Shown here piece by piece: positions 1 to 64,000 of a stretch of DNA of 64,000 nt. The notes beneath the pieces are model-generated. The model saw only the letters and a list, made by a program, of their open reading frames with translations, searched no databases and was not told the origin of the DNA. The stretch lies in contig JBMNIW010000001.1 in the NCBI GenBank assembly GCA_050951325.1, positions 224,001-288,000 on the forward strand, given 5' to 3'. The translations under genes and the position numbers were made by a program. Positions within the stretch are counted from its first letter, which is position 1. Every line of letters begins with the position of its first letter. This DNA is from Clostridia bacterium. Its GTDB lineage: Bacteria; Bacillota; Clostridia; UBA1212; DUPL01.

Positions 1-269
1 GCACCATTTGCAGTCATCGATAGAGCAAGCAAAACAGACAAGGGAGATACCAAAGAATTATCCTCTCCCAGGGATCTCTTGAAAAGCTCCATTGAAAACC
101 TGGCTGTACTTTGTATAAATCTCTCGTCCACATCTTTTCCTTCCACCTCGTTTGCCTTGATGCCCTTCATCAAATCCGTTGCATATATTCTGGTTGTACA
201 CGATGTAAGATTTACAATCATTACAACCATCAAAACAAACACAAGACTTAAAGTAACAACTCTTTTCAT
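1..269 (-). CDS. Serpin-family lipoprotein (5' part; runs off window start)
   Basis: Manual translation from ATG at 269: MKRVVTLSLVFVLMVVMIVNLTSC (lipobox-like) ... FSMELFKRSLGEDNSLVSPLSVLLALSMTANG, matching the serpin N-x-x-x-S-P-x-S...AL.M...GA motif. Absent from the ORF track because the stop lies outside the window. Confidence 0.8.
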   Translation of the reverse strand, partial: MKRVVTLSLVFVLMVVMIVNLTSCTTRIYATDLMKGIKANEVEGKDVDERFIQSTARFSMELFKRSLGEDNSLVSPLSVLLALSMTANG

Positions 270-354
270 CTTCTACTCATCCTTTCATAAAGTGGCAACA
301 ATTCCCTGCCTCACTTATTATTCGAACAAGTTAATTAAAACACTCTAGAAACAT

Positions 355-387
355 AAAAAATCCATTGGCCAAAACCAATGGATTTTC
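355..387 (-). terminator. Intrinsic terminator of trp operon
   Basis: Hairpin AAATCCATTGG-ccaaaa-CCAATGGATTT with a T-run on the minus strand, directly after the trpA stop. Confidence 0.8.
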
Positions 388-389
388 GT

Positions 390-1160
390 TCACTCCAATG
401 CCTTTTTGATACTCTTTACAAAATCCTTTACACTAGACGGATCATCAATAAGCCTTGCAATCGCACTGCCAACAATTACTCCCTCGCAGTGATGCTTCAA
501 ACTCATTACCATCTCAGGACTTGAAATGCCAAAACCAATTGCTCTGGGCAAATCAGTAAAGCGCTTTACCTCTTCCATGTACGCAGCCATATCAGTATCC
601 AGTTTGTCCCTTTCCCCAGTCACACCCGTTGTAGAGACACAGTAAACGAAACCTCCCGCCTCCTTTACAATCTCCTTTATTCTTTCATGGGAAGTGGGGG
701 CTACCAAAGGAATGTGGTGCAAACCATACCTCTTTATTACGCCATTTGCTTCGCTTCTTTCCTCAAGAGGAAGATCCGGGATTATAAAGCCGTCGATGCC
801 TGCATCTTTTGAGTCTTTTATAAAACTCTCCACACCGTATCTGAACACCGTGTTGAAGTAAACAAGAAACACAAGTGCAATATCACTTCTCTCCCTTATT
901 CTCCTGACAGCATCAAAAACATCACATACTTTAAGACCCTTTTCCAACGCCTTTGATGCCGCTCTCTGCAAAACGGGGCCATCCGCCAGAGGGTCTGAAT
1001 AAGGTATCCCTATTTCAACAATATCCGCACCTGCATCCGATATTGTATGCACTAATTCTACTGTTGCATCAATATCCGGATACCCGGCTGTTATGTATGC
1101 AATCAATGCTTTTTGTCCCTTGTTCCTCAAGTCCATGAAAACCCTGTCAATCCTGTTCAT
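390..1160 (-). CDS. trpA: Tryptophan synthase alpha chain
   Basis: [29 protein letters not shown] and IGFGIS motifs. Confidence 0.97.
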
Positions 1161-2341
1161 ATTCTCCCCTCCAATATGTTTGATACGGTTTCAACATCCT
1201 TGTCTCCTCTACCTGAAAGATTTACAATCACAATGGAATCTTTTGAAAGCCTTGGCGCCAGTTTTACTGCATAAGCAACAGCATGAGCGCTCTCAAGGGC
1301 TGGAATAATACCTTCGACCCTTGAAAGCAGTAAAAAAGCGTCAATTGCCTCTTTATCCGTAACACTTGCATACTCCGCCCTGCCTGTTTCCTTGTAATAT
1401 GCGTGTTCCGGTCCAATTCCAGGGTAGTCAAGTCCTGCAGAGATTGAATACACAGGCATTATCTGGCCATCGTCGTCCTGAAGAATCATGGTTTTCATGC
1501 CGTGCAGTATGCCAACACTTCCCTTTGCCATGCTGGCTGCATGCATCTTTGTGTCAAGCCCCAAACCAGATGCTTCCACACCAACAAGTTTCACGCTTTT
1601 GTCTTCATAAAAGGCATGGAAAATGCCCATAGCGTTGCTTCCGCCTCCAACACATGCAATTATGCAGTCAGGGAGTTTGTTTTCCTTTTCAAGAATTTGC
1701 CGTCTGGTTTCCTCACCAATAATCTTTTGAAACTCCCTTACCATAAAAGGATAAGGATGAGGACCCACCACAGAACCAATCACATAGAAAGTATCACAAA
1801 CTCTTGCCACCCAGTCCCTTATAGCCTCGTTAACGGCATCCTTGAGCGTGCTTGTTCCCTGGCAGACAGGTGTGACTTTTGCTCCAAGAAGTTCCATCCT
1901 TACAACATTAAGTGCCTGCCTCTTTATATCTTCCTCTCCCATGAAAATCTCGCACTCCATGCCAAACATGGCAGCCACTGTAGCGGTTGCAACGCCATGC
2001 TGGCCTGCTCCCGTTTCGGCAATAATTCTTTTCTTCCCCATGCGTCTTGCCAGGAGAACCTGCCCAATCACATTATTTATCTTGTGGGCTCCGGTGTGAT
2101 TCAAGTCCTCTCTTTTTAAATATACCTTTGCACCCTTTAGTTCCTTGGTAAGGTTTTCTGCAAAGTACAAAGGAGTTGGACGGCCAACATACTCCTTTAG
2201 ATAATATTTGTATTCCTTAAGAAACGCCTCATCCTTTAAAGCATCACTTAAACTTGTCTCAAGCTCGCACAGTGCATTCATTACAGTCTCAGGCACATAC
2301 TGCCCTCCAAAATTACCAAATCTAGATGATATTTTTTCCAT
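1157..2341 (-). CDS. trpB: Tryptophan synthase beta chain
   Basis: [16 protein letters not shown] (PLP lysine), [24 protein letters not shown]. Confidence 0.98.
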
Positions 2342-2942
2342 ATTCCCTCACCCTCTTCACAAACTCTTTCATCTTATCAAAATCCTTTACACCCTCTGTT
2401 TCCACACCGCTGCTTACATCCACCGCATACGGTTTTACCCTTTCAATTGCCAAAGATACATTATTGCAATTCAAACCTCCTGCAAGTATTACTTTTGAGT
2501 TTAATTCTTCCTTCTCTATCAAACCAAAATCAAATACCTTCCCGGTACCCCCATACATGCCTTCCACAAACGCATCAAAAAGAACTCCTGGGCATTTGTA
2601 TAACCTTGCCCTTTCCACATCTTCCTTGCATGAAACCCTAACAGCCTTCCATATGTCCACATCAAGACCAAGATACTCGCCAAGGTCTTCTTCTCCGTGA
2701 AGCTGCACAATATCAAGGGAAAGAACTTCTACAGCCTTTTGAATTTCATAAGCCCTTTCATTTACAAATACCCCCACCCTTTTTATGCCAGAATCAAGCT
2801 TGTCAACAAGCTTTTTTGCTTCCTCAAGAGACACCTGCCTTCTACTTTTTGCAAACACAAACCCTGCATAATCCACTTTAAGTTCGTTGACATAGGAAAT
2901 GTCTACATCTCTTTTCAACCCACACACCTTTATACGTACCAC
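2322..2942 (-). CDS. trpF: Phosphoribosylanthranilate isomerase
   Basis: [33 protein letters not shown]. Confidence 0.96.
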
Positions 2943-3716
2943 TCATTTCCCTCCCTTTAAGCTTTTTATATCCTCATAAATATTCTTGCTTTTGGACAAG
3001 GTCTCTCCAATCAAGAAAGCATTTACATTAAAAGAACGAAGATAACTTATGTCTTCATATGTTTTAATTCCGCTTTCAGAAACCTTTACCACATCATCCG
3101 GAATCAAAGGAACAAGTCTTTTTGTGGTTTCAAGACTTACAGAAAAATCTTTCAGATCTCGGTTGTTAATACCAATAACTCTAGCCCCGGCTTCAAGAGC
3201 AGTATAAACTTCCCTTTCATCGTGCACCTCCACAAGGCACTCAAGACCAAGATCCTTTGCCAGGGTGTAAAACTCTTTTGTTCTTTCCTTGAGAAGGGCA
3301 ACTATCAGCAGTACGGCATCGGCGCCTAATGCTTTTGTCTGAAAAAGCTGGTATTCGTCAACAACAAAGTCTTTTCGAAGAACGGGGCAATTTACCACTT
3401 CCCTTACGTTTTCCAAAATCCTGTCACTTCCAAGAAAGAACTTCTCCTCAGTCAACACGGATATTGCATCAGCACCACCTTCTTCATACATCCTTGCCAC
3501 TTGTACATGATCAAGCTTGTCATTGATTATCCCTTTTGAAGGAGATGCTTTCTTTATCTCGGCAATAATCCTTACTATTTTGCCAGACAAGGCCTTTTTA
3601 AAGACATCTTTTCTTTTGGTATCCTTTATCTTTTTTTCCAAATCGGATAGACTGTATTGCTCCTTTTCAATTGCAAGCCTTTTTTTCTTCTCAAAAACTA
3701 TTCTCTCAAGCATCAA
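2943..3716 (-). CDS. trpC: Indole-3-glycerol phosphate synthase
   Basis: [35 protein letters not shown]. Confidence 0.97.
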
Positions 3717-4714
3717 ACCACCTCTCTAAGTTCTTCAAGCTTTGCCATTGCCGCTCCCGAATTCACCAGGTATTCAGCCATAACCAAACCTTCATTGATA
3801 CTCTCTACCTTATTTCCTACATACAAGGCACACGCTGCATTAAGAAGCACAATGTCCCTTTCAAATCCCTTCTTCCCCTTGAATATGTCGGTTATTATCT
3901 TCGCATTGTACTCCGCATCTCCACCTTTGATATCCTCAAGTCTTGCATAGGGAATATTGAAATCCGCAGGATCTATTTCATAACTTGTTATTTCTCCATC
4001 TTTTATCTCACTGACAAGGGTCTTTGTGGTGGTTGTAACCTCGTCAAGACCATCAAGTCCATGAACCACCATTGCTCTTTTGGTTCCCAGGTTTCGCAAA
4101 ACCTCTGCCAGCATGGATACAAGTCCCTTGTCGAATACCCCAAGCACCTGGCCTTTGACACCTGCAGGATTTGTAACGGGACCAAGAATATTAAACACAG
4201 TCCTTATGCCCAGCTCTCTCCTGACAAGGGCAACATTCTTCATGGAGGTGTGGTAATACGGAGCAAACAGAAATCCAAAGTTTGCTTTGTTGACGCTCTC
4301 TACAAAAACCTCAGGAGTCATTTGAATCTTTATGCCGAGAGCGTTAAGCACATCAGCACTTCCACTCTTGCTCGATATTGCCCTGTTTCCATGCTTTGCA
4401 ACCTTTATACCTGCACAGCTGGCAATAATTGCACTGGCGGTGGATATGTTGAAAGTCCTGCCGCCATCACCTCCTGTGCCACAGGTATCAATGGCATAAT
4501 CCTCAATCTCCACCTTAAGGGCACTGTTCCTCATTGCCACGGCACATCCGGTTATCTCGTTGACCGTCTCGCCCTTCATTCTTAGTGCAGCAAGAAACGC
4601 ACCTACCTGAGAGGTGGTGGCCTCTCCCTTCATTATTGCGTTCATTGAATCTACAGCTTCCGAATAACTCAAATCCTCACGCATGATTATCTTTTTAAGC
4701 ATTGCATCAAGCAT
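3713..4714 (-). CDS. trpD: Anthranilate phosphoribosyltransferase
   Basis: [34 protein letters not shown]. Confidence 0.97.
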
Positions 4715-5279
4715 TCTTAATCCCTCCTACAAAATTCCCAATAATCTTCTTCCCTTTCTCCGTAATTATTGACTCAGGATGGAACTCAAGCCCGTAAACA
4801 GGAAGACTTTTATGCCTGACAGCCATTATCGTTCCTTCCAAGGTGTGAGCACATACTTCAAGAACATCAGGCAGACTACTCTCATTCAGCTTGAAAGAGT
4901 GGTATCTGGCTGTAAGGATTGGATTCTTCACACCCTTGAATATGCCTTTTCCATCATGAAGAACAATGGATGTCTTGCCATGCATGCCCTTGACATCAGG
5001 CAAAACACCGCCTCCATAAGCACAACCTATAACTTCCATTCCCAGCCCTATTCCCAATATGGGGATTTGCGAAGACAACTCCTTTACAATACCAACGCAG
5101 TTGCCTGCATCTTTCGCTCTTCCCGGACCTGAGGACATAACTATTCCCTTTACATTCATGTCCTGTATTTCAGATATGGCCACCAAATTGCTCACCACCC
5201 GCACATTTGGAAAAACCTCTCCCACGCACTGATAGATGTTGTACGCAAAGGAATCACCATTATCAATAACCAGTATCAT
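4707..5279 (-). CDS. trpG: Anthranilate synthase component II (glutamine amidotransferase-like; nucleophile Cys replaced by Gly)
   Basis: MILVIDN.DSF, SGPG, RYHS and FHPES motifs plus operon position; GIGLG instead of GICLG. Confidence 0.92.
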
Positions 5280-6703
5280 CCGAGCACCTCCTTCAATGCC
5301 TTGGCCTTGTTCTGTATCTCTTCATACTCCCTTTCAGGACAGGAATCATAAACAATGCCGCATCCTGCCTGTATGCAAGCCTTTCTATCCTTGAAAACAA
5401 TCGTCCTTATGGCAATACACATATCCATGTTTCCTGAAAAGTCGAAGTATCCAATACTGCCTGCATAAATGCCCCTGCTTACATTCTCCAGCCCATCAAT
5501 AATTTCCATGGCTCTTGGCTTTGGAGCTCCTGAGACAGTTCCTGCTGGAAGACAGGCGTAAAGGGCATCAAAACAATCTTTTCCTTCCTGCAGCTGACCG
5601 GATATGGTGGAAACAATGTGCATGACATGGGAATACATTTCTATCTCCATGTATTTGTCAACCTTTACAGACCCAAACTTGCACACCTTTCCAAGGTCAT
5701 TTCTTCCCAAATCCACAAGCATGACGTGTTCCGCCCGTTCTTTTGCGTCATTCAAAAGCTCTTCTCTGAGAAGATTGTCCTCTTCCTCATTCCTTCCTCT
5801 TTTCCTTGTTCCGGCAATTGGATTTGTGGCAACCACACCGTCCTTTACCTTAACCAGACTTTCCGGAGAGGAACCCACAACCTGAAAATCTCCAAAGTCA
5901 ATATGGAACATATATGGGGAGGGGTTTAGGGTTCTCAATTTCCTGTATGCATCAAAAGGTTCAATATTTGTTTCCTGTATAAATCTTTGAGATAAAACAA
6001 CCTGGAACACATCCCCCAACTCAATATATTTTTTTGCCTTGTCAACAACTTCGACAAATTCTTGTTCGTCAAAGTTTGACTCAAACCCTTTGGTTTGGAA
6101 ATAAGCAGACTCTGTAATACAAGCATTACTGCTTTGTATCTTTTCTTTAATATCCAAAAGCTTTTTTACAATTTCGTCGTAAGATCTGTCATCACCAGGC
6201 AGCACATTGTGTATGATGTATAAACGATGAGTAAAGTGGTCATACACAAGCACTTCCTTATAGAGCATCAGGTACGCATCAGGAAGATTTAAGTCGTCCT
6301 TGTTGTTTGACTTGATATTCAAATACTGCCTTGCCACATCATATCCGACATATCCTACAGCACCACCAAAGAAAGGCAGACCATGTTTTGTTTCAGATAC
6401 TTCATACCTCCCCATTACCTCTTTTAACACATCCAGTACACTGCCTATAAATTTCCTATCGCCTACCCAGACTTCCTCACCATAACTTTTTATGGTCAAG
6501 TATGGAGTAAAGCCAAGAAGAGAATACCTTCCCCAGCTCTTGCCGCACTCTGCGCTTTCTAGAAGAAACTTTTTCTCTCCCTTAAGGCTGTAGAACAAAC
6601 CTATAGGAGTCATCAAATCCGCATTCATTTCCAGTTTGACTGGAATATATGAAGCGGAATTTCTTTTCAAATCGAGGAACTCTTCCTTGGTGGGATAAAT
6701 CAT
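5276..6703 (-). CDS. trpE: Anthranilate synthase component I
   Basis: LLES, NPSPYM, GSSPE, PIAGTR, KERAEHVMLVDLGRND, PAGTVSGAPK; ATG at 6703 preceded by AAGGAG. Confidence 0.96.
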   Translation of the reverse strand: MIYPTKEEFLDLKRNSASYIPVKLEMNADLMTPIGLFYSLKGEKKFLLESAECGKSWGRYSLLGFTPYLTIKSYGEEVWVGDRKFIGSVLDVLKEVMGRYEVSETKHGLPFFGGAVGYVGYDVARQYLNIKSNNKDDLNLPDAYLMLYKEVLVYDHFTHRLYIIHNVLPGDDRSYDEIVKKLLDIKEKIQSSNACITESAYFQTKGFESNFDEQEFVEVVDKAKKYIELGDVFQVVLSQRFIQETNIEPFDAYRKLRTLNPSPYMFHIDFGDFQVVGSSPESLVKVKDGVVATNPIAGTRKRGRNEEEDNLLREELLNDAKERAEHVMLVDLGRNDLGKVCKFGSVKVDKYMEIEMYSHVMHIVSTISGQLQEGKDCFDALYACLPAGTVSGAPKPRAMEIIDGLENVSRGIYAGSIGYFDFSGNMDMCIAIRTIVFKDRKACIQAGCGIVYDSCPEREYEEIQNKAKALKEVLG

Positions 6704-6733
6704 TAGTATCACTCCTTTAAGATTTTTGTGTAT

Positions 6734-7070
6734 AAAAAAAGGGCAGCTCATCCCATGGGACGAGTTACCCTCGTGGTGCCACCCAATTTCAGCTGTCTGG
6801 CAAAGCTACTTTAAAAAAAGGCATTTCATCCTTTTAGGACGAAATGCCAATAATTTCGTTAGCCACCCAAACAGCCATCTCATTCCAGGTACGGAAAGTT
6901 TCACTTTCGATACCCTGTCCTTTTAACGGTGGACTTCCGGTTAATGCTACTTCAAGGTTCGCACAACTTCTCCCAGGCCCATTCAGCTGCACTTAAGGTA
7001 CCGCATTCCCACCACCAACGGCTCTCTGAAACCATCCATCCAGCCTACTCTTCCTGTTCATAGAATTTGG
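6734..7070 (-). promoter_or_regulatory. Trp T-box riboswitch leader
   Basis: Minus strand: AGTA/AGAGA/GGTG stem-I motifs, specifier GAA-TGG-GCC (TGG at 6979-6981), T-box AATTGGGTGGCACCACG (6772-6788), terminator hairpin plus T7 (6734-6770). Confidence 0.93.
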
Positions 7071-7088
7071 CTGTATTAAATTTCCGAT

Positions 7089-7117
7089 ATGGTACAACAT
7101 ATATCCTATAATGTCAA
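7089..7117 (-). promoter_or_regulatory. SigmaA-type promoter of trp leader
   Basis: TTGACA-N17-TACCAT on the minus strand just upstream of stem I. Confidence 0.65.
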
Positions 7118-7143
7118 GAGGTATTTAAAAACTTTTCTGTATA

Positions 7144-8214
7144 TTATATGCGAATCTTTTCGCCATTGTACACTTTAACAGTTTCAACAAAAGCAAGAAT
7201 ATTTTCAAAGGGAACCTCAGGTTCCAATACATGGGTAGGAGCAAGAACCAAACCGCCATTGTCTTCTCTTGCCTTGTCAATCATCTTCATGCAAAAATCT
7301 CTAACTTCTGAAGGAGTGCCAAAAGGCATCAGCGTCTGAGTCCCCAAAGTACCCCATAAAGTCAATTTGTCCTTGTATTCATCCTTAATCCTTAACGGAT
7401 CCATGCACTCTGGCTGTACAGGGTTGAGTATTTCAACGCCAATCTCTATCAAGTCAGGTATAATCTTCGTTAGATTTCCATCTCCATGGTAGAAAATAAA
7501 TATGTCAGGATTAATCTCTTTTGCGCAAGCTATAACTTTTTCCAACCTGCCCTTTAAATACTTTTTCCACATATCCGGGGACATCATCATATCCAGTTGT
7601 GTAGAAACATCATCACCAAGCCTTAATATGTCGCAGCCTGCTTTTGCGTACATTCTGGCAAACGTGCATTTTATCTCTGTAATTCTGTCCAAAAGACAAT
7701 TTGCCATATCCTCATTGAAGGTCATGTCTAAAAAGAGATTCTCCATACCTCTCAAATACCACGCAGTTTCAAAGATTGTGCATTCAAGACCTCCTGAAAC
7801 CACCGTATCTTTTTCTATCAGGGATTTTACATCCCTTTCAAGCTTCTCCCAGTTAAAATTAAGGTTCGCATCGGGAAAGGGGTACTCAAGAATCTCGTAA
7901 ACACACTCAAACTTTTCCATTGGATGCACCATTTTTGTAAAATGGGCCATGGACCCTTTAACATGGCCTACACCCCATTCCGGCTCGATGTATATATTGT
8001 CAGAATCATAGTATTTTTCGAATCTTTGAGAGCCAAGATTGATTAACTCAGGATATGTCCCCCTTAGTGGGAATTTGTAGTACTCGACATAATTCCTGCT
8101 GCCGGTTCTTTGCATGAATTCTTCATATTTCGACGGGCACAGACAGAATTCAAAAGGTATATACGAACCGTTCCTTCTTCTAATAGCGTCCAGAGTCTTC
8201 TTTCTTACAGACAT
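7144..8214 (-). CDS. Uroporphyrinogen decarboxylase/cobalamin-independent methyltransferase (URO-D) family protein
   Basis: IFETAWYLRGMENL, LGDD, YHGDG, LNPVQPECMD, GTPSEV, APTH..EPEVPFENI. Confidence 0.85.
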   Translation of the reverse strand: MSVRKKTLDAIRRRNGSYIPFEFCLCPSKYEEFMQRTGSRNYVEYYKFPLRGTYPELINLGSQRFEKYYDSDNIYIEPEWGVGHVKGSMAHFTKMVHPMEKFECVYEILEYPFPDANLNFNWEKLERDVKSLIEKDTVVSGGLECTIFETAWYLRGMENLFLDMTFNEDMANCLLDRITEIKCTFARMYAKAGCDILRLGDDVSTQLDMMMSPDMWKKYLKGRLEKVIACAKEINPDIFIFYHGDGNLTKIIPDLIEIGVEILNPVQPECMDPLRIKDEYKDKLTLWGTLGTQTLMPFGTPSEVRDFCMKMIDKAREDNGGLVLAPTHVLEPEVPFENILAFVETVKVYNGEKIRI

Positions 8215-8350
8215 ATTTCATACCTCTTTTTTATTGATTTTAGTTCATATTCCAAACAAAATCAATTGTTTTTGCTTACAGGTATAAACTATTTTCCTAT
8301 AATACCGATACGATATATAGTATTAATTTTTTACTGAAAGGAGCAGCCAA

Positions 8351-8752
8351 ATGGAAGTTAAATGGACAACCAATCTATCAGTTGGAGTAGAAAAGATTGA
8401 TGAGCAGCATAAAATATGGTTTGATAAAGCAAACAACCTATTTCAGGCTGGAAAGAACAGAAAATCAAGAGAAGTAATCGAGGAAATGCTTCAATTTCTT
8501 GATGAATATACAAAAGAACATTTCAGCGATGAAGAAGCATACATGGAACAGATAAAGTATCCTGGTCTGGAAGAGCAAAAGGCAGCTCATGCAAACTTTA
8601 TCAAGGAACTGGCAAAACTGAAACAGGACTATGAAGAGTCCGGCGGCAATGTCGCAGTTATAATCAACGCCAACGTGTTGATTATAAACTGGTTGACACA
8701 ACACATATCCAACATGGACAAGCAGATTGGCGTTTATGCCAAAGGCCTTTAA
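8351..8752 (+). CDS. Bacteriohemerythrin
   Basis: W...LSVG..IDEQH, EHFSDEE.YM..YP, H..F, WL..HI..MD. Confidence 0.92.
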   Translation: MEVKWTTNLSVGVEKIDEQHKIWFDKANNLFQAGKNRKSREVIEEMLQFLDEYTKEHFSDEEAYMEQIKYPGLEEQKAAHANFIKELAKLKQDYEESGGNVAVIINANVLIINWLTQHISNMDKQIGVYAKGL

Positions 8753-8772
8753 TCTGAAAGGAGCGTTCTGTC

Positions 8773-9180
8773 ATGGAAGCTATTAAATGGACAAATGATT
8801 TGTCAGTTGGTCTTGCCCACATTGACAACCAGCATAAAATATTTTTGGAAAAGGCGAACAATCTTTTTGAAGCAGGAAAGAATAGAAAATCAAAAGAAGT
8901 AATTGCTGAAATGCTTGATTTTCTTGAAGCTTATGCAAATGAACACTTCAGAGATGAAGAAGCGTACATGGCACAAATTAATTACCCTGGTCTTGAGCAG
9001 CAGAGAAGCGCCCATCAGGGTTTTGTAGAAGAGCTAAACAAATTAAAGGAAGAATATGAGCAATCAGGCGGCAATGTAGCCTTGATTATTGATTCTTATG
9101 TAATGATAATGAACTGGCTTACAAAACACATATCTAACATGGACAAAAAGATCGGAGATTTTGCGAAAAACAGGAAATAA
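8773..9180 (+). CDS. Bacteriohemerythrin (tandem paralogue)
   Basis: Same motifs: IDNQH, HFRDEE, YP...H, WLTKHISNMD. Confidence 0.92.
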   Translation: MEAIKWTNDLSVGLAHIDNQHKIFLEKANNLFEAGKNRKSKEVIAEMLDFLEAYANEHFRDEEAYMAQINYPGLEQQRSAHQGFVEELNKLKEEYEQSGGNVALIIDSYVMIMNWLTKHISNMDKKIGDFAKNRK

Positions 9181-9204
9181 GGCCGCACATTATGCGGCTT
9201 TTTT
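9179..9204 (+). terminator. Intrinsic terminator
   Basis: GGCCGCA-catta-TGCGGCT followed by a T-run. Confidence 0.75.
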
Positions 9205-9227
9205 GTTTTTTCAAGGGAGATGATTGA

Positions 9228-10136
9228 ATGTCAGAATACGTTCCAGGGTATAAAAATCTGTTGGATACTGGAGAACTTGAAATAAGAGTACGTATACTTA
9301 ATGAGAAGCTTAATAAATGCACCCTTTGTCCCCATCAGTGCAGAGCGTACAGAAATCAAGGCGAAAAAGGTATATGCAATGCAGGCAGCAGCACCGTTAT
9401 TAGTAGTTATGGTCCACATTACGGTGAGGAAGATGTTTTGGTTGGAAGATATGGTTCGGGAACCATATTCTTCAGCTGGTGCAACCTAAGATGTGTTTTT
9501 TGTCAAAACTTCCGCATAAGCCACTATGGAGAAGGTTATGAAACAAAAACCCAGGAGCTGGCGGAAATAATGCTCTCCCTTCAAAGAATGGGATGTCATA
9601 ACATAAACCTCGTATCCCCTACGATATATGTTCCACAGATAGTAGAAGCGGTGTTCATTGCTGCAAAAAGAGGTCTTGGAATTCCTCTTGTATACAATAC
9701 AGGAGGTTATGACAGTATGGAAACCCTGAAACTGCTTGACGGCATCATAGACATATACATGCCTGACCTGAAGTTCTTTGATAACGATGAAGCGTATAAG
9801 TACACAAAAGCCTCTGAATATCTCATTGTGGCAAGCAAGGCAGTGAAAGAGATGTTCAGACAGGTTGGCACCCTTAAAACTGATGAAAGAAATATTGCAT
9901 ACAAAGGCCTTATGATTAGACATCTTGTCATGCCTGACAATTTGGAAAACACGAAAAGAATCCTTTCTTTCATCGCAAATGAAATATCAAATGACACATA
10001 TGTAAATATCATGCCCCAGTACTATCCCGCACACATGGCTTTTAATTATACAGAATTATCCCAAAGGCTTTCCACAAGCGAATATACTGCCGCTATAAAC
10101 CATGCAAAGAAATTGGGTCTTAGTAACTTTCTATAA
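9228..10136 (+). CDS. Radical SAM protein (PflX-like)
   Basis: CTLCPHQC N-terminal motif, GSGTIFF..CNLRCVFCQN (CxxxCxxC), GCHNINLV, DIYMPDLK, IRHLVMP. Confidence 0.9.
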   Translation: MSEYVPGYKNLLDTGELEIRVRILNEKLNKCTLCPHQCRAYRNQGEKGICNAGSSTVISSYGPHYGEEDVLVGRYGSGTIFFSWCNLRCVFCQNFRISHYGEGYETKTQELAEIMLSLQRMGCHNINLVSPTIYVPQIVEAVFIAAKRGLGIPLVYNTGGYDSMETLKLLDGIIDIYMPDLKFFDNDEAYKYTKASEYLIVASKAVKEMFRQVGTLKTDERNIAYKGLMIRHLVMPDNLENTKRILSFIANEISNDTYVNIMPQYYPAHMAFNYTELSQRLSTSEYTAAINHAKKLGLSNFL

Positions 10137-10166
10137 CCCCATGTAAAGATGCGTTCAATATCATTA

Positions 10167-13100
10167 TTACACCAACCCTAAATACTTCTCAAAGAATATC
10201 ATCAGCTTTTCGATAATCACTTGCTTTTTCGCTGCCCTGCCTCCACCAAAGCGAGATGCAGGTGGCATGATTTTGTCAAAAGCTGTACCAGTTGTTTTAA
10301 GTATTCCGTCTCTGAATGCATTGTCAATGAAACGACGGGTATCTTCAGCCTTTAATCCTTCATCTTCTATAATTGCCGACAGGTCCTCTTCCTTACGCTC
10401 ATTGAGGAATTTGCGCCAATCCTCATCAACTATGGTCGATACATTAACTTGTTCAATAAAACGCTCGATAAGCTCTTTCTTGCTTCGAAGTTCAATACTC
10501 GAATTGATGGCCTTATCAATGGTCGTAAGAATGGTTTTATCCTTACAGTTGGATTGTTGATATTTAGCTACAAGCATAAGGATATAATCAATGTTTACCT
10601 CTATCTGCTTGACCAGTTCAATCTCAAAAACTATGTCATCATTGATAGTTTCTTTGTCACCATCAGCACCTTTTCTATATTCCTGATACAGGTCTATATA
10701 AATGCTCTGATAGTCCTGAAAATCCCTTTCAGATAAAATCTCGTTTCCTTCAAATTCATCAAAGGAAGTAAGAACATTTCTAAGCCTGAGTATTGCTCCA
10801 TAAAGCCTGATAAAGTCTTTTTCGGCATCTTCTCCGAGAATAGATTGACCAAGGGGATACTGTGTTGTAAGACTTGCAATCAGTTCTGCATAGCCCGGCT
10901 TATACTCACCTTTATCATCATAGCCGTTATAGTATTCTTGAAATGTTTTCAGCAGTACAATACCGCCTGCATCCTTATTACCGAATAGTGCAATAGCCTT
11001 GTCTGTTTCTTCTTTCAAATCTCTAAAGCAAACGATATTACCATAAGTCTTAACGCTGTTTAGGATGCGATTAGTTCTTGAAAAAGCCTGAATCAGCCCA
11101 TGCTGCCTAAGATTTTTGTCTACCCATAGCGTATTCAGGGTTGTTGCATCAAAGCCTGTCAGGAACATATTGACAACAATCAATATATCAATCTCTCGAT
11201 TCTTTACACGAAGAGAGAGGTCTTTATAATAATTCTGGAACTTGTCCGAGGAAGTATCGTAATTTGTGCTAAATGTGCTATTGTAATCCCTGATAGCCTC
11301 CTCAAGAAAATCTCTGGAGCTCTGGTCAAGATTTTCCATACTAAAATCCTCTTCAGGAAGCAGTCCATCTGGTTCCTCCTCATTTGCACTATAACTGAAA
11401 ATAGTTGCAACGGTAAGGTTACGGTTCTTTTCCGCTATCTGCTTCTTAAACTCATTATAGTATCTGATTGCCATCGGGATGGATGCAGCAGCAAATATGG
11501 AGTTGAAACCGGCAACTAGCCTTGTTTCACGCTTTTCTATCATCTTTTTTGGGTTGTGTTTCTCTGCTTCTTCCCATTTTGCAGAGAATGTGTAATAACT
11601 ATTACGCTTCGTTTTCTGATCAAAGTGTTCAAGAACGTAAGAAACTATTTCACTGATTCGCTGCGGATCTGCCAAGGCTTTTTCTCTATCAATGCTATAG
11701 ACTTTTTTATCATTAATGTAATCAGGCATCTTGATGGTATTAATAAAATCTATTCTAAAAGGTAGAACATTCCCATCATTGATGGCATCTACAATAGTAT
11801 AGGTATGTAGCTTTTCTCCAAAAGCCTGCTCGGTTGTGCGAAGCAGCGGATTTCCACCTGAACTGGCATTTGCAGCAAAAATCGGAGTTCCCGTAAAGCC
11901 GAAGATATGGTAGTTCTTAAAACTCTTCGTTATAGCTCTGATGCATTTCGCCAAATTGGGAACGGTGGCACTCATCAAAAATCAATACCACATGTTTCTT
12001 GTAAATATCATGCTGTTTGTTTTTGCGGATGAATATATCCAACTTCTGAATAGTGGTTACAATGATTTTGTATTCATGAGGATTTCCTTTTTCATCCCTG
12101 TCCTCCAATTGTCTTTGAAGAACTCTTGTGGACGTATTACCATTAGCAGCCCCCTTTTCAAAACGATCATATTCCTTCATCGTCTGATAATCCAGATCTT
12201 TACGGTCAACGACAAACAGTACCTTGTCTATATAAGGCAAGGCAGAAGCTAATTGCGCTGTCTTAAAACTGGTCAATGTCTTACCAGAGCCTGTTGTATG
12301 CCAAATATATCCTCCGGCTTCAGTTGTGCCCATCTTCTTGTAGTTGGTTGATACTACAATACGTGACAATATACGTTCTGCAGCAGCAATTTGATAAGGA
12401 CGCATTACAAGGAGCATATCTTCAGATGTAAAAATACAATATTTTGTTAGTATATTTAAGAAGGTATGCTTGGCAAAAAATGTTTTAGTAAAGTCCACAA
12501 GGTCAGGAATGATTTTGTTATTTGCATCTGCCCAAAAGCATGTGAACTCAAAACTGTTGCTTGTTTTTTTGCTTCTTCGACGTTCACTGCTGTTTTGCTC
12601 CTTTATATGAGCACTTCTTGTGGTGTTACTATAATACTTTGTATGAGTGCCATTTGAGATAACGAATATCTGCACATACTCAAATAAACCAGAAGATGCC
12701 CAAAAGCTGTCACGCTGGTATCTTTTTATCTGATTGAAAGCTTCACGGATAGCAACACCACGCCTCTTCAGCTCCACATGTACCAAGGGAAGTCCATTGA
12801 CAAGTATAGTCACATCATAACGGTTTTCATGCTTGCCTCCTGCTTCTTCGTATTGATTAATGACCTGCAAACGATTGTTATGGATATTCTTTTTATCCAA
12901 AAGGTATATGTTCTTTGTTGTTCCATCTTCACGTTTTAGAATCTGGATATGGTCATCTTGAATTTTTCTGGTCTTTTCAACAATTCCCTCGTTAGTATTT
13001 GCTATACATTCCGTGAAAAACCTATCCCATTCACTATCTGTAAAGGTGAAGTCATTAAGCAGTTCAAGTTGCTTTCGGAGATTTTCTATCAATGCAGCTT

Positions 13101-13269
13101 CATTATGCACTAAAATATATTCATATCCTTGGGAAGTCAGTTGCCTAATAAAGTCACGCTCAAGTTCTGCCTCGCTTTGATATTTTTCAGGACGGACATT
13201 GTATTCAGCTGCATATTCAGCAACAACTGTTGCTTCGTCAGTACTTGCAACGATATTGTATAGACTCAT
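10167..13269 (-). pseudogene. hsdR: Type I restriction endonuclease subunit R, split by a +1 frameshift near 11935
   Basis: N-part 11917-13269 (RYD..ILVNGLPL..VELK, HTTGSGKT, DECHRSQ) and C-part 10167-~11935 (FGFTGTP, MFLTGFD, QAFSRTNR); removing one base gives QFGEMH(Q/R)AITKSFKNY. Confidence 0.9.
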
Positions 13270-14401
13270 GCCGTCACCTCCTTGAAAGATAACAGTTTAT
13301 CTCTGTAATATTCATACTGCTTTCTCCTTGCTGTAAGCTCTGCTGTAAGCTCTGCTGTAAGCTCTGTGAAATTGTCCAGAATACGGACAATTTCCTGCTG
13401 AACAGGTAGTGGAGGGAGGGGAATTTTAATGTTTTTTGCAATAGTCCAATGACGATTATATCCTCTTGATGGGATGTCAATATTGCAAAAAGCATAATAA
13501 ATATACTTTGTGTTTAAATCTTCAGTAACGGGAATAAATACTTTTGTTCCACTATCACCTTGGGCAAATTTCCGATCTGCATATTTAACAACTCTCGTAT
13601 GATCTCCAAAAATAATACAAGGCAATATAGGTGGTACAGCAGATTCGTCATCAGTATATCCAGCAATATACACTTGGCTTTGGTCTATTATTGGGATATC
13701 TCCATTATCTTTGTAATATTTCTTTGAAATACTATTAGGAGCATTATTGTTTTTTAGCACTTCTCCTAAAGTCTTCCACTCCACCTCATCCCCAAAGGTC
13801 AATAGCTCATCCCTATAATACTCATACTGCTTTCTTCTTGCTGTAAGCTCTGCTGTAAGCTCTGCTGTAAGCTCTGTGAAATTGTCCAAAATGCGGACAA
13901 TTTCCTGCTGCACAGGTAGAGGGGGAAGGGGGATACGAATTTCCTAATCGCCACCTATCAAAATTGAAGCGGAATCTGGCACCTTCCTCCTTATAAGAGT
14001 TAATTTTATTCATACCATAGGGTGATTTTAGAACATATTCAAAATACTCTTTAACACATCTTGCGTTTCATCTATGGAAAATACAACATACATAGGACTT
14101 ACTAATACCGGGTTCTTCTTCTTTTACCATCGCAATAGAACCAATATTAAGCCTTGCAGGGATTATACGCAAACATATTTTTTCTAACTATTGTGTAGTT
14201 TGAAGTATCTTCACTATGAATTGTGTTGTCGCTATAATCCTCTGCTCTGACAATACCAAAGAATTACTAACTACATACTACCTGTTGAACACTAATATCA
14301 TCTTTTCCACGTTCTCTGATACGCTTAATTAAAGAACCAATTGAAGCATATTCCACCCCATCAGGGCAAAGTTCAGCAATCAATTCATCCAATCTACTCA
14401 T
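13266..14401 (-). pseudogene. hsdS: Type I specificity subunit; TRD1 frameshifted, 3' half (13266-13913) open
   Basis: ATG at 14401 gives MSRLDELIAELCPDGVEY; two conserved regions LPVQQEIVRILDNFTELTAELTAELTARRKQYEYYR; several frame breaks in 13920-14290. Confidence 0.85.
13311..13935. repeat. Direct repeats of hsdS conserved regions (13311-~13420 and 13819-~13935), each with 12-bp TAEL tandem repeats
   Basis: GCTGTAAGCTCT units occur in tandem within both near-identical copies. Confidence 0.9.
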
Positions 14402-14702
14402 TTGCCCACCTCAATTTCTGCAATGATCTTATCTATTTCTTCCCTCAAAACCTGCTCTCTCGCCACAATCTTTTCAATCTCAGCATTGAGGGCAACAATA
14501 TCAATATTTTCCCTTGTATCCTCCTGTTCCACATATGTTAGCAATCAACTCATCCAATCTACTCATTTGCCCACCTCAATTTCCGCAATAATCTTATCTA
14601 TTTCCTCCCGTAAAACCTGCTCTCGTGCCACAATCTTTTCTATCTTAGCATTGAGGGCAACAATATCAATTTTTTCTCTCGTATCCTCTTGTTCAACATA
14701 GG
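14375..14702. repeat. Diverged 165-bp tandem duplication of hsdM 3' end plus hsdS start
   Basis: hsdS ATGs at 14401 and 14566 are 165 bp apart; both copies encode YVEQEDTRE.IDIVALNA.IEKIVAREQVLREEIDKIIAEIEVGK and MSRLDELIA, with mostly synonymous differences. Confidence 0.9.
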
Positions 14703-16131
14703 TAGAAACAGAAAGGTTATAGTCTTGTTCAGCTATTTCACTGTTTGGCACAAGCCTGGCAAAATGCTCAATATCTTTTCTATCTTTGAATGCGTTAAGA
14801 ATAGTCTCAATATTTTCCTGTGTTAGTTTGTTGTTATTCGTAACCTTGACAAATTCCTTTGATGCATCGATAAATAAGGTGCTATTTTCTGATTTAGACT
14901 TCTTCAGCACCATAATGCAGGTAGCAATACTTGTACCGTAAAACAAGTTATCCGGTAACTGTATGATACAGTCTATATAGTTATTGTCAATCAGGTATTG
15001 TCTGATTTTCTTCTCAGCGCCTCCGCGATACATTACACCGGGGAAACAGACAATAGCCGCTGTTCCGTTTGTTGCAAGCCAAGAAAGACTATGCATAATA
15101 AAAGCAAGATCTGCTTTAGACTTAGGAGCCAATACTCCCGCTGGAGAAAAACGGGGATCGTTAATCAAAATAGGATCATTGTCGCCCTTCCATTTAATAG
15201 AGTAAGGTGGATTTGATACAATGGCTTCAAAAGGCTCATCGTCCCAATGGTGAGGATCTGTTAGTGTGTCCCCAAGGGCAATATCAAATTTGTCGTAATC
15301 AATATCGTGCAAGAACATATTAATTCTGCACAGGTTGTAGGTTGTTATGTTGATTTCTTGACCGAAGAAACCAAGGCGTACATTTTCTTTTCCTAAGATT
15401 TTTGCAAACTTCAGCAGCAGAGAACCAGAACCGCAAGCAGGGTCATATACCTTGTTGACTTCAGTTTTTCCTACTAATGTTAAGTGGGTAAGGAGTTCAG
15501 AAACCTCTTGCGGCGTATAGTATTCACCACCACTTTTTCCTGCATTGGATGCATACATACCCATTAAGAATTCATAGGCATCACCGAATGCATCTATGGT
15601 ATTGTCTTTGTAATCTCCCAGCTTCATTTCTCCAACAGAATTCATTAGCTTAACCAGCTTTTCATTACGCTTTACTACAGTGTTACCTAGCTTATTGCTG
15701 TTAACATCTAAATCGTCAAACAGACCTTTGAAATTATCTTCGCTTTCTGTTCCTTGGGCAGATGCTTCTATATTACTGAAAATCTGTTCCAGTGTTTCAT
15801 TTAAGTTTTCATCATCCTTTGCACGAGCTCGGACATTTTCAAAAAGCTCGCTGGGCAAGATAAAGAAGCCTTTTGTCTTAACTAAATCCTCTCGTGCCTG
15901 TTCTGCTTCTTCGTCGGATAGCTTGGCATAATCAAATTCCGTATTGCCAGCTTCCCATTCTCCTGCGTTAATATAGGCAGTAATATTTTCGGATATGTAG
16001 CGGTAAAACAGCATACCTAGAACATATTGCTTAAAGTCCCATCCATCTACACTGCCTCTTAGATCATTTGCCATATTCCAGATCGTGCGGTGGAGTTCTG
16101 CTCTTTCCTGTTCTTTTCTGTTGTTACTCAT
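14563..16131 (-). CDS. hsdM: Type I RM methyltransferase subunit M
   Basis: LRGSVD, GEYYTP, YDPACGSGSLL, NPPY, YNLSVSTYV; intact. Confidence 0.96.
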   Translation of the reverse strand: MSNNRKEQERAELHRTIWNMANDLRGSVDGWDFKQYVLGMLFYRYISENITAYINAGEWEAGNTEFDYAKLSDEEAEQAREDLVKTKGFFILPSELFENVRARAKDDENLNETLEQIFSNIEASAQGTESEDNFKGLFDDLDVNSNKLGNTVVKRNEKLVKLMNSVGEMKLGDYKDNTIDAFGDAYEFLMGMYASNAGKSGGEYYTPQEVSELLTHLTLVGKTEVNKVYDPACGSGSLLLKFAKILGKENVRLGFFGQEINITTYNLCRINMFLHDIDYDKFDIALGDTLTDPHHWDDEPFEAIVSNPPYSIKWKGDNDPILINDPRFSPAGVLAPKSKADLAFIMHSLSWLATNGTAAIVCFPGVMYRGGAEKKIRQYLIDNNYIDCIIQLPDNLFYGTSIATCIMVLKKSKSENSTLFIDASKEFVKVTNNNKLTQENIETILNAFKDRKDIEHFARLVPNSEIAEQDYNLSVSTYVEQEDTREKIDIVALNAKIEKIVAREQVLREEIDKIIAEIEVGK

Positions 16132-16134
16132 ACC

Positions 16135-16365
16135 CTACTTCCTTTCTTCAACCATATTAGGCACTAATTCCATGATATCTTTAAAATCAACACCAAGCGC
16201 CGTACAAACCTTTACAAGAACGTCCATACTGACATATTCATTTTTAGAAAGCTTTGAAATTGAAGATGGACTTATGCCCGCAGCAGCTTGTAAATCTTTC
16301 TTTTTCATATCGCGGTCTATCAACAATTTCCATAGCTTTTTATAACTAACGGTCATCTTGGTCAC
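16135..16365 (-). CDS. XRE-family HTH regulator
   Basis: VSYKKLWKLLIDRDMKKKDL...ISKL..NE.VS..VL.KVC..L....DI.E. Confidence 0.85.
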   Translation of the reverse strand: MTKMTVSYKKLWKLLIDRDMKKKDLQAAAGISPSSISKLSKNEYVSMDVLVKVCTALGVDFKDIMELVPNMVEERK

Positions 16366-16492
16366 CTCATTATATAAGTTTTTTTACATTATAGCACATT
16401 TTCTTCAAATATAACATTATAATTCTGTGTTTATGAAGGAAATCTACAATATTAACAAAGTTAATGATAGCTATGTATGATTGATGTGATGG

Positions 16493-16535
16493 AAAAAACG
16501 GCATAGCCGAATATCAACGACTATGCCGCATTTTT
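16493..16535 (-). terminator. Terminator-like hairpin after the HMA gene
   Basis: CGGCATAG...CTATGCCG flanked by A/T runs. Confidence 0.6.
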
Positions 16536-16573
16536 ATAAACAATCCCAATCTGACCTATAGAGGGAATTTTTT

Positions 16574-16801
16574 CTATCTTACCACGGATTTCTTAACCTC
16601 ATACCCTATCTTGCCAATTGAATCGGTAATGTTATCTATTGTGGTCTTTTCCGGATCAAACTGAAGTTTAACCTTGCTTGCATTGAACATTACATTCACA
16701 CTTTCCTTGTCAACACCATCCACACTCTTTACCGCCTTGTCAATCTTCTGCATGCAGGATGGGCATGCCAGAGTTTCCAGTTGTATTGTAGCTGATTTCA
16801 T
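16574..16801 (-). CDS. Heavy-metal-associated (HMA/CopZ-like) protein
   Basis: LACPSC motif, 75 aa, C-terminal IGY. Confidence 0.9.
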   Translation of the reverse strand: MKSATIQLETLACPSCMQKIDKAVKSVDGVDKESVNVMFNASKVKLQFDPEKTTIDNITDSIGKIGYEVKKSVVR

Positions 16802-16822
16802 TTAGCATCTCTCCTTCATTTT

Positions 16823-18676
16823 TTATCTTCTCAATCTATATCTCAAAAGCCTCATGCCGTTCAATATGACGGCCAGAATGCTGGCTTCATGTACAAACAT
16901 GCCAATCGACATATTCATCCAGTCACTGAACAAAACACTCACAAGCAAAACAATTACAACGCCAATTGCAATGAATATGTTCTGTCTCATATTCCTGGTT
17001 ATTGCCTTTGACAGCCCAAGAGCATGTGGCAGTCGTCCGAAATCAGAGTTCATTAGTACGACATCCGAAGTTTCAATTGCCACATCTGTTCCGCTACCCA
17101 TGGCAATACCTACATGGGCAAGCGCAAGGGACGGACTGTCATTAACACCATCACCTACAAAGGCAACGATTTGTCCTTTGTCAATAATATCCTTGACATA
17201 TTCCGACTTGTCTTCAGGAAGCATGTTTCCACGAGCTTCTGTAAGTCTCAGCTCCTTTGCCACCAGATCCACCGTACCTTGGTTGTCACCAGAAAGCATG
17301 ACAAGATTTTTCACCTTCAGCCTCTTGAGGCTATCCAAATCCTTCTTTACATCTGGACGAATCTTGTCACGGACACCCATCAATACTTTAAGCTCTTCAT
17401 CAACAGCTGTCAATACCAGAGAATTACCGTTTTTCTCAAACCTATCAATGTCAGCTCTCATCCTGTCATCAAGGTGAACCTTCTCTCGTTCCATAAGAGC
17501 CACATTGCCAACAGCTATCCTGCGTCCATTTACTGTGGCAATTATGCCCTCTCCCTTGACAACTCCCGTATTCTCAACAGAAAAGGTTTCCACCTCTCCA
17601 ATGTGCTCAAGAACAGCCTTTGCCAGAGGATGATCAGATTCCTTTTCCACACTGGCAAGATAAGAAAGAACCTCTTCCACATTCTCTCCATAGTATTCCT
17701 TTTCCATGACAGAAGGATTTCCTACTGTCAGGGTTCCGGTTTTGTCAAACACCATGGTATCAAGCCTGCTGAAATCACTTATAACTTCGCTACCTTTAAA
17801 CAAAACTCCATGTCTTGCACCATTTCCAATTCCCGCCACATTCGATACAGGAACACCAATTACCAAGGCACCAGGGCATCCCAGCACCAGTATGGTTATT
17901 GCAAGTTCTACGTTCCTTGTAACAAGGCCTACCACAAAAGCCAGCACCAGTACAAAAGGTGTATAGTATTTAGAGAATCGGTCAATGAATCTTTCTGCCT
18001 GGGATTTGGAATCCTGGGCTTCTTCCACAAGCTCTATTATCCTTCCAAAAGTGGTGTCTTCCCCAACCCTGTCAGCAACTATCTGAATTGTTCCATTATC
18101 AAGTATTGTACCTGCAAATACTTTGGAACCTTTCTCCTTTGCAACGGGCAGAGATTCGCCTGTGATACTTGCCTCGTTCACACTTCCTTCACCCAATACA
18201 ACTGTTCCGTCTACAGGCACTTTTGCACCCGTCTTTACAAGAAGCACATCGCCAATATCTACCTCGTCAACATCAACTTCCTCAAACTCTCCGTTCTCCA
18301 TAAGCTTAAGAGCGCTCTCGGGAGCCATTTCAGCAAGTTCCTTTATTGCTGAACGTGTTTTGTTGAGAGTTCTCTGTTCCAGATATGCACCAAACAGGAA
18401 TAAAAATGTTACTATCGCAGCTTCCTCATAGTTCTTTATAACAAACGCACCGGTTACTGCAATGGTAACCAAAACATCTATACTAACAACCTTTATCCTT
18501 AAAGATTGGAAAGCCATTATGGCAATAGGTGCAGCACCCAGTACGGAAGCAGCTATCATCAATATTTCAAACAAAAACATGTTTCCTATCGTCCATCTTA
18601 CAAGGAAGGACAAAGCTATTAACACTCCGCCAATCAACGCTATTTTATTCTTGTGCTTTAATAAAAACCGCTGCAT
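16823..18676 (-). CDS. Heavy-metal P1B-type ATPase
   Basis: ITGES, GCPGAL, DKTGT, SDHP, GDGVND, HEAS. Confidence 0.93.
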   Translation of the reverse strand: MQRFLLKHKNKIALIGGVLIALSFLVRWTIGNMFLFEILMIAASVLGAAPIAIMAFQSLRIKVVSIDVLVTIAVTGAFVIKNYEEAAIVTFLFLFGAYLEQRTLNKTRSAIKELAEMAPESALKLMENGEFEEVDVDEVDIGDVLLVKTGAKVPVDGTVVLGEGSVNEASITGESLPVAKEKGSKVFAGTILDNGTIQIVADRVGEDTTFGRIIELVEEAQDSKSQAERFIDRFSKYYTPFVLVLAFVVGLVTRNVELAITILVLGCPGALVIGVPVSNVAGIGNGARHGVLFKGSEVISDFSRLDTMVFDKTGTLTVGNPSVMEKEYYGENVEEVLSYLASVEKESDHPLAKAVLEHIGEVETFSVENTGVVKGEGIIATVNGRRIAVGNVALMEREKVHLDDRMRADIDRFEKNGNSLVLTAVDEELKVLMGVRDKIRPDVKKDLDSLKRLKVKNLVMLSGDNQGTVDLVAKELRLTEARGNMLPEDKSEYVKDIIDKGQIVAFVGDGVNDSPSLALAHVGIAMGSGTDVAIETSDVVLMNSDFGRLPHALGLSKAITRNMRQNIFIAIGVVIVLLVSVLFSDWMNMSIGMFVHEASILAVILNGMRLLRYRLRR

Positions 18677-18706
18677 TACCTATCACCCCTTTAATTTAAA
18701 TTAACA

Positions 18707-18985
18707 TTATGCATGATATGCAATATCCAGTTCTTCAAGCATTTTATATACAGCTTCATAGCTTTCACAAACATCTTCCGGAACTGAATAATTGCCGGTT
18801 ATGTCGCGCAGTCTTGCAAACTTATCCTTAAGGTCTGCGTCTACTTTACCCTTCATTTCATCAAATACTTTTTTCACCTCATGAAACTCAGGATGATGCT
18901 CTCCATGCACTCTTGCCACTATGGGAACATACATCTCCAAAGTTTTCATGTGCTCCTTCTTAACCTCATCAAATGTTCTTGCCAT
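18707..18985 (-). CDS. RIC (iron-sulfur cluster repair)-like short protein
   Basis: IVARVHGEHHPE and LRDITGNYSVPEDVCESY..VY..L.ELD resemble RIC/ScdA segments; ATG at 18985 after AGAGGG. Confidence 0.75.
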   Translation of the reverse strand: MARTFDEVKKEHMKTLEMYVPIVARVHGEHHPEFHEVKKVFDEMKGKVDADLKDKFARLRDITGNYSVPEDVCESYEAVYKMLEELDIAYHA

Positions 18986-19028
18986 AATAGATACCCTCTT
19001 TCTATCAATTGTTATCAATCACAAGCAT

Positions 19029-19070
19029 ATTATACCAGCCATTTTCACAGATTGCTTTGACTTGAATCAC
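19029..19070 (-). promoter_or_regulatory. Crp/Fnr(Flp)-type box with -10 element
   Basis: TTGA-cttgaa-TCAC at 19057-19070 and TATAAT (minus strand) at 19029-19034; box centre is about -41.5 from the inferred start. Confidence 0.6.
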
Positions 19071-19135
19071 ACTAAATATTTTGCATTCATAATATTACAT
19101 ATGTGTATTTAAAATATGCAGCATGGAGAAATGTC

Positions 19136-19996
19136 ATGGAAAACAAAAAGAAGTCACAACGCACATTAATACTAGTCATGATAATTAATTTCCTCATATC
19201 CATAATAAAAATCTGTTTGGGACTTTATACAAAAAGTACAAGCATGACAGCTGATGGTTTCCATTCCATTTCCGACACTTCTTCAAATATTGTGGGGATT
19301 ATTGGACTGCATTATGCATCAAAGCCAAAAGACAAAAAGCACCCTTACGGCCATTACAAGTTTGAAACCCTTGCTTCCTTGTTTATATCCTTCATGCTCT
19401 TTGCCTTGAGCGGACAAATAGTTGTTGACGCAATATCAAAATTCATAAATCCGACAATCACCAGAATTCCACCCATAAGTATTGCCGTATTAATATTCAC
19501 TATTGTAGTTAACACTGTAGTATCCGTCTGGGAGAACAAAAAGGGAAAGGAACTAAACAGCCAGGTTCTTGTATCTGACTCCATCCATACAAGAAGCGAC
19601 ATATTTGTGTCTTTAGGTGTGCTGGTTACTCTGATATTATTAAAACTTGGCGCAAACCCAATAATCGATCCAATTGCATCCCTTGTGGTGGCTGTATTCA
19701 TAATCCACGCTGCATTGAAGATATTCAAAGACAGCAGTTTTGTTCTGGTTGATGGAACCCAGATAAGTGAAGATGACATACGAAACATAGTCATGGAGTT
19801 TGATGAAGTTGTGGATGTACATAAAATACGCAGCAGAGGGAGTTTGGACAACTTGAACATTGATTTGCACATAGTAGTTAATGCAGACCTGGATGTGGAA
19901 AAGTCGCACATTCTCGTGCATGATATTGAGGATGCTATGAAAGAAAAATTCAATAAAAACACACAGGTGTTGGCTCATGTGGAGCCTGATAATTAA
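19136..19996 (+). CDS. Cation diffusion facilitator transporter
   Basis: ADGFHSISD, HPYGHYKFE, DSIHTRSD, HKIRSR, DLHI, HVEP. Confidence 0.93.
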   Translation: MENKKKSQRTLILVMIINFLISIIKICLGLYTKSTSMTADGFHSISDTSSNIVGIIGLHYASKPKDKKHPYGHYKFETLASLFISFMLFALSGQIVVDAISKFINPTITRIPPISIAVLIFTIVVNTVVSVWENKKGKELNSQVLVSDSIHTRSDIFVSLGVLVTLILLKLGANPIIDPIASLVVAVFIIHAALKIFKDSSFVLVDGTQISEDDIRNIVMEFDEVVDVHKIRSRGSLDNLNIDLHIVVNADLDVEKSHILVHDIEDAMKEKFNKNTQVLAHVEPDN

Positions 19997-21130
19997 TTAA
20001 ACAGGCTCCCTTACAAAATCGCCGACACTTACAGAACCATCCTCGTTCCAATAAAATCTCATAAACTCAATATATTGCTCATTTCCAGGCAGTCTTTCTG
20101 CAACAGAAATGTACCACTTACCCTTGAATTCAAACACCTCACTGCAGGAAGGCACATGAGCGGTATCTCCTACATGGTTCTCATCGCCTATCAAAAGACC
20201 TTTAACTTCAAAACCACCAAGCGGATTGTCGGATACTGCATAGGAAGTACCTTTTCCGCAGTCGGTATAGAAAAGATAATATTTGTTTTCATGCTTTACC
20301 ATGAAAGGAGATTCGCAGGCATATTTGCATCCAAGTTCAATCAAGGTTTCATCCTTCCAGTCAACAAGGTTCTTTGACGACGCAACACCGCATGCAGGAA
20401 AAGCATTTCCAACTTTTCTAATACCTGCGGTATAAAAATACATGTAGAAGGTATCATTATCCTTAAATATCATCACATCGCGATTGTCAAACCAGCTCTC
20501 CTGTGTCCACTTGTTCCATCTTGTCGGATAATACAAGGGATTCTTCTCATACCTTTCCCAGTTGTACAAATCCTTTGATGTGGCAAGAACAGTTGCCTGG
20601 GAAACATTGTAGTTAACCCCTGTATAGAACATCCAGTACATGCCGTCATGATGAATGACCGCAGGAGCCCATACCTGATAAACTTCATGTCCTTCAGGAT
20701 GTATTGCCACTGCAGGCTTGTGTATTTCCCAATCCACAAGATTCGTACTTGACGCATGTCCTATGTAGTGTACATATCTTTCCGGCCAGTCATAACCTAT
20801 GGAATCAATGGTGTAAAAAAGATGAACCTTATCATCAACTACAACCACTGAGTGGTCTGAACAGGAGCCTCCCGGTTCACAAAACTTGCCTTTAAGAGGC
20901 AGCTCCCCTCTTTCAAGGCTTTCCAGATGCCTGTACGCTCTTGTAATAAGATTGTCATACGAGATTCCATCCGGGGGCTGCCCGAAGTATGTATCGGGGC
21001 GGGCGCCTCTTGAAATCAAATCCGCCCTGTTTGCAAGTGCTTCAATGCTGGCCACAGTCTTTTTGTACTCAAAACCTTCCTTGACTCTGAAAGGTCCAAG
21101 TCTGCTCATAATATCCCTGTATGCGTTCAT
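19997..21130 (-). CDS. Five-bladed beta-propeller glycoside hydrolase (GH32/GH43-like)
   Basis: DHS..HLFY, GHASS.NLVDWE, VWAPAV, ATSKDLYNWE, NRDVMIF, CESPF. Confidence 0.75.
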   Translation of the reverse strand: MNAYRDIMSRLGPFRVKEGFEYKKTVASIEALANRADLISRGARPDTYFGQPPDGISYDNLITRAYRHLESLERGELPLKGKFCEPGGSCSDHSVVVVDDKVHLFYTIDSIGYDWPERYVHYIGHASSTNLVDWEIHKPAVAIHPEGHEVYQVWAPAVIHHDGMYWMFYTGVNYNVSQATVLATSKDLYNWERYEKNPLYYPTRWNKWTQESWFDNRDVMIFKDNDTFYMYFYTAGIRKVGNAFPACGVASSKNLVDWKDETLIELGCKYACESPFMVKHENKYYLFYTDCGKGTSYAVSDNPLGGFEVKGLLIGDENHVGDTAHVPSCSEVFEFKGKWYISVAERLPGNEQYIEFMRFYWNEDGSVSVGDFVREPV

Positions 21131-21145
21131 AAAGGCCTCCCATAT

Positions 21146-22522
21146 CTATTTTAATATCTTTTTAACCAGTTTTAAATTCTTGCGGTTTGGATATCTTAGT
21201 GGAACATCTATCACATTTGATTTTCTTAAAATGCTCTTGTAGTGGGTAAAGGTGTCAAAGCTTTTCCTGCCGTGATAGCTGCCCATGCCGCTTTCGCCAA
21301 CACCACCAAAAGGCATTTGCTTGGATACAAGATGCATGATGGTGTCGTTTATGCATCCGCCTCCAAAGGATATTGAGTTTAAAATCTTCTCTTCCCTATC
21401 CTTGCTTGTTGTAAAGAAGTACAAGGCAAGAGGTTTGGGTCTCAGTTTTATTCTCTCAATTACTTCATCCAAATTCTCAAACTCAATAATCGGAAGAACA
21501 GGCCCAAAGATTTCTTCCTGCATCACGGGACTGTCCCAGGATGCATTATCAATGAAACACGGATTTATCTTCAATCTCTTTTCGTCAAATTCTCCCCCGT
21601 AAATTACCTTCTCACTTTTTACAAGTCCGAGCAATCTGTTAAAGTGCTTTTCATTTATGATCTTCGTGTAGCCCTCATTCTCAACAGGGTTCGAACCATA
21701 AAAGTCTTCCACAACCCTTTTCATTTTTTCAACCAGTTCGTTTTTTACACTTGAATGAACCAACAGATAGTCAGGAGCAACGCAGGTCTGACCCACATTT
21801 ATGAGTTTGCCCCAGATAATTCTTTTTGCAGCCAAATCCAGATTTGCCGTTTCGTCAACTATGCAGGGACTCTTGCCGCCAAGCTCCAAGGTTACCGGTG
21901 TAAGATGTTTGGCTGCACTTTCCATAACCACTTTTCCAACGGAAACACTTCCTGTAAAGAATATATAGTCGAACTTGCTGTCAAGCAGTGCCTTGTTGGC
22001 TTCCCTTCCCCCTTCAATTACACAAATGTATTCCTTATCGAAGGTTTCCTCAATGAGGTGCTTGAGTACCTTTGATGTATTTGGAGAATAGGACGACGGC
22101 TTGACAACTGCACAATTCCCTGCCGCAATACTTCCCACAAGAGGAGCAATTGCCAGCTGGAAAGGATAGTTCCATGGTGATATGATCAAGGTTACACCAT
22201 AGGGTTCAGGATAGATAAAGCTTTTTGCTGGAAAAGAGGCAATATCCGTTCGGACTCTTTTCCTTTTTGCCCATTTGGGAAGCTTTCTTGCCGCATAACT
22301 TAGCTCATTCAAAACAAAACCTATTTCAGTAGTGTATGAGTCAAAGGCATCCTTGTTTAGATCCTTAAAAAGCGCATCCATTATCCTGTCTTCATAACCC
22401 AAAACAGCCCTTTTCAGCTTTTTAAGCATCTCAATCCGGAACTTTACATCCTTTGTCCTTCCACTATTGAAAAACTCCCTTTGTTTATTGACAATCTCAC
22501 TGATGGCGTCCATGTTCACCAC
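21146..22522 (-). CDS. Aldehyde dehydrogenase (ALDH3-like)
   Basis: PWNYP, FTGS, LELGGKSP, GQTCVAPDY, EEIFGP. Confidence 0.95.
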   Translation of the reverse strand: MVNMDAISEIVNKQREFFNSGRTKDVKFRIEMLKKLKRAVLGYEDRIMDALFKDLNKDAFDSYTTEIGFVLNELSYAARKLPKWAKRKRVRTDIASFPAKSFIYPEPYGVTLIISPWNYPFQLAIAPLVGSIAAGNCAVVKPSSYSPNTSKVLKHLIEETFDKEYICVIEGGREANKALLDSKFDYIFFTGSVSVGKVVMESAAKHLTPVTLELGGKSPCIVDETANLDLAAKRIIWGKLINVGQTCVAPDYLLVHSSVKNELVEKMKRVVEDFYGSNPVENEGYTKIINEKHFNRLLGLVKSEKVIYGGEFDEKRLKINPCFIDNASWDSPVMQEEIFGPVLPIIEFENLDEVIERIKLRPKPLALYFFTTSKDREEKILNSISFGGGCINDTIMHLVSKQMPFGGVGESGMGSYHGRKSFDTFTHYKSILRKSNVIDVPLRYPNRKNLKLVKKILK

Positions 22523-22525
22523 CCT

Positions 22526-22885
22526 TTACTTTCTTAATATCTTTTCCATCGCCTTTCCTTTGGCCAGTTCATCAACCAGCTTGTCCAAATAGCGTATTTC
22601 CCTCATCAAAGGCTCTTCAATTTCCTCCACCCTTACACCGCATACCATACCTTTTATGAGCATGCGGTTTGGGTTAAGTTCTGGTGCCTGGGAGAAAAAT
22701 TCCTCAAAAGTCGATTCCTTTTCAAGATGCTCCAAAAGTTCTTCCTGGGTGTATCCTGTAAGCCACAAGATAATCTCGTCAACTTCCTGTTTGGTACGCC
22801 CTTTCCTTTCAGCCTTGCTTACATAAAGAGGATAAACCTTGGCAAAACTCATGGAATATATTTTTTCATTACTGTTTCTTCCCAT
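22526..22885 (-). CDS. DUF2200-like protein
   Basis: [25 protein letters not shown]; [26 protein letters not shown]. Confidence 0.85.
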
Positions 22886-22981
22886 AACAATCCTTCCTGG
22901 TGTTTTTCTTTATGCTACCATAATTTATTTCGAAATACAAAAAAACAACAAAAACGTGTAACACGGTTGTTTTCCAACCTT

Positions 22982-23842
22982 TTACCCTTCATTCTTCCCA
23001 GTCTTTATGTTGATAACCAGCATCCCCAACATTATAAACACGCCGCCGATGAGGGTTCTGACAGTCAGTATATCTCCTACAAATATGGAGAAAATGGCTA
23101 CAAAAAGTGGTTCTGACAGGAATATAATGGCTGCATGGGTAGGGTCTGTGTAGGGCTGCATCTTGTTCTGCACCATGTATGCAACCACAGTACTGAATAC
23201 CGCTATAAACAAAACTGAAAGAACCGTGGTTTTGTTTATGGGAACGTAAAACTTCTCCACTGCCATGGAAGGTATGAAAGACAAAAGACTTACCACCAGC
23301 ATTTGCATAAATGTGGTCTCAAGTATGTATTCACTTTTTGCATACTTGCCCACCAGCAAAATCTGAAAGGCATAAGCTACTGCACTGACAACCAAAAGAA
23401 CGTCACCAATATTGATTCCAGAAGATCCTTCAATCGACATTACAGCAAGACCAAACAAACTTATTCCCACTGCAAAAACAGTCTTTAAATCCGGCAGCTT
23501 TCTGTATATTACAGCAGTTATTACAGGAACAAATATTGAATACAAACCTGTAAGAAAACCGGCCTTGCTTGGGGTTGTATATAATAGGGCTATGGTTTGC
23601 AGAAGACTTCCCAGAAACATGGACAAACCTATAAGAGCTCCACCTTTTATACTTTCCTTCTCTGTTTTTCTCAATCTTTTAACCACAAAAGGAAGTAATA
23701 TAATTGTGGCAATGGAGTATCTTGTCAGCATGAAAGTATAAGGGCCAATATGTTGGAGAGCAAGGCTCATTACCGGCATGCCCGCTCCCCAAATCATACT
23801 AATAACCAACAAAGAAATATCCGCTTTTAGTTGTTTACTCAT
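22982..23842 (-). CDS. DMT/EamA family transporter
   Basis: About 10 hydrophobic segments, IWG start, SKAGFLT, AAII..SEP.F. Confidence 0.88.
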   Translation of the reverse strand: MSKQLKADISLLVISMIWGAGMPVMSLALQHIGPYTFMLTRYSIATIILLPFVVKRLRKTEKESIKGGALIGLSMFLGSLLQTIALLYTTPSKAGFLTGLYSIFVPVITAVIYRKLPDLKTVFAVGISLFGLAVMSIEGSSGINIGDVLLVVSAVAYAFQILLVGKYAKSEYILETTFMQMLVVSLLSFIPSMAVEKFYVPINKTTVLSVLFIAVFSTVVAYMVQNKMQPYTDPTHAAIIFLSEPLFVAIFSIFVGDILTVRTLIGGVFIMLGMLVINIKTGKNEG

Positions 23843-23857
23843 TCAATCCTCTTTCTA

Positions 23858-25642
23858 TCAATCTATTTTGTAATTCACAGCCTGTGACTGGAACAACTTG
23901 TAGTACAAACTATCCGTCTTCTTGAGCAGATTCTCATGGGTGTCGTAATCCTGCACCTTTCCCTTCTCAATAATCAGCACTCGGTCGCAGAATACGCTGC
24001 TGGACATTCTGTGGGATATGTATATGGCAGTTTTCTTACCAATCAGTTTGTTGAAGTTTGCATATATATCTGCTTCAGCAATCGGATCAAGAGCTGATGT
24101 CGGCTCATCAAGAATCACCAGCGAAGCATCCTTGTACAAAGCTCTTGCTATTGCAATCTTCTGGGTCTGACCGCCTGACATCTCGATACCTTTTTCATCG
24201 TATGCCTTTCCAATTCTCGAACGGATGCCCTCTGGAAGACTCTGCACCTTTTCCGTCATGCCCACTTCTTCCAGAATAGCCATGGCTCTTTCGGTATCTT
24301 CTCCAACATCCTTGCAGGTAATGTTCTCCTCAATACTGAATGCAAACAGTTTGTAATCCTGAAAAACCGCAGCAATCTTCTTCATGTAGCTTGTGTAGTC
24401 ATACTCAAACACATCCCTGCCGTTTATTAATATCTTGCCTGACATAGGTCTGTACAGCCTGCAAACAAGCTTTACCAAGGTAGTCTTTCCAGCACCGTTC
24501 AATCCTACAATGGATATCTTCTCACCCTTTGATATCTTGAAGGATATGTCATCAAGGACAAGCATGTCGCTTCCAGGATACTTGAAGGATACATTTCTAA
24601 ACTCAATGGATTCAACCTCTCCTTCAGACTCCACATCTCCGCCCACATCCTTTTCATCAGGCAGAGACATGAATTCCATGAAAGGATCCAGAAATCTCAA
24701 TGTCTGACCCATCATGACGATGTTTTTGGAAAGCTCGGTTGTCTCCCTTGCAAAGTTTATGGCACTAGACACATACATGGAAAAGGAACCTATGCCTATT
24801 CTTGGTCCGAACCAGTCGGTTGCCACCCTTAAAGCAACGTATCCGTATGCAATTGCAGCCTGCAGGTCGTTTATGATTCCATTAACACCTGTGACTACTC
24901 CCTGTTTTTCGTAGTATCCTGAGAACCAGTCATTTATCTCCTTGTTGTACTCCGTCACCCTGTCTGAGAGCATCTTGTTCATGCTGTAGAGACGGATGTC
25001 CTTTTGCAGTCTGTTGTCATAGCACAAGTCAAGATAATAGCCGTACTTCCTGTTGACAGGTATTATCTGAGAAAAGAAATTTACCTGGTAGTTCACAAAA
25101 GCGAAGTATATAACAATGCCTATGACAACAGTGACAAGAAGCATAAGTACAAGAATACGGCTCAGAAATAACATTATAGCAAAAAGGCCTGCAATTGTGA
25201 ACACGTTCTTGAATATGAATGCAATGCTTTTAACCAGCCCCAGCATAGCCTGCTGGTTTGTGGTGGCAAACACAGCCCTTTCTTTCAAATCAAGATAATA
25301 TGGGTTTTCAAGGTACGAAAACTCCACATTCATAATTTTTTCACCCATTGCATAATTCATCTTTTCCGACATGTACCTGTTTTTTACCTCCATGGTCCTT
25401 TTCATAAGGTTGTTCAAGAATGCAAAGAAAATATTTGCAAGTACAATTGCGCACACAAAGAAAACAATTATGCCAACTTCTCTTTCTCCCAACAACTCGT
25501 CAATCAAAAACTTTGGGAGTACAACATTTGCAATAATCTGTCCTCCTCCAGCAATAGTGTTGACTATGAGAAGGAGAATGTATGAGGGGGATATCTTCCA
25601 TGACAGTGAGAAAAACATCCTTATCTTCTTCAAATTATTCAT
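23858..25642 (-). CDS. ABC transporter fused permease/ATP-binding protein
   Basis: N-terminal TMD; GLNGAGKT, VFQD, MSGGQ, ILDEPT, SHR; ATG at 25642 after GGGAGG. Confidence 0.93.
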   Translation of the reverse strand: MNNLKKIRMFFSLSWKISPSYILLLIVNTIAGGGQIIANVVLPKFLIDELLGEREVGIIVFFVCAIVLANIFFAFLNNLMKRTMEVKNRYMSEKMNYAMGEKIMNVEFSYLENPYYLDLKERAVFATTNQQAMLGLVKSIAFIFKNVFTIAGLFAIMLFLSRILVLMLLVTVVIGIVIYFAFVNYQVNFFSQIIPVNRKYGYYLDLCYDNRLQKDIRLYSMNKMLSDRVTEYNKEINDWFSGYYEKQGVVTGVNGIINDLQAAIAYGYVALRVATDWFGPRIGIGSFSMYVSSAINFARETTELSKNIVMMGQTLRFLDPFMEFMSLPDEKDVGGDVESEGEVESIEFRNVSFKYPGSDMLVLDDISFKISKGEKISIVGLNGAGKTTLVKLVCRLYRPMSGKILINGRDVFEYDYTSYMKKIAAVFQDYKLFAFSIEENITCKDVGEDTERAMAILEEVGMTEKVQSLPEGIRSRIGKAYDEKGIEMSGGQTQKIAIARALYKDASLVILDEPTSALDPIAEADIYANFNKLIGKKTAIYISHRMSSSVFCDRVLIIEKGKVQDYDTHENLLKKTDSLYYKLFQSQAVNYKID

Positions 25643-26157
25643 TGTTTTTGCCTCCCTCATTGTAGTATTTGCCTTGAATTACAAACATCTCGTAATAGCT
25701 TCCCCGTTTGGCCATAAGCTCGTCATGGCTTCCGTATTCTTTAATACCGTCATTATCCAGCAGAACTATCTTGTCGCAGAACTTTGTGCTTGCAAGCCTG
25801 TGCGATACAAAAATTGAAGTCTTGTTCTTTACCAGTTCGTTAAAATTCTCATATATCTCAGCTTCCGCAAGAGCATCCAGAGAAGCAGTAGGCTCATCAA
25901 GAATTACCATATTGCCATCCTTGTACAAAGCCCTTGCAATGGCAAGCTTCTGATTTTCACCACCCGAGAACTCAATACCCTTCTCATCTATAATTTTCAG
26001 CATCATTTGGTCAAGGCCTTTTGGCAAATTTCCAACCTTGTTTCCAAGACCCACCTTGTCCAAAGACTGAACAACTTTTTCCTTGTCAATGTTTTCCGAC
26101 CTGCAGGCAACATTCTCGGCAATGGTGAATGCTAATACATTAATATCCTGGAACACT
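25635..26157 (-). pseudogene. ABC transporter, 3' fragment (gene interrupted by integrative element)
   Basis: Starts at the Q-loop (VFQD) and contains FSGGE, ILDEPT, SHR; lacks Walker A, which is in 37945-39230. Confidence 0.92.
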
Positions 26158-26217
26158 ACTGGAAATCGTGTATACGTTTATAGCGTATCGAGGGTTCGAA
26201 TCCCTCTCTCTCCGCCA
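26158..26217 (+). tRNA. 3' fragment of tRNA-Ser(GGA) carried in the att site (not a complete tRNA)
   Basis: ACTGGAAATCGTG, long variable arm (ATACG..CGTAT), T-arm GAGGGTTCGAATCCCTC, TCTCTCCGCCA; the 5' anticodon-stem strand CACGA is at the other element end (37941-37945). Confidence 0.88.
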
Positions 26218-26221
26218 AATG

Positions 26222-26254
26222 ACAAGGGTTTGCAAGAATTTGCAAACCCTTTTT
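26222..26254 (+). terminator. Hairpin after the tRNA fragment
   Basis: AAGGGTTTGCAA-gaat-TTGCAAACCCTT followed by T's. Confidence 0.75.
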
Positions 26255-26284
26255 ACATGCTTATTTTTCTGCTAAAAAGTCTAT

Positions 26285-26311
26285 TTGCTAAAAATTTGCT
26301 AAAAAATGATT
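26285..26311. repeat. Putative integrase arm-type sites (left copy)
   Basis: TTGCTAAAAATTTGCTAAAAAATGATT, identical to 37797-37823; built of TGCTAAAAA units. Confidence 0.75.
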
Positions 26312-26385
26312 TAAGACAGAACAGAATAGAAAAGGATAAACTGAAAAGTTTTGTTGCCAATCTCAACCCAAAATTTCTTTATCAT

Positions 26386-27576
26386 TTATTCAAATAGGTT
26401 TGTCTGTACAGCATCAGAGGCCTGTTCCTTTCTTTCCAATGCATCTTGATATATGTCAGCGGTAATAGTTACAGAACTATGCCCTAGCATCGCAGAGGTC
26501 ACTTTTAAATCTACATTTGACTCTAGCATTAATGTGGCATAACTGTGGCGTAAATCATGAAACCTAATTATAGGAAAATTGTTTTTCTCCAATAATTTTC
26601 TGAACTTCTTGCTAAAATTCTTCGGGTTTAATGGGGTTCCATCATTATGGCAGCAGACAAGGTCATTATCGATATAGTCCGACCCTATCATTTTTTTAAT
26701 TTTCTCTTGTTTCTCTTTATGTTCAAGCAATAATTCCACTAAACCCTTGGGCATAGGGAGTGTCCTTATACTGTTTTCTGTTTTCAAGGTAGTTAACTCA
26801 ACAATCTTTTTCTGCTCGTTATAACTTGCCTGCTGTCTTATCTCTACTTTTCCAGTATTAAAATTAATATTCTTCCACTGAAGTCCCAAAACCTCGCCAC
26901 GCCTTAACCCTAAAGAAACCCCTAAAGTTACAGGTATATACAAATCTGTTCCATTTGCGGCTTCTAATAGTATTTTCAGCATATTAGCATCATAAATATT
27001 GTTTTGGTATTTCCTCACAGTAGGCCTTGATACGCCTTCTGCCGGATTTCTTATTAGAATACCATCTCTGACAGCATCTTTTAGCGCTTTATTCAATACT
27101 CGATGAATATATTGAATAGACCTTGCTGATAATTTTTTAGATTTATTTTCATCATTATTGCTGCCACCCCCATCATATAGGTCGAAGTAAAACTTTTGGA
27201 TTTGTCCTCTAGAAAGTTGTTGGATAGGTACGTGACCTATGTTAGGAATTATATGATTTTCAATATTGACCCTGTAACCCCTTAGTGTATTACTGCTTAG
27301 CCTTGGCCTGCAATGTGTGCCGTACCATTTAGTAAGGTATTCCGCCAAGGTCATCTTTGTCGGTTCTATATAGGTATTGGAGTTAATTTTAGCGTTTATT
27401 TCGTATAATGCTTCCTGGGCTTCTTTCTTGGTTTTGAAGCCCCCCTTCCATCGTTGCTTCTTTTTCCCCGTCTTTGGGTCTATTGGGTAATATAATATTG
27501 TCCATGTATTTCCACGCTTAAATGGATTCCCCCGTTTGCCATACCTTCGAGTTTTACCGTTAGTCTCATTTTTCAA
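26386..27576 (-). CDS. int: Tyrosine recombinase/integrase
   Basis: N-terminal arm-binding region (GGFKTKKEA), GLRRGE, KT, FHDLRHS, LGHS...T.DIY. Confidence 0.95.
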   Translation of the reverse strand: MKNETNGKTRRYGKRGNPFKRGNTWTILYYPIDPKTGKKKQRWKGGFKTKKEAQEALYEINAKINSNTYIEPTKMTLAEYLTKWYGTHCRPRLSSNTLRGYRVNIENHIIPNIGHVPIQQLSRGQIQKFYFDLYDGGGSNNDENKSKKLSARSIQYIHRVLNKALKDAVRDGILIRNPAEGVSRPTVRKYQNNIYDANMLKILLEAANGTDLYIPVTLGVSLGLRRGEVLGLQWKNINFNTGKVEIRQQASYNEQKKIVELTTLKTENSIRTLPMPKGLVELLLEHKEKQEKIKKMIGSDYIDNDLVCCHNDGTPLNPKNFSKKFRKLLEKNNFPIIRFHDLRHSYATLMLESNVDLKVTSAMLGHSSVTITADIYQDALERKEQASDAVQTNLFE

Positions 27577-27644
27577 TTTTAATTCCTCCTTTACAAGATG
27601 TTCTAAGACTGCGCCTCTGTTAAAGAAGCGCAGCCACTTGCTTT

Positions 27645-27851
27645 TTATGAGACTCTCTCCTCATGTGAGGAGTTAAGCCACTCAAAAAATGGTTGTGTCG
27701 GTATCCTAATAGCATTCTTTATTCTTATATGAGGGAATAGGTTCTGGTGTACAACCTCATAGGCCTTACTTCGACCAATCCTTAGAATCTCTGCCACCTC
27801 AGGAACAGTTAAAGTAGCCTGCTTTTTATAATCTTCAATGCTCCTAGTCAT
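27645..27851 (-). CDS. xis: Excisionase-like HTH protein
   Basis: LTVPEVAEILRIGRSKAYE...FPHIRI...IRIP...F.EWL; directly upstream of int. Confidence 0.85.
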   Translation of the reverse strand: MTRSIEDYKKQATLTVPEVAEILRIGRSKAYEVVHQNLFPHIRIKNAIRIPTQPFFEWLNSSHEERVS

Positions 27852-28078
27852 TTCGATTCCTCCTTTGTGTTTTAATGATATTAATGCCTGTTTCTATATG
27901 ACTCTTTATATAAAAAGTTCTGATTGGGATTCAACTTTTTATGGTAAGTTTTGTCCCTACATTTGTAGCATAACACAAAAAAATTGTACGGTTTTTATCC
28001 CCCTATTCTTCTGAATCTCTTCTGGTACAATATGGGGAAGACATGAAATGTTTACATAATCCAATATTGCTAGTAATA

Positions 28079-28120
28079 AAAAAAGGCTTTAGTAGATTCA
28101 TAGTCTACTAAAACCTTTTT
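28079..28120. terminator. Bidirectional terminator after the three-gene operon
   Basis: AAAAAAGG(C)TTTAGTAGA..TCTACTAAA(A)CCTTTTT. Confidence 0.7.
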
Positions 28121-28149
28121 GATGGCGCTATAGAGTTTACCCTAATCTG

Positions 28150-29019
28150 TCAGAAAATTAAATGTAACGTGTCATCCTCTAACATATCCAAAAATGCTAT
28201 ATTATCTATCACTCTTTCTTGCTCTTCAATTGAATTATCCTGTTTCTTCCTAGTGAATTTAATCCTTCTCGCCTGCCTATAACTATTTACAAATGAATCA
28301 ATATTATCACGCTTTATATATCCAAGCCTTGTCCATTCATAAATTAAAAAGTCGTTTGACTTAAAAGTTATGGACGTATATCTTTTATCTCTAAAATAAT
28401 CTTCTTTATAAATCTTTTCCTTTGCTTTAGAGATAAAGTCATAAGCATCTCTATCACTGCTGAAGATAGTAATAGTATCAATCTTTTCACTGTAAAAATA
28501 GGAAAATATATAACTTAGAACACAAATTGAAATCTCGCCTGCATTTTTTCTCTGAATTCTACCGTTTGCAAGTTCCCTTTTATCCAGTCCCTCATTATAA
28601 ATTATATCTAACCATTCCTCATAAGGAGCCAAATCTTCTACTGGTCTCCCTTGCAGAATGTTTCTCTTTATAAATCCAACAAGCCTACTCACATTGTTGC
28701 AACTATACAGAAATATATAATACAATGCTGCTTCTTTATAATCCACTAATGCTGCGTAATCAACCTCATCTATAATTTGGACCTTTGAAAAATGCTTTAA
28801 ATTATAGATATAATTTTTCCTCTTTTCACTATCACAAACCTCTACCCACACCCATTTAGGTATAAAAATTATATCATACTGACAAAATATCTTTTCAGGG
28901 CCAATCCTATCATACATCCGGGTTAAAAACTCAATTGAATTATTATCTAAAATACAAACTTTGAGGGACTTGCCCTTAGAAAGATATTCTTTTAAGCAGT
29001 CAATATCTTTCCCTTTCAT
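28150..29019 (-). CDS. Hypothetical protein with PIN-like acidic motifs
   Basis: VCILDNNS, IPKWVWVEV, NAGEISI, FSSDRD follow the D/E/E/D order of PIN nucleases; ATGA overlap with the upstream gene. Confidence 0.55.
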   Translation of the reverse strand: MKGKDIDCLKEYLSKGKSLKVCILDNNSIEFLTRMYDRIGPEKIFCQYDIIFIPKWVWVEVCDSEKRKNYIYNLKHFSKVQIIDEVDYAALVDYKEAALYYIFLYSCNNVSRLVGFIKRNILQGRPVEDLAPYEEWLDIIYNEGLDKRELANGRIQRKNAGEISICVLSYIFSYFYSEKIDTITIFSSDRDAYDFISKAKEKIYKEDYFRDKRYTSITFKSNDFLIYEWTRLGYIKRDNIDSFVNSYRQARRIKFTRKKQDNSIEEQERVIDNIAFLDMLEDDTLHLIF

Positions 29020-29810
29020 TTAGAGAGTCCCTCCAGCCCTTCTTGAATTTTACTCTTTATTTCTAACAAATAACTATAATTATCTTTATGATATGAGACA
29101 TCTGGATTCTCTTCCATAACCTTTTTCATTTTTTTCTCCAAGCCACCTAAATTTACTACATATGAGGGTTTTACTAACTCGGAATCTAGCCCTAAATCTA
29201 TAAATTTCTGCACTAAATTTATAGATTTGTTATCAAAATGCTCCACAATCTCTTTCTTTAATTCTAAATCATTATATTTAGTAGTGGCTTCTTCAAATAG
29301 TTCTATCAGCACCGCCTTATATGGTGCCTTATATGCGTCCATACATTTTATAACCCTATCAATGAAATCTTCATCATCTAACGAGTAGTAATATTCATAT
29401 ACATTGCCAAAAATCATTTTTGCAGCAAAATAATCTGCCTTTCTTTCATTCAAATCCATATCAACTGCAATATTGTGTGTTTCTTCGCTCAAATTAAGGT
29501 CATAAAACAGGTGATAAATTTCATGCCATGCTACAAAATACTGATATACACGGGGCTGGGCTGTGTTTATCACTGGTATTTTGATGTTTTCCTTTGTAAT
29601 TATAGCCCCACCCCAATATTTATCATCAATAGGAATTTGAATTAAATGATGCTCTTTTAACACGGAAAAAGACAGTTTGTCTTGCCCTGCCATCCCCACC
29701 CTATTAAATCTAACTGTAAAATCATTTGTTAATCTTAATATATCATCTTTAATCAATTTATTTTTTTCAATAACCTGCTCCAGGTTCTTGCTAGTTATTA
29801 GTTCTGACAT
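29016..29810 (-). CDS. ImmA/IrrE-family Zn metallopeptidase
   Basis: IN..QP..YQYFVAWHEIYH (HExxH) ... ERKADYFAA. Confidence 0.85.
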   Translation of the reverse strand: MSELITSKNLEQVIEKNKLIKDDILRLTNDFTVRFNRVGMAGQDKLSFSVLKEHHLIQIPIDDKYWGGAIITKENIKIPVINTAQPRVYQYFVAWHEIYHLFYDLNLSEETHNIAVDMDLNERKADYFAAKMIFGNVYEYYYSLDDEDFIDRVIKCMDAYKAPYKAVLIELFEEATTKYNDLELKKEIVEHFDNKSINLVQKFIDLGLDSELVKPSYVVNLGGLEKKMKKVMEENPDVSYHKDNYSYLLEIKSKIQEGLEGLSK

Positions 29811-29822
29811 AATTTCACCTTC

Positions 29823-30197
29823 TTAACCATAGTATAGTTCATACATGTGAACTATATCTTCTAAAATACCGAACATCTCCTGAGCATTAGAGGTTAAGGT
29901 ATGGTCATCTGGAGCATTATCAGATAGGGCAAAAACAAAATCCCTTTTTTCCTTGTGTCTTGGAGTATAATGCAAAAGTTGTTCAGCATCCATATCCTGG
30001 CTTTTTAGTATTTTACTAATATGGGTTCTAAATGTTGAGAGATTGTCAACTTCTCCCTTAATTAGTTTATCTAAAGTAGGCCTTGAAATAGTTGTGAGCC
30101 TTGAGAAGGATGACTTGGTATATCCGTTATCCTTTATGATGTTTAATATATTTTCACCAATTAATTTTCTGTTTTCAAACAATAATTCTATAATCAT
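29823..30197 (-). CDS. XRE-like HTH protein
   Basis: IGENI..IIK..GYTKSSFSRLTTISRPTLDKLIKGE; GGGAGG RBS. Confidence 0.75.
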   Translation of the reverse strand: MIIELLFENRKLIGENILNIIKDNGYTKSSFSRLTTISRPTLDKLIKGEVDNLSTFRTHISKILKSQDMDAEQLLHYTPRHKEKRDFVFALSDNAPDDHTLTSNAQEMFGILEDIVHMYELYYG

Positions 30198-30722
30198 TTT
30201 TTACACCTCCCACCTTATTATATCCTAAATGTCAATAAAAAGATACCGTTTGTAAAGTATTTTTTTACATTCTTTCGTTTTTATCCTTTCCGCTGTAAAA
30301 CTCTTAATCTAAGGTGGCATAGTTAAATCTATTTTCTGCTGCTGTTTAGCATTTTATTAATGAAGAGTGTTATCTTTCGTATTATAATTTCTTATATAAT
30401 CCCAATATGCCTTTACTTCAGCCTGTTCTAACATATTAAAGATGCTTTCAATATCATCGTAAAATTTTTTATATGTCTTCAAAATATGGGGAGCCATTTT
30501 AACTTTTAAGTGTGGAAGGGAGTAATTGCAATATACCAAATCTCTCAAAACCAGAAATTAGGTGCGAACTAATAGAAATAAATTTGATTTTATTAGTATA
30601 TAAAAAGAATTTATATTCTCTTAACTCAACCATTAATCAACCTAAAATACTGTGTATCTTTACTAAATACTTTATCAGTATTAAAAACATATAATTAACT
30701 GTAAAATCCTTCCCCAAAATAA

Positions 30723-31512
30723 CTAAAACTTATCAATATCTTCTACTCTATAATATTTCTTTGTAGTTTCTCTAATATTATTCTTAGCCATTTCTTTTGT
30801 TTGTTCTAACTCTTCAGTAGACAATTGCCCTTTTGACATTAGTAATTTAAACAATTCTTCATTTAAATTATAAACATATGCCAAAATATTCATGATGTTG
30901 CTAAATTCAGGCTCAAAAAACTTCGATATAGATGACTCTTTATTGTCATAAACATCCTCAACTAGTACAATGTCTTTTTTAATATATCCATCATTTTCAG
31001 ACCAAATGACTTTCCCAAATCTCATTTTTTTAACTTCATCACTGATACCTTTTCTTATTACATCAAGGTAGATGTTCTCCTTCGTGGCCATATCAAGTTT
31101 TTCAGCATCTTCTTTTGACAATTTTATCTTTGAATTTATTATAATAGCATCATCATAACTTTCATTAAATTCGTAAGGTACTACTTCAAATCCTGCAATA
31201 ACTAAACTATCTATTGCTAATTCCTCAACTTCTTCTAAGCGCAAAGTATAAGTATAAACTGTATCTTCATCAGTATTATTCCCTGTATAACTAAAGAAAT
31301 GATTCACCAATCTATACTCTCTAATAGTTATACCATTGTTATCAATATTAAAAATTCCCCCGTTTTTAGCCTTGCTCAATGCGTTTTCAAGAGTATTCTT
31401 TTGGGTTTCACCTATAACTTGTAATCTAAAGGATAATATCTCAAGTTGTTTTCCTGTATGTGGTGATACTTTTGGCTCACCATAATCCACATTTGATACA
31501 TTAATTATATGG
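30723..31512 (-). pseudogene. Hypothetical protein with 5' end truncated by IS21
   Basis: Long open frame whose annotated N-terminus reads out of the IS21 left end; native start not visible. Confidence 0.6.
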
Positions 31513-31664
31513 TGTTTATTGCATAATATAATTCCCCGAAATTGCAAAGCAAAATTCCCCACTTTTGCAACGCAAAACTCCCCATAATTGCAAAAGGCCA
31601 TTGCAGGCACCACACCAATAAATTATCCTTGTGTTTGTGGATAAATACAAGGAGGTAATGGAGG

Positions 31665-33173
31665 ATGCTAACAATGACCCAAGTAAAGAATATCAGAAAA
31701 ATGTATTTTGAGGAAGGGAAAAATATTAGTCAAATTTCCAGTGAAACAGGACATTGCCGGAAAACTGTAAGAGGATATCTAAGCAAAGAGGATTGGAATG
31801 AGGAAATACCAAAAGTAAAAAAGAAAAATAACTTTCCAAAACTTGAGCAATTCAAACCATTAATCGATACATGGCTTTATGAAGATAAGAAAGCCAAACG
31901 AAAACAAAGGCATACTGCCACACACATATATAAACGTTTACAAGAAGAATGTAATGGTTTCAACTGCTCCTATAGAACTGTTGCAAGTTATGTTTCTCAA
32001 AAGAAAAAGGAGATTTTTAGTACAAAGAACGCATATCTACCTTTGGAGCATATTCCAGGAGAAGCACAAGTAGACTTTGGAAGTGCTGACTTTTATGAAA
32101 ATGGGAAGCTATATAGCGGCAAGTACCTGAATCTGTCATTCCCGTATAGCAATAAAGGATATCTCCAGTTATTCAAGGGAGAAAACCAGGAATGCCTGTT
32201 TGAGGGTTTGAAAACAATATTTGAGCATATAGGAGGTGTACCAACCAGGATATGGTTTGATAATACAAGCACTATTGTTACCAAGGTGATTAAGGGAGGA
32301 GCTCGGAATCTGACAGATGACTTTTTGCGTTTTAAAGAACATTACCGTTTTGAGGCAGCCTTTTGCAATGTTGAGGCTGGTCATGAAAAAGGGAATGTTG
32401 AAAACAAAGTAGGCTATCATAGACGCAACCTTCTTGTCCCTGTGCCGAAATTCCAGAGTCTGATAGACTTCAATAAAGAACTTCTGCAGAAGTGCGAGAG
32501 TGATGCCAAAAGAGAACATTACCGAAAGGAAGGGACTATTGAAGATCTGTATAGAGCTGATTCTGAATCTCTTTTAGAGCTGCCGGCGACATCTTTTGAT
32601 GCAAGCAAATACATAACGGTGAAAACCAACGGATATGCCAAGTTTGTGCTTAACAATGGCATGCATGAATATTCTGTAGCACCCAAATATGCAAATGAGC
32701 ATGTATTGGTAAGGTTGACAGCCTTTAATGTAATAGTTCTTGACGAATGCTATCGTGAAATAGTGCGTCATGACAGACTTTATGGCGATAGCAAACAGCA
32801 AAGTATGCAGTGGGTGCCATATCTTGAACAGTTGGCAAGGCGACCAGGTGCATTGAAGTATACAGGAGTATACCAAATGCTACCACAACCATTAAGTGAA
32901 TATATGGAATGCTTAAACAAGAGGGATAGAGGGAATGTGCTAATGGTTATAGCAAGGCTGACACAAAAAGGTAGTTTTGAACAAGCTGTTGGTACTGTAT
33001 GTGCAGCATTGCAGCATGGTGTTACTGATGTAGACAGCCTTTTAAGTTTGCACCGACGACTTTATGAGAATATACCTCAGATTGAGCCTGTGCGACTTCC
33101 AGAGCATATTCCACAATTGATAAGATATGAACCTGATCTTACTGCTTATGATAAAAACTTAGGAGGGAGGTGA
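31665..33173 (+). CDS. istA: IS21 transposase
   Basis: N-terminal HTH, PGEAQVDFG, GGVP.RIWFDN, EKG.VE. Confidence 0.95.
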   Translation: MLTMTQVKNIRKMYFEEGKNISQISSETGHCRKTVRGYLSKEDWNEEIPKVKKKNNFPKLEQFKPLIDTWLYEDKKAKRKQRHTATHIYKRLQEECNGFNCSYRTVASYVSQKKKEIFSTKNAYLPLEHIPGEAQVDFGSADFYENGKLYSGKYLNLSFPYSNKGYLQLFKGENQECLFEGLKTIFEHIGGVPTRIWFDNTSTIVTKVIKGGARNLTDDFLRFKEHYRFEAAFCNVEAGHEKGNVENKVGYHRRNLLVPVPKFQSLIDFNKELLQKCESDAKREHYRKEGTIEDLYRADSESLLELPATSFDASKYITVKTNGYAKFVLNNGMHEYSVAPKYANEHVLVRLTAFNVIVLDECYREIVRHDRLYGDSKQQSMQWVPYLEQLARRPGALKYTGVYQMLPQPLSEYMECLNKRDRGNVLMVIARLTQKGSFEQAVGTVCAALQHGVTDVDSLLSLHRRLYENIPQIEPVRLPEHIPQLIRYEPDLTAYDKNLGGR

Positions 33174-33904
33174 TAAATATGCTAACAGCTGATATTGCAG
33201 CATGTTGTAAGACTCTTCGTTTAAGTCGCAATATCGTGGATATGTCGGATAAGATTCAGGCGGACAGTCATCAGGAATATCTGCTTAAATTGCTTCAATC
33301 AGAAATCTCACATCGTGATATAGTGAGAAAGAATAAACGATTAAACAAAGCTGGGTTTTATACTATTAAGACATTTGAAAGCTTTAGGTTTGACGAAGTG
33401 ACACTTCCTAGTGGAATAACTCCTGAGTACCTGAGAGAGTGTGAGTTTATCAAAAACAAAACCAATATCGTCATGTATGGCAATGTTGGCACAGGCAAGA
33501 CACATCTTTCAATAGCATTGGGTGTTGAGGCCTGTAAAAGAGGGTTTGAGGTAGCTTTTTACAGGACAACTGCGCTTGTTAACAAGCTTGCAGAGCACAA
33601 GAAAGCTGGAACCTTATCCACTTTCCTTAAGAAACTAAGCAAAGCAGACCTACTGATCTGTGATGAGTGGGGATACGTCCCACTCGACCGGATTGGTGCG
33701 CAACTTCTCTTTGAGGTAATATCAGAGCGATACGAAAACAAGTCTGTAATTATTAATACCAACATTGAGTTTTCAAGGTGGGTAAACATACTTTACGACG
33801 AGCAAATGACAGGTGCAATAATAGATCGAATTCTACATCATTGTCACTTGCTTTTATTCTCTGGTCAAAGCCACAGGATGCGTGAAGCAAGACTTGGCCA
33901 TTGA
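33170..33904 (+). CDS. istB: IS21 helper ATPase
   Basis: GNVGTGKTHL, LLICDEWGY, ISERYE, AIIDRILHH. Confidence 0.95.
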   Translation: MINMLTADIAACCKTLRLSRNIVDMSDKIQADSHQEYLLKLLQSEISHRDIVRKNKRLNKAGFYTIKTFESFRFDEVTLPSGITPEYLRECEFIKNKTNIVMYGNVGTGKTHLSIALGVEACKRGFEVAFYRTTALVNKLAEHKKAGTLSTFLKKLSKADLLICDEWGYVPLDRIGAQLLFEVISERYENKSVIINTNIEFSRWVNILYDEQMTGAIIDRILHHCHLLLFSGQSHRMREARLGH

Positions 33905-34087
33905 AAACTTAGTAAAAAGGTTGCGGGGAAACCATAAAAATTCCCCACCCGGTGCCTGGGGAAAAATTTTTGCAAAACTGGGGAATTTACTATTGCAAAA
34001 AACACCTTGTTGAGCATATTGTCTTTGGTGCATTCCTTCATCTTCTTTTTGCTTTGTTTGCATGGAAAATAACTATGCCCTAAGGGA

Positions 34088-34118
34088 AAGAGCCCGGTAA
34101 TATTGCCGGGCTCTTGTT
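34088..34118. terminator. Hairpin downstream of the GNAT gene
   Basis: AAGAGCCCGGTAA-ta-TTGCCGGGCTCTT. Confidence 0.65.
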
Positions 34119-34148
34119 CATTTATTGTTAATTTTTATTATTATAAAG

Positions 34149-34790
34149 TCAAAATTCATTTACCTTTGATGCTTTTACTGCTCCTAAAAACTCCCTAGGT
34201 ACTTGTGCAAACTGTAACTTTTGAAAGTCCTCCTTAAACATAAAGGACTTTAAAATGGGTAAGGATTCTTCCAAATCATTTTGTCTATATCCAATTGCTG
34301 GGTCTGTCAGTAAAGCAAATCCAAAATCTGAATACAATTTTATTGCTCGGAAACTAGATGGGTGTGTATGAAGAAAAACAGGATATTCATTCTCTGGAAT
34401 GCTTTTCATAACAATAGAAAGCAGTGCCCTTCCAATGCCCAATCCTTCGTATTCTTTCATAACTTTAAACCAATGTATCGTAGTGATTTTATCGTAGGCC
34501 TTCCATGCAAAACAGGTTCCGATAGGAGCATTGTTTTCATCACAAACAAATAAACACTTTTTAAAAAATAAATCTTCTTTGCTAGCATAGACATCATTGA
34601 AATACTTTGTCATAAAATCACTATATTGCTCAGCAGTCTTTTCATCATCAAAGGGCATCTTTTTCCATATATCTAATTCATCCCTTCTACAGGTTCTTAC
34701 ATAATATCCATCTGGCAACTCAGCAAGGGCACTTGTATTCAATTTTTTACACATCATAAATAGATTCTTATCGGGAATTTCTTTTTCCAT
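34149..34790 (-). CDS. GNAT-family acetyltransferase
   Basis: IHWFKV..EYEGLGIGRALL, AIKLY..FGF; ATG at 34790 after AAAGGAG. Confidence 0.85.
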   Translation of the reverse strand: MEKEIPDKNLFMMCKKLNTSALAELPDGYYVRTCRRDELDIWKKMPFDDEKTAEQYSDFMTKYFNDVYASKEDLFFKKCLFVCDENNAPIGTCFAWKAYDKITTIHWFKVMKEYEGLGIGRALLSIVMKSIPENEYPVFLHTHPSSFRAIKLYSDFGFALLTDPAIGYRQNDLEESLPILKSFMFKEDFQKLQFAQVPREFLGAVKASKVNEF

Positions 34791-34857
34791 AACACAAACT
34801 CCTTTATAATGAGAACTAGTTTTAATAAACTGAACTTCAGCCACTATTTAAAATTTG

Positions 34858-35150
34858 ATGTTTCTTCCGCTACAATGTCCCGAGTAACGCCAAATTTGTC
34901 ATAAATGGCTGCATGAAATGTGCTTTAATATGTTTTAGTGGGTGGAAGCGAAATCTCAGCATTTTCATTCACCCATCAAATATTTTCTATGCTTCTGTAA
35001 AAATAGGTACTGCTGCAGTTAGCCTAACTATATTCCCCTTTTCTAAAATGTCAATTTCATCAGCAAACCAAAAAGTTATTCCGCAGATTTGCATTTCAGC
35101 ATATAAAATCCAGGTGCTTATATCAGATGGCGGAATCTTAATACCAGGAT
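34858..35150 (-). pseudogene. VOC/PhnB-like remnant
   Basis: Manual translation with stops/shifts: ILYAEMQICGITFWFADE...SLPPTKTY*STFHAAIYDKFGV. Confidence 0.55.
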
Positions 35151-35427
35151 AAATTTAAAAATAAAACCGTTATTCTTTGATTATAATAATATATCTTTTT
35201 TATTTAAATGGACTTTACCATTATAGATTATATCTTGATAGATGTATTCATAGGAATATAATCCTCGAAATAATTAAGTATATCCTTCAACTTATAATTA
35301 GGTCTGGCAGATGCTATGTAAAAATAACCATTATTTTCATTTTCGATTACCATAACATTTTCAAAATTTTTATTGAAAAATATATTCCCCCAAGTATAAC
35401 GATTTTTAGTCGCACTATATCGTATCA

Positions 35428-35709
35428 TTATTTATTTTTTAGTTCTAAAAGTATAGGTGTTATATTTAGTACAATAGATATAATCGTCAAAATCCATAAC
35501 CACATTTCCATAGTAGGTACAACATCTAATAAAGCCGACCAATCTTTCACTTTTACCCACTTAGATACAAGGCTGTATTCTGAACAAAGTGTTAATGCTG
35601 TAAACGATAATCCTATTGCCATAGTAAGTTTATAATCTTTCCCTGTTTTATACATAAAAAGATTTATAAAAGTTGCTACTATAGCAATAACTCCTAATAT
35701 TAACCACAT
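35428..35709 (-). CDS. Small membrane protein (about 3 TM)
   Basis: MWLILGVIAIVATFINL...SFTALTLC...EDWSAL-like KDWSALLDVVPT. Confidence 0.7.
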   Translation of the reverse strand: MWLILGVIAIVATFINLFMYKTGKDYKLTMAIGLSFTALTLCSEYSLVSKWVKVKDWSALLDVVPTMEMWLWILTIISIVLNITPILLELKNK

Positions 35710-35834
35710 AGTTATACCCCCATTATATTTTCCTTTAGTGTACATAATCCTACTTAAACGTCATGAATTTTCAATCTCAGCCTAATTTTCATATTATTAT
35801 ATCATTTCTTATCCTTAATAGAAGATGAAACTTC

Positions 35835-36300
35835 CTAAAAGGAGTGATTCAATAATACGCATACATAAGAAATAAGTTTTTTAAGCATATTTTCTTCAGG
35901 TTCAGGCTCAACAATCCCTGTTATTTCAAATCCTATTTTTATGAGACTATTTAAGTATATAGTAAGTGCTCTGTGATATTTAATAACTTCCTCTCCTAAA
36001 AATTTAGCATTACGAATACCTTCCGTAAAATAATGGTCAACTGGCCAATGCAGAATATTACCCTTATCATCATAATACCAATCTTGAGGGTCTTGTGCTG
36101 TAAAAATGGGATGCTCTACAGAAAATACAAAATCTCCACCTCTTGAAAGGCATTTATATACTTTATCTAAAACATCCCCAAAGGATTTAATATAATGAAG
36201 CACCAGGGAACTGATAACAACCTCAAAGGATTCCTCAGGAAAATCTATATCTTCGATTGGCATACAGATATACTCGATATTCTCGTATTTTGTTTTGTTT
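35835..36300 (-). pseudogene. Class I SAM-dependent methyltransferase fragment
   Basis: FPEESFEVVISSLVLHY, GGDFVFSVEHP, KYHR; lacks the N-terminal SAM-binding GxG motif and the C-terminus. Confidence 0.75.
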
Positions 36301-36362
36301 CATTGTAATCATCCCTTGCATATTTTCCCAATTTTCTTGCAATTAAGTTTCTTGTTTTAAAC

Positions 36363-37416
36363 TCAAGACTTGTATAATCCATTTAATAGTTTTAAGAATT
36401 CCGGGTTATCTCTTAAAAATGCTAATTCTTCATCCTCTTTCACTTCTTTAATCAAAGCAGACAAGAATAATCCTTCCAAGGACGAATCATCCTCTTTTGT
36501 TTTGATGTGCCTATATAATGGTGAACTATTGATATCCCACTTATTGGACATTGCTGTAAGCATAGATTTTAATAATTGAACACATTGAGTTGCATCTTGC
36601 TTAAATACAGCCAGTTCGAAATAAGCCACATAGGAGTCATAATCCCATAAATCATATAACTTGGCTGTTTTATGAGAAATATCTGCAATATATTCTGCTT
36701 CCTCTATTTTATTTTCCTTAAGATGAATTTCCATTAGTTTTAATAGAATTGTTTGGATTTCTTTAACTTCCTCAATTAGTTTCTTTTCTAAAATCTCTAA
36801 TGCTTGGTAATATTTCTTTTGTCTTATATAAAGATTTACTTGTAACTGTCTTTTGTCAAGTGAATGTTCAGGCAGAACATCTATTAGTTCTTGTACTTTA
36901 TCATATTCCTGTCGTTCTATTCGTTTTGAAATCAACTTTGATAATACATGGTTACGAATATCTGTATCTTTGCTATTGGCAATGCGTTCATACATCCTTT
37001 CTATCTGTTCATAATATTTTGCGTTTTCTCCATCATCAAACATAGACAATGAGCCTTCCAATAACATTGCAACCGTATAAATTAATTTATCACAACATGG
37101 ATATTCTTGTATTTTTTTCATTGCCATTTTATAACCGAACTCAAACCCTTTTTTTCTGTATTGCAGTAGCCAAATCATTAGCAAAATTACCTATTTCATT
37201 ATCTGTTAAATCTTCTTTAAATGATAGTAATGTATTTAAATCTGTCTTAAGTAATCTAGCCAAAGCAGGTAGTAATGTAATATCTGGGTAAGACACTCCT
37301 TTTTCCCACTTGTTTACTGCTGGAGTAGAAACCCCTAAATACTTTGCAACATTCTCTTGAGTTAAGTTTTGTTCTTGGCGTTTTTTCTTTATTATCTCAT
37401 TTATCTTCATAGCCAA
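36363..37416 (-). pseudogene. XRE-HTH regulator with helical C-terminal domain, frameshifted at an A7 run (~37150)
   Basis: LTQENVA.YLGVS.PAVNKWEKG.SYPDITLLP in 37141-37416; removing one A joins it in frame (IQKKGFEFG) to 36363-37184. Confidence 0.8.
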
Positions 37417-37796
37417 TCACCTCATACTTCTTTAATAGTCTTTTGATATTTTAATTATATTGGAACCAGACACCCTAGGCAATTGACCGTTTGTTAATCT
37501 TTGTTCAAAAAAGTTTATCTGTAGTTAATTATCTTGTATAACTTATAATATCTTAGACAAATTTGAATTTGTCTGCGACTAAATTTCGGGTAGGTTACAC
37601 TAAAATGGTAGGTTGCCTCTGGCTTTGTAAAGGGTGAGTGCAACGAGTTCATCTCACTTAGATAAGCAAATAAAACAGTCACCAATTTGAACATCACGGA
37701 TACAGTTTTTTAGTATAGTTGACCATGTTATCCTTATGGATAAGTCCAATTGTCTTTACATTTTCCCCTATTAGACCTTTGTAAAGTGCTAAAATC

Positions 37797-37823
37797 TTGC
37801 TAAAAATTTGCTAAAAAATGATT
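37797..37823. repeat. Putative integrase arm-type sites (right copy)
   Basis: Identical 27-bp direct repeat of 26285-26311. Confidence 0.75.
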
Positions 37824-37925
37824 CTGGACAGACTAAAATTGAAAGGAATTAGATGAGATACTAATGTAGCACAAACCCTGATATATCAAGGTTTTTAGGG
37901 AATATCCACAATAAAATGATATGGC

Positions 37926-39230
37926 CTAAAATGCCTCTGGCACGACTGAAAACATAGAGTAGAGTTCCTTCTTGTCAAACTCTCCAATAGGTATCCCATT
38001 TATTAAAATCTCACCTTCTGTAACGTCAAAAAGACCAGTTATCAGTTTTACCAAGGTACTCTTGCCCGCTCCATTTATACCAACAACCGCCAGTTTTTCA
38101 CCTTTTCGAATCTTTAGATTGAGATTCTTGAATATGTAATTGTCGGTATTGGGATATTTAAAGCTTACATTTCTAAGCTCTATTTCAAGAGTGTTTTCGA
38201 CAACAGCCTTCCTTTCTCCACCTTTAACTCCCAGATCCTTGTCCATAAACTCATAAAAATCATGAACATACTGTCCCTCGTTTATAATAAAGGAGGTGTT
38301 GTCAATGAGGGTTTTCAGCATCATTGACAGGCTGACTATTGCGGACAAATACATCAAAAAGTCCGCTATGGGCATGCCATTCAAAGCCTTTACAACCAGT
38401 ATTCCATAAGTAGCCGCATCACTTATCAAAAGAGCTGCCAGACCTGCAAATCCAATCAGGAACTCCTTGTTCCTAATAATTCTGTGAATACCTATGTACG
38501 CCTTTATTTCATCATCATAGTTTCTCAGTATTCTATCCTTTAGATTATGTATCCTTATGTCTTTACCAAAACCAAAGTCATGGGTTGTGTTGTAATAGTA
38601 GCGGTTTCTTCTTTCCGCATGAGAAAGCTCTTTCCTCTTCTCATAATGGTAGTTGTGTACTTTTCTGTTTATCCACATTACACAAAATACATTCAGGATG
38701 TGGGCAAGAAGCACAAATATGTTCAGCCCCCCAATAAACACAACAAGAACAATGGAAGTCAATAGCACTGCAAAGCTTTCAAACAGTTTGTGGTATACAC
38801 CTTCTATACCGTTGTTGTTCGAACTTACAGCTTCAAAGGCCTTGTTGTTAACTTCGAAGAAGGACGCATCCTCCATGTATTTGTAATCCACACTAAGAAG
38901 CTTGTCATACATGTCCCGGATATAGTCGATACGGAGTCTTGTAATACGTGGATATGCATAGTCATGAGAATAGGCTTTTACAAATCCAAATATGGCAGTC
39001 AGGACAAAGTACATTGAAACAATCAAAATAATATTCCGTACCTTTGCACTTCCGCCCATGGAAAGCTCTTCAATCAGGAACTTCGGAAGCATGATTGCAA
39101 ACAATGGATAAACAGCGGCAGTTATTGTGTAAATGGTAAAGTACACAAATATTGTTCTGTTTTGTGCGTGCATGTTCTTTATTAGTCCTTTTATCACCTT
39201 ATGTATTGGATACGCTACAAATTTCTTCAC
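37926..39230 (-). pseudogene. ABC transporter, 5' fragment (interrupted by integrative element)
   Basis: TMD plus Walker A GINGAGKS; ends LYSMFSV, then reads VPEAF* from element sequence. Confidence 0.92.
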
Positions 39231-40324
39231 AGAATTTCCTCCTTGTTTTGGTTTTCCATGGCCAGGTCAACAATCTTGTATCCTATGCTGCCAAGCCTGT
39301 TTGTATTTAGTTGATAATATACCCTTCTTGCACTCTCATCCCCTACCGTGATAGACACAATCTCCGACTGCATAAGGATATCCATGTGATGGGACACGGT
39401 TGCAGGTGTAAGGTTAACGTTATCGGCAATTTCCTTCATGTACATGTCCTTTTCCTTAAGCAACCTAATAATCTTAATTCTTGTTGGATCGCTTAAAGCT
39501 TTTAAAGCGCTTACCATGCTCTCGTCACTTACCTTGTTCTTCTCTCTCATGTCATATAGCTTGAGAAAATACATGCCCAGAATAAAAAACTCCACATCGC
39601 TTTTCAGCTCCACCCTCAAGCTGTTAAAGCCAAAGACGGATACATAGATATTGGATTTCTGCCTGCATGTATTTTTCAAATTTACAAAAGAATCAAAGAT
39701 GTCAAACACATCAGGTACCTCATTCAGAAGACTCCATGCATCCATGTAGTCGTCTTCGATAATGTGGAAATGTCTTTTACATGCAGGAACACACTTATCA
39801 ACAAGCTCCCACATTCCTCTGACATTTTCATATCTTTTGTTGTACAACTTTATAAGTTTCACCTTCAGTGAGTCATCAATGCTTTTGTCCACCAGGTTTG
39901 TGACAAGACTCTGCAAATCCTCTATCTCAACATCCTTGTCCTTGCCGGCATGGTCGTATTCAAGGAATATATCGGTAATGTATTCCTTTACCACATCGTC
40001 AATATCCTCATCTGTCAAATCATTCTTGGCACCCATAAGTGTAACCAAACCAAGAGCAATACCTCCCTTGGGTTCGGACATGTTTTCAATAGGCTCAAAA
40101 AGCCAATGATACGACGGATTACTGTCATACAAAGGCAGTATATCCTCAAGGACAGCCTTTTTGTACAGTTTATACTTTTCAAAGAAAGATTCCATCTTTT
40201 CCTTGGTCATTCCAAACTTTGTGTGGTTTGCGATTACCTTTTCCTCAGCTTCCATGTAGTATTCACATAAACAGGAAACCACTTCATATGCCCAAAATGG
40301 TGATTTGTGTATTGCATAGTTCAT
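39227..40324 (-). CDS. Regulator with C-terminal ArsR-type winged HTH
   Basis: LKALSDPTRIKIIRLL...EIA....LTPATVSHHM..L; first gene of the ABC operon. Confidence 0.85.
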   Translation of the reverse strand: MNYAIHKSPFWAYEVVSCLCEYYMEAEEKVIANHTKFGMTKEKMESFFEKYKLYKKAVLEDILPLYDSNPSYHWLFEPIENMSEPKGGIALGLVTLMGAKNDLTDEDIDDVVKEYITDIFLEYDHAGKDKDVEIEDLQSLVTNLVDKSIDDSLKVKLIKLYNKRYENVRGMWELVDKCVPACKRHFHIIEDDYMDAWSLLNEVPDVFDIFDSFVNLKNTCRQKSNIYVSVFGFNSLRVELKSDVEFFILGMYFLKLYDMREKNKVSDESMVSALKALSDPTRIKIIRLLKEKDMYMKEIADNVNLTPATVSHHMDILMQSEIVSITVGDESARRVYYQLNTNRLGSIGYKIVDLAMENQNKEEIL

Positions 40325-40478
40325 AGAAAACCCTCCTTCATGAAAACAAAGGTACTTTACAATCATGTTAGATGTTTGTCAATATTGTTATACTCTTATC
40401 TAATGTAATTTTTTCTTGCCACGTACAAAAACTCATTCAGCATAATCGGTAACAGGTAAATTATGGAGGTTGTGCATA

Positions 40479-41258
40479 ATGAAAAGACTTGTACCATTCC
40501 TGATTTATACTTGTATTGCTTTTTAAGTGGATGCTTCAATGGCGGCAATATTGAACCTACGGAAACACCCAAAGAGGAGAAAAAAGTATTAACCCTTGAA
40601 GAGGTTCTGGATATTCTGAACGGCAAATCCGATATTTTTCTCAAAAGAGATGCTGAATTCACCGCAACCATCAACAGAAACATTTCAGAAAAGATTACTG
40701 GTGCATGGCATAGAACAGAGTATGAAAATTATAGAACAACAATAAGCATCAAAACAGACAACGGCAAACTTGCAGCAAAGGTGGAAACAAAGCATCCTGC
40801 AACAGGAATCAGCGATACATATTATGTTGATGGATATGCGTATAGCGAACAGACCAAAAACAAGAGGAAATTTGATTATGAGAAGTTTCTAGAAGATTCC
40901 GGATTTTATGAAGACGAACCTTTTGTCACAGCAGAGGATATAAAAGAATTCTCATACAACGATTATTACTACATTCCGGTATTTACAGATGAATATGTAC
41001 AAAGCAAGTTGGAAGTCGAGGGAGATTATGATCTGGATATAAGTCACACTCTCAGACTTGCCATTTACGAGGAAAAGCTCAAGGAAATAGTACAAACCCT
41101 CAATGTCGAAGGAGATATAACGGACAGCAATGGGATTTACAATCAACTATAAATATAGGATGGACTACAGTCTTGAGTTTCGAGACCTTGTCGATTTCAA
41201 ACTTCCAAACCTGGATGAGTTCCATGAAGAAATACACGCACCGATAACAGAGGACTGA
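40479..41258 (+). pseudogene. Putative lipoprotein with frameshifts (~40505-40527 and ~41135)
   Basis: GGAGG + ATG MKRLVPFLI, then LSGC lipobox in another frame; C-terminus INYKYRMDYSLEF..KLPNLDEF in a shifted frame. Confidence 0.6.
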
Positions 41259-41343
41259 AAAGAAAGATTGCTGCATCGTCTTGTAATTCTAATATGGTAA
41301 ATATATAATTGATATACATTTCGCACAGAACAGGTGATACATA

Positions 41344-42273
41344 ATGACAATTTTAAAAAAGACAATAATACTAATTTCGACTCTTTTACTTGCAGCATTA
41401 ATCTCCTGCAGTACTCAAAAACATACCACTCTTTACCAACTGCCAACACAAACCCCTCAGCAGATGATGTCGTATGTAATAATTACAAAAGACGGTCACT
41501 GCATTGTAATTGATGGTGGAAACAAGGGAGATGCTGATTATCTTCTGAAGTTTATTAAAGAAAAGACCAATATGAAAAAGCCGGTAATTGATGCCTGGAT
41601 CTTTTCCCATGTGCACTCAGACCATGTCAGTACATTCATTGCACTTGCCAATCTCAAACGAGACGAGTTTACCGTAAAGAAAATATATTACAACTTCCCC
41701 AGTGCTGAGTTCATATCGAAGTATGACTATACTGATACCACCGTACTGACAATGAGTGATTTTTATGCTGCTGTTGATAAACTCGAAGGAACAGAAGTAA
41801 TTATTCCACAGAACAACGACAAGTTTACCATAGGAGATGTGGAAGTTGAAATACTAATGGTTCAGGACGAAGAAGCAGACTTTATGAAAAACTCCAATGT
41901 GGTTAACAACAGCTCCATGATTTTCAGGTTGACTGTAGAAAACCAGACGGTTCTCTTCCTTGGTGATTCTGGTGTGGAGCAAGGAAACGAGCTTTTAAAA
42001 ATGCACGGAGACAATTTAAAAAGCGACATGGTCCAAATGTCGCACCACGGACAAAATGGCGTAAGCAAGGAAGTTTACGAAGCCATCAATCCCAGCGCAT
42101 GTTTATGGCCTACACCCAAATGGCTGTATGAAAACGATAGTGGCGGCGGGTACAACTCAGGTCCATGGAAGACCCTTGAAGTCAGAGAATGGATGGAGGA
42201 ATTGGGTGTCAAACACCACTACGTCGACATGGACGGTTTGCATGAAATAAGGTTTCCGTTTAAGTTTGATTGA
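41344..42273 (+). CDS. MBL-fold metallohydrolase lipoprotein (ComEC/Rec2-like)
   Basis: LISC lipobox, IDGG, SHVHSDH, NNSS, FLGD, HHG. Confidence 0.88.
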   Translation: MTILKKTIILISTLLLAALISCSTQKHTTLYQLPTQTPQQMMSYVIITKDGHCIVIDGGNKGDADYLLKFIKEKTNMKKPVIDAWIFSHVHSDHVSTFIALANLKRDEFTVKKIYYNFPSAEFISKYDYTDTTVLTMSDFYAAVDKLEGTEVIIPQNNDKFTIGDVEVEILMVQDEEADFMKNSNVVNNSSMIFRLTVENQTVLFLGDSGVEQGNELLKMHGDNLKSDMVQMSHHGQNGVSKEVYEAINPSACLWPTPKWLYENDSGGGYNSGPWKTLEVREWMEELGVKHHYVDMDGLHEIRFPFKFD

Positions 42274-42275
42274 TG

Positions 42276-42306
42276 CAAAAAGAGCTGCGTTTTCGCAGCT
42301 CTTTTT
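42276..42306. terminator. Bidirectional terminator
   Basis: AAAAAGAGCTGCG-tttt-CGCAGCTCTTTTT between convergent genes. Confidence 0.85.
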
Positions 42307-42307
42307 C

Positions 42308-45355
<3,048 letters not shown>

Positions 45356-46204
45356 TTACAACATGCTTTGTCTTCTATATTCAGAAGGCGTCAATCTAGA
45401 ATATTTCTTGAATGTTCGACTGAAATAGAGTTGATCTGAGAAACCTACCATTTCCGCAATTTCCTTAATACTCATGGAAGTATTGGAAAGGAGGTGCTTT
45501 GCATTTTTCATGCGCACCTGAATTTTATACGCATAGGGAGTCATGCCGGTGTGTTTTTTAAAACATCTGATAAAATAGTATTTGTCCAGATGACACATCT
45601 CAGCATAATCTTCAATGGTCTTGTTATTTGCATAGTTTTTGTTAATATCATCAATGACCGGCTGAAGCATAGTGGAATAACTGGAGAACAACTCATCCCT
45701 ATACTCGATTATTCTCCTTTTAACAAGAGATACAAGGGTAAGAAAAAATGCATTTAATAGAGAGTTGTATGCTGGCTTTCTGTATTTAATCTCATTTATC
45801 AAATTATTAAACATTTCCGTTATTTCAACACAGATACCAACATGATATACAACACCAGAGGTAAGATTGTTTTCTCTTAGCAAATCTTCAACTGCACTAC
45901 CCGTAAAATGAACCCAATATACAAGGGTGTCCATACCTCCCACATATACATAATTATGAGGTTCATAAGGCTTAAACAAAAACACCTCACCAGCATTTAC
46001 CTCAATTTCTTCATTATTATGATAAAACAGACCTTTGCCTCTCCAAAAATAAATAAGTTGATAATCTTTTCTGCCTTTTGGTCTTATGGTTGTCATGTCC
46101 TTTTCCCCTATTTCATAACAACCACTACAATTTATATATAAATAATCATCCGATACATAATCCAGCTCTTCCCAATTATTCTCATTATACACTTGCACAA
46201 ACAT
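45356..46204 (-). CDS. AraC-family regulator
   Basis: RP.GR.DYQL, YWVHF.G, C-terminal EIA..VGF.D..YFSR.FKK. Confidence 0.93.
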   Translation of the reverse strand: MFVQVYNENNWEELDYVSDDYLYINCSGCYEIGEKDMTTIRPKGRKDYQLIYFWRGKGLFYHNNEEIEVNAGEVFLFKPYEPHNYVYVGGMDTLVYWVHFTGSAVEDLLRENNLTSGVVYHVGICVEITEMFNNLINEIKYRKPAYNSLLNAFFLTLVSLVKRRIIEYRDELFSSYSTMLQPVIDDINKNYANNKTIEDYAEMCHLDKYYFIRCFKKHTGMTPYAYKIQVRMKNAKHLLSNTSMSIKEIAEMVGFSDQLYFSRTFKKYSRLTPSEYRRQSML

Positions 46205-46301
46205 ATACGTCCTCTCCTACATAGCAGATACCATTACGTTTATTATACAATTTGTCAGCCAAAAGATAAAGGCTGCCATACAAGCAGCCATCTAAATGCA
46301 A

Positions 46302-48227
46302 TCACGCTTTATTGCTGAACAGGAAGTTAAATCTGCCATATGGTGCAGCATCACCATCCTGGTAGAAGGTCCATATTCCATTATCCATGTTGCAGTTATC
46401 CGCCCACTTGAATTGAAGATTCACTATGTCCATTGACGAAATGCCAATTTTTGAAGCGGGAACTTTCAACATAAGCTTGTTTCCTTCAACCCTCATATCA
46501 ACTTCTGCTACCTTTTCCCACTTGTTATCTCCTGCATATTTTTCCAAAACCGCCTTATTCTTTGACGGGGGAGCAGTCCTGTTTACGACAAAATCATAGC
46601 CATTCCACTTCTTTGTTTTTGAAAAACCAGTGGCAAGAAACAGCGTCATCCAGTTGTCCGTAGGGTCTGATATGTCCTCTACTGTATCTACATAAAAGTA
46701 GAAGTGCTTGTCATCCCTTGCTACTTTCATGACACTTATGTCATTTCTTCCTGTGTTGTTTTCATACTCTGATATATCAATATTTTTCCATTTGTCATAC
46801 AAGGATACATCTCTAATGCTCGTATCATTTATGAAGTCCTTGTAGACTGCTGTAGCATCATCCCATTGAGACCAGTCGCCATTTATGTCAACTGTTGTTT
46901 TCTTGCCAACATTTACCCTGCCGTTTGTTCCTTTGTATTGCCTGATAAAATTGCACATTTGCATGTAATAATTGTCCCCATAACCACCTGTCATGGGTTC
47001 TATGTCCCTGCTGTGGTCAATGTTGAAATTGTCCACAAACATGCACATATCACGAGGATCGTCCGTATATTTTCCTAATTGATTATCTTTACTCCATCCT
47101 CTGTCCGAATCCCAATTGCCTGCAATCCATTCATTCCATCCGCAGATGAATATCATAGGCGGATCCTTCTCAATTGCATATTCAAACTGTCTGGCAAAAT
47201 TGATACCGTATAGATACGAATCCTCCTCTCCTTCTATCCAATGACGGTTTCTTTTTCCATCCCAGTTTCTTGAATGATCTTTTGTCTCCCATAAATACCC
47301 ATAAACAGAGTTGAAGGTTTCACATATTTCAGCTACGGATACAGTCATCATCCATGTGTTTCCATTCTCATCTTTCATCTCCGTTGGCCAGTCTGAAAAA
47401 TCTATCCACGGAAACATGTTTTTCTTCTTGTTAAGATCATACTTAAAGGAACCATCTGGCATAACATCCAAAACTTCAAATGCATTCATGTATGAATCCT
47501 TCATAGTGAAGAATTCCTTTGCCCTTTTACTGATACTAGAATCCCTCATATCCCCTACAATTAAGGGTTTGCCGTCGTAGCAGTACCAAAGATGCTCATA
47601 CTCGGGATGTGCCATGTATATGTCATTGTATATCCTCTCTATTGTTGCTCCTGTGTTTGTATGTGTATAATAGCTTACCTTCGGAACCTTCCAGCCTTGC
47701 CTTGAGTACTCATCAAGTATCCTGAACAAGAGAAGTGATTGCTCCTCATAAATGTATGTATTTGTGGCATCTATCATGAGGTAGTCTATATCAGCCTCAA
47801 CAAACATCTGAACATGCTTTCTTATTACATAATCATCCAGCATTGTATAGTAGCTGAACAAGGGTTTTCCCCACCAATGGCTTGCTCCATACAGAGGCGA
47901 CCCTCCTGCTCTAGCCCATTCTTTCTTAGACCTAGGCGCATCAGGATTTTTCTTCAAAATTTCGGTATTGTCAAACACCTGATGCGAACCATGGGAGCCC
48001 GTCCACAAAAAATAGAATATTCCTACTTCCCGATCTTTTCTCTCTACGTCCAAAGCAACTGCTCGACCGAGGTCGTCAATACAGAAGGTTGTACCATTTA
48101 TATCAACATATTCTCCTTTGTACTTTTTCCATGTTGTAATGTCATCATAATTGTATTTGCGATTGCAGCCAAACATACTTCCCACCATAATTGTAGATAT
48201 AACGAGAAAAGCAGTTGCTTTTTTCAT
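46302..48227 (-). CDS. Lipoprotein, putative glycoside hydrolase (GH99/GH71-like), paralogue A1
   Basis: MFGC lipobox; DDLGR, VGIFY, WWGKP, DGKPLI, GWNEW, SRDIEP, FKWADN, GDAAPYGR. Confidence 0.6.
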   Translation of the reverse strand: MKKATAFLVISTIMVGSMFGCNRKYNYDDITTWKKYKGEYVDINGTTFCIDDLGRAVALDVERKDREVGIFYFLWTGSHGSHQVFDNTEILKKNPDAPRSKKEWARAGGSPLYGASHWWGKPLFSYYTMLDDYVIRKHVQMFVEADIDYLMIDATNTYIYEEQSLLLFRILDEYSRQGWKVPKVSYYTHTNTGATIERIYNDIYMAHPEYEHLWYCYDGKPLIVGDMRDSSISKRAKEFFTMKDSYMNAFEVLDVMPDGSFKYDLNKKKNMFPWIDFSDWPTEMKDENGNTWMMTVSVAEICETFNSVYGYLWETKDHSRNWDGKRNRHWIEGEEDSYLYGINFARQFEYAIEKDPPMIFICGWNEWIAGNWDSDRGWSKDNQLGKYTDDPRDMCMFVDNFNIDHSRDIEPMTGGYGDNYYMQMCNFIRQYKGTNGRVNVGKKTTVDINGDWSQWDDATAVYKDFINDTSIRDVSLYDKWKNIDISEYENNTGRNDISVMKVARDDKHFYFYVDTVEDISDPTDNWMTLFLATGFSKTKKWNGYDFVVNRTAPPSKNKAVLEKYAGDNKWEKVAEVDMRVEGNKLMLKVPASKIGISSMDIVNLQFKWADNCNMDNGIWTFYQDGDAAPYGRFNFLFSNKA

Positions 48228-49123
48228 TATTTTTTCCTCCTTTTTGCTATCACAACAAAGACCACAATTAACAAAACAGCAATAGCAGAAACAGCAGAAA
48301 TAATTACTCCTGTTGCATTCTTGTCTTTGGTCTTCTCTTTCGTAGGAGTTTTCTCTTCATCATTATCAGCAGGTTTTGGTGTTTCTTTAACTTCTTCAGT
48401 AGGTTCAGGAGTTGGCGTAACCTCAGGTTCATATAGATTAACCACCGTCATATTCTCTATAGTAAAAGAGCAGTAGTGGCCCATCATTCCAAGATTGAAC
48501 TCATACCCTTCAGTAAAATGATCGAAATCTCCAGGTTTATCACAATTGGTCAAATCCATATCCAATATTTGGACATCATTTATCTTCATGGAGAGTTTGT
48601 TGTCATCCCTGATTATCTCAAAATGAAACTTTGTGCCATTACTCATAGGGCCAAACTTGCTTGTAGCCTCCGTTTCTCCTTTGAAACTGTATATATCCTG
48701 AATCTTCTCTACACCACTCTGCTCAACAGCAATACCATAGTTTCTTGTTAGGAGTAGATGAACATATACTTCTTTGCCAGTCGCTTCATCATAAGCAGCT
48801 CCGACTTTAAAAAACGGTCCATATATGAATCCTAGTCCATCCTTGTCTTCAGCATAGAACTGGTTTATCTTAAGATCACCGGACCATACAAAACCCTTTG
48901 ACATATTAGGTATGTAGAATACAGCTTCGGAAGCAACTGTTTCATCTTCATTCCTAACAGTAACACTTTTAACTTTGTCTCCATCCATTATAACATCATA
49001 ATCCCAGTTGCCATCCTTGAAATGAACTTCAAAATCCTTGCCGATAATGTTTTCAGCATTTGCTGATACATTAAGCACAATAATTGCAAACAGTACCAAT
49101 ATGCAACATATTTTCCGCATCAT
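48227..49123 (-). CDS. Secreted, C-terminally membrane-anchored hypothetical protein
   Basis: Signal peptide, beta-rich domain, PEVTPTPEPT linker, C-terminal TM + KRRKK. Confidence 0.75.
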   Translation of the reverse strand: MMRKICCILVLFAIIVLNVSANAENIIGKDFEVHFKDGNWDYDVIMDGDKVKSVTVRNEDETVASEAVFYIPNMSKGFVWSGDLKINQFYAEDKDGLGFIYGPFFKVGAAYDEATGKEVYVHLLLTRNYGIAVEQSGVEKIQDIYSFKGETEATSKFGPMSNGTKFHFEIIRDDNKLSMKINDVQILDMDLTNCDKPGDFDHFTEGYEFNLGMMGHYCSFTIENMTVVNLYEPEVTPTPEPTEEVKETPKPADNDEEKTPTKEKTKDKNATGVIISAVSAIAVLLIVVFVVIAKRRKK

Positions 49124-49228
49124 GCAGTTACCCTCCAATCCAGAAACAGGTATGTTATATGTATAATACATTAAACGGGTGAAATGTTGTAGGTAATATA
49201 TTGTTTTCCATATGTAAATAATTGTGTT

Positions 49229-50479
49229 TTATACTTTTTTCTTTTTGATAACCATCAGAAGAACAACACAAGCAACTGCTGCTATAGCAACAATCACAAT
49301 ACCAGCTATTAAACCGACACTTCTTCTCTTGTCTTTTTCACTGCCCGTCTCTTTTGTTTGCGTGGGAATGGGAGTTGAGTCATCCTCATCGTCTGTTGGC
49401 GCAGGTGTATTCTCTGGCTCTTCAGTTGATGTCTCTTGTGGTTTTTCAATTGTAGATTTTATCACAATTTCTGCCACATCCACCTGTCCTGAGTGTCTCG
49501 TAGAAAGAGCAAGATAACCATTCACAGCTAACAGTGTGTTGGTTAAGTTTGCAATTTGCTTGCCTTCCCCATCCTTTACAACTGCCTTTTCAAAGAACTC
49601 ACTGATGGGGTCCCTATATATTGAGTTATCTCCTTCATCTGCATGAATGGACTTGGAATTTTCGTACTTTGTAACACCACTATATTCTACGCTACATATC
49701 AACTTTTCATTGGCATATATGGAAATCGAAGATGCCTTGTCCACTATCTTAAGATTGAAATAGTCAAAGACATTAAAATCCACATTGAAGTCATTACTCC
49801 ATACACCAAGACCGCCATCATATCTTTCATCATGCAGCCTAATATATATTCTCAGAAGATTCTGGCCATCCAATTTTAATGGTACAATACCAAGACCGCT
49901 GCCACCCAGGTAATTGTAGGTATAAAAATCAAAATCTCCGTCATCCTCCAATTTCGCCTTGTATTCAGGATCATTTAGCCTGTTTGTATTGTAGTCAGTC
50001 TCGAAGTATGTATACTCAAATAGACGATACTCACCATCCTGATAACCACAGTATCGTCTTGAGTAGTAACTCTGTCCTGGCACAAGGTTTGTTCCACGAA
50101 CAAAAATGCCGTACAACGCGTATATATCCTTTCCAACGTCCCCTACTTTAAGTCTGTATTCAACTTCATAGGATTCATCATTTACAGCATCAAAAGGCTG
50201 AGAAAACACAGCTTGACCGTATCCATAAAACCTAAATGCTTTGCTGCCCTTGTCCTCAACGACAGTAATGCTGCCGCCCCACTCAGTATCCAAAGCAGCT
50301 TGTTTAATAAGCCACATTTCCTCAAAGGCAGTAGCCCCCATGCCATCCAACGAGTCGCCGACTTTGTACTCGCCAGAGGAAAAATCCTCTTTGTACTCAT
50401 CAAAACTACTTGCAGCAGCATTTAGAGAAAAAACTGCAGCAATCACAAAAAACAGTACACCAGTCAATGTCTTTCTCAC
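49229..50479 (-). CDS. Secreted, C-terminally membrane-anchored hypothetical protein
   Basis: Signal peptide (AAA), P/T/E linker, C-terminal TM + KKKKV. Confidence 0.75.
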   Translation of the reverse strand: MRKTLTGVLFFVIAAVFSLNAAASSFDEYKEDFSSGEYKVGDSLDGMGATAFEEMWLIKQAALDTEWGGSITVVEDKGSKAFRFYGYGQAVFSQPFDAVNDESYEVEYRLKVGDVGKDIYALYGIFVRGTNLVPGQSYYSRRYCGYQDGEYRLFEYTYFETDYNTNRLNDPEYKAKLEDDGDFDFYTYNYLGGSGLGIVPLKLDGQNLLRIYIRLHDERYDGGLGVWSNDFNVDFNVFDYFNLKIVDKASSISIYANEKLICSVEYSGVTKYENSKSIHADEGDNSIYRDPISEFFEKAVVKDGEGKQIANLTNTLLAVNGYLALSTRHSGQVDVAEIVIKSTIEKPQETSTEEPENTPAPTDDEDDSTPIPTQTKETGSEKDKRRSVGLIAGIVIVAIAAVACVVLLMVIKKKKV

Positions 50480-50482
50480 TCT

Positions 50483-52996
50483 TCATCCCTCCTTTTTGTT
50501 TATTCCAATTGCCTTTTTTGCCAAAAATATCACCAAACCGACAAGTATTAAAGCAACAGACCAAACTGCAATCATTACGTAATCCACACTCTTTTTGGAA
50601 GGAAGTTTTCTAAAGTTTTCATCAGTGTTGAATACAAAACAAAACCTCCCACCAGGTGCCACATCGCCAAACTGGTAAAAATCCATAATATCACCATCGG
50701 ACTGCATGTTGTCAGACCATTTGAAGTTAAATGCAATATTCTTCGCTTTGCCGCTTATGCCAAGATACTCTTTTGGCACCTCTATCTGCATAACATTTCC
50801 ACTTACAGTGTACCTGGCCTCGCCGACCTTATCCCAATCCCAACCGCCTTTGCTCCTTTCAACAATTACTTTATCCACTGTTGCATTCTCTCTGTTTATA
50901 CAAAACTCGAAACCTTCCCAATTACCATTACCCTCAAATGTTGTATCAATAAACAGTCTCATCCAGGCTTTATCAGTGTACGGTGTAATATCATCCTTTG
51001 TTTGTGCAAAGAAATATATGTTGTTCTCATCGTACGCAACTTTTGCAAGGACAAAATCATTCCTCATGGTATCATTGGCATCAAACACAGCACCTCTAAA
51101 GCCACCTGCTTCCCTATATGGCGTGGAGCCAGTGTAGTGATGGTATTCAGGAAGAACATCCTTCCACTGTTCCACTCCTTTCGATATGTCAATCTTTTTG
51201 TATGCGTAGATCGAATCGGGCACGCTCATTCCTTTAAACTTTCTAATATTGCTTACCATTTGATAGTAATAGTGGTCTTTCAAGTCACCTTTTGTCATTT
51301 CTATATCACGACTGTTTTCATCATCAAATTGATCAACAAAGGCATTAATCAATTTCACATGGCCTGTGTCAAATTCAGCATATCTATGTACGGTCCACTC
51401 ATTCCAACCCACAATGAATACAATATCAGGGTCAACCTCATGCGCATAATCCCACTGTTCCTGAAAATTCAGACCTTGTAGTTTTGTCTTAGAGATGATG
51501 TTGCCTTCAGTAAAATCATCATCTCCAATCCATCCATTTTTATATGTCCAGCTTCTACCTGTAGGTCTTAGTTTCGGGTCAGTCTGATTCATAGCAGAAA
51601 AACCAGGTAACTCCCTGTTGCCATTTTGGGCAACACTTACTGGCACATACTCTACAGAGCCGTCCTTCCTTACTCCAAATCTACCCTGTGGATGAATTCT
51701 CAGCCACTGCCAGTATCCTATCTCTTCATTATGCTTGTCTGCATAATCGCCACTGTTTGCCCTGAATGTAAACGAATCAAGAAGATATTTGTGTTTTTCA
51801 TTATCCAATATGTTCTTGTTTGCCATGATTAATGGTTTTCCGTCCAAATAAAACCATAGATCCTGGTACAACCCACGAGCGAATATGTCTCTGTACAACA
51901 TGTCAAGCTGTGTACTTAATTCATATTGGCTCCTTGAGTTTAAAAAGAATGCAAACTGCGGAACTTTAACTCCTTCCGACTTGGCCTTCATGAATGCATC
52001 CACAAGGCACAGAAACTGTGCTCTCCAGAGATACGTTGCGTTTGTGCAGTCAAATACAATGAAGTCCACACCTGCATCAGCAAGAAGTTCTGCATGCTTT
52101 CTATAAACAAAAGCATCTGTTCCGGAGTAGTATCCGTACAAAGGCTCATTCCAGTAATATATCACTCTGCTTTGGGACTCAATAGTCGACCACAGTCTAT
52201 GAATTGGATCAAGTCTTGCATCCGGGTATTCTGTCATCAACTTCTGCAGGCTGTATGGAGTTATTGAATTGGAATACTCTTCCTCAAACCATATTGTGTA
52301 GAATATGCCAACCTTTTTATCCTTTAAGTTACCCACATCCTTGTAGGCAGGAAGTATTCTTCCAAGCCCGTCTACTGCAGCCCAGGTATCAGGTCTGACC
52401 TTGTACTCTCTATCATCAACAGGATTGAAATAGTCAAACTCAAGTATGGGCTCGTCACTCTTGTTCTCCGATATCTCACCAAGTTTCTTTCCATTGCCGC
52501 TAATAAATCTTACATACGCAGCAACACCAATAGAAGGCTCTGCCCTGTCATTGTAATAGACTCTTACATTATTGATACTCTTCTCCACTATTTTGATATT
52601 TACCGCTTTACCAGATGCCTTGTTTAAAAGAAGTATGTACTCACCTTTTGGCAGGGTGTCGAACTTGTAAGTTATTTTATTGCCAAAACCTTCAAATGAC
52701 TTCTTGCGAACAGGTTCCTTTCTCAATGTTTTGGCATAAAACTCATCCCACTCATAAATTGACACTGTAAGTTTTCCCTTGCCGTGCTTTCCAGCATTAA
52801 CCTCTATGGTTACTTCGTCAAAATCCTCCGTTGCATTAAACTGTATAGCCAGGTTGTCATGGGAATACAACCTCATTTCATTTACCAGTTTCTCCTTATC
52901 AAACAAGGCAACTTTTTCAGACGCACCATTTGCCACTATTATCCCAAAACCCAGCATTGCTGAAATAATAATTAGACATGCTTTTACAGCCTTCAT
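50483..52996 (-). CDS. Membrane-anchored putative glycoside hydrolase (GH99/GH71-like), paralogue A2
   Basis: Signal peptide, extra N-terminal beta domain, DGLGR, VGIFY, DAGVDF..FDCTN, GWNEW, FKWSDN, GDVAPGGR, C-terminal TM. Confidence 0.6.
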   Translation of the reverse strand: MKAVKACLIIISAMLGFGIIVANGASEKVALFDKEKLVNEMRLYSHDNLAIQFNATEDFDEVTIEVNAGKHGKGKLTVSIYEWDEFYAKTLRKEPVRKKSFEGFGNKITYKFDTLPKGEYILLLNKASGKAVNIKIVEKSINNVRVYYNDRAEPSIGVAAYVRFISGNGKKLGEISENKSDEPILEFDYFNPVDDREYKVRPDTWAAVDGLGRILPAYKDVGNLKDKKVGIFYTIWFEEEYSNSITPYSLQKLMTEYPDARLDPIHRLWSTIESQSRVIYYWNEPLYGYYSGTDAFVYRKHAELLADAGVDFIVFDCTNATYLWRAQFLCLVDAFMKAKSEGVKVPQFAFFLNSRSQYELSTQLDMLYRDIFARGLYQDLWFYLDGKPLIMANKNILDNEKHKYLLDSFTFRANSGDYADKHNEEIGYWQWLRIHPQGRFGVRKDGSVEYVPVSVAQNGNRELPGFSAMNQTDPKLRPTGRSWTYKNGWIGDDDFTEGNIISKTKLQGLNFQEQWDYAHEVDPDIVFIVGWNEWTVHRYAEFDTGHVKLINAFVDQFDDENSRDIEMTKGDLKDHYYYQMVSNIRKFKGMSVPDSIYAYKKIDISKGVEQWKDVLPEYHHYTGSTPYREAGGFRGAVFDANDTMRNDFVLAKVAYDENNIYFFAQTKDDITPYTDKAWMRLFIDTTFEGNGNWEGFEFCINRENATVDKVIVERSKGGWDWDKVGEARYTVSGNVMQIEVPKEYLGISGKAKNIAFNFKWSDNMQSDGDIMDFYQFGDVAPGGRFCFVFNTDENFRKLPSKKSVDYVMIAVWSVALILVGLVIFLAKKAIGINKKEG

Positions 52997-53991
52997 TGCC
53001 AACCTCCGTTCATTCTTGCCAAATCTTTCAAAACCTGCATTGCAGGTGCTGGAAACCTTCCCAAATGATCAGGCCCAATGTTCAATAAATAATTTGCACC
53101 AATCCTTTTAAGATGTTCTTTTGTTTTAAATACTTCCTCTGCACTTTTCCAGTTGTTATCGTAATATTTAAAACCCCAGGAATCATTCAAGGTTGCTGGA
53201 CTTTCATACAAAACATCCAAAACCTTATCTATAGGTATCTCATTGTCTCCTGCTGATATATAGTCGTAGATGCCATTGCCAAGTCTAGAGTTTACAAGAC
53301 AATCTGGCTGATAATGTTTTACCATGCTGTATAGTTCAAGACTTTTTTCTTTCGATATTACAAGCGGTGTATCAAACCAGATGAGGAACAGCTCTCCATA
53401 GTTTGTGAGTATTTCTTTAAGCTGAGGTTTTATCTTCTCTTCATAGCAAATATCGTAGCATTTGTTTTCATTATCAGGATAATCCCAGTCATTCGTCCAG
53501 GAAGTAGTCCCTTCTAGATTTAAAAAAGGATATCTGTACCCACCGCCATGCGGATGGGACCAATCGATATCCTGTGAATAGTAAAGACCGAGTTTAATGC
53601 CGTGTTTGTAACAGGCTTCAGCAAGTTCACCTACAACATCTCGTCCAAAAGGTGTCATGTCCACCACATTGAATTTTGTTGCTTTGGAATGAAACATAGC
53701 AAATCCATCATGGTGTTTTGAAGTGAAGACCATGTACTTCATGCCCGCTGCTTTTGCAAGTCTTGCATACTCTTCTGCGTTAAAATATATTGGGTTGAAC
53801 ACTTTTACAAGTTCGTGGTATTCCTTGTTAGGTATGCGGAAATATGCCTGTGTCCATTCAGCGATATACGGCATTCTTTGCCCTTTCCACTCCCCACCCA
53901 ATAAAGAATACAATCCAAAATGAATCATAAGACCAAACTGAGCTTCCTTAAAATGTAACCTAACATCCATAAAAGCACCTATCTTTCGCAC
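52993..53991 (-). CDS. GH29 alpha-L-fucosidase
   Basis: FGLMIHFGLYS, AGMKY..TSKHHDGF, GLYYS..DW, IWFD, NSR, SWGF, NYLLNIGP. Confidence 0.92.
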   Translation of the reverse strand: MRKIGAFMDVRLHFKEAQFGLMIHFGLYSLLGGEWKGQRMPYIAEWTQAYFRIPNKEYHELVKVFNPIYFNAEEYARLAKAAGMKYMVFTSKHHDGFAMFHSKATKFNVVDMTPFGRDVVGELAEACYKHGIKLGLYYSQDIDWSHPHGGGYRYPFLNLEGTTSWTNDWDYPDNENKCYDICYEEKIKPQLKEILTNYGELFLIWFDTPLVISKEKSLELYSMVKHYQPDCLVNSRLGNGIYDYISAGDNEIPIDKVLDVLYESPATLNDSWGFKYYDNNWKSAEEVFKTKEHLKRIGANYLLNIGPDHLGRFPAPAMQVLKDLARMNGGWQ

Positions 53992-54057
53992 CTTGTATAC
54001 TGTTAGTAATTATATTACTTGTAGGAAAATATTGCAATTAGAACAGTAAAAAGCGGG

Positions 54058-56092
54058 CCCTAGTTTAACAGTTGATATTTCAATTTAAATTGCATAAATG
54101 CCCTAAATAACGCCAACTTGGCGCCTTTTTTTATGTCAAATAATTTTCATCTTTCTGTTGTATAATGTAGTAGAACATGGTATAATATAACTGATTACTA
54201 TCAGGAGGTGCTGTTGGATGTTTTTGAAAGTTACCAAACTGAAAAACGGCAAAATCAATTTAAGTTTTGTTGAAGGTTATCGTGACCCTGCAACCAAAAA
54301 AGTCAAACATAAGCTGGTTGAGAATTTGGGCTATCTGGATGAATATCTTGATCGTTACGAGGATCCAATAGCGCATTTTAAAGAGATTGCACGCATTCGC
54401 ACCCAGGAACTTAACGAGGAAAAAAGTAAAAAGGAAATATTTCTGGGTACTATTTCTGAAGACGAGACCATGGAAGTGAACGAAGATTCCTTGCAGCACA
54501 TGGGATTCCTTCCTCTAAGCTCAATTTACCATCAGTTAAAAATCGACAAATTCATTATCAATCGTCAACGAAGCCTGTCCATGGATTATTCGCTAAACGA
54601 TGTTATGCAATTGTTGGTGTATACAAGGATTCTATCTCCAGGGTCCAAGATAGACAGTTACAGACAAAAAGAACGTATGGCTAAAGATTTCAAATGTGAT
54701 TGGTATGATGTTTATCGTGCATTGGACTATTTTGCATCTTTTCGAGATGACCTTCTCCTCCATCTTCACGAGCAGGTCAGAATCAACTATCAACGTAAAA
54801 CTGATGTTGGCTTTTATGATGTCACAAACTTTTACTTTGAGATTGATAAAGAGGATGAATTTCGTCGCAAGGGTTATTGCAAGCACAATACACGAAATCC
54901 GCTAGTGCAAATGGGACTGCTTCTTGATTCTGATGCTATTCCAATAGCGTATCAGTTATTTAAAGGGAACACCCATGACAGTCAGACAATGATGCCGCTG
55001 TTGCATAAAATACGTGCCAGTTATGGACTGGGTAGAATAATTACCGTAGCAGACAAAGGATTGAATAGCGGAGACAACATCGCATTTCTCATGGCCAAAG
55101 GAGATGGATTCATATTCTCTCAGAAAATACGGGGAGCTTCCAAAGATCTGCAAGACTATGTTTTTGATCAGTCAGGATATGTAGATGTGCACGGGATAGT
55201 AAAACATGCTGATGCATGGAACGAAAGGAATGGCAACCAGGACAGCGGGGTGTTCCGCATGAAATCGCGACTATATCCACAGGAATTCTGGGTAACTCAT
55301 GCAGATGATGTCAAACGCAAAATACCGTTGGATGTAAAACAGATTGTATGTTACAACGAGCTTTATGCAAGACGCCAGAAGCACAAGAGGGATGAACTTA
55401 TTGCCAAGGCCAAAAGAATCATAGAAAATCCCAAACGCTATGATAAGAGTGAGGCAGGTGGGGCATTACGATATGTAAAAAACATTGAATATGACCCGGA
55501 AACTGGTGAGTACATTAAAACCAGGCGTTTACCCAGCCTGGATGAAGACAGGATTGCGGAAGACGAAAAGTATGATGGCTACTATGCAATCATTACAAGC
55601 GAACTGGATATGCCAGACCATGATGTCGTCAAAGCATATCACGGTCTTTGGGAGATAGAACATAGTTTCAGGATTACTAAAAGCGATATTGAAGCCAGAC
55701 CTGTTAATGTTACACTCGAGCAAAGGATTGATGCCCACTTTCTTACATGTTTCATAGCCTTGCTAGTCTTAAGACTTTTGTGTAAACGACTGGACGGAAA
55801 GTATGCCCCTGAACAGGTAATCAAATCTTTGAGAAATTATCAGGTTTGTTGGATTAAGGACAATGTATACAAGGCAACCTACTATGACCAAATACTAAAA
55901 GATTTGGGTGAGGCTTTGAATTTGAGACTGGATAGACGCTTCCTAAAAGCAGGCGACATCAGGCAACTAATTGCAGATACCAAAAAGTGACCATAAATAC
56001 ACAACATTTTTCTGAAATAAACAAAACCTCACAAACCCACTAATTACAAGGGTTTATGGAGGTTTTTTTTAATTCTAACTGTTAAACTCAAG
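54058..56092 (+). mobile_element. IS1634-family element (copy 1)
   Basis: Imperfect IRs CCCTAGTTTAACAGTT and CTTGAGTTTAACAGTT (reverse complement) around the transposase. Confidence 0.85.
54218..55990 (+). CDS. IS1634-family DDE transposase
   Basis: FYDVTNFYFE, NPLVQMGL, VADKGL, YDGYYAI, YHGLWEIEHSFRI.K. Confidence 0.92.
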   Translation: MFLKVTKLKNGKINLSFVEGYRDPATKKVKHKLVENLGYLDEYLDRYEDPIAHFKEIARIRTQELNEEKSKKEIFLGTISEDETMEVNEDSLQHMGFLPLSSIYHQLKIDKFIINRQRSLSMDYSLNDVMQLLVYTRILSPGSKIDSYRQKERMAKDFKCDWYDVYRALDYFASFRDDLLLHLHEQVRINYQRKTDVGFYDVTNFYFEIDKEDEFRRKGYCKHNTRNPLVQMGLLLDSDAIPIAYQLFKGNTHDSQTMMPLLHKIRASYGLGRIITVADKGLNSGDNIAFLMAKGDGFIFSQKIRGASKDLQDYVFDQSGYVDVHGIVKHADAWNERNGNQDSGVFRMKSRLYPQEFWVTHADDVKRKIPLDVKQIVCYNELYARRQKHKRDELIAKAKRIIENPKRYDKSEAGGALRYVKNIEYDPETGEYIKTRRLPSLDEDRIAEDEKYDGYYAIITSELDMPDHDVVKAYHGLWEIEHSFRITKSDIEARPVNVTLEQRIDAHFLTCFIALLVLRLLCKRLDGKYAPEQVIKSLRNYQVCWIKDNVYKATYYDQILKDLGEALNLRLDRRFLKAGDIRQLIADTKK

Positions 56093-56221
56093 ATTATAAA
56101 TTACATTGCTTTATATTACAGGTTCATTCTTGTCAATTTGCCACTTTTTCGGTCTTTTCTTGTTGTTTCAGCTTAATCAATTATTGAACCAACCTGGTTA
56201 ATCTGTATAATAATATCAGGA

Positions 56222-57286
56222 GTGATGAAGTTGATTTTAAACAAAAACCTAGCAAGATACCTGCAGCCATTAACTGAAGAAGAATTAATATACAAAGAAT
56301 ATTATGAACTTAAGCAAAAGAACGCACCTCTTGAGGAATTCTTTGAATCCATTGCAAACAGGAATGATATAAGGAAAGACTTGTTCATAAAAGAATTGGA
56401 AGGCTCCGGATACTACGAAAAGGTAACGGATATATTCTATCCTTTCGACTACGACATAGTTGCAGCAAGACACACAAGATATCATCCCCTATTCTTACAC
56501 AGACATCCTTTTTATGAGATTGTCTATCAGATTGAGGGTACCTGCACAAATACAATAAACAACATAACAGTAGAGATGACGGAAGGGGACATATGTATAA
56601 TACCTCCAGGACCTGTTCATACCGTTGGTGTTTTTGACAACAGCATAATAGTTAACATACTTGTAAAACCGGAATCAATCACAAACTCGTTACACGAACT
56701 TCTTGCAAGAAACAATATTATAACCAAGTTCTTTGAGGGTAATGAGTTCACATACTCTTACAACTATGCACTGTTCAGGGTAACAAACGACATAGAGTTG
56801 AAAGACATAATGGAGTCGCTGATACTTGAATGTTTCAACAAGGATATTCATACGCTGCCCATGAGAAAGACTCTTCTAATGCTGGCATTCAATCACTTGC
56901 TGAGATACCAGCTTAACAACATGGAGCTTTCCGAGAACAAAAACAAACTGCACACAAAGGTACAAAGCATATGCCAGTATCTCAAGACAAGTTACCAGAC
57001 AACAAACTTAAATGACACTGCAAGGCAGTTCAATTACTCTCCCACATATCTTTGCAAATTAATTAGAAACAGTACCGGACATACCTTCAACGACATATTA
57101 ACCAGGATAAGAATAACCAAAGCTTGCGATCTCCTTGCCACAACAAAAAAGGGCATTAACGATATTGCAGAACTTGTAGGATACGAATCTCCTGAATACT
57201 TCAACAAAGTCTTCAAAAAATACATGGGTGTGTCCGCAACAGAATACAGGAAGGATTACAACATGTCGGTAATAAAGAATATGTAG
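56222..57286 (+). CDS. AraC-family regulator with cupin sensor
   Basis: H.RY.P..LHRH.FYEI.Y; C-terminal DIAELVGY..PEYF.KVFKK. Confidence 0.9.
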   Translation: MMKLILNKNLARYLQPLTEEELIYKEYYELKQKNAPLEEFFESIANRNDIRKDLFIKELEGSGYYEKVTDIFYPFDYDIVAARHTRYHPLFLHRHPFYEIVYQIEGTCTNTINNITVEMTEGDICIIPPGPVHTVGVFDNSIIVNILVKPESITNSLHELLARNNIITKFFEGNEFTYSYNYALFRVTNDIELKDIMESLILECFNKDIHTLPMRKTLLMLAFNHLLRYQLNNMELSENKNKLHTKVQSICQYLKTSYQTTNLNDTARQFNYSPTYLCKLIRNSTGHTFNDILTRIRITKACDLLATTKKGINDIAELVGYESPEYFNKVFKKYMGVSATEYRKDYNMSVIKNM

Positions 57287-57291
57287 ACAAC

Positions 57292-57316
57292 AAAGGCTGG
57301 CGATTGCCAGCCTTTT
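57292..57316. terminator. Bidirectional terminator
   Basis: AAAGGCTGGC-gatt-GCCAGCCTTTT between convergent genes. Confidence 0.85.
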
Positions 57317-57325
57317 ACGTCCTAT

Positions 57326-58210
57326 CTATCTGTATTTAATAACTACCTCGTCAACAATTGTCTTTGCAAAGTGGTTGAACAGTTTCAAAACACCCGTTTG
57401 GTCTTTTAGATTGTTTGCTGCCTTGTATATTTCATTGCCCTCGCCATCGTAAACAATTAGTTCGTCACCAACCATGTCAACGTGCATGAATAGTTCATCA
57501 TCTGCATAGTAGTATACAAGCCCGTTTGCATCAACGATTGTAAGTTTGTGTGTTTCCTTGAAACTAACCGGAACGTTTATCTTGCATGCTCCCTTTGGCC
57601 AGTGTGCTGGTACCCCATGATAGAGAACCAGTTCATTACTCTCAGTAACCGATAGATACAAACCACTATCCAAATCAGAAGGCTTGTAATCTTCGCCGCC
57701 AGGCTCATACACCCTTATACCTACAATGCATCCCATCCATACTTCCTGGTGAGAATCAGGATATGAGGTTTGAAAAGTTATGTGGTACTCATACTGGCTA
57801 ATAGTCTCATCAAAGTCACAGTATACCCCAGGCGCATAAGTTTGGGCTGCATCGAACCATTCATCAGTAGTTCCAATGTAGCTGAGGTAGAGCCTGTCAT
57901 CTATGATGCCATAATATTTTTGGTATCTCACAATGGCTTCAGGGCTGTACTGACCATCTTCAAAGTTATCTTCGAAAACCACGATAGCATCTTCTTGAGG
58001 TTTTCCAAGCTGGCTTTCATCAAGCTTTGGTAAACTTTCTGTAGGTTCGGGAGTCTCTTCAGGCTCCTTGGTGGTTGTAACTTCTTTAGTTTCAGAAGGA
58101 GTATTCTGCGGCTCCTTCGTTGTACCGGGTGTGTTTTGCTTGTTGCAGCTAATAAACACAAGAGACACCATTCCAATCAATATTAAAAGCAAAATACGTT
58201 TTATCCTCAT
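57326..58210 (-). CDS. Lipoprotein of unknown function, paralogue B1
   Basis: FISC lipobox, T/P/E linker; W..C.VG.RV, KP.D..SGLY, YHG..WP.GA, NNLKDQ.G..K.FNH. Confidence 0.75.
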   Translation of the reverse strand: MRIKRILLLILIGMVSLVFISCNKQNTPGTTKEPQNTPSETKEVTTTKEPEETPEPTESLPKLDESQLGKPQEDAIVVFEDNFEDGQYSPEAIVRYQKYYGIIDDRLYLSYIGTTDEWFDAAQTYAPGVYCDFDETISQYEYHITFQTSYPDSHQEVWMGCIVGIRVYEPGGEDYKPSDLDSGLYLSVTESNELVLYHGVPAHWPKGACKINVPVSFKETHKLTIVDANGLVYYYADDELFMHVDMVGDELIVYDGEGNEIYKAANNLKDQTGVLKLFNHFAKTIVDEVVIKYR

Positions 58211-58227
58211 ATTTGTTTTTACCTCCT

Positions 58228-60057
58228 TCAGTTCACGAAAACATAGTTAAGTCTTCCGTAAGGTGCGGTATCGCCATCGAGATAGAAGGACCAGAAATCT
58301 CCTTCTCCCTGATAGTTGTCGCTCCACTTGAACTCAATGTTTATTTCACTTCCAATGTCCAAACCAAGTGCATTCTTTGGAATTGAGAACATAAGCTTGT
58401 TACCTTCTGCCTTGTACTCAATTTCGGATACCTTTTCCCAATCCCAACCGCCTTTGCATTTCTCAACAACAGTTTTAGTATTGGAAAGAATCTGACGATT
58501 TATAACAAAGTCATATCCGTACCAATTGTCTTCGTTGTTTCCCGTTTTAATAAACAGGTTCATCCAATGTTCGTCCGTATACGGACTCAAAGGCTCTTTG
58601 GTTTCAACATAGAAATATACATTCTCACCATCATGTGTAACCTTGCTAAGTACAATATCGTTTCTACCCGTTTCATTGACATATACAATTTTTCCAAATC
58701 CTCTTGCATTTCTATGCATGGTGTCTCCAGCATAATCAACGTATGAAGTCCCAATATCGTCCCACTGGGAAAAATCCCCCTTTATGTCCACACTTGAGTG
58801 TGTAATTTCCTTGTTTTCCTCAAGCTCCTTGTTATTTACCTGCGCAGCACCCTTGAACTTTCGGATATAGTAGATTAGCTGCATATAGTAGTTGTCACCG
58901 TATCCGCCTTTCATGGGCTGAATATCTCTTGAGTAATTGGCAGTGGCTGCATCAACAAAAATAGCCACATCATTGTACCTCTGTTCGGTGACATCGTACC
59001 ACTCATTAAGTCTATAAGCTATCCACTCATTCCATCCTGTTACAAAGATAATATCAGGATCCACGCTTATAGCGTATTCGAACTGTTCAGCAAAGTTGTA
59101 TCCATGCAAGTACGCATCTTCGGATTTATCTTCCTTGCCATTATGGAAGCTTCTGCTTCTAACAGTTTCGTCACCGTGGAAAGCTCCGTTTGAGAACGCA
59201 AGCGAACCTGTATGCTGTGCCACCGATACACTAATTATCGTAGTACCAAGCTCCTTGCCAAAAAGATGCTGGGGACGTTCAAAAGCCATCCAGGGAAAAC
59301 CGTCTTCCCTTTTCGCTTCCCTTGGCCATTGTGAATACCTGATTGTAAAGAACTCTTTAAATTCGTCGGTAAAGGCAGGGTCATCAGTCTTGCCCAGAAT
59401 CAAAGGCTTTCCATCCAATTCAAACCACAAATGGCTGTACTCACTATGAGCTTTATATATCTCATTGAAAATCTCCATCATGTGGGTTCCCGGATTATGC
59501 TTTGTAACAAATGCCACCTTCGGTACCTTATAACCTTGCTTATAAAATTCGTCCAACACTTCGAGCAAGACAAGTACATGTTCTTTGTATGTTGCGCCAT
59601 TTGACGAATCAAGTATGAGAAAATCAACACCTGCATCCGTTAAAAGCATGACATCCCTTTGCTTTACCCATTTGTCGGATCCTCTGAAATAGCCAAATAT
59701 GGATTCTCCCCACCAGTGAATTGTATTAACAGCGCCTCCACCTGCATTAATCCAGCGCTCGTCGGATTTAAAAGCTTCTGGGTCCTTCTCAAGAATTTTT
59801 GAAATATCATAAGGTCCTTGTGTTGTTTTTCCACCGTGGTTGATAAAATAGAACATGCCAACCAGTTTGTCCTTGTTGTATTCAGGTATATCCTTGTCCG
59901 CAGGCATGCCCAACACTCTGCCAAGATCGTCAACTCCGGCGTAAGCCAGCATACCACCATCACTTTTATTATCTATCAAATCATTATCCTCCTTGTTGCA
60001 TCCAATCAAGGCAGCCAATAATATAAATGCTGCTATAAACGTTACAATTCTTTTCAT
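58228..60057 (-). CDS. Lipoprotein, putative glycoside hydrolase (GH99/GH71-like), paralogue A3
   Basis: LIGC lipobox; DDLGR, VGMFY, DAGVDF..LD.SN, GWNEW, SRDIQP, GRNDI, FKWSDN, GDTAPYGR. Confidence 0.6.
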   Translation of the reverse strand: MKRIVTFIAAFILLAALIGCNKEDNDLIDNKSDGGMLAYAGVDDLGRVLGMPADKDIPEYNKDKLVGMFYFINHGGKTTQGPYDISKILEKDPEAFKSDERWINAGGGAVNTIHWWGESIFGYFRGSDKWVKQRDVMLLTDAGVDFLILDSSNGATYKEHVLVLLEVLDEFYKQGYKVPKVAFVTKHNPGTHMMEIFNEIYKAHSEYSHLWFELDGKPLILGKTDDPAFTDEFKEFFTIRYSQWPREAKREDGFPWMAFERPQHLFGKELGTTIISVSVAQHTGSLAFSNGAFHGDETVRSRSFHNGKEDKSEDAYLHGYNFAEQFEYAISVDPDIIFVTGWNEWIAYRLNEWYDVTEQRYNDVAIFVDAATANYSRDIQPMKGGYGDNYYMQLIYYIRKFKGAAQVNNKELEENKEITHSSVDIKGDFSQWDDIGTSYVDYAGDTMHRNARGFGKIVYVNETGRNDIVLSKVTHDGENVYFYVETKEPLSPYTDEHWMNLFIKTGNNEDNWYGYDFVINRQILSNTKTVVEKCKGGWDWEKVSEIEYKAEGNKLMFSIPKNALGLDIGSEINIEFKWSDNYQGEGDFWSFYLDGDTAPYGRLNYVFVN

Positions 60058-60058
60058 C

Positions 60059-60949
60059 CTAACACCTTTCACTTACATTTTTTAAACGCATGAATACTGC
60101 AAAAAGTACAAAAGCTGCAATTATCATGGACAAAACAGCCATGAAAGAGTTGTCACCTGTTTCAGGATTTCCAGGCTCCGGCTCCGGAGCAGTAGCCACA
60201 TTGTAGATTTCAATGGAGTCAACTATGGTTTTTGTACTGTGATTGAATATCTTGAAATATCCAACCTGGTCTTTCAAATTGTTGTCGGCTTCATAGATAA
60301 CATTGCTGTCCTTGTCATAAGCAACAAGTTTGTCTCCTGAAATTTTTATGCTCAAGAACAACACTCTGGTTTCTTCTGGTGTATCCATGTAATACGAGAT
60401 TATATCATTGTCATCAACAATGTAAAGGGTATTGGTCTCTGCAAAGTTAGCCGGAATGTCAACAGTAAAAGCTCCTCCAGGCCAGCCACCGCCTCCATGA
60501 TAGACAACAGCCTTGTTGGTGTGGGCAATTCCTATATACAGTCCAGAGTTGGAATCCGCTGGCTTGAAATTGTTTTTGTCGTTGCCTGCAACCCTAATAC
60601 CCACCATGCATGAATACCAAAGGTCATTTCTGAAACCGTTACTCTTGAATTTGACAACATACTCATATTTCTCATGCTCCTCGTCAAACTCAAACTTTTC
60701 GTTGGCAATATATGCTTCAGCAGCATCTCCCCAGTCATTGTCGTTGGTGTTGAAGCCCATATAAAGCTGTTCATTCTCAATCTTGTGCCAAGCATTAAAG
60801 CGGAAAATAGCTTTAGGATTTGCCTGGTTGCCTGAAAAGTCATCAACATATATCAAATCTTTGGATGATGATGCTGTCACACCATTTGTAAATGCAAAAA
60901 ACATAACAAGAACAAGCATATAAAAAACAATATTTTTAGATTTAAACAT
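60059..60949 (-). CDS. Sortase-anchored protein of unknown function, paralogue B2
   Basis: Signal peptide; same domain as B1; NPETG + TM + basic tail. Confidence 0.75.
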   Translation of the reverse strand: MFKSKNIVFYMLVLVMFFAFTNGVTASSSKDLIYVDDFSGNQANPKAIFRFNAWHKIENEQLYMGFNTNDNDWGDAAEAYIANEKFEFDEEHEKYEYVVKFKSNGFRNDLWYSCMVGIRVAGNDKNNFKPADSNSGLYIGIAHTNKAVVYHGGGGWPGGAFTVDIPANFAETNTLYIVDDNDIISYYMDTPEETRVLFLSIKISGDKLVAYDKDSNVIYEADNNLKDQVGYFKIFNHSTKTIVDSIEIYNVATAPEPEPGNPETGDNSFMAVLSMIIAAFVLFAVFMRLKNVSERC

Positions 60950-60972
60950 ATCTATTTCTCCCCTTTTGAATA

Positions 60973-61224
60973 AACTGCTATAAGATTAACAAAAAGCAAA
61001 TCGCTTGTCTTCTGATATATTGAGTGTATTTTAGATATATTGACATTTCTTTTAATATTCTGTATCATTAAAAACATCTACAGCGAATATGGATGTGAAA
61101 AATATGTCAGAAAACACTAATTCAGGCTATATTATGTACGTATCAAACGCCAAATCAGATACAAACCAGATATTCAATATATCTAAACCCAAGGAAATCT
61201 TCAGATTCAGACACGCCCATGCCT
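60973..61224. repeat. 252-bp direct repeat (left copy) flanking IS1634 copy 2
   Basis: Colinear with 63195-63446; contains TTGACA-N17-TATCAT and the first 40 codons of the B3 gene. Confidence 0.92.
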
Positions 61225-63194
61225 CGATAGTTTGACACTTGCTCACATATCCGATTTTCAGAAAAGCTCATAATATGAGCTTTTTTTATATATTTTTTGT
61301 CAAATTTCCCTAGTTAGCTATTGCGTAATGTCTCGTAATGTGATATAATATCAGGTATTGGAGGTGTCATTATGGCTATTAGAGTATCAATATCTAAATC
61401 AAAAAATGCCAAGTCATACTATCTGATAGAAGATGTTGTGAAAAATGGAAAGAGAACAACGCAGATAAGAGAAAAACTTGGCACTCATGAGGAACTGCTT
61501 AAAGAACTTAACGGACAAGATCCGTATGAATGGGCTAAGAAATACGCCGAGGAACTAAATAGAAAAGAAAAAGAAAACGAACAGGAAAAGAATATTATCG
61601 TTAAGTATTCCCCCACCAAGCAAATTATGAAGAATAAACAGAATACATTTAATGGCGGTTACCTGTTCTTGCAGAAAATCTATTATGAACTGGGTTTGCA
61701 TAAGATTTGCGATGAAATATCTGAAAAATACAAGTTTGAATATGACTTGAACTCAATACTCTCGAGACTACTATACAGTAGAATAATATACCCTTCCTCA
61801 AAACTATCTACGTATAAATTATCAAAAAGATTTTTTGAGCAGCCCAATTTTGACTTGCATCATATATACCGGGCCTTAAGTGTTTTGGCGGAAGAAAATG
61901 ATTTCATACAAGCCACAATCTATGAGAACAGTAAAAAAATATGCAATAGAAATACCAAAATACTATACTACGACTGTACAAACTATTATTTTGAAATTGA
62001 TTACGAGGAAGATGACAAGAGGTATGGTTATGGGAAGGGTCATAAGCCAAATCCCATAGTGCAAATGGGACTGTTCATGGACGGAAGCGGCATCCCTCTT
62101 GCTTTTAGCATCAATAGAGGTAATGCCAATGAACAAACAACAATGGTACCACTGGAAGAAAAGATACTATCTGACTTTAATCTGGCAAAATTTATTGTTT
62201 GTACAGATGCCGGATTGTCATCAACAGCAAACCGGAAATTCAACGACAAAGGCGACAGGGCTTTTATCACAACCCAGTCTGTAAAAAAACTAAAAGAACA
62301 CTTGAAAAACTGGGCCTTGAAACCGACGGGATGGAGTTTGCCAAATGACAGTACAGAATATGACATCAGCAAACTTGATGAAGAAGAATACAAGGACAAG
62401 GTTTTTTACAAAGATCGTTGGATTAAGGAAGACGGTTTGGAACAGAAACTAATAGTGACATTTTCATTCAAGTACAGAAAATATCAACAGCAAAAGCGCC
62501 AAGTTCATATCGAAAAGGCATTAAGCTTGCTTGAAACAGAACCGCAAAAATCAAACAAGAAGCGAAACAGCGACTACAAACGTTTTATCAAAAGCGTTAA
62601 TTGCACAGAAAGTGGAGAGATAGCCGATAATGAAGTTTATTATATTGACGAAGAACTTATTGCCAACGAGCAGAAATATGATGGGTTCTATGCGGTATGC
62701 ACAAACCTTGATGATGATGCTTCAGAAATTGCAAAAATCAACCATAGACGCTGGGAAATAGAAGAATGTTTTAGAATAATGAAAAGTGAGTTCAAAGCCA
62801 GACCTGTTCATTTGAAAGACAAGGATAGGATACTTGCACATTTTGCTACATGTTTTATGGCATTAATTCTGTATAGAATACTCGAGAAAAGACTTGAAGA
62901 AAAATATACATGCTGTGAAATTATTCAGTGTTTGAGAGATATGAATTTTACAGACGAAAATGGGTATGGATACAAACCTTGTTATACAAGAACCGACTTG
63001 ACTGATGATTTGCATAACGTTTTCGGATTCAGGACTGACTATGAAATAATTACAGAGAAAGAGATGAAAAAAATATTCAAGCTCACTAAAAAGTAAAAAC
63101 ATTACGCATTTTTATTGACACATCAAGAAGTCTACAAACCCACTAAATACAAGGGTTTGTAGACTTTTATCTTTCTACAAGTGTCAAAGATGAG
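61225..63194 (+). mobile_element. IS1634-family element (copy 2)
   Basis: IRs CGATAGTTTGACACTTG and CTCATCTTTGACACTTG (reverse complement), bounded exactly by the 252-bp repeats. Confidence 0.9.
61372..63096 (+). CDS. IS1634-family DDE transposase
   Basis: YYDCTNYYFE, NPIVQMGL, CTDAGL, YDGFYAV, RWEIEECFRIMK. Confidence 0.92.
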   Translation: MAIRVSISKSKNAKSYYLIEDVVKNGKRTTQIREKLGTHEELLKELNGQDPYEWAKKYAEELNRKEKENEQEKNIIVKYSPTKQIMKNKQNTFNGGYLFLQKIYYELGLHKICDEISEKYKFEYDLNSILSRLLYSRIIYPSSKLSTYKLSKRFFEQPNFDLHHIYRALSVLAEENDFIQATIYENSKKICNRNTKILYYDCTNYYFEIDYEEDDKRYGYGKGHKPNPIVQMGLFMDGSGIPLAFSINRGNANEQTTMVPLEEKILSDFNLAKFIVCTDAGLSSTANRKFNDKGDRAFITTQSVKKLKEHLKNWALKPTGWSLPNDSTEYDISKLDEEEYKDKVFYKDRWIKEDGLEQKLIVTFSFKYRKYQQQKRQVHIEKALSLLETEPQKSNKKRNSDYKRFIKSVNCTESGEIADNEVYYIDEELIANEQKYDGFYAVCTNLDDDASEIAKINHRRWEIEECFRIMKSEFKARPVHLKDKDRILAHFATCFMALILYRILEKRLEEKYTCCEIIQCLRDMNFTDENGYGYKPCYTRTDLTDDLHNVFGFRTDYEIITEKEMKKIFKLTKK

Positions 63195-63446
63195 AACTGC
63201 TATAAGATTAACAAAAAGCAAATCGCTTGTCTTCTGATATATTGAGTGTATTTTAGATATATTGACATTTCTTTTAATATTCTGTATTATTTAAAACATC
63301 TACAGCGAATATGGATGTGAAAATTATGTCAGAAAACTCTAACTCCGGCTATATTTTATACGTATCAAACGCCAAATCAGATACAAGCCAAATAATCAAT
63401 ATATCTAAACCTCAGGAAATCTTCAGATTCAGACACGCCCACGCCT
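63195..63446. repeat. 252-bp direct repeat (right copy)
   Basis: Colinear with 60973-61224, with roughly 15 substitutions confined to the 3' part. Confidence 0.92.
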
Positions 63447-64000
63447 TCATAGACAACAAGCTGTATCTTTGTCATAAGTTCGGTACCTGGCAGAAGAACG
63501 CAGAAACTTTCACACCGGATTGCTACTGTGAAGCAGAAAAAGGCAGAACGGAATACATATATAGAATCAACTTTTCAGTACAAGACTCCATGCCGTATCA
63601 TAACATAAAATACAAGTGGACTGCTTGTTTCATAGGAGCAAGAGTCTCTTCGCCCCATGGAGATGAAGCAAACCCATTGCATAAAGACTGCGGCTTTTAC
63701 ATAGCTATAGGCGACAGCAATAAAGCTGTAATATACCACGGCAAGGAGAGAACCTGGCCTCATGGCTGTTGTACAGTAAAACTTCCTGAAAACTTTTCAA
63801 CACCGCATACATTAATAGTAACTGATGACGGTGAAACTATTACCTATTCCATGATACTTTCCACAGGAGAAGAGAGAAATATTCTCAAAGCTTGCCTATC
63901 GGGCGAAGATATTCTTGTTTACGACAGCGGAAACAATCTTGTGTACAAGGAAAAAAACAATCTCAGAAACCGCAAGGGTGGCTACTTCAAGGTATTCAAC
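63326..64000 (+). CDS. Paralogue B3 without signal peptide (runs off window end)
   Basis: Manual translation, open for 225 codons: MSENSNSG...IFRF...KLYL...WTACFIGARV...CGFYIAI..SNKAVIYHG..WPHG...NNLRNRKGGYFKVFN. Confidence 0.8.
   Translation, partial: MSENSNSGYILYVSNAKSDTSQIINISKPQEIFRFRHAHAFIDNKLYLCHKFGTWQKNAETFTPDCYCEAEKGRTEYIYRINFSVQDSMPYHNIKYKWTACFIGARVSSPHGDEANPLHKDCGFYIAIGDSNKAVIYHGKERTWPHGCCTVKLPENFSTPHTLIVTDDGETITYSMILSTGEERNILKACLSGEDILVYDSGNNLVYKEKNNLRNRKGGYFKVFN

Follow-up and report, generated by a model that had tools for sequence, protein, structure and literature searches.

The window, a 64,000-nucleotide stretch of Clostridia DNA, contains a mobile element of 11,787 bp (26162-37948) that splits a minus-strand gene for a 602-aa ABC exporter (Table 1). 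The host of the split gene is a digester bacterium. The split protein is an exporter-type ABC half-transporter, with PF00664 and PF00005 distributed over two fragments, and a second such gene lies adjacent. The N-terminal fragment (ORF 37926-39230, 434 aa, the final 4 residues derived from the element) covers ABC_membrane and positions 1-65 of the ABC_tran profile (alignment A1), and the C-terminal fragment (ORF 25635-26156, 173 aa) covers profile positions 76-137, with its motifs visible in alignment A2. The partner gene shares 26 nt with the end of the split gene; it is now downstream of the inserted element and gave exporter-type NCBIfam matches under the cutoffs (e.g., MsbA-like, 7.8e-77). 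The gene of the ArsR-type regulator overlaps the start of the ABC gene and belongs, by position, to the same operon. The closest exporter paralogue in the genome was the partner (27% identity), which was the sole other match.

When 26162-37948 was removed in silico, an ORF of 1809 nt (602 codons and a stop) with KELYSMFSVVFQDINV across the joint was obtained. The rejoined protein gave a gap-free alignment with P0002, an uninterrupted homologue of 602 aa (residues 3-602, 78.7% identity), confirming the restored reading frame that a preliminary description of this DNA had proposed. The arithmetic of its Ser-to-Pro variant on excision also holds, TCA becoming CCA if the attP-type base is retained.

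Both junction strings were found where that description had placed them (26150-26170 and 37938-37957), each as a single exact occurrence in the window with 0 expected by chance. The identity common to the two junctions is limited to 4 bp, ACTG. Joining the inner halves rebuilt the claimed 17-nt anticodon stem-loop, CACGA-CTGGAAA-TCGTG, and the same 17-mer is present in tRNA-Ser(GGA) genes beside related integrases. Each junction was bridged, by more than 31 bases, in independent contigs of two runs (left, X1 and X11; right, X1 and X4); the right junction is also spanned by metagenome contigs L019 and L020, and both ABC gene fragments join to the base. Since contigs of more than one run thus support either junction, the insertion is genuine, and a chimeric contig fusing the island to the ABC gene, to which a break of metagenome contigs within the tRNA-like T arm (~26185-26215) might point, was rejected as extremely improbable.

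Table 1. Features of the element and of the interrupted ABC exporter operon (positions in the window)
Feature	Position	Strand	Remarks
Partner ABC half-transporter, 600 aa	23858..25660	-	ABC_tran 1.5e-34
ABC gene, C-terminal part	25635..26161	-	Q-loop, signature motif, Walker B, H-loop, stop
ACTG, left copy (attL)	26158..26161		4-bp identity, crossover point; from attP/attB comparison
tRNA-Ser(GGA) 3' half	26162..26217	+	Second half of anticodon loop, 3' anticodon stem, variable arm, T arm, acceptor 3' strand, CCA
Hairpin with GC and T run	26226..26258	+	Just past the tRNA half; terminator-like by eye
Arm-type direct repeat, left arm	26285..26311		Family D1; 27 nt exact within a 60-nt repeat
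Tyrosine integrase (int), 396 aa, full length	26386..27576	-	Phage_integrase, Arm-DNA-bind_4, SAM_3
Excisionase-like HTH_17 protein (xis), 68 aa, full length	27645..27851	-	HTH_17 4.8e-11; adjoins int
Backbone protein, 289 aa	28150..29019	-	DUF4935/PIN-like from language-model neighbours alone (Atlas score 0.95)
M78/ImmA-IrrE-like metalloprotease, 264 aa	29016..29810	-	Peptidase_M78 1e-3, below cutoff
Cro/C1-type HTH regulator, 124 aa	29823..30197	-	HTH_26 2.3e-9; PDC-M69A 1.3e-6; protease partner
ORF, 296 aa	30723..31613	-	No family matched; listed 5' end enters the IS
IS21-family insertion sequence	31510..34007	+	istA 31665-33173, istB 33170-33904; IstB_IS21 8.2e-61
GNAT acetyltransferase, 231 aa	34149..34844	-	Cargo; Acetyltransf_1 3.4e-12
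Hydrophobic ORF, 105 aa	35428..35745	-	Cargo; no family matched
Methyltransferase fragment	35835..36263	-	Methyltransf_11 positions 50-95 of 95; C-terminal domain half alone
HTH_3 ORF and TPR-like ORF, overlapping	36363..37416	-	37141-37416, 91 aa; 36363-37184, 273 aa
Arm-type direct repeat, right arm	37797..37823		Family D1
ACTG, right copy (attR)	37945..37948		Crossover point; element terminates ...CACGACTG
ABC gene, N-terminal part	37949..39230	-	Transmembrane domain, Walker A, to codons just before the Q-loop
Regulator with ArsR-type HTH, 379 aa	39227..40366	-	Upstream of ABC gene; HTH_5 1e-12; HTH_metalloreg 1.3e-17

Gene content of the element

The tRNA-Ser 3' half of the element aligns with the complete tRNA-Ser(GGA) of relatives and with the host's own tRNA; ARAGORN called no complete tRNA in the window. 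The D1 repeats, whose motif also lies beside int in the related loci L012, L013 and L014, are putative arm-binding sites of Int. The integrase matched PF00589 (4.4e-25, positions 15-168 of 172), PF14657 (1.1e-15), PF14659 (1.1e-13) and phrog_1 (1.3e-78), and the HTH_17 protein matched phrog_66 (excisionase) weakly (1.2e-4). Both proteins are full length, in agreement with the earlier claim that int and xis are intact, and with both arms intact as well the element looks, from its sequence, able to excise.

The 289-aa gene is kept in L012 (90% DNA identity), and its product had no match in Pfam, NCBIfam, PHROG or PADLOC. In PADLOC, the metalloprotease matched PDC-M69B (1.4e-15) and capP (3.2e-6). 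The boundaries of the IS21 element were set by comparing its ends with those of a second copy on contig C7 (98.4% over 2498 bp); without it, the element measures 9.3 kb. The 91-aa HTH ORF (HTH_3, 2.8e-15), which was matched by PADLOC RmrA models of 363-400 aa, and the TPR-like ORF look like a single HTH-TPR regulator broken by a frame change.

No relaxase, coupling protein or type IV secretion gene was found when the 13 ORFs of the element were compared with Pfam and some of them rescanned against NCBIfam and PHROGs. The PHROG matches comprised integrase, HTH/excisionase-like, metalloprotease, acetyltransferase and regulator-type HTH families. Apart from one weak tail-assembly match (8.8e-4) on the 91-aa HTH ORF, no capsid, terminase, tail or packaging-hijack genes were found in the element with PHROGs, and there were no integrase relatives in IMG/VR.

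The tRNA-Ser(GGA) target and the site in the ABC gene

In some islands and prophages that target tRNA genes, the crossover lies in the anticodon loop and the element brings the 3' part of the tRNA with it. The present element resembles them in having int at the tRNA end, a tRNA copy that runs from the anticodon loop to CCA and arm-type repeats on both sides; unlike them, this copy lies outside a tRNA and has a junction identity of 4 bp. Full-length integrase matches were found in L012 (94%), L014 (94%) and L013 (83%), and a complete tRNA-Ser(GGA) with CACGACTGGAAATCGTG adjoins the integrase in 3/3 close relatives examined. In genome G041, the right end of a related element (90% identical) terminates with ...CACGACTG, and a tRNA-Ser 3' remnant comes next, making a canonical attR. 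Further, run X15 lacks the host flanks (depth 0 at 38377-40000) and contains pieces of the element with 0 differences, and one of its contigs passes from the tRNA half of the element into a tRNA-Ser 5' half; a near-identical copy is thus located in tRNA-Ser of another organism. Integrase domains, a tRNA 3' copy in attP and tRNA-integrated relatives, which mark a tRNA-targeting tyrosine-integrase element, were all found, and the element was correctly described at the outset as targeting tRNA-Ser. The window copy, unlike its relatives, is not located in a tRNA, and its site in the ABC gene is a poor copy of the core.

This site matches the 17-nt core at 11/17 positions (6/17 mismatched), and the genome contains 415 sites with at most 5 mismatches to the 17-mer and 2457 with 6. 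With only 11/17 positions matched and 415 better sites in the genome, the one in the ABC gene counts as a weak secondary site, and the idea that its Q-loop codons specially mimic the tRNA loses its force. The host tRNA-Ser(GGA), which the preliminary description had raised as possibly occupied, is empty: there is no related integrase nearby and the Ser T-arm string occurs just twice in the genome. It differs from the 17-nt core by one mismatch, at the first base of the anticodon loop (TTGGAAA vs CTGGAAA). Note that a single-mismatch tRNA site with perfect arms would be expected to outcompete a site with 6 mismatches, which speaks against the explanation proposed below.

Distribution and age of the insertion

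A search for the same insertion in other strains found it in every sampled member of the species. All 18/18 aligned variants of the N-terminal fragment (434 aa, 94-100% identical) end in ...SVVPEAF, at the same junction, and the exact N-terminal fragment is present on 75 contigs and the exact C-terminal fragment on 115. Fourteen runs from 8 studies, several of which may have supplied the assembly itself or stem from a single campaign, contained 98-100% of the words of 24000-27600, the stretch that crosses the left junction. Across lineages, the left junction is represented by protein variants at 98-100% identity, and the DNA junctions of the diverged lineages (L019 and L020) are right junctions. 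Among full-length proteins on record, identity peaks at 77%, and no uninterrupted allele above this value is known there.

In L020, the element part showed 0 differences in 337 bp, the ABC fragment 59 in 1282 bp (95.4% identity) and the upstream flank 130 in 1912 compared bases, with a further 8 gaps (93.2%). The host sequence matches up to a first mismatch 102 bp from the right junction. L019 has the IS21 element at the same position and showed 3 differences in 4076 bp of element vs 64 in 4358 bp of host. These host differences are patchy and include L020 alleles, which indicates recombination between lineages. Judged by these counts (0/337 and 3/4076, with 1.5-7% for the flanks), the diversity of the host is much older than the element. 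For this reason, the unmutated ABC halves reflect recency, not selection. Their intactness had been offered as an argument for a switch, and this argument fails: in a near-identical element across hosts with flanks 1.5-7% apart, there has been no time for decay. The alternative offered at the same time, a recent off-target integration, stands as regards off-target insertion and recency relative to host divergence, but not as an accident of a single strain, given that every sampled member carries it.

A probable off-target insertion and its alternatives

We consider it probable that a small integrative element with tRNA-Ser(GGA) as its native target made a natural off-target insertion at a weak secondary site in the ABC exporter. 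Its backbone would consist of the tyrosine integrase, the excisionase, the HTH/ImmA-like protease pair and the DUF4935-like gene; its native target would be the anticodon stem-loop of tRNA-Ser(GGA), and it would have inserted into the leading gene of an ABC exporter operon of two genes. Strand exchange in or beside the ACTG identity would have fused the tRNA 3' half of the element to the C-terminal gene fragment, inactivating the ABC gene and probably, through polarity, the downstream partner too. The off-target choice would likely stem from the host's sole tRNA-Ser(GGA), which has T at the first loop base vs C in the element; further, the host acceptor stem would mispair (A4:C69) with the element-borne 3' half. 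Excision would rebuild the ABC gene, codon 428 then encoding Ser or Pro.

Because the insertion is young yet present in every sampled lineage, it would have spread after a single event, by clonal expansion and homologous recombination via the flanks, repeated insertion at the same site being less likely. Spread by recombination requires a crossover within ~100 bp of the right junction of L020, an event that could occur but would not be assumed beforehand. Nor would one predict that an accidental insertion that kills a gene is carried by all lineages sampled, one of them 5-7% diverged, with no empty allele recorded; selection for the insertion, or for a switch, would also account for the species-wide pattern.

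Phage lambda uses a chromosomal site of lower affinity when its primary site is missing or altered. SGI1 is reported to use a secondary attachment site of lower affinity under the same circumstances (PMC2297512). Both concern other integrase families and targets and are laboratory-studied cases, whereas the present insertion is natural. A close parallel is ICEBs1 of Bacillus subtilis, in which attB is a tRNA stem-loop of 17 bp and the crossover spacer measures 7 bp (Menard & Grossman, 2013; PMC3715440). ICEBs1 without its attB enters secondary sites with 2-12 of 17 mismatches (11/27 independent insertions at one of them), excision from these sites is reduced, and heteroduplex-forming sites yield little circle (PMC3715440). 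The likeness extends to a tyrosine integrase with 5-bp inverted repeats round the 7-bp spacer, degenerate attB copies in protein-coding genes used when the tRNA site is unavailable, a spacer mismatch that results in unlike attL and attR and in heteroduplex on excision, and an ImmR/ImmA-type module of HTH protein and protease. In contrast, ICEBs1 is a 20-kb conjugative element of tRNA-Leu and the present element is an 11.8-kb element of tRNA-Ser, with no conjugation genes detected. The secondary insertions of ICEBs1 were obtained in the laboratory after attB deletion, whereas here the insertion is natural and species-wide, and the host tRNA is present with a one-base difference.

It is rather unlikely that the ABC site serves as the de facto primary attB in this species, with tRNA-Ser(GGA) refractory and the window and L020 lineages infected independently. 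Such repeated infection would agree with an element end that is identical in hosts with flanks 5-7% apart, divergence beginning near the junction, with the circulation of a near-identical element in another organism (X15) and with the strong preference of ICEBs1 for one secondary site (11/27; PMC3715440, as above). However, 415 genome sites are better than the ABC site by simple identity, and the favoured secondary site of ICEBs1 was the most attB-like one (PMC3715440). Uninfected strains with an empty site are predicted and none is on record; the mosaic flank of L019 offers another route of spread, and the shared IS21 position in L019 also argues against independent infection.

Unlikely as well is a reversible excision switch of the 'active lysogeny' type, in which regulated excision rebuilds the exporter and re-integration shuts it off, the trigger being, for example, DNA damage, with the HTH/ImmA-like protease pair as its sensor. 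Such gene-interrupting elements are known from comK in Listeria (PMC7397523), hlb in S. aureus (PMC6597384), and gerE, spsM and sigK in spore formers (PMC5595907, PMC5499854, PMC5025042). As with phi10403S/comK, phiSa3/hlb, skin/sigK, SPbeta/spsM and gin/gerE, an integrase element that is frequent or fixed in the population splits a gene that precise excision, here in silico, rebuilds at full length. Intact int, xis and arm repeats, the HTH and M78-protease pair upstream in the same orientation, the presence of the insertion in all sampled lineages with the intact allele absent from the record, and an exporter without close paralogue other than its 27% identical partner are consistent with a switch. 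In those five switches, however, the gene is the proper attB of the family and conditional excision has been demonstrated, whereas here attB is a tRNA, of which attP holds a copy, and the gene site is a poor version matching 11/17 core positions. The interrupted gene is thus not the family's own attachment site; the relatives and the X15 copy lie in tRNA-Ser(GGA). The insertion is too young for intact halves to signal selection, and the dN/dS of the ABC gene between lineages (0.175) is similar to that of the neighbouring gene (0.145) and reflects divergence older than the insertion. ICEBs1 is impaired in excision when it occupies a secondary site (PMC3715440). No empty-site or circle joints were present in the Logan contigs of 4 runs, a form of data that misses rare forms.

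It is quite doubtful that the element was co-opted, or acted from the outset, as a stress-responsive on-switch, in which the HTH/ImmA-like module triggers excision, the cell's sole copy of this heterodimeric exporter is rebuilt and the spread was a selective sweep. If a switch did operate, the rapid spread of a nearly invariant element through lineages up to 5-7% apart would represent such a sweep, and the switch would have been born of an off-target tRNA-type integration, not of a gene-specific attB.

Interruption of an ABC exporter gene by an integrative island

Each of the two junction strings was unique in the window (26150-26170 and 37938-37957), and the element lying between them spanned 26162-37948 (11,787 bp). 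An ABC ATPase domain was divided between two minus-strand ORFs that flanked the element. The 173-aa ORF on the left (the C-fragment) encoded its second half; the 434-aa ORF on the right (the N-fragment) encoded its first half together with the transmembrane domain, and the last four residues of this ORF were derived from the element. When the element was removed in silico and one ACTG was kept, a 1809-nt ORF (602 codons plus stop) was restored, which read KELYSMFSVVFQDINV across the joint. The restored protein aligned without gaps to P0002, an uninterrupted homologue of 602 aa, over residues 3-602 (78.7% identity). Thus, the insertion noticed in the preliminary description was borne out in every detail, namely unique junctions, split ORFs and, in silico, a restored 602-codon frame, and the two ABC fragments should be treated in annotation as one interrupted gene. 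The genes around the locus were ordinary chromosomal genes (see table). A type I restriction-modification methylase gene (HsdM) was located at 14563-16131, approximately 10 kb from the ABC operon.

Features of the interrupted locus and of the element (window coordinates)
Feature	Position	Remarks
Second ABC half-transporter gene	23858-25660	Overlaps end of split gene
tRNA-Ser 3' half	26162-26217	Leftmost part of element
Hairpin, then T run		Right of tRNA-Ser 3' half
27-nt exact repeat	26285-26311 and 37797-37823	Recurs near right end of element
Tyrosine integrase (int)		Full length, with arm-binding domain
HTH_17 excisionase-like gene (xis)		After integrase in left-to-right order
289-aa gene		DUF4935/PIN-like by Atlas neighbours only
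M78/ImmA-like protease		Matches PADLOC candidate PDC-M69B, also CapP
Cro/C1 HTH		Matches PADLOC candidate PDC-M69A
296-aa ORF		No family assigned; between HTH and IS21-family insertion
IS21-family insertion	31510-34007	istA/istB; second genomic copy at 98.4%
GNAT acetyltransferase		Right of IS21-family insertion
Small membrane ORF		Right of GNAT acetyltransferase
Methyltransferase fragment	35835-36263	C-terminal half of domain only
HTH-TPR regulator, apparently split	36363-37416	91-aa HTH_3 ORF and 273-aa TPR-like ORF
ArsR-type regulator	39227-40366	Overlaps start of split gene

Profile searches of the element ORFs detected no genes for a relaxase, secretion, replication or virions, and a scan of IMG/VR found no relatives of the integrase. 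We read the element as an integrative island of small size that may be mobilisable, and not as an ICE or a prophage. Its conserved backbone comprised int and xis together with the HTH (124 aa), M78-like protease (264 aa) and 289-aa DUF4935/PIN-like genes at 28150-30197. The latter three could be an ImmR/ImmA-type control of excision, or could form a defence or toxin module regulated by the protease. The HTH_3 and TPR-like ORFs, which lie on one strand with a 44-nt overlap, look like one HTH-TPR regulator (of RmrA/Rgg-like length) broken by a frame change; the HTH_3 ORF also gave a weak CapH match in PADLOC. The second copy of the IS21-family insertion was located on genome contig C7 (79759-82256).

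The 24 listed sequencing runs were Logan assembled contigs, with no raw reads, and four metagenome runs (X1, X4, X11 and X15) were compared over 23500-40000. Both junctions were bridged by contigs of X1. In X11 the left junction was bridged, with no listed piece across the right one; in X4 the right junction was bridged, and the left by 26 letters only. At 26185-26215, the bin of the tRNA T-arm, word depth rose 25- to 90-fold and the contigs of all four runs broke. The stretch is tRNA-like and common to many organisms in the samples, which accounts for both effects and cautions against interpreting depth at the left junction. The joints listed lay away from the element ends and, apart from a replacement of 34808-35880, had short sides (20-53 letters). 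This segment was substituted by 109 other letters in a contig diverged by approximately 9% in X1 and X11, indicating that related islands with other cargo co-occur in the same samples.

The native target and the ABC attachment site

A scan for the integrase across one genome per species found seven loci. Full-length matches were present at three of them (L012, 94% identity; L014, 94%; L013, 83%). The others were set aside: L015, L017 and L018 had 25-46% identity, and L016, whose locus lacked a tRNA, matched over 56 residues. In all three full-length relatives, int was followed directly downstream by a complete tRNA-Ser(GGA) whose anticodon stem-loop was CACGA-CTGGAAA-TCGTG, and the arm repeats were the same. 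L012 and our element had the int-xis-289aa-protease-HTH backbone in common at 90-95% DNA identity, with different cargo. For the L012 element, a search of the 10-kb flank did not reveal the right end, and the sole match in a search of the genome of L012 (G040) was the arm repeat beside the tRNA. L012 carried a different IS21 relative (74% identical) at 7240-9741, between xis and the 289-aa gene; the flanking matches to the window overlapped by 8 bp (27828-27835), as for a target duplication.

In the genome of L014, the other element end was 90% identical to the right end in the window and stopped at the same ...CACGACTG, after which came the rest of the tRNA-Ser 3' half. This remnant and the shared stop fix the element boundary and the ACTG crossover. 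Further, X15 lacked the host flanks (depth 0 at 38377-40000) and contained element pieces with 0 differences. One contig of this run went from the tRNA half of the element into a tRNA-Ser 5' half (window 26154), indicating that, in another organism, a near-identical copy occupies the proper tRNA site. The 5' half in X15 begins GGAGAGG and would pair with the acceptor strand of the element with one G:U pair, which is better than the tRNA of the window's host. We concluded that the proper target of the element is tRNA-Ser(GGA).

The host genome has a single tRNA-Ser(GGA), on contig C5, which was unoccupied and, by eye, was followed by a terminator-like hairpin. In this genome, the Ser T-arm string was confined to that tRNA and the element, and the single further integrase homologue (34% identical) was on a different contig from the tRNA. 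The host tRNA had one difference from the 17-nt core (the anticodon stem-loop), in the first loop base (TTGGAAA), and its acceptor strand GGAAAGA with the element-borne TCTCTCC gives an A:C mismatch at 4:69. In tyrosine recombinases, identity adjoining the cleavage site counts most. We infer that the one-base change may block exchange, or that integrants in the sole tRNA-Ser(GGA) may be selected against. In ICEBs1, the crossover falls in a 7-bp spacer (PMC3715440).

The ABC site, CACTA-CTGAAAA-CATAG, matched 11 of the 17 core positions. The host genome held 415 sites with five or fewer mismatches to the core and 2457 with six. The ABC site is a poor copy of the core, and these simple identity counts do not sustain the proposal that the Q-loop codons are a special mimic of the tRNA. 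The pattern CACNACTGNAAA has eight occurrences in the genome, but it was chosen post hoc. The loops at the junctions were unlike (CTGGAAA left, CTGAAAA right), which is consistent either with crossing over inside ACTG or with an overlap of 7 bp whose central mismatch segregated at replication. In the ICEBs1 study, such a mismatch in a 7-bp overlap segregated at replication after integration in mmsA, secondary sites had 2-12 mismatches of 17, and one of these sites received 11 of 27 independent insertions (PMC3715440).

Distribution and age of the insertion

In the protein collection, 23 variants clustered with the N-fragment, and all 15 of those listed were 434 aa long; a second cluster added three 434-aa members, the rest being shorter pieces. 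All 18 aligned variants (94-100% identity) ended in ...SVVPEAF, the element-derived tail. Exact copies of the N-fragment were present on 75 contigs and of the C-fragment on 115, and five of six C-fragment variants started at the junction codon. No intact allele of the gene of this species was on record, the best full-length protein among those of 238-760 aa searched being 77% identical. A DNA search with the C-fragment in 40 genomes (G000 and 39 of the same order, none of the same genus or family) gave only distant ABC matches (68-90%, short stretches). Further, 98-100% of the sampled words of 24000-27600 were present in 14 runs from 8 studies; these were sludge, digester, bioreactor and landfill metagenomes, some of which may be the source of the assembly.

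A metagenome scan with the N-fragment found three loci only, and L021 (65% identical, with no DNA match to the window) was left out of the comparisons. L020, a metagenome contig of a diverged lineage, shared 93.2% identity with the window in the region upstream of the gene and 95.4% in the N-fragment. It had the same junction, and the right end of the element showed no difference over 337 bp; its first host difference was 102 bp from the junction. A second such contig, L019, had 64 differences in 4358 bp of host DNA, in patches with L020-type alleles, and 3 differences in 4076 bp of the element, with the IS21 insertion at the same place. The patches (38493-41213) make L019 a mosaic formed by recombination between lineages, and this pattern points to homologous recombination being frequent within the species.

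Between the window and L020, dN/dS was 0.175 for the N-fragment (dS 0.14) and 0.145 for the neighbouring regulator (dS 0.29). This divergence predates the arrival of the element and arose under purifying selection, so that dN/dS is no test of selection on the split gene. As judged from L020 and L019, the insertion is young, and the unmutated state of both halves is for this reason uninformative on selection after the insertion. The preliminary reading of a recent off-target insertion holds in that the insertion is young relative to host divergence; it occurs in more than a single strain, as 18 of 18 variants and 14 runs indicate.

Origin of the insertion and its significance

We consider it probable that a tRNA-Ser(GGA)-specific island entered a secondary site once. 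The insertion would have inactivated the exporter, and clonal expansion, together with homologous recombination via the flanks, would then have carried the insertion allele through the species. It is unlikely that the ABC site is instead a regular landing site in this species, struck more than once: the sharp fall in divergence at the junction is consistent with repeated landing, but the genome contains many better-matching sites and no uninfected strains were found. That excision of the element rebuilds the exporter as a switch is improbable. The intact int, xis and arms, the presence of an ImmA-like module, the species-wide insertion and the lack of an exporter paralogue in the genome would suit a switch, whereas the element family targets a tRNA and no excision was seen: neither a joint of about 26161 to 37949 nor the back-joint of a circle was listed among the contigs of the four runs, and assembled contigs drop rare forms and are thus uninformative on excision. 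An assembly artefact is excluded, since contigs of separate runs bridge both junctions.

Secondary-site integration of lambda has been studied in the laboratory and is costly to the element and the host. The same holds for ICEBs1, which at secondary sites is the closest known case to the single secondary-site integration favoured here; its att architecture and consequences are alike, but it is a laboratory-made case and a conjugative element (PMC3715440). The gene-interrupting switches in comK, hlb, sigK, spsM and gerE are alike in the outcome of excision but differ in the origin of the site.

The locus appears to be a natural secondary-site case, and its host is an anaerobic-digester bacterium that is uncultured or little studied. 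Its interest is that the insertion is natural, recent and species-wide among the sampled lineages (at least 8 studies), with the primary-site form circulating alongside. The one-base change in the crossover region and the acceptor-stem mismatch of the host tRNA provide a natural test of site choice. Further, the locus gives a view of the spread of an insertion allele through a recombining population, and offers a simple system in which PCR can test whether an insertion that arose by accident could start to function as a gene switch.

Follow-up and report, generated by a model that had tools for sequence, protein, structure and literature searches.

The window, as we call the whole 64,000-nt stretch of DNA analyzed here, contains a compact group of three genes on its minus strand (Table 1). 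The genes encode a helix-turn-helix (HTH) protein, a zinc metallopeptidase, and a PIN-like protein, which we call the third protein; the group as a whole is referred to as the trio. The stop codon of the HTH gene is separated from the start of the peptidase gene by a 12-nt gap, the peptidase stop overlaps the start of the third gene in the sequence ATGA, and the terminator-like hairpin behind the third gene has 17 pairs followed by a T-rich tail. An earlier note on this DNA had described a tight three-gene operon with its own terminator, and both the list of open reading frames (ORFs) and the sequence agree with this description exactly.

Table 1. Features of the trio locus in positions of the window
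Feature	Position	Strand	Description	Basis
HTH gene	29823..30197	minus	XRE/Cro-C1-type, 124 aa	ORF list, Pfam, PADLOC, alignment
Peptidase gene	29016..29810	minus	M78 ImmA/IrrE/CapP-type zinc metallopeptidase, 264 aa	PADLOC, alignment, structural model
Third gene	28150..29019	minus	PIN-like protein, 289 aa	Structural model, structural matches
Predicted operator, inverted repeat TGTAAA-N7-TTTACA	30251..30269	minus	Upstream of promoter	Read in sequence
Possible third half-site TTTACA	30294..30299	minus	About 25 nt upstream of the operator	Inferred
TATAAT, -10-like box	30217..30222	minus	Kept in most related upstream regions	Read in sequence
Intrinsic-terminator-like hairpin	28080..28120	minus	Closes the operon, directly 3' of the third gene	

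Organization and surroundings of the operon

The upstream inverted repeat, which the same note had pointed out, is present in the sequence with the spacer AAAATAC (TGTAAA-AAAATAC-TTTACA) and is conserved in related loci. The TATAAT box has no good -35 element at the standard spacing in the window, and a consensus promoter scan did not list it. Metatranscriptome contigs from four studies span the trio together with its gene junctions, although contaminating DNA cannot be excluded in this material. Parts of the region have no cover in these contigs. RNA-library contigs from two studies stop at positions 30195 and 30200, which is a weak hint at a transcript start nearby. We regard it as strongly supported that the HTH, M78 peptidase, and PIN-like genes form a single packed operon with its own operator and terminator.

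In the window the trio stands directly upstream of the xis and int genes, on the same strand. It had been suggested that the trio may couple stress to xis-int expression and thereby to repair of the ABC gene. The analysis supports neither part of this suggestion. The terminator stands between the trio and xis, a scan of the 64-kb window revealed no operator before xis or int, and in most related loci xis and int genes of the kind seen here are missing. The element normally targets tRNA-Ser, and its insertion in the ABC gene looks like an event at a secondary site. A tRNA gene at the end of the element was also considered and rejected: ARAGORN found none in the window, and only the 3' half is present there. 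The trio is indeed intact multi-gene cargo, but it is not the only such cargo besides IS21, as had been supposed, since at the far end of the element an HTH_3 ORF (37141-37416) overlaps a 273-aa ORF (36363-37184).

The peptidase

The peptidase carries the zinc-site motif H96-E97-x-x-H100 together with E122, and its C-terminal part is helical. These zinc-site residues are kept in 24-25 of 25 aligned peptidases. In PADLOC the protein matches PDC-M69B (E 1.4e-15, 55.8 bits) and capP (E 3.2e-6), and no other family was listed there for it; the match to Pfam Peptidase_M78 (E 0.001) is below the cut-off. The best structural match of the model (pLDDT 88) is CapP (7t5t; Z 12.7, rmsd 3.4, 166 aligned residues), the second-best is IrrE/PprI (8sln; Z 10.3), and the first unrelated row has a Z of 5.5. 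Foldseek assigns CapP a probability of 1.00. The earlier assignment to HExxH peptidases of the ImmA/IrrE/CapP kind is thus supported by intact zinc ligands, PADLOC, and structural matches alike, and the presence of an active-looking M78 peptidase of this type is strongly supported.

In the peptidase model DSSP shows helices and no strands beyond residue 82, which means that the model contains nothing like the GAF half of the ssDNA groove of CapP and IrrE. The peptidase alignment has no cysteine at residues 101-121, the loop of the CapP cysteine switch; within this segment H112 is nearly invariant. Since GAF-type strands and the loop cysteine are both missing, the ssDNA mechanism of CapP and IrrE cannot simply be transferred to the trio.

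The HTH protein and its predicted operator

The HTH protein matches Pfam HTH_26 (E 2.3e-9) and PADLOC PDC-M69A (E 1.3e-6, 26.9 bits). In an alignment of 25 sequences it consists of an N-terminal HTH domain, a linker with the invariant motif S92-x-N94-x-P96, and a conserved amphipathic C-terminal helix that ends with YY.

The exact operator pattern occurs in the 64-kb window as a single copy. If one mismatch is allowed, there is one more match, at position 16289, with a chance expectation of 0.56. Of the 31 related loci examined, 29 have the pattern TGTAAA-N(6-8)-TTTACA upstream of their HTH gene, and it is kept even where the HTH protein is only 35-40% identical. In a number of close relatives (loci L001, L003, L004, L006, L007, and L014) the sequence TTTTACA occupies the place of the possible third half-site. 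Sequence conservation therefore supports the inverted repeat as a conserved predicted operator, and the strength of this conservation implies that transcriptional control matters for the system.

The third protein

The third protein includes a PIN-like core at approximately residues 14-232, with helical insertions, and a small C-terminal extension at approximately residues 233-289. Its model (pLDDT 93.8, pTM 0.91) is similar to solved PIN structures at the superfamily level, i.e., it has an alpha/beta/alpha arrangement in three layers with a central parallel sheet. The top VIA-align match is the PIN domain of Rrp44 (6d6r_K; Z 8.2, rmsd 3.5, 155 aligned residues), and further rows include T. 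brucei RRP44 PIN (Z 7.9), Utp24 (7.9), Nmd4 (7.8), Nob1 (7.5), and VapC15 (7.3), all of them Z values in the range that the tool calls middling. Many VapC toxins are also among the matches. PIN-type proteins occupy almost all of the first 39 rows, of which 22 or more carry the names PIN, VapC, Nob1, Utp, Nmd4, NYN, or HARP. Foldseek with the product of 28150-29019 likewise places the PIN proteins Rrp44 and Nmd4 on top, with probabilities of 0.93-1.00 but E values of only about 4e-3, and there is no Foldseek match at E ≤ 0.001.

Five acidic residues (D25, E60, E85, E162, and D189) are invariant among 29 members of the family, and D63, D191, and D223 are conserved in at least 90% of them; the acidic residues are retained in distant copies as well. 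In the model the acidic residues follow the strands 19-24, 50-54, 79-83, 180-186, and 217-220, and each of the five invariant ones stands directly after a strand or at the start of a helix. Thus the "PIN-like acidic motifs" that had been noticed in the single sequence correspond to real conserved columns. The PIN-like fold proposed at the same time is supported as well, by the model and by its best structural matches, which are PIN nucleases; this structural support is consistent but modest.

Sequence searches did not assign the third protein to a family. No Pfam, NCBIfam, or PADLOC family matches it at E ≤ 0.001, and none from Pfam or PADLOC does so at E ≤ 0.1. PHROGs gave a single weak match (E 0.018), the PDB sequence search gave nothing meaningful, and no Pfam PIN-clan model was matched by any of the 29 members at E ≤ 1. 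The nearest atlas clusters are automatically named DUF4935 but have no common Pfam family.

Distribution and genomic contexts

A scan of 185,579 species genomes revealed 44 loci; the source genome has a single copy of the system. The order of HTH, peptidase, and third gene on one strand is kept in 38 of the 44 loci, and the remaining six are five loci cut by a contig end and one 50-residue fragment. The full trio was also found in four of five IMG/VR loci. HTH protein and peptidase are encoded by separate genes in all 38 trio loci. By hand count, the ORFs of the peptidase and the third protein overlap or are at most 5 nt apart in 35 of these 38 loci, with an overlap of exactly 4 nt in 19. Identity of the third protein among relatives goes down to about 30%, and their records are labeled as Clostridia, Lachnospiraceae, Oscillospiraceae, Erysipelotrichaceae, Treponema/Spirochaetaceae, and Eggerthellaceae. 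In tblastn, neither the phage nor the plasmid collection yielded a match, and Foldseek against viral models gave no match at E ≤ 0.001.

The trio is located near Tn7-like tnsABC genes in L004 and L007 and near integrases in L018, L023, and L043. In L023 it directly follows an OLD-ATPase and UvrD pair, which we read as Gabija-like. In two loci (L019 and L021) its neighbors are type I R-M fragments, RelB/YoeB, and a PLD-helicase, in L054 it lies between phage terL and portal genes, and in L037 it lies between sugar-metabolism genes, with no recombinase within 4.5 kb. Some trios are in conjugative or mobilizable elements. In 26 loci the gene upstream of the trio is read in the same direction, in 10 it is divergent, and 6 loci lack an upstream neighbor. 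No fourth gene is conserved, and the idea that a divergent one regularly accompanies the operator was rejected. The recurrence of the three genes in both genome and viral-collection loci, and in many mobile or defense contexts, agrees with their treatment as one unit in the earlier note and supports the view of the trio as a conserved, self-contained, horizontally mobile module carried by different mobile elements of anaerobic bacteria. Members of the third-protein family with other C-termini were considered as domain fusions; this was rejected, as they are interrupted copies from one lineage.

Decay of the third gene

Independent nonsense codons interrupt the third gene in four loci (TGA in L002, TAA in L005, TAA in L012, and TAG in L022). 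The gene is frameshifted in L014, L017, L040, and L041 and truncated in L043; some of these broken copies are from metagenome bins and may reflect consensus errors. Of the HTH and peptidase genes, only those of L040 are broken. The "split" third genes of L002, L005, L012, and L022 had been candidates for frameshifts and turned out to contain single in-frame stop codons. In L051 the third gene is intact, the peptidase gene is reduced to a remnant of 59 residues, and there is no HTH gene. Repeated loss of the third gene alone, as read from these sequences, would fit a costly effector and is the one indirect sign of toxicity.

Proposed mechanism

We propose, with a probability of about 0.5, that the trio is an autoregulated, protease-gated toxin or defense module with a PIN-like nuclease as its effector. 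A dimer of the HTH protein would bind the TGTAAA-N7-TTTACA operator and limit expression of the operon to a low baseline. A signal of stress or of an invader would activate the peptidase, which would then cleave the HTH protein in the stretch that joins the DNA-binding domain to the C-terminal helix, with the invariant S-x-N-x-P linker as a candidate cut site. With repression lost, the putative nuclease, translationally coupled to the peptidase, would accumulate and cleave RNA (DNA is less likely), and this presumed toxicity would stop cell growth. The benefit to the carrier elements could be an abortive-infection-type defense or an addiction function. The split-regulator module with a PIN effector that had been suggested from the sequence thus stands with respect to fold, peptidase type, operon, and operator; its connection with xis/int and the ABC gene is not supported, nor is its novelty.

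The regulators and the effector are encoded in one operon, unlike in CapH/CapP, so basal expression would also yield some nuclease, and some restraint at the protein level may exist too. Such restraint could even be the principal control: the PIN-like toxin would be held by the C-terminal helix of the HTH protein or by the peptidase, the peptidase would destroy or release the restraint, and autoregulation would be secondary. The accessible part of the 2009 work of Makarova and co-authors (PMC2701414) proposes this scheme for combinations of Xre, COG2856, and PIN/RelE, and that of Ernits and co-authors (2023) gives ImmA-domain proteins (RmrA) as antitoxins that have been confirmed and points out that the ImmA node is associated with PIN-like domains. 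In the trio family itself, the translational coupling of peptidase and third gene in most loci is the usual antitoxin-then-toxin layout, the single operon for all three genes would supply some basal nuclease, and the C-terminal helix of the HTH protein is amphipathic and conserved. However, L051 keeps its third gene intact with no HTH gene and only a remnant of the peptidase, and the strong conservation of the operator shows that transcriptional control matters, which leaves control mainly at the protein level somewhat unlikely in our opinion. It is improbable that the peptidase instead activates a zymogen by cutting the PIN-like protein, for instance by removing its C-terminal extension of about 55 residues, whether or not it also cleaves the HTH protein. 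The conservation of this extension past the PIN core and the tight coupling of the peptidase and third genes would suit such activation. For other types of protease and effector, site-specific cleavage that unleashes latent effectors is described in the accessible text of PMC12642450, but its main text mentions none of M78, ImmA, metallopeptidase, or HTH. In addition, the characterized relatives of the peptidase that we surveyed all cleave HTH repressors, and the HTH partner and the operator are strictly co-conserved. A double key is likewise improbable: on a signal other than ssDNA, in keeping with the lack of the GAF half of the ssDNA groove, the peptidase would both cut the HTH repressor and trim the C-terminal extension of the PIN-like protein to give the active nuclease.

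The position of the trio next to xis and int on the same strand might also be taken as a sign of a life-cycle switch of the ImmR/ImmA type, in which the HTH protein and the peptidase control genes of excision or transfer and the third gene is a passenger. ImmA/ImmR systems do control the mobilization of prophages and ICEs, and integrases or recombinases are near the trio in several loci. Nevertheless, the terminator parts the trio from xis, the operator occurs once in the window and before neither xis nor int, no divergent gene is conserved, and the third gene always travels with the other two. Moreover, the trio occurs in elements whose recombination machinery is unrelated, with a tyrosine integrase, with serine recombinases, with Tn7 tnsABC, or in a phage structural-gene region, and also between sugar-metabolism genes, and we consider a switch of this kind very unlikely. 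The third protein might not be a toxin at all but a PIN-like factor that is catalytically specialized or inactive and works for the mobile element, for instance as an accessory protein in RNA processing or DNA binding. Nmd4, Utp23, and SMG5 are non-catalytic PIN proteins. They are among the best structural matches of the third protein, and no toxin-family sequence model matches it. Against this, six acidic positions are invariant or nearly so across wide divergence, the third gene alone has been inactivated repeatedly, and the genomic contexts are rich in defense and toxin-antitoxin (TA) genes, so that we find a non-toxin role very unlikely. The protease-gated nuclease module remains the reading that we prefer.

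Nothing in the trio family is surprising in kind. It is a compact and clean example with three separate genes and a sharply conserved operator, with a confident structural model for each enzyme, and with natural knock-outs suggesting that the putative nuclease is its costly component. This would make it a convenient model for two questions, how restraint works in modules of this kind and what the trigger is for a CapP-like peptidase without an ssDNA-sensing GAF domain. The family also adds a group of PIN-like proteins that current Pfam and PADLOC models miss, and annotation tools for defense and TA systems consequently overlook it. If the double-key reading were true, it would unite the repressor cleavage of CapP and ImmA with the zymogen activation described so far for other protease classes.

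Comparison with known systems

In kind, the trio is not new: its architecture had been predicted twice before, in 2009 and 2017, and was noted by Ernits in 2023. Systems composed of an HTH protein, a COG2856/DUF955 peptidase, and a PIN-like protein are described in the accessible parts of Makarova 2009 (PMC2701414) and Matelska 2017 (PMC5499597), with COG2405, DUF4411, PIN_14, PIN_20, and PIN_26 among the PIN-like groups named there. As far as these parts go, the predicted systems share with the trio a co-transcribed Xre-type HTH protein, an HExxH peptidase of the ImmA/IrrE family, a PIN-like putative toxin, and a mobile, patchy distribution; in contrast to the trio, where HTH protein and peptidase are separate, the two are often fused. 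Since the third protein matches no Pfam PIN model, it is not assignable to the published PIN-like groups. In the literature found, as far as its text was accessible, there is no experimental work-up of any operon with an HTH protein, an ImmA/IrrE-type peptidase, and a PIN-like protein, and we found no paper treating this particular trio family or naming PDC-M69.

PDC-M69 is an unpublished PADLOC candidate system with the models PDC-M69A, B, and C. Its genuine loci have the same gene order as the trio and similar gene sizes (an HTH protein of 113 aa, an HExxH peptidase of about 290 aa, and a third protein). The HTH protein and the peptidase of the trio match models A and B, distantly. The third protein shares with PDC-M69C the local motif KNxGE...ITI..SD and is about 95 residues longer than the third protein of PDC-M69. 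The PDC-M69C model found nothing in the source genome and did not match the third protein at E ≤ 0.1, BLASTP of the third protein against a genuine PDC-M69 member gave nothing, and hhalign against PDC-M69C gave a probability of 21% (E 0.001) over 32 columns. We therefore rejected the assignment of the third protein to the PDC-M69C family at the sequence level. In the PADLOC search that had been suggested, the third protein has no family, whereas the HTH protein and the peptidase weakly match PDC-M69A and PDC-M69B; systems of this kind had been predicted before.

According to the accessible text on RosmerTA, this system resembles the trio in pairing an ImmA-type peptidase with a toxin, a putative one in the trio, in a mobile anti-phage TA module. 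RmrA, however, is one protein whose HTH domain, at the N terminus, is small, whereas HTH protein and peptidase are separate in the trio, and the characterized RmrT toxins described there act on membranes and are not PIN-like.

CapH/CapP, which regulates CBASS and further immune operons, is likewise composed of an HTH repressor and an M78 peptidase, and the zinc sites are closely comparable (H96/E97/H100/E129 in CapP and H96/E97/H100/E122 in the trio). CapP cuts the repressor CapH within its C-terminal dimerization domain, and the site of CapH is located immediately upstream of the -35 box (Lau et al. 2022; Calloji et al. 2026, preprints). The operator is located just upstream of the promoter in both systems. 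The genes of CapH and CapP are upstream of and opposite to the operon that they control, whereas the trio is one operon on one strand, in the window and in the 38 loci. The ssDNA groove of CapP is built jointly by an HTH domain in the center and a GAF domain at the C terminus, and a third of CapP proteins have the cysteine-switch loop; the peptidase model of the trio shows no strands beyond residue 82, and the trio peptidase has no cysteine at the place of the loop.

ImmR/ImmA of ICEBs1 and IrrE/DdrO of Deinococcus follow the same logic of a repressor and a site-specific peptidase. What they control is the excision of an element or a DNA-repair regulon, and neither pair has a dedicated nuclease in its operon. 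IrrE has a GAF domain, whereas the peptidase model of the trio has no GAF-type strands. In contrast to these systems, the trio is not tied to one kind of element.

The three-gene operon and its recurrence

The window carries on its minus strand a compact operon of three genes (below, the trio), which encode a helix-turn-helix (HTH) protein, an HExxH peptidase and a third, PIN-like protein. The anatomy described in the earlier note is seen in the sequence: the HTH and peptidase genes lie 12 nt apart, the stop and start codons of the peptidase and third genes overlap as ATGA, the inverted repeat TGTAAA-N7-TTTACA is present upstream, and the operon has its own terminator-like hairpin. A GGAGG ribosome site precedes the HTH gene.

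Features of the trio, the surrounding element and related loci (window positions unless a locus is named)
Feature	Location	Strand	Basis
XRE/Cro/C1-type HTH gene, 124 aa	29823-30197	-	ORF listing
HExxH peptidase gene, 264 aa	29016-29810	-	ORF listing
Third gene, 289 aa	28150-29019	-	ORF listing
Inverted repeat TGTAAA-AAAATAC-TTTACA	30251-30269	-	sequence
TATAAT box	30217-30222	-	sequence
Terminator-like hairpin 3' of third gene	28120-28080	-	hairpin scan
Integrative element, ~11.8 kb	26160-37940
27-nt exact direct repeat, tandem TTGCTAAAAA units	26285-26311 and 37797-37823
tRNA-Ser 3' half	26162-26214		Rfam model, E 7.8e-9
Overlapping HTH_3 and 273-aa ORFs	36363-37416	-
Stretch with 63-aa ORF upstream of trio	30357-31613	-
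IS21 (istA/istB)	31665-33904	+
Extra DNA between third gene and xis, ~2.9 kb	L001:6870-9733
Extra peptidase-gene fragments	L019:7823-8251; L021:8794-9042
Trio in an IMG/VR contig	L054:3094-9232
Third gene, TGA at Cys position	L002
Third gene, TAA at Lys position	L005
Third gene, TAA at Lys position	L012
Third gene, TAG at Trp position	L022

Part of the stretch is found in 14 metatranscriptome runs. In four runs from four studies all three genes are covered by contigs, and individual contigs span the HTH/peptidase and peptidase/third-gene junctions; in two studies contigs stop a few bases below the expected start site, at 30195 and 30200. These contigs lend weak support to transcription of the trio, and to a single transcript, and are proof of neither.

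With one genome taken for each species, a scan for relatives of the third protein gave 44 loci. The HTH, peptidase and third genes follow each other in the same order and on the same strand in 38 of them and in four of five IMG/VR loci; the trio thus recurs as a conserved unit. Five of the other six genome loci end at a contig edge just upstream, and the sixth, L044, is a fragment of 50 residues. Across loci the third protein falls to ~30% identity, and the taxon labels of the records comprise Clostridia of many genera, Lachnospiraceae, Oscillospiraceae, Erysipelotrichaceae, Treponema/Spirochaetaceae and Eggerthellaceae. By hand count, 35/38 trio loci have peptidase and third-gene ORFs that overlap or are at most 5 nt apart, and in 19/38 the overlap is exactly 4 nt. 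The genome of the window has a single copy. Two Clostridium genomes (L019 and L021) contain extra peptidase-gene fragments 1-3 kb downstream of an intact trio, possible relics of a second copy.

The third protein

Searches of Pfam, NCBIfam, PADLOC and PHROGs gave the third protein no match at E <= 0.001: the first three list no match at all, and the sole PHROGs match is weak (E 0.018). A PDB sequence search gave no meaningful match either. The family is small, with 145 representatives at 50% identity out of 1.84 billion proteins, and every one of its 86 clusters is unnamed or "hypothetical".

The PIN-like character proposed in the earlier note is borne out at the level of fold by searches with a predicted model (29 members as input, pLDDT 93.8, pTM 0.91). 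PIN nucleases fill nearly all of the first 39 rows of an all-against-all structural search: Rrp44 PIN (Z 8.2 and 7.9), Utp24 (7.9), Nmd4 (7.8), Nob1 (7.5) and many VapC toxins (7.3-5.5), along with HARP, SMG5/EST1A and a NYN domain. Foldseek returned the same PIN families with high probability and weak E-values. The PIN matches span residues 14-248. Residues ~233-289 form a small extra domain in the model (helix, hairpin, helix, strand), whose fold was barely probed by the structural search. Among the 29 members D25, E60, E85, E162 and D189 are invariant, and D63, D191 and D223 are conserved in at least 90%. Each of these acidic residues stands at a helix start or directly after a strand of the model, placed as in PIN active sites; D25, E60 (or E85), E162 and D189 are candidates for a metal site.

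The HTH protein and its operator

The HTH protein is of the Cro/C1 type (Pfam HTH_26, E 2.3e-9). In an alignment of 25 orthologues the ISRPTL stretch of the HTH core and a linker motif, S92-x-N94-x-P96, are invariant; after the linker motif come an amphipathic helix, also conserved, and a C-terminal YY. The exact inverted repeat is single-copy in the 64-kb window, and one mismatch allows one further match, at 16289 (chance expectation 0.56). We scanned by script the 160 nt 5' of the HTH gene in 31 of the 38 trio loci and found TGTAAA-N(6-8)-TTTACA in 29; L015 and L016 lack it in this interval. The repeat lies ~70-90 nt 5' of the HTH start codon, immediately upstream of a TATAAT-containing promoter, and the Lachnospiraceae group has a good TTGAT -35 box 3' of it with a 17-nt spacer to TATAAT. 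Loci whose HTH protein shares just 35-40% identity with that of the window retain the repeat too. Because the repeat is co-conserved with such divergent HTH proteins, which is the best evidence on this point, the HTH protein probably autoregulates the operon through this putative operator.

The peptidase

The peptidase matches Pfam Peptidase_M78 with E 0.001, under Pfam's cut-off, and the PADLOC models PDC-M69B and capP with E 1.4e-15 and 3.2e-6. Of its key residues, H96 is retained in 24/25 orthologues and E97, H100 and E122 in all 25. The predicted structure (pLDDT 88) is closest to CapP (7t5t; Z 12.7, rmsd 3.4, 166 aligned), then to ssDNA-bound PprI (Z 10.3) and, at Z 9.1 and 8.5, to two HTH-DUF955 regulators of M. 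tuberculosis, after which the score falls to Z 5.5. Foldseek agrees (CapP, probability 1.00, E 2.9e-3). Since the model is all helical past residue 82, the peptidase has no GAF domain. The loop (residues 101-121) that joins the HExxH helix to the last zinc ligand is modelled with lower confidence and includes a nearly invariant H112; histidine-based autoinhibition is conceivable.

Genomic contexts and the integrative element

Pfam searches of neighbouring ORFs (122 from 13 genome loci, 30 from four viral-collection loci) revealed varied surroundings. The trio adjoins Tn7-like tnsA/B/C (L004, L007), tyrosine integrases on one or both sides (L018, L023, L043), a large serine recombinase (L024), or type I restriction fragments, a WYL regulator, RelB/YoeB and a PLD-helicase (L019, L021). 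In L023 it directly follows an OLD-type ATPase and UvrD helicase pair, which we read as Gabija-like; in L037 it is flanked by glycosyltransferase and epimerase genes. Two IMG/VR loci (L051, L052) place the family in relaxase/MobC/TTRAP/serine-recombinase elements, and in a third (L054) the whole trio sits between phage large terminase and portal genes. The terminase-portal interval is a typical spot for accessory "moron" genes. At 26 loci the gene upstream of the trio shares its strand, at 10 it is divergent, and 6 loci have no such neighbour; comparison of these neighbours across loci gave no conserved fourth gene. A conserved divergent gene at the operator was considered and ruled out; the two small divergent ORFs compared are unrelated. 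As the contexts vary and a conserved fourth gene is lacking, the trio is a self-contained cargo module, not a switch that regulates a single type of element.

The element in the window interrupts an ABC-transporter gene within its ATPase domain (...YSMFSVV near 37940, VVFQDINV... near 26160). The 27-nt direct repeats just inside both ends may be arm-type sites of the integrase, which carries an arm-binding domain (Arm-DNA-bind_4). Beside the integrase lies the 3' half of a tRNA-Ser; ARAGORN found no whole tRNA in the window. In the sister elements L001 and L008 (third proteins 100% and 98% identical) the integrase adjoins a complete tRNA-Ser(GGA), and the aligned sequences part from the window at the anticodon loop. 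For these reasons the ABC-gene insertion looks like secondary-site integration at an anticodon-loop-like sequence. The earlier note had suggested that the trio may couple stress to xis-int expression and so to repair of the ABC gene. We find no support for the trio governing excision and such "repair": besides the apparent secondary-site insertion, a terminator stands between the trio and xis, and the scan of the 64-kb window found no operator before xis/int.

At the far end of the element, an HTH_3 ORF (91 aa) overlaps a 273-aa ORF in another frame with a faint TPR-like match; the two may be an HTH-TPR regulator broken by a frameshift. Just upstream of the trio, the 63-aa ORF corresponds to a 153-168-aa ORF at the equivalent position in L001 and L007, of which it is a shortened form; beyond it come a 296-aa ORF and the inserted IS21. 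The extra DNA of L001 is absent from the window.

Natural disruptions of the third gene

Single in-frame stops, at four different codons, interrupt the third gene in four loci (see the table). Frameshifts disrupt it in L014, L017, L040 and L041, the L043 copy is truncated, and the L027 protein lacks its last ~35 residues. The HTH and peptidase genes are broken in L040 only, where all three genes are. Without L040, the 38 trio loci have five lesions on the 870 nt of the third gene (L012, L014, L017, L022, L043), and the 1,170 nt of the HTH and peptidase genes have none, a split of roughly 1 in 70 by our own arithmetic if lesions fell evenly by length; the broken records are partly metagenome bins, so errors are possible. 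Such a pattern would be expected if the third protein were the costly or toxic part. L051 is a counter-example, with an intact third gene, a peptidase remnant and no HTH gene.

In one lineage of cluster representatives (P0101, P0108, P0110, P0111, P0146) the third gene is interrupted at differing points, e.g., right after a TQDTD motif, and continues into unrelated sequence, some of it fragments of large serine recombinases. The gene may be a target site of such elements, or these may be deletions or assembly chimeras.

Comparison with known systems

The earlier interpretation is supported in part, for the PIN-like fold, the CapP/IrrE/ImmA-type peptidase and the conserved mobile unit; the link to xis-int and ABC-gene repair is not supported, given the intervening terminator and the missing operator. 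Most likely, with a probability of about 0.5, the trio is an autoregulated, peptidase-gated predicted PIN-like nuclease module that gives its mobile elements defence or addiction. In this reading the nuclease may in addition be held back or switched on as a protein, and the peptidase would sense an activating signal.

Systems of this kind have been predicted. According to the accessible text of the respective papers, COG2856 Zn-peptidases are linked to Xre HTH proteins and PIN/RelE toxins, with a three-component toxin-antitoxin system proposed (Makarova 2009, PMC2701414); the PIN-like groups COG2405, DUF4411, PIN_14, PIN_20 and PIN_26 are co-transcribed with HTH and DUF955 (Matelska 2017, PMC5499597); and ImmA-domain antitoxins (RmrA) are associated with PIN-like domains (Ernits 2023). 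Judging by that text, the trio is a further case of a kind already predicted. It adds a PIN-like family missed by current models, which the supplements of Matelska 2017 may or may not include.

Genuine loci of PDC-M69, a three-gene PADLOC candidate (PDC-x systems are termed unpublished in PMC11811056), share the layout of the trio, and its A and B models distantly match the HTH protein and peptidase. At the sequence level we rejected the third protein as a PDC-M69C member: neither the model nor BLASTP gave a match, and profile comparison (probability 21%) found only a common KNxGE...ITI..SD motif.

Among studied systems, CapH/CapP (Lau 2022; Calloji 2026) is most closely related to the regulator pair. 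The CapH site occupies the same relative position as the trio operator, upstream of the promoter (Lau 2022), and the peptidase loop 101-121 lies where CapP has its cysteine-switch loop. The two differ in gene orientation, in the cysteine switch and in the GAF domain, which forms half of the ssDNA groove in CapP and IrrE (Lau 2022; Calloji 2026).
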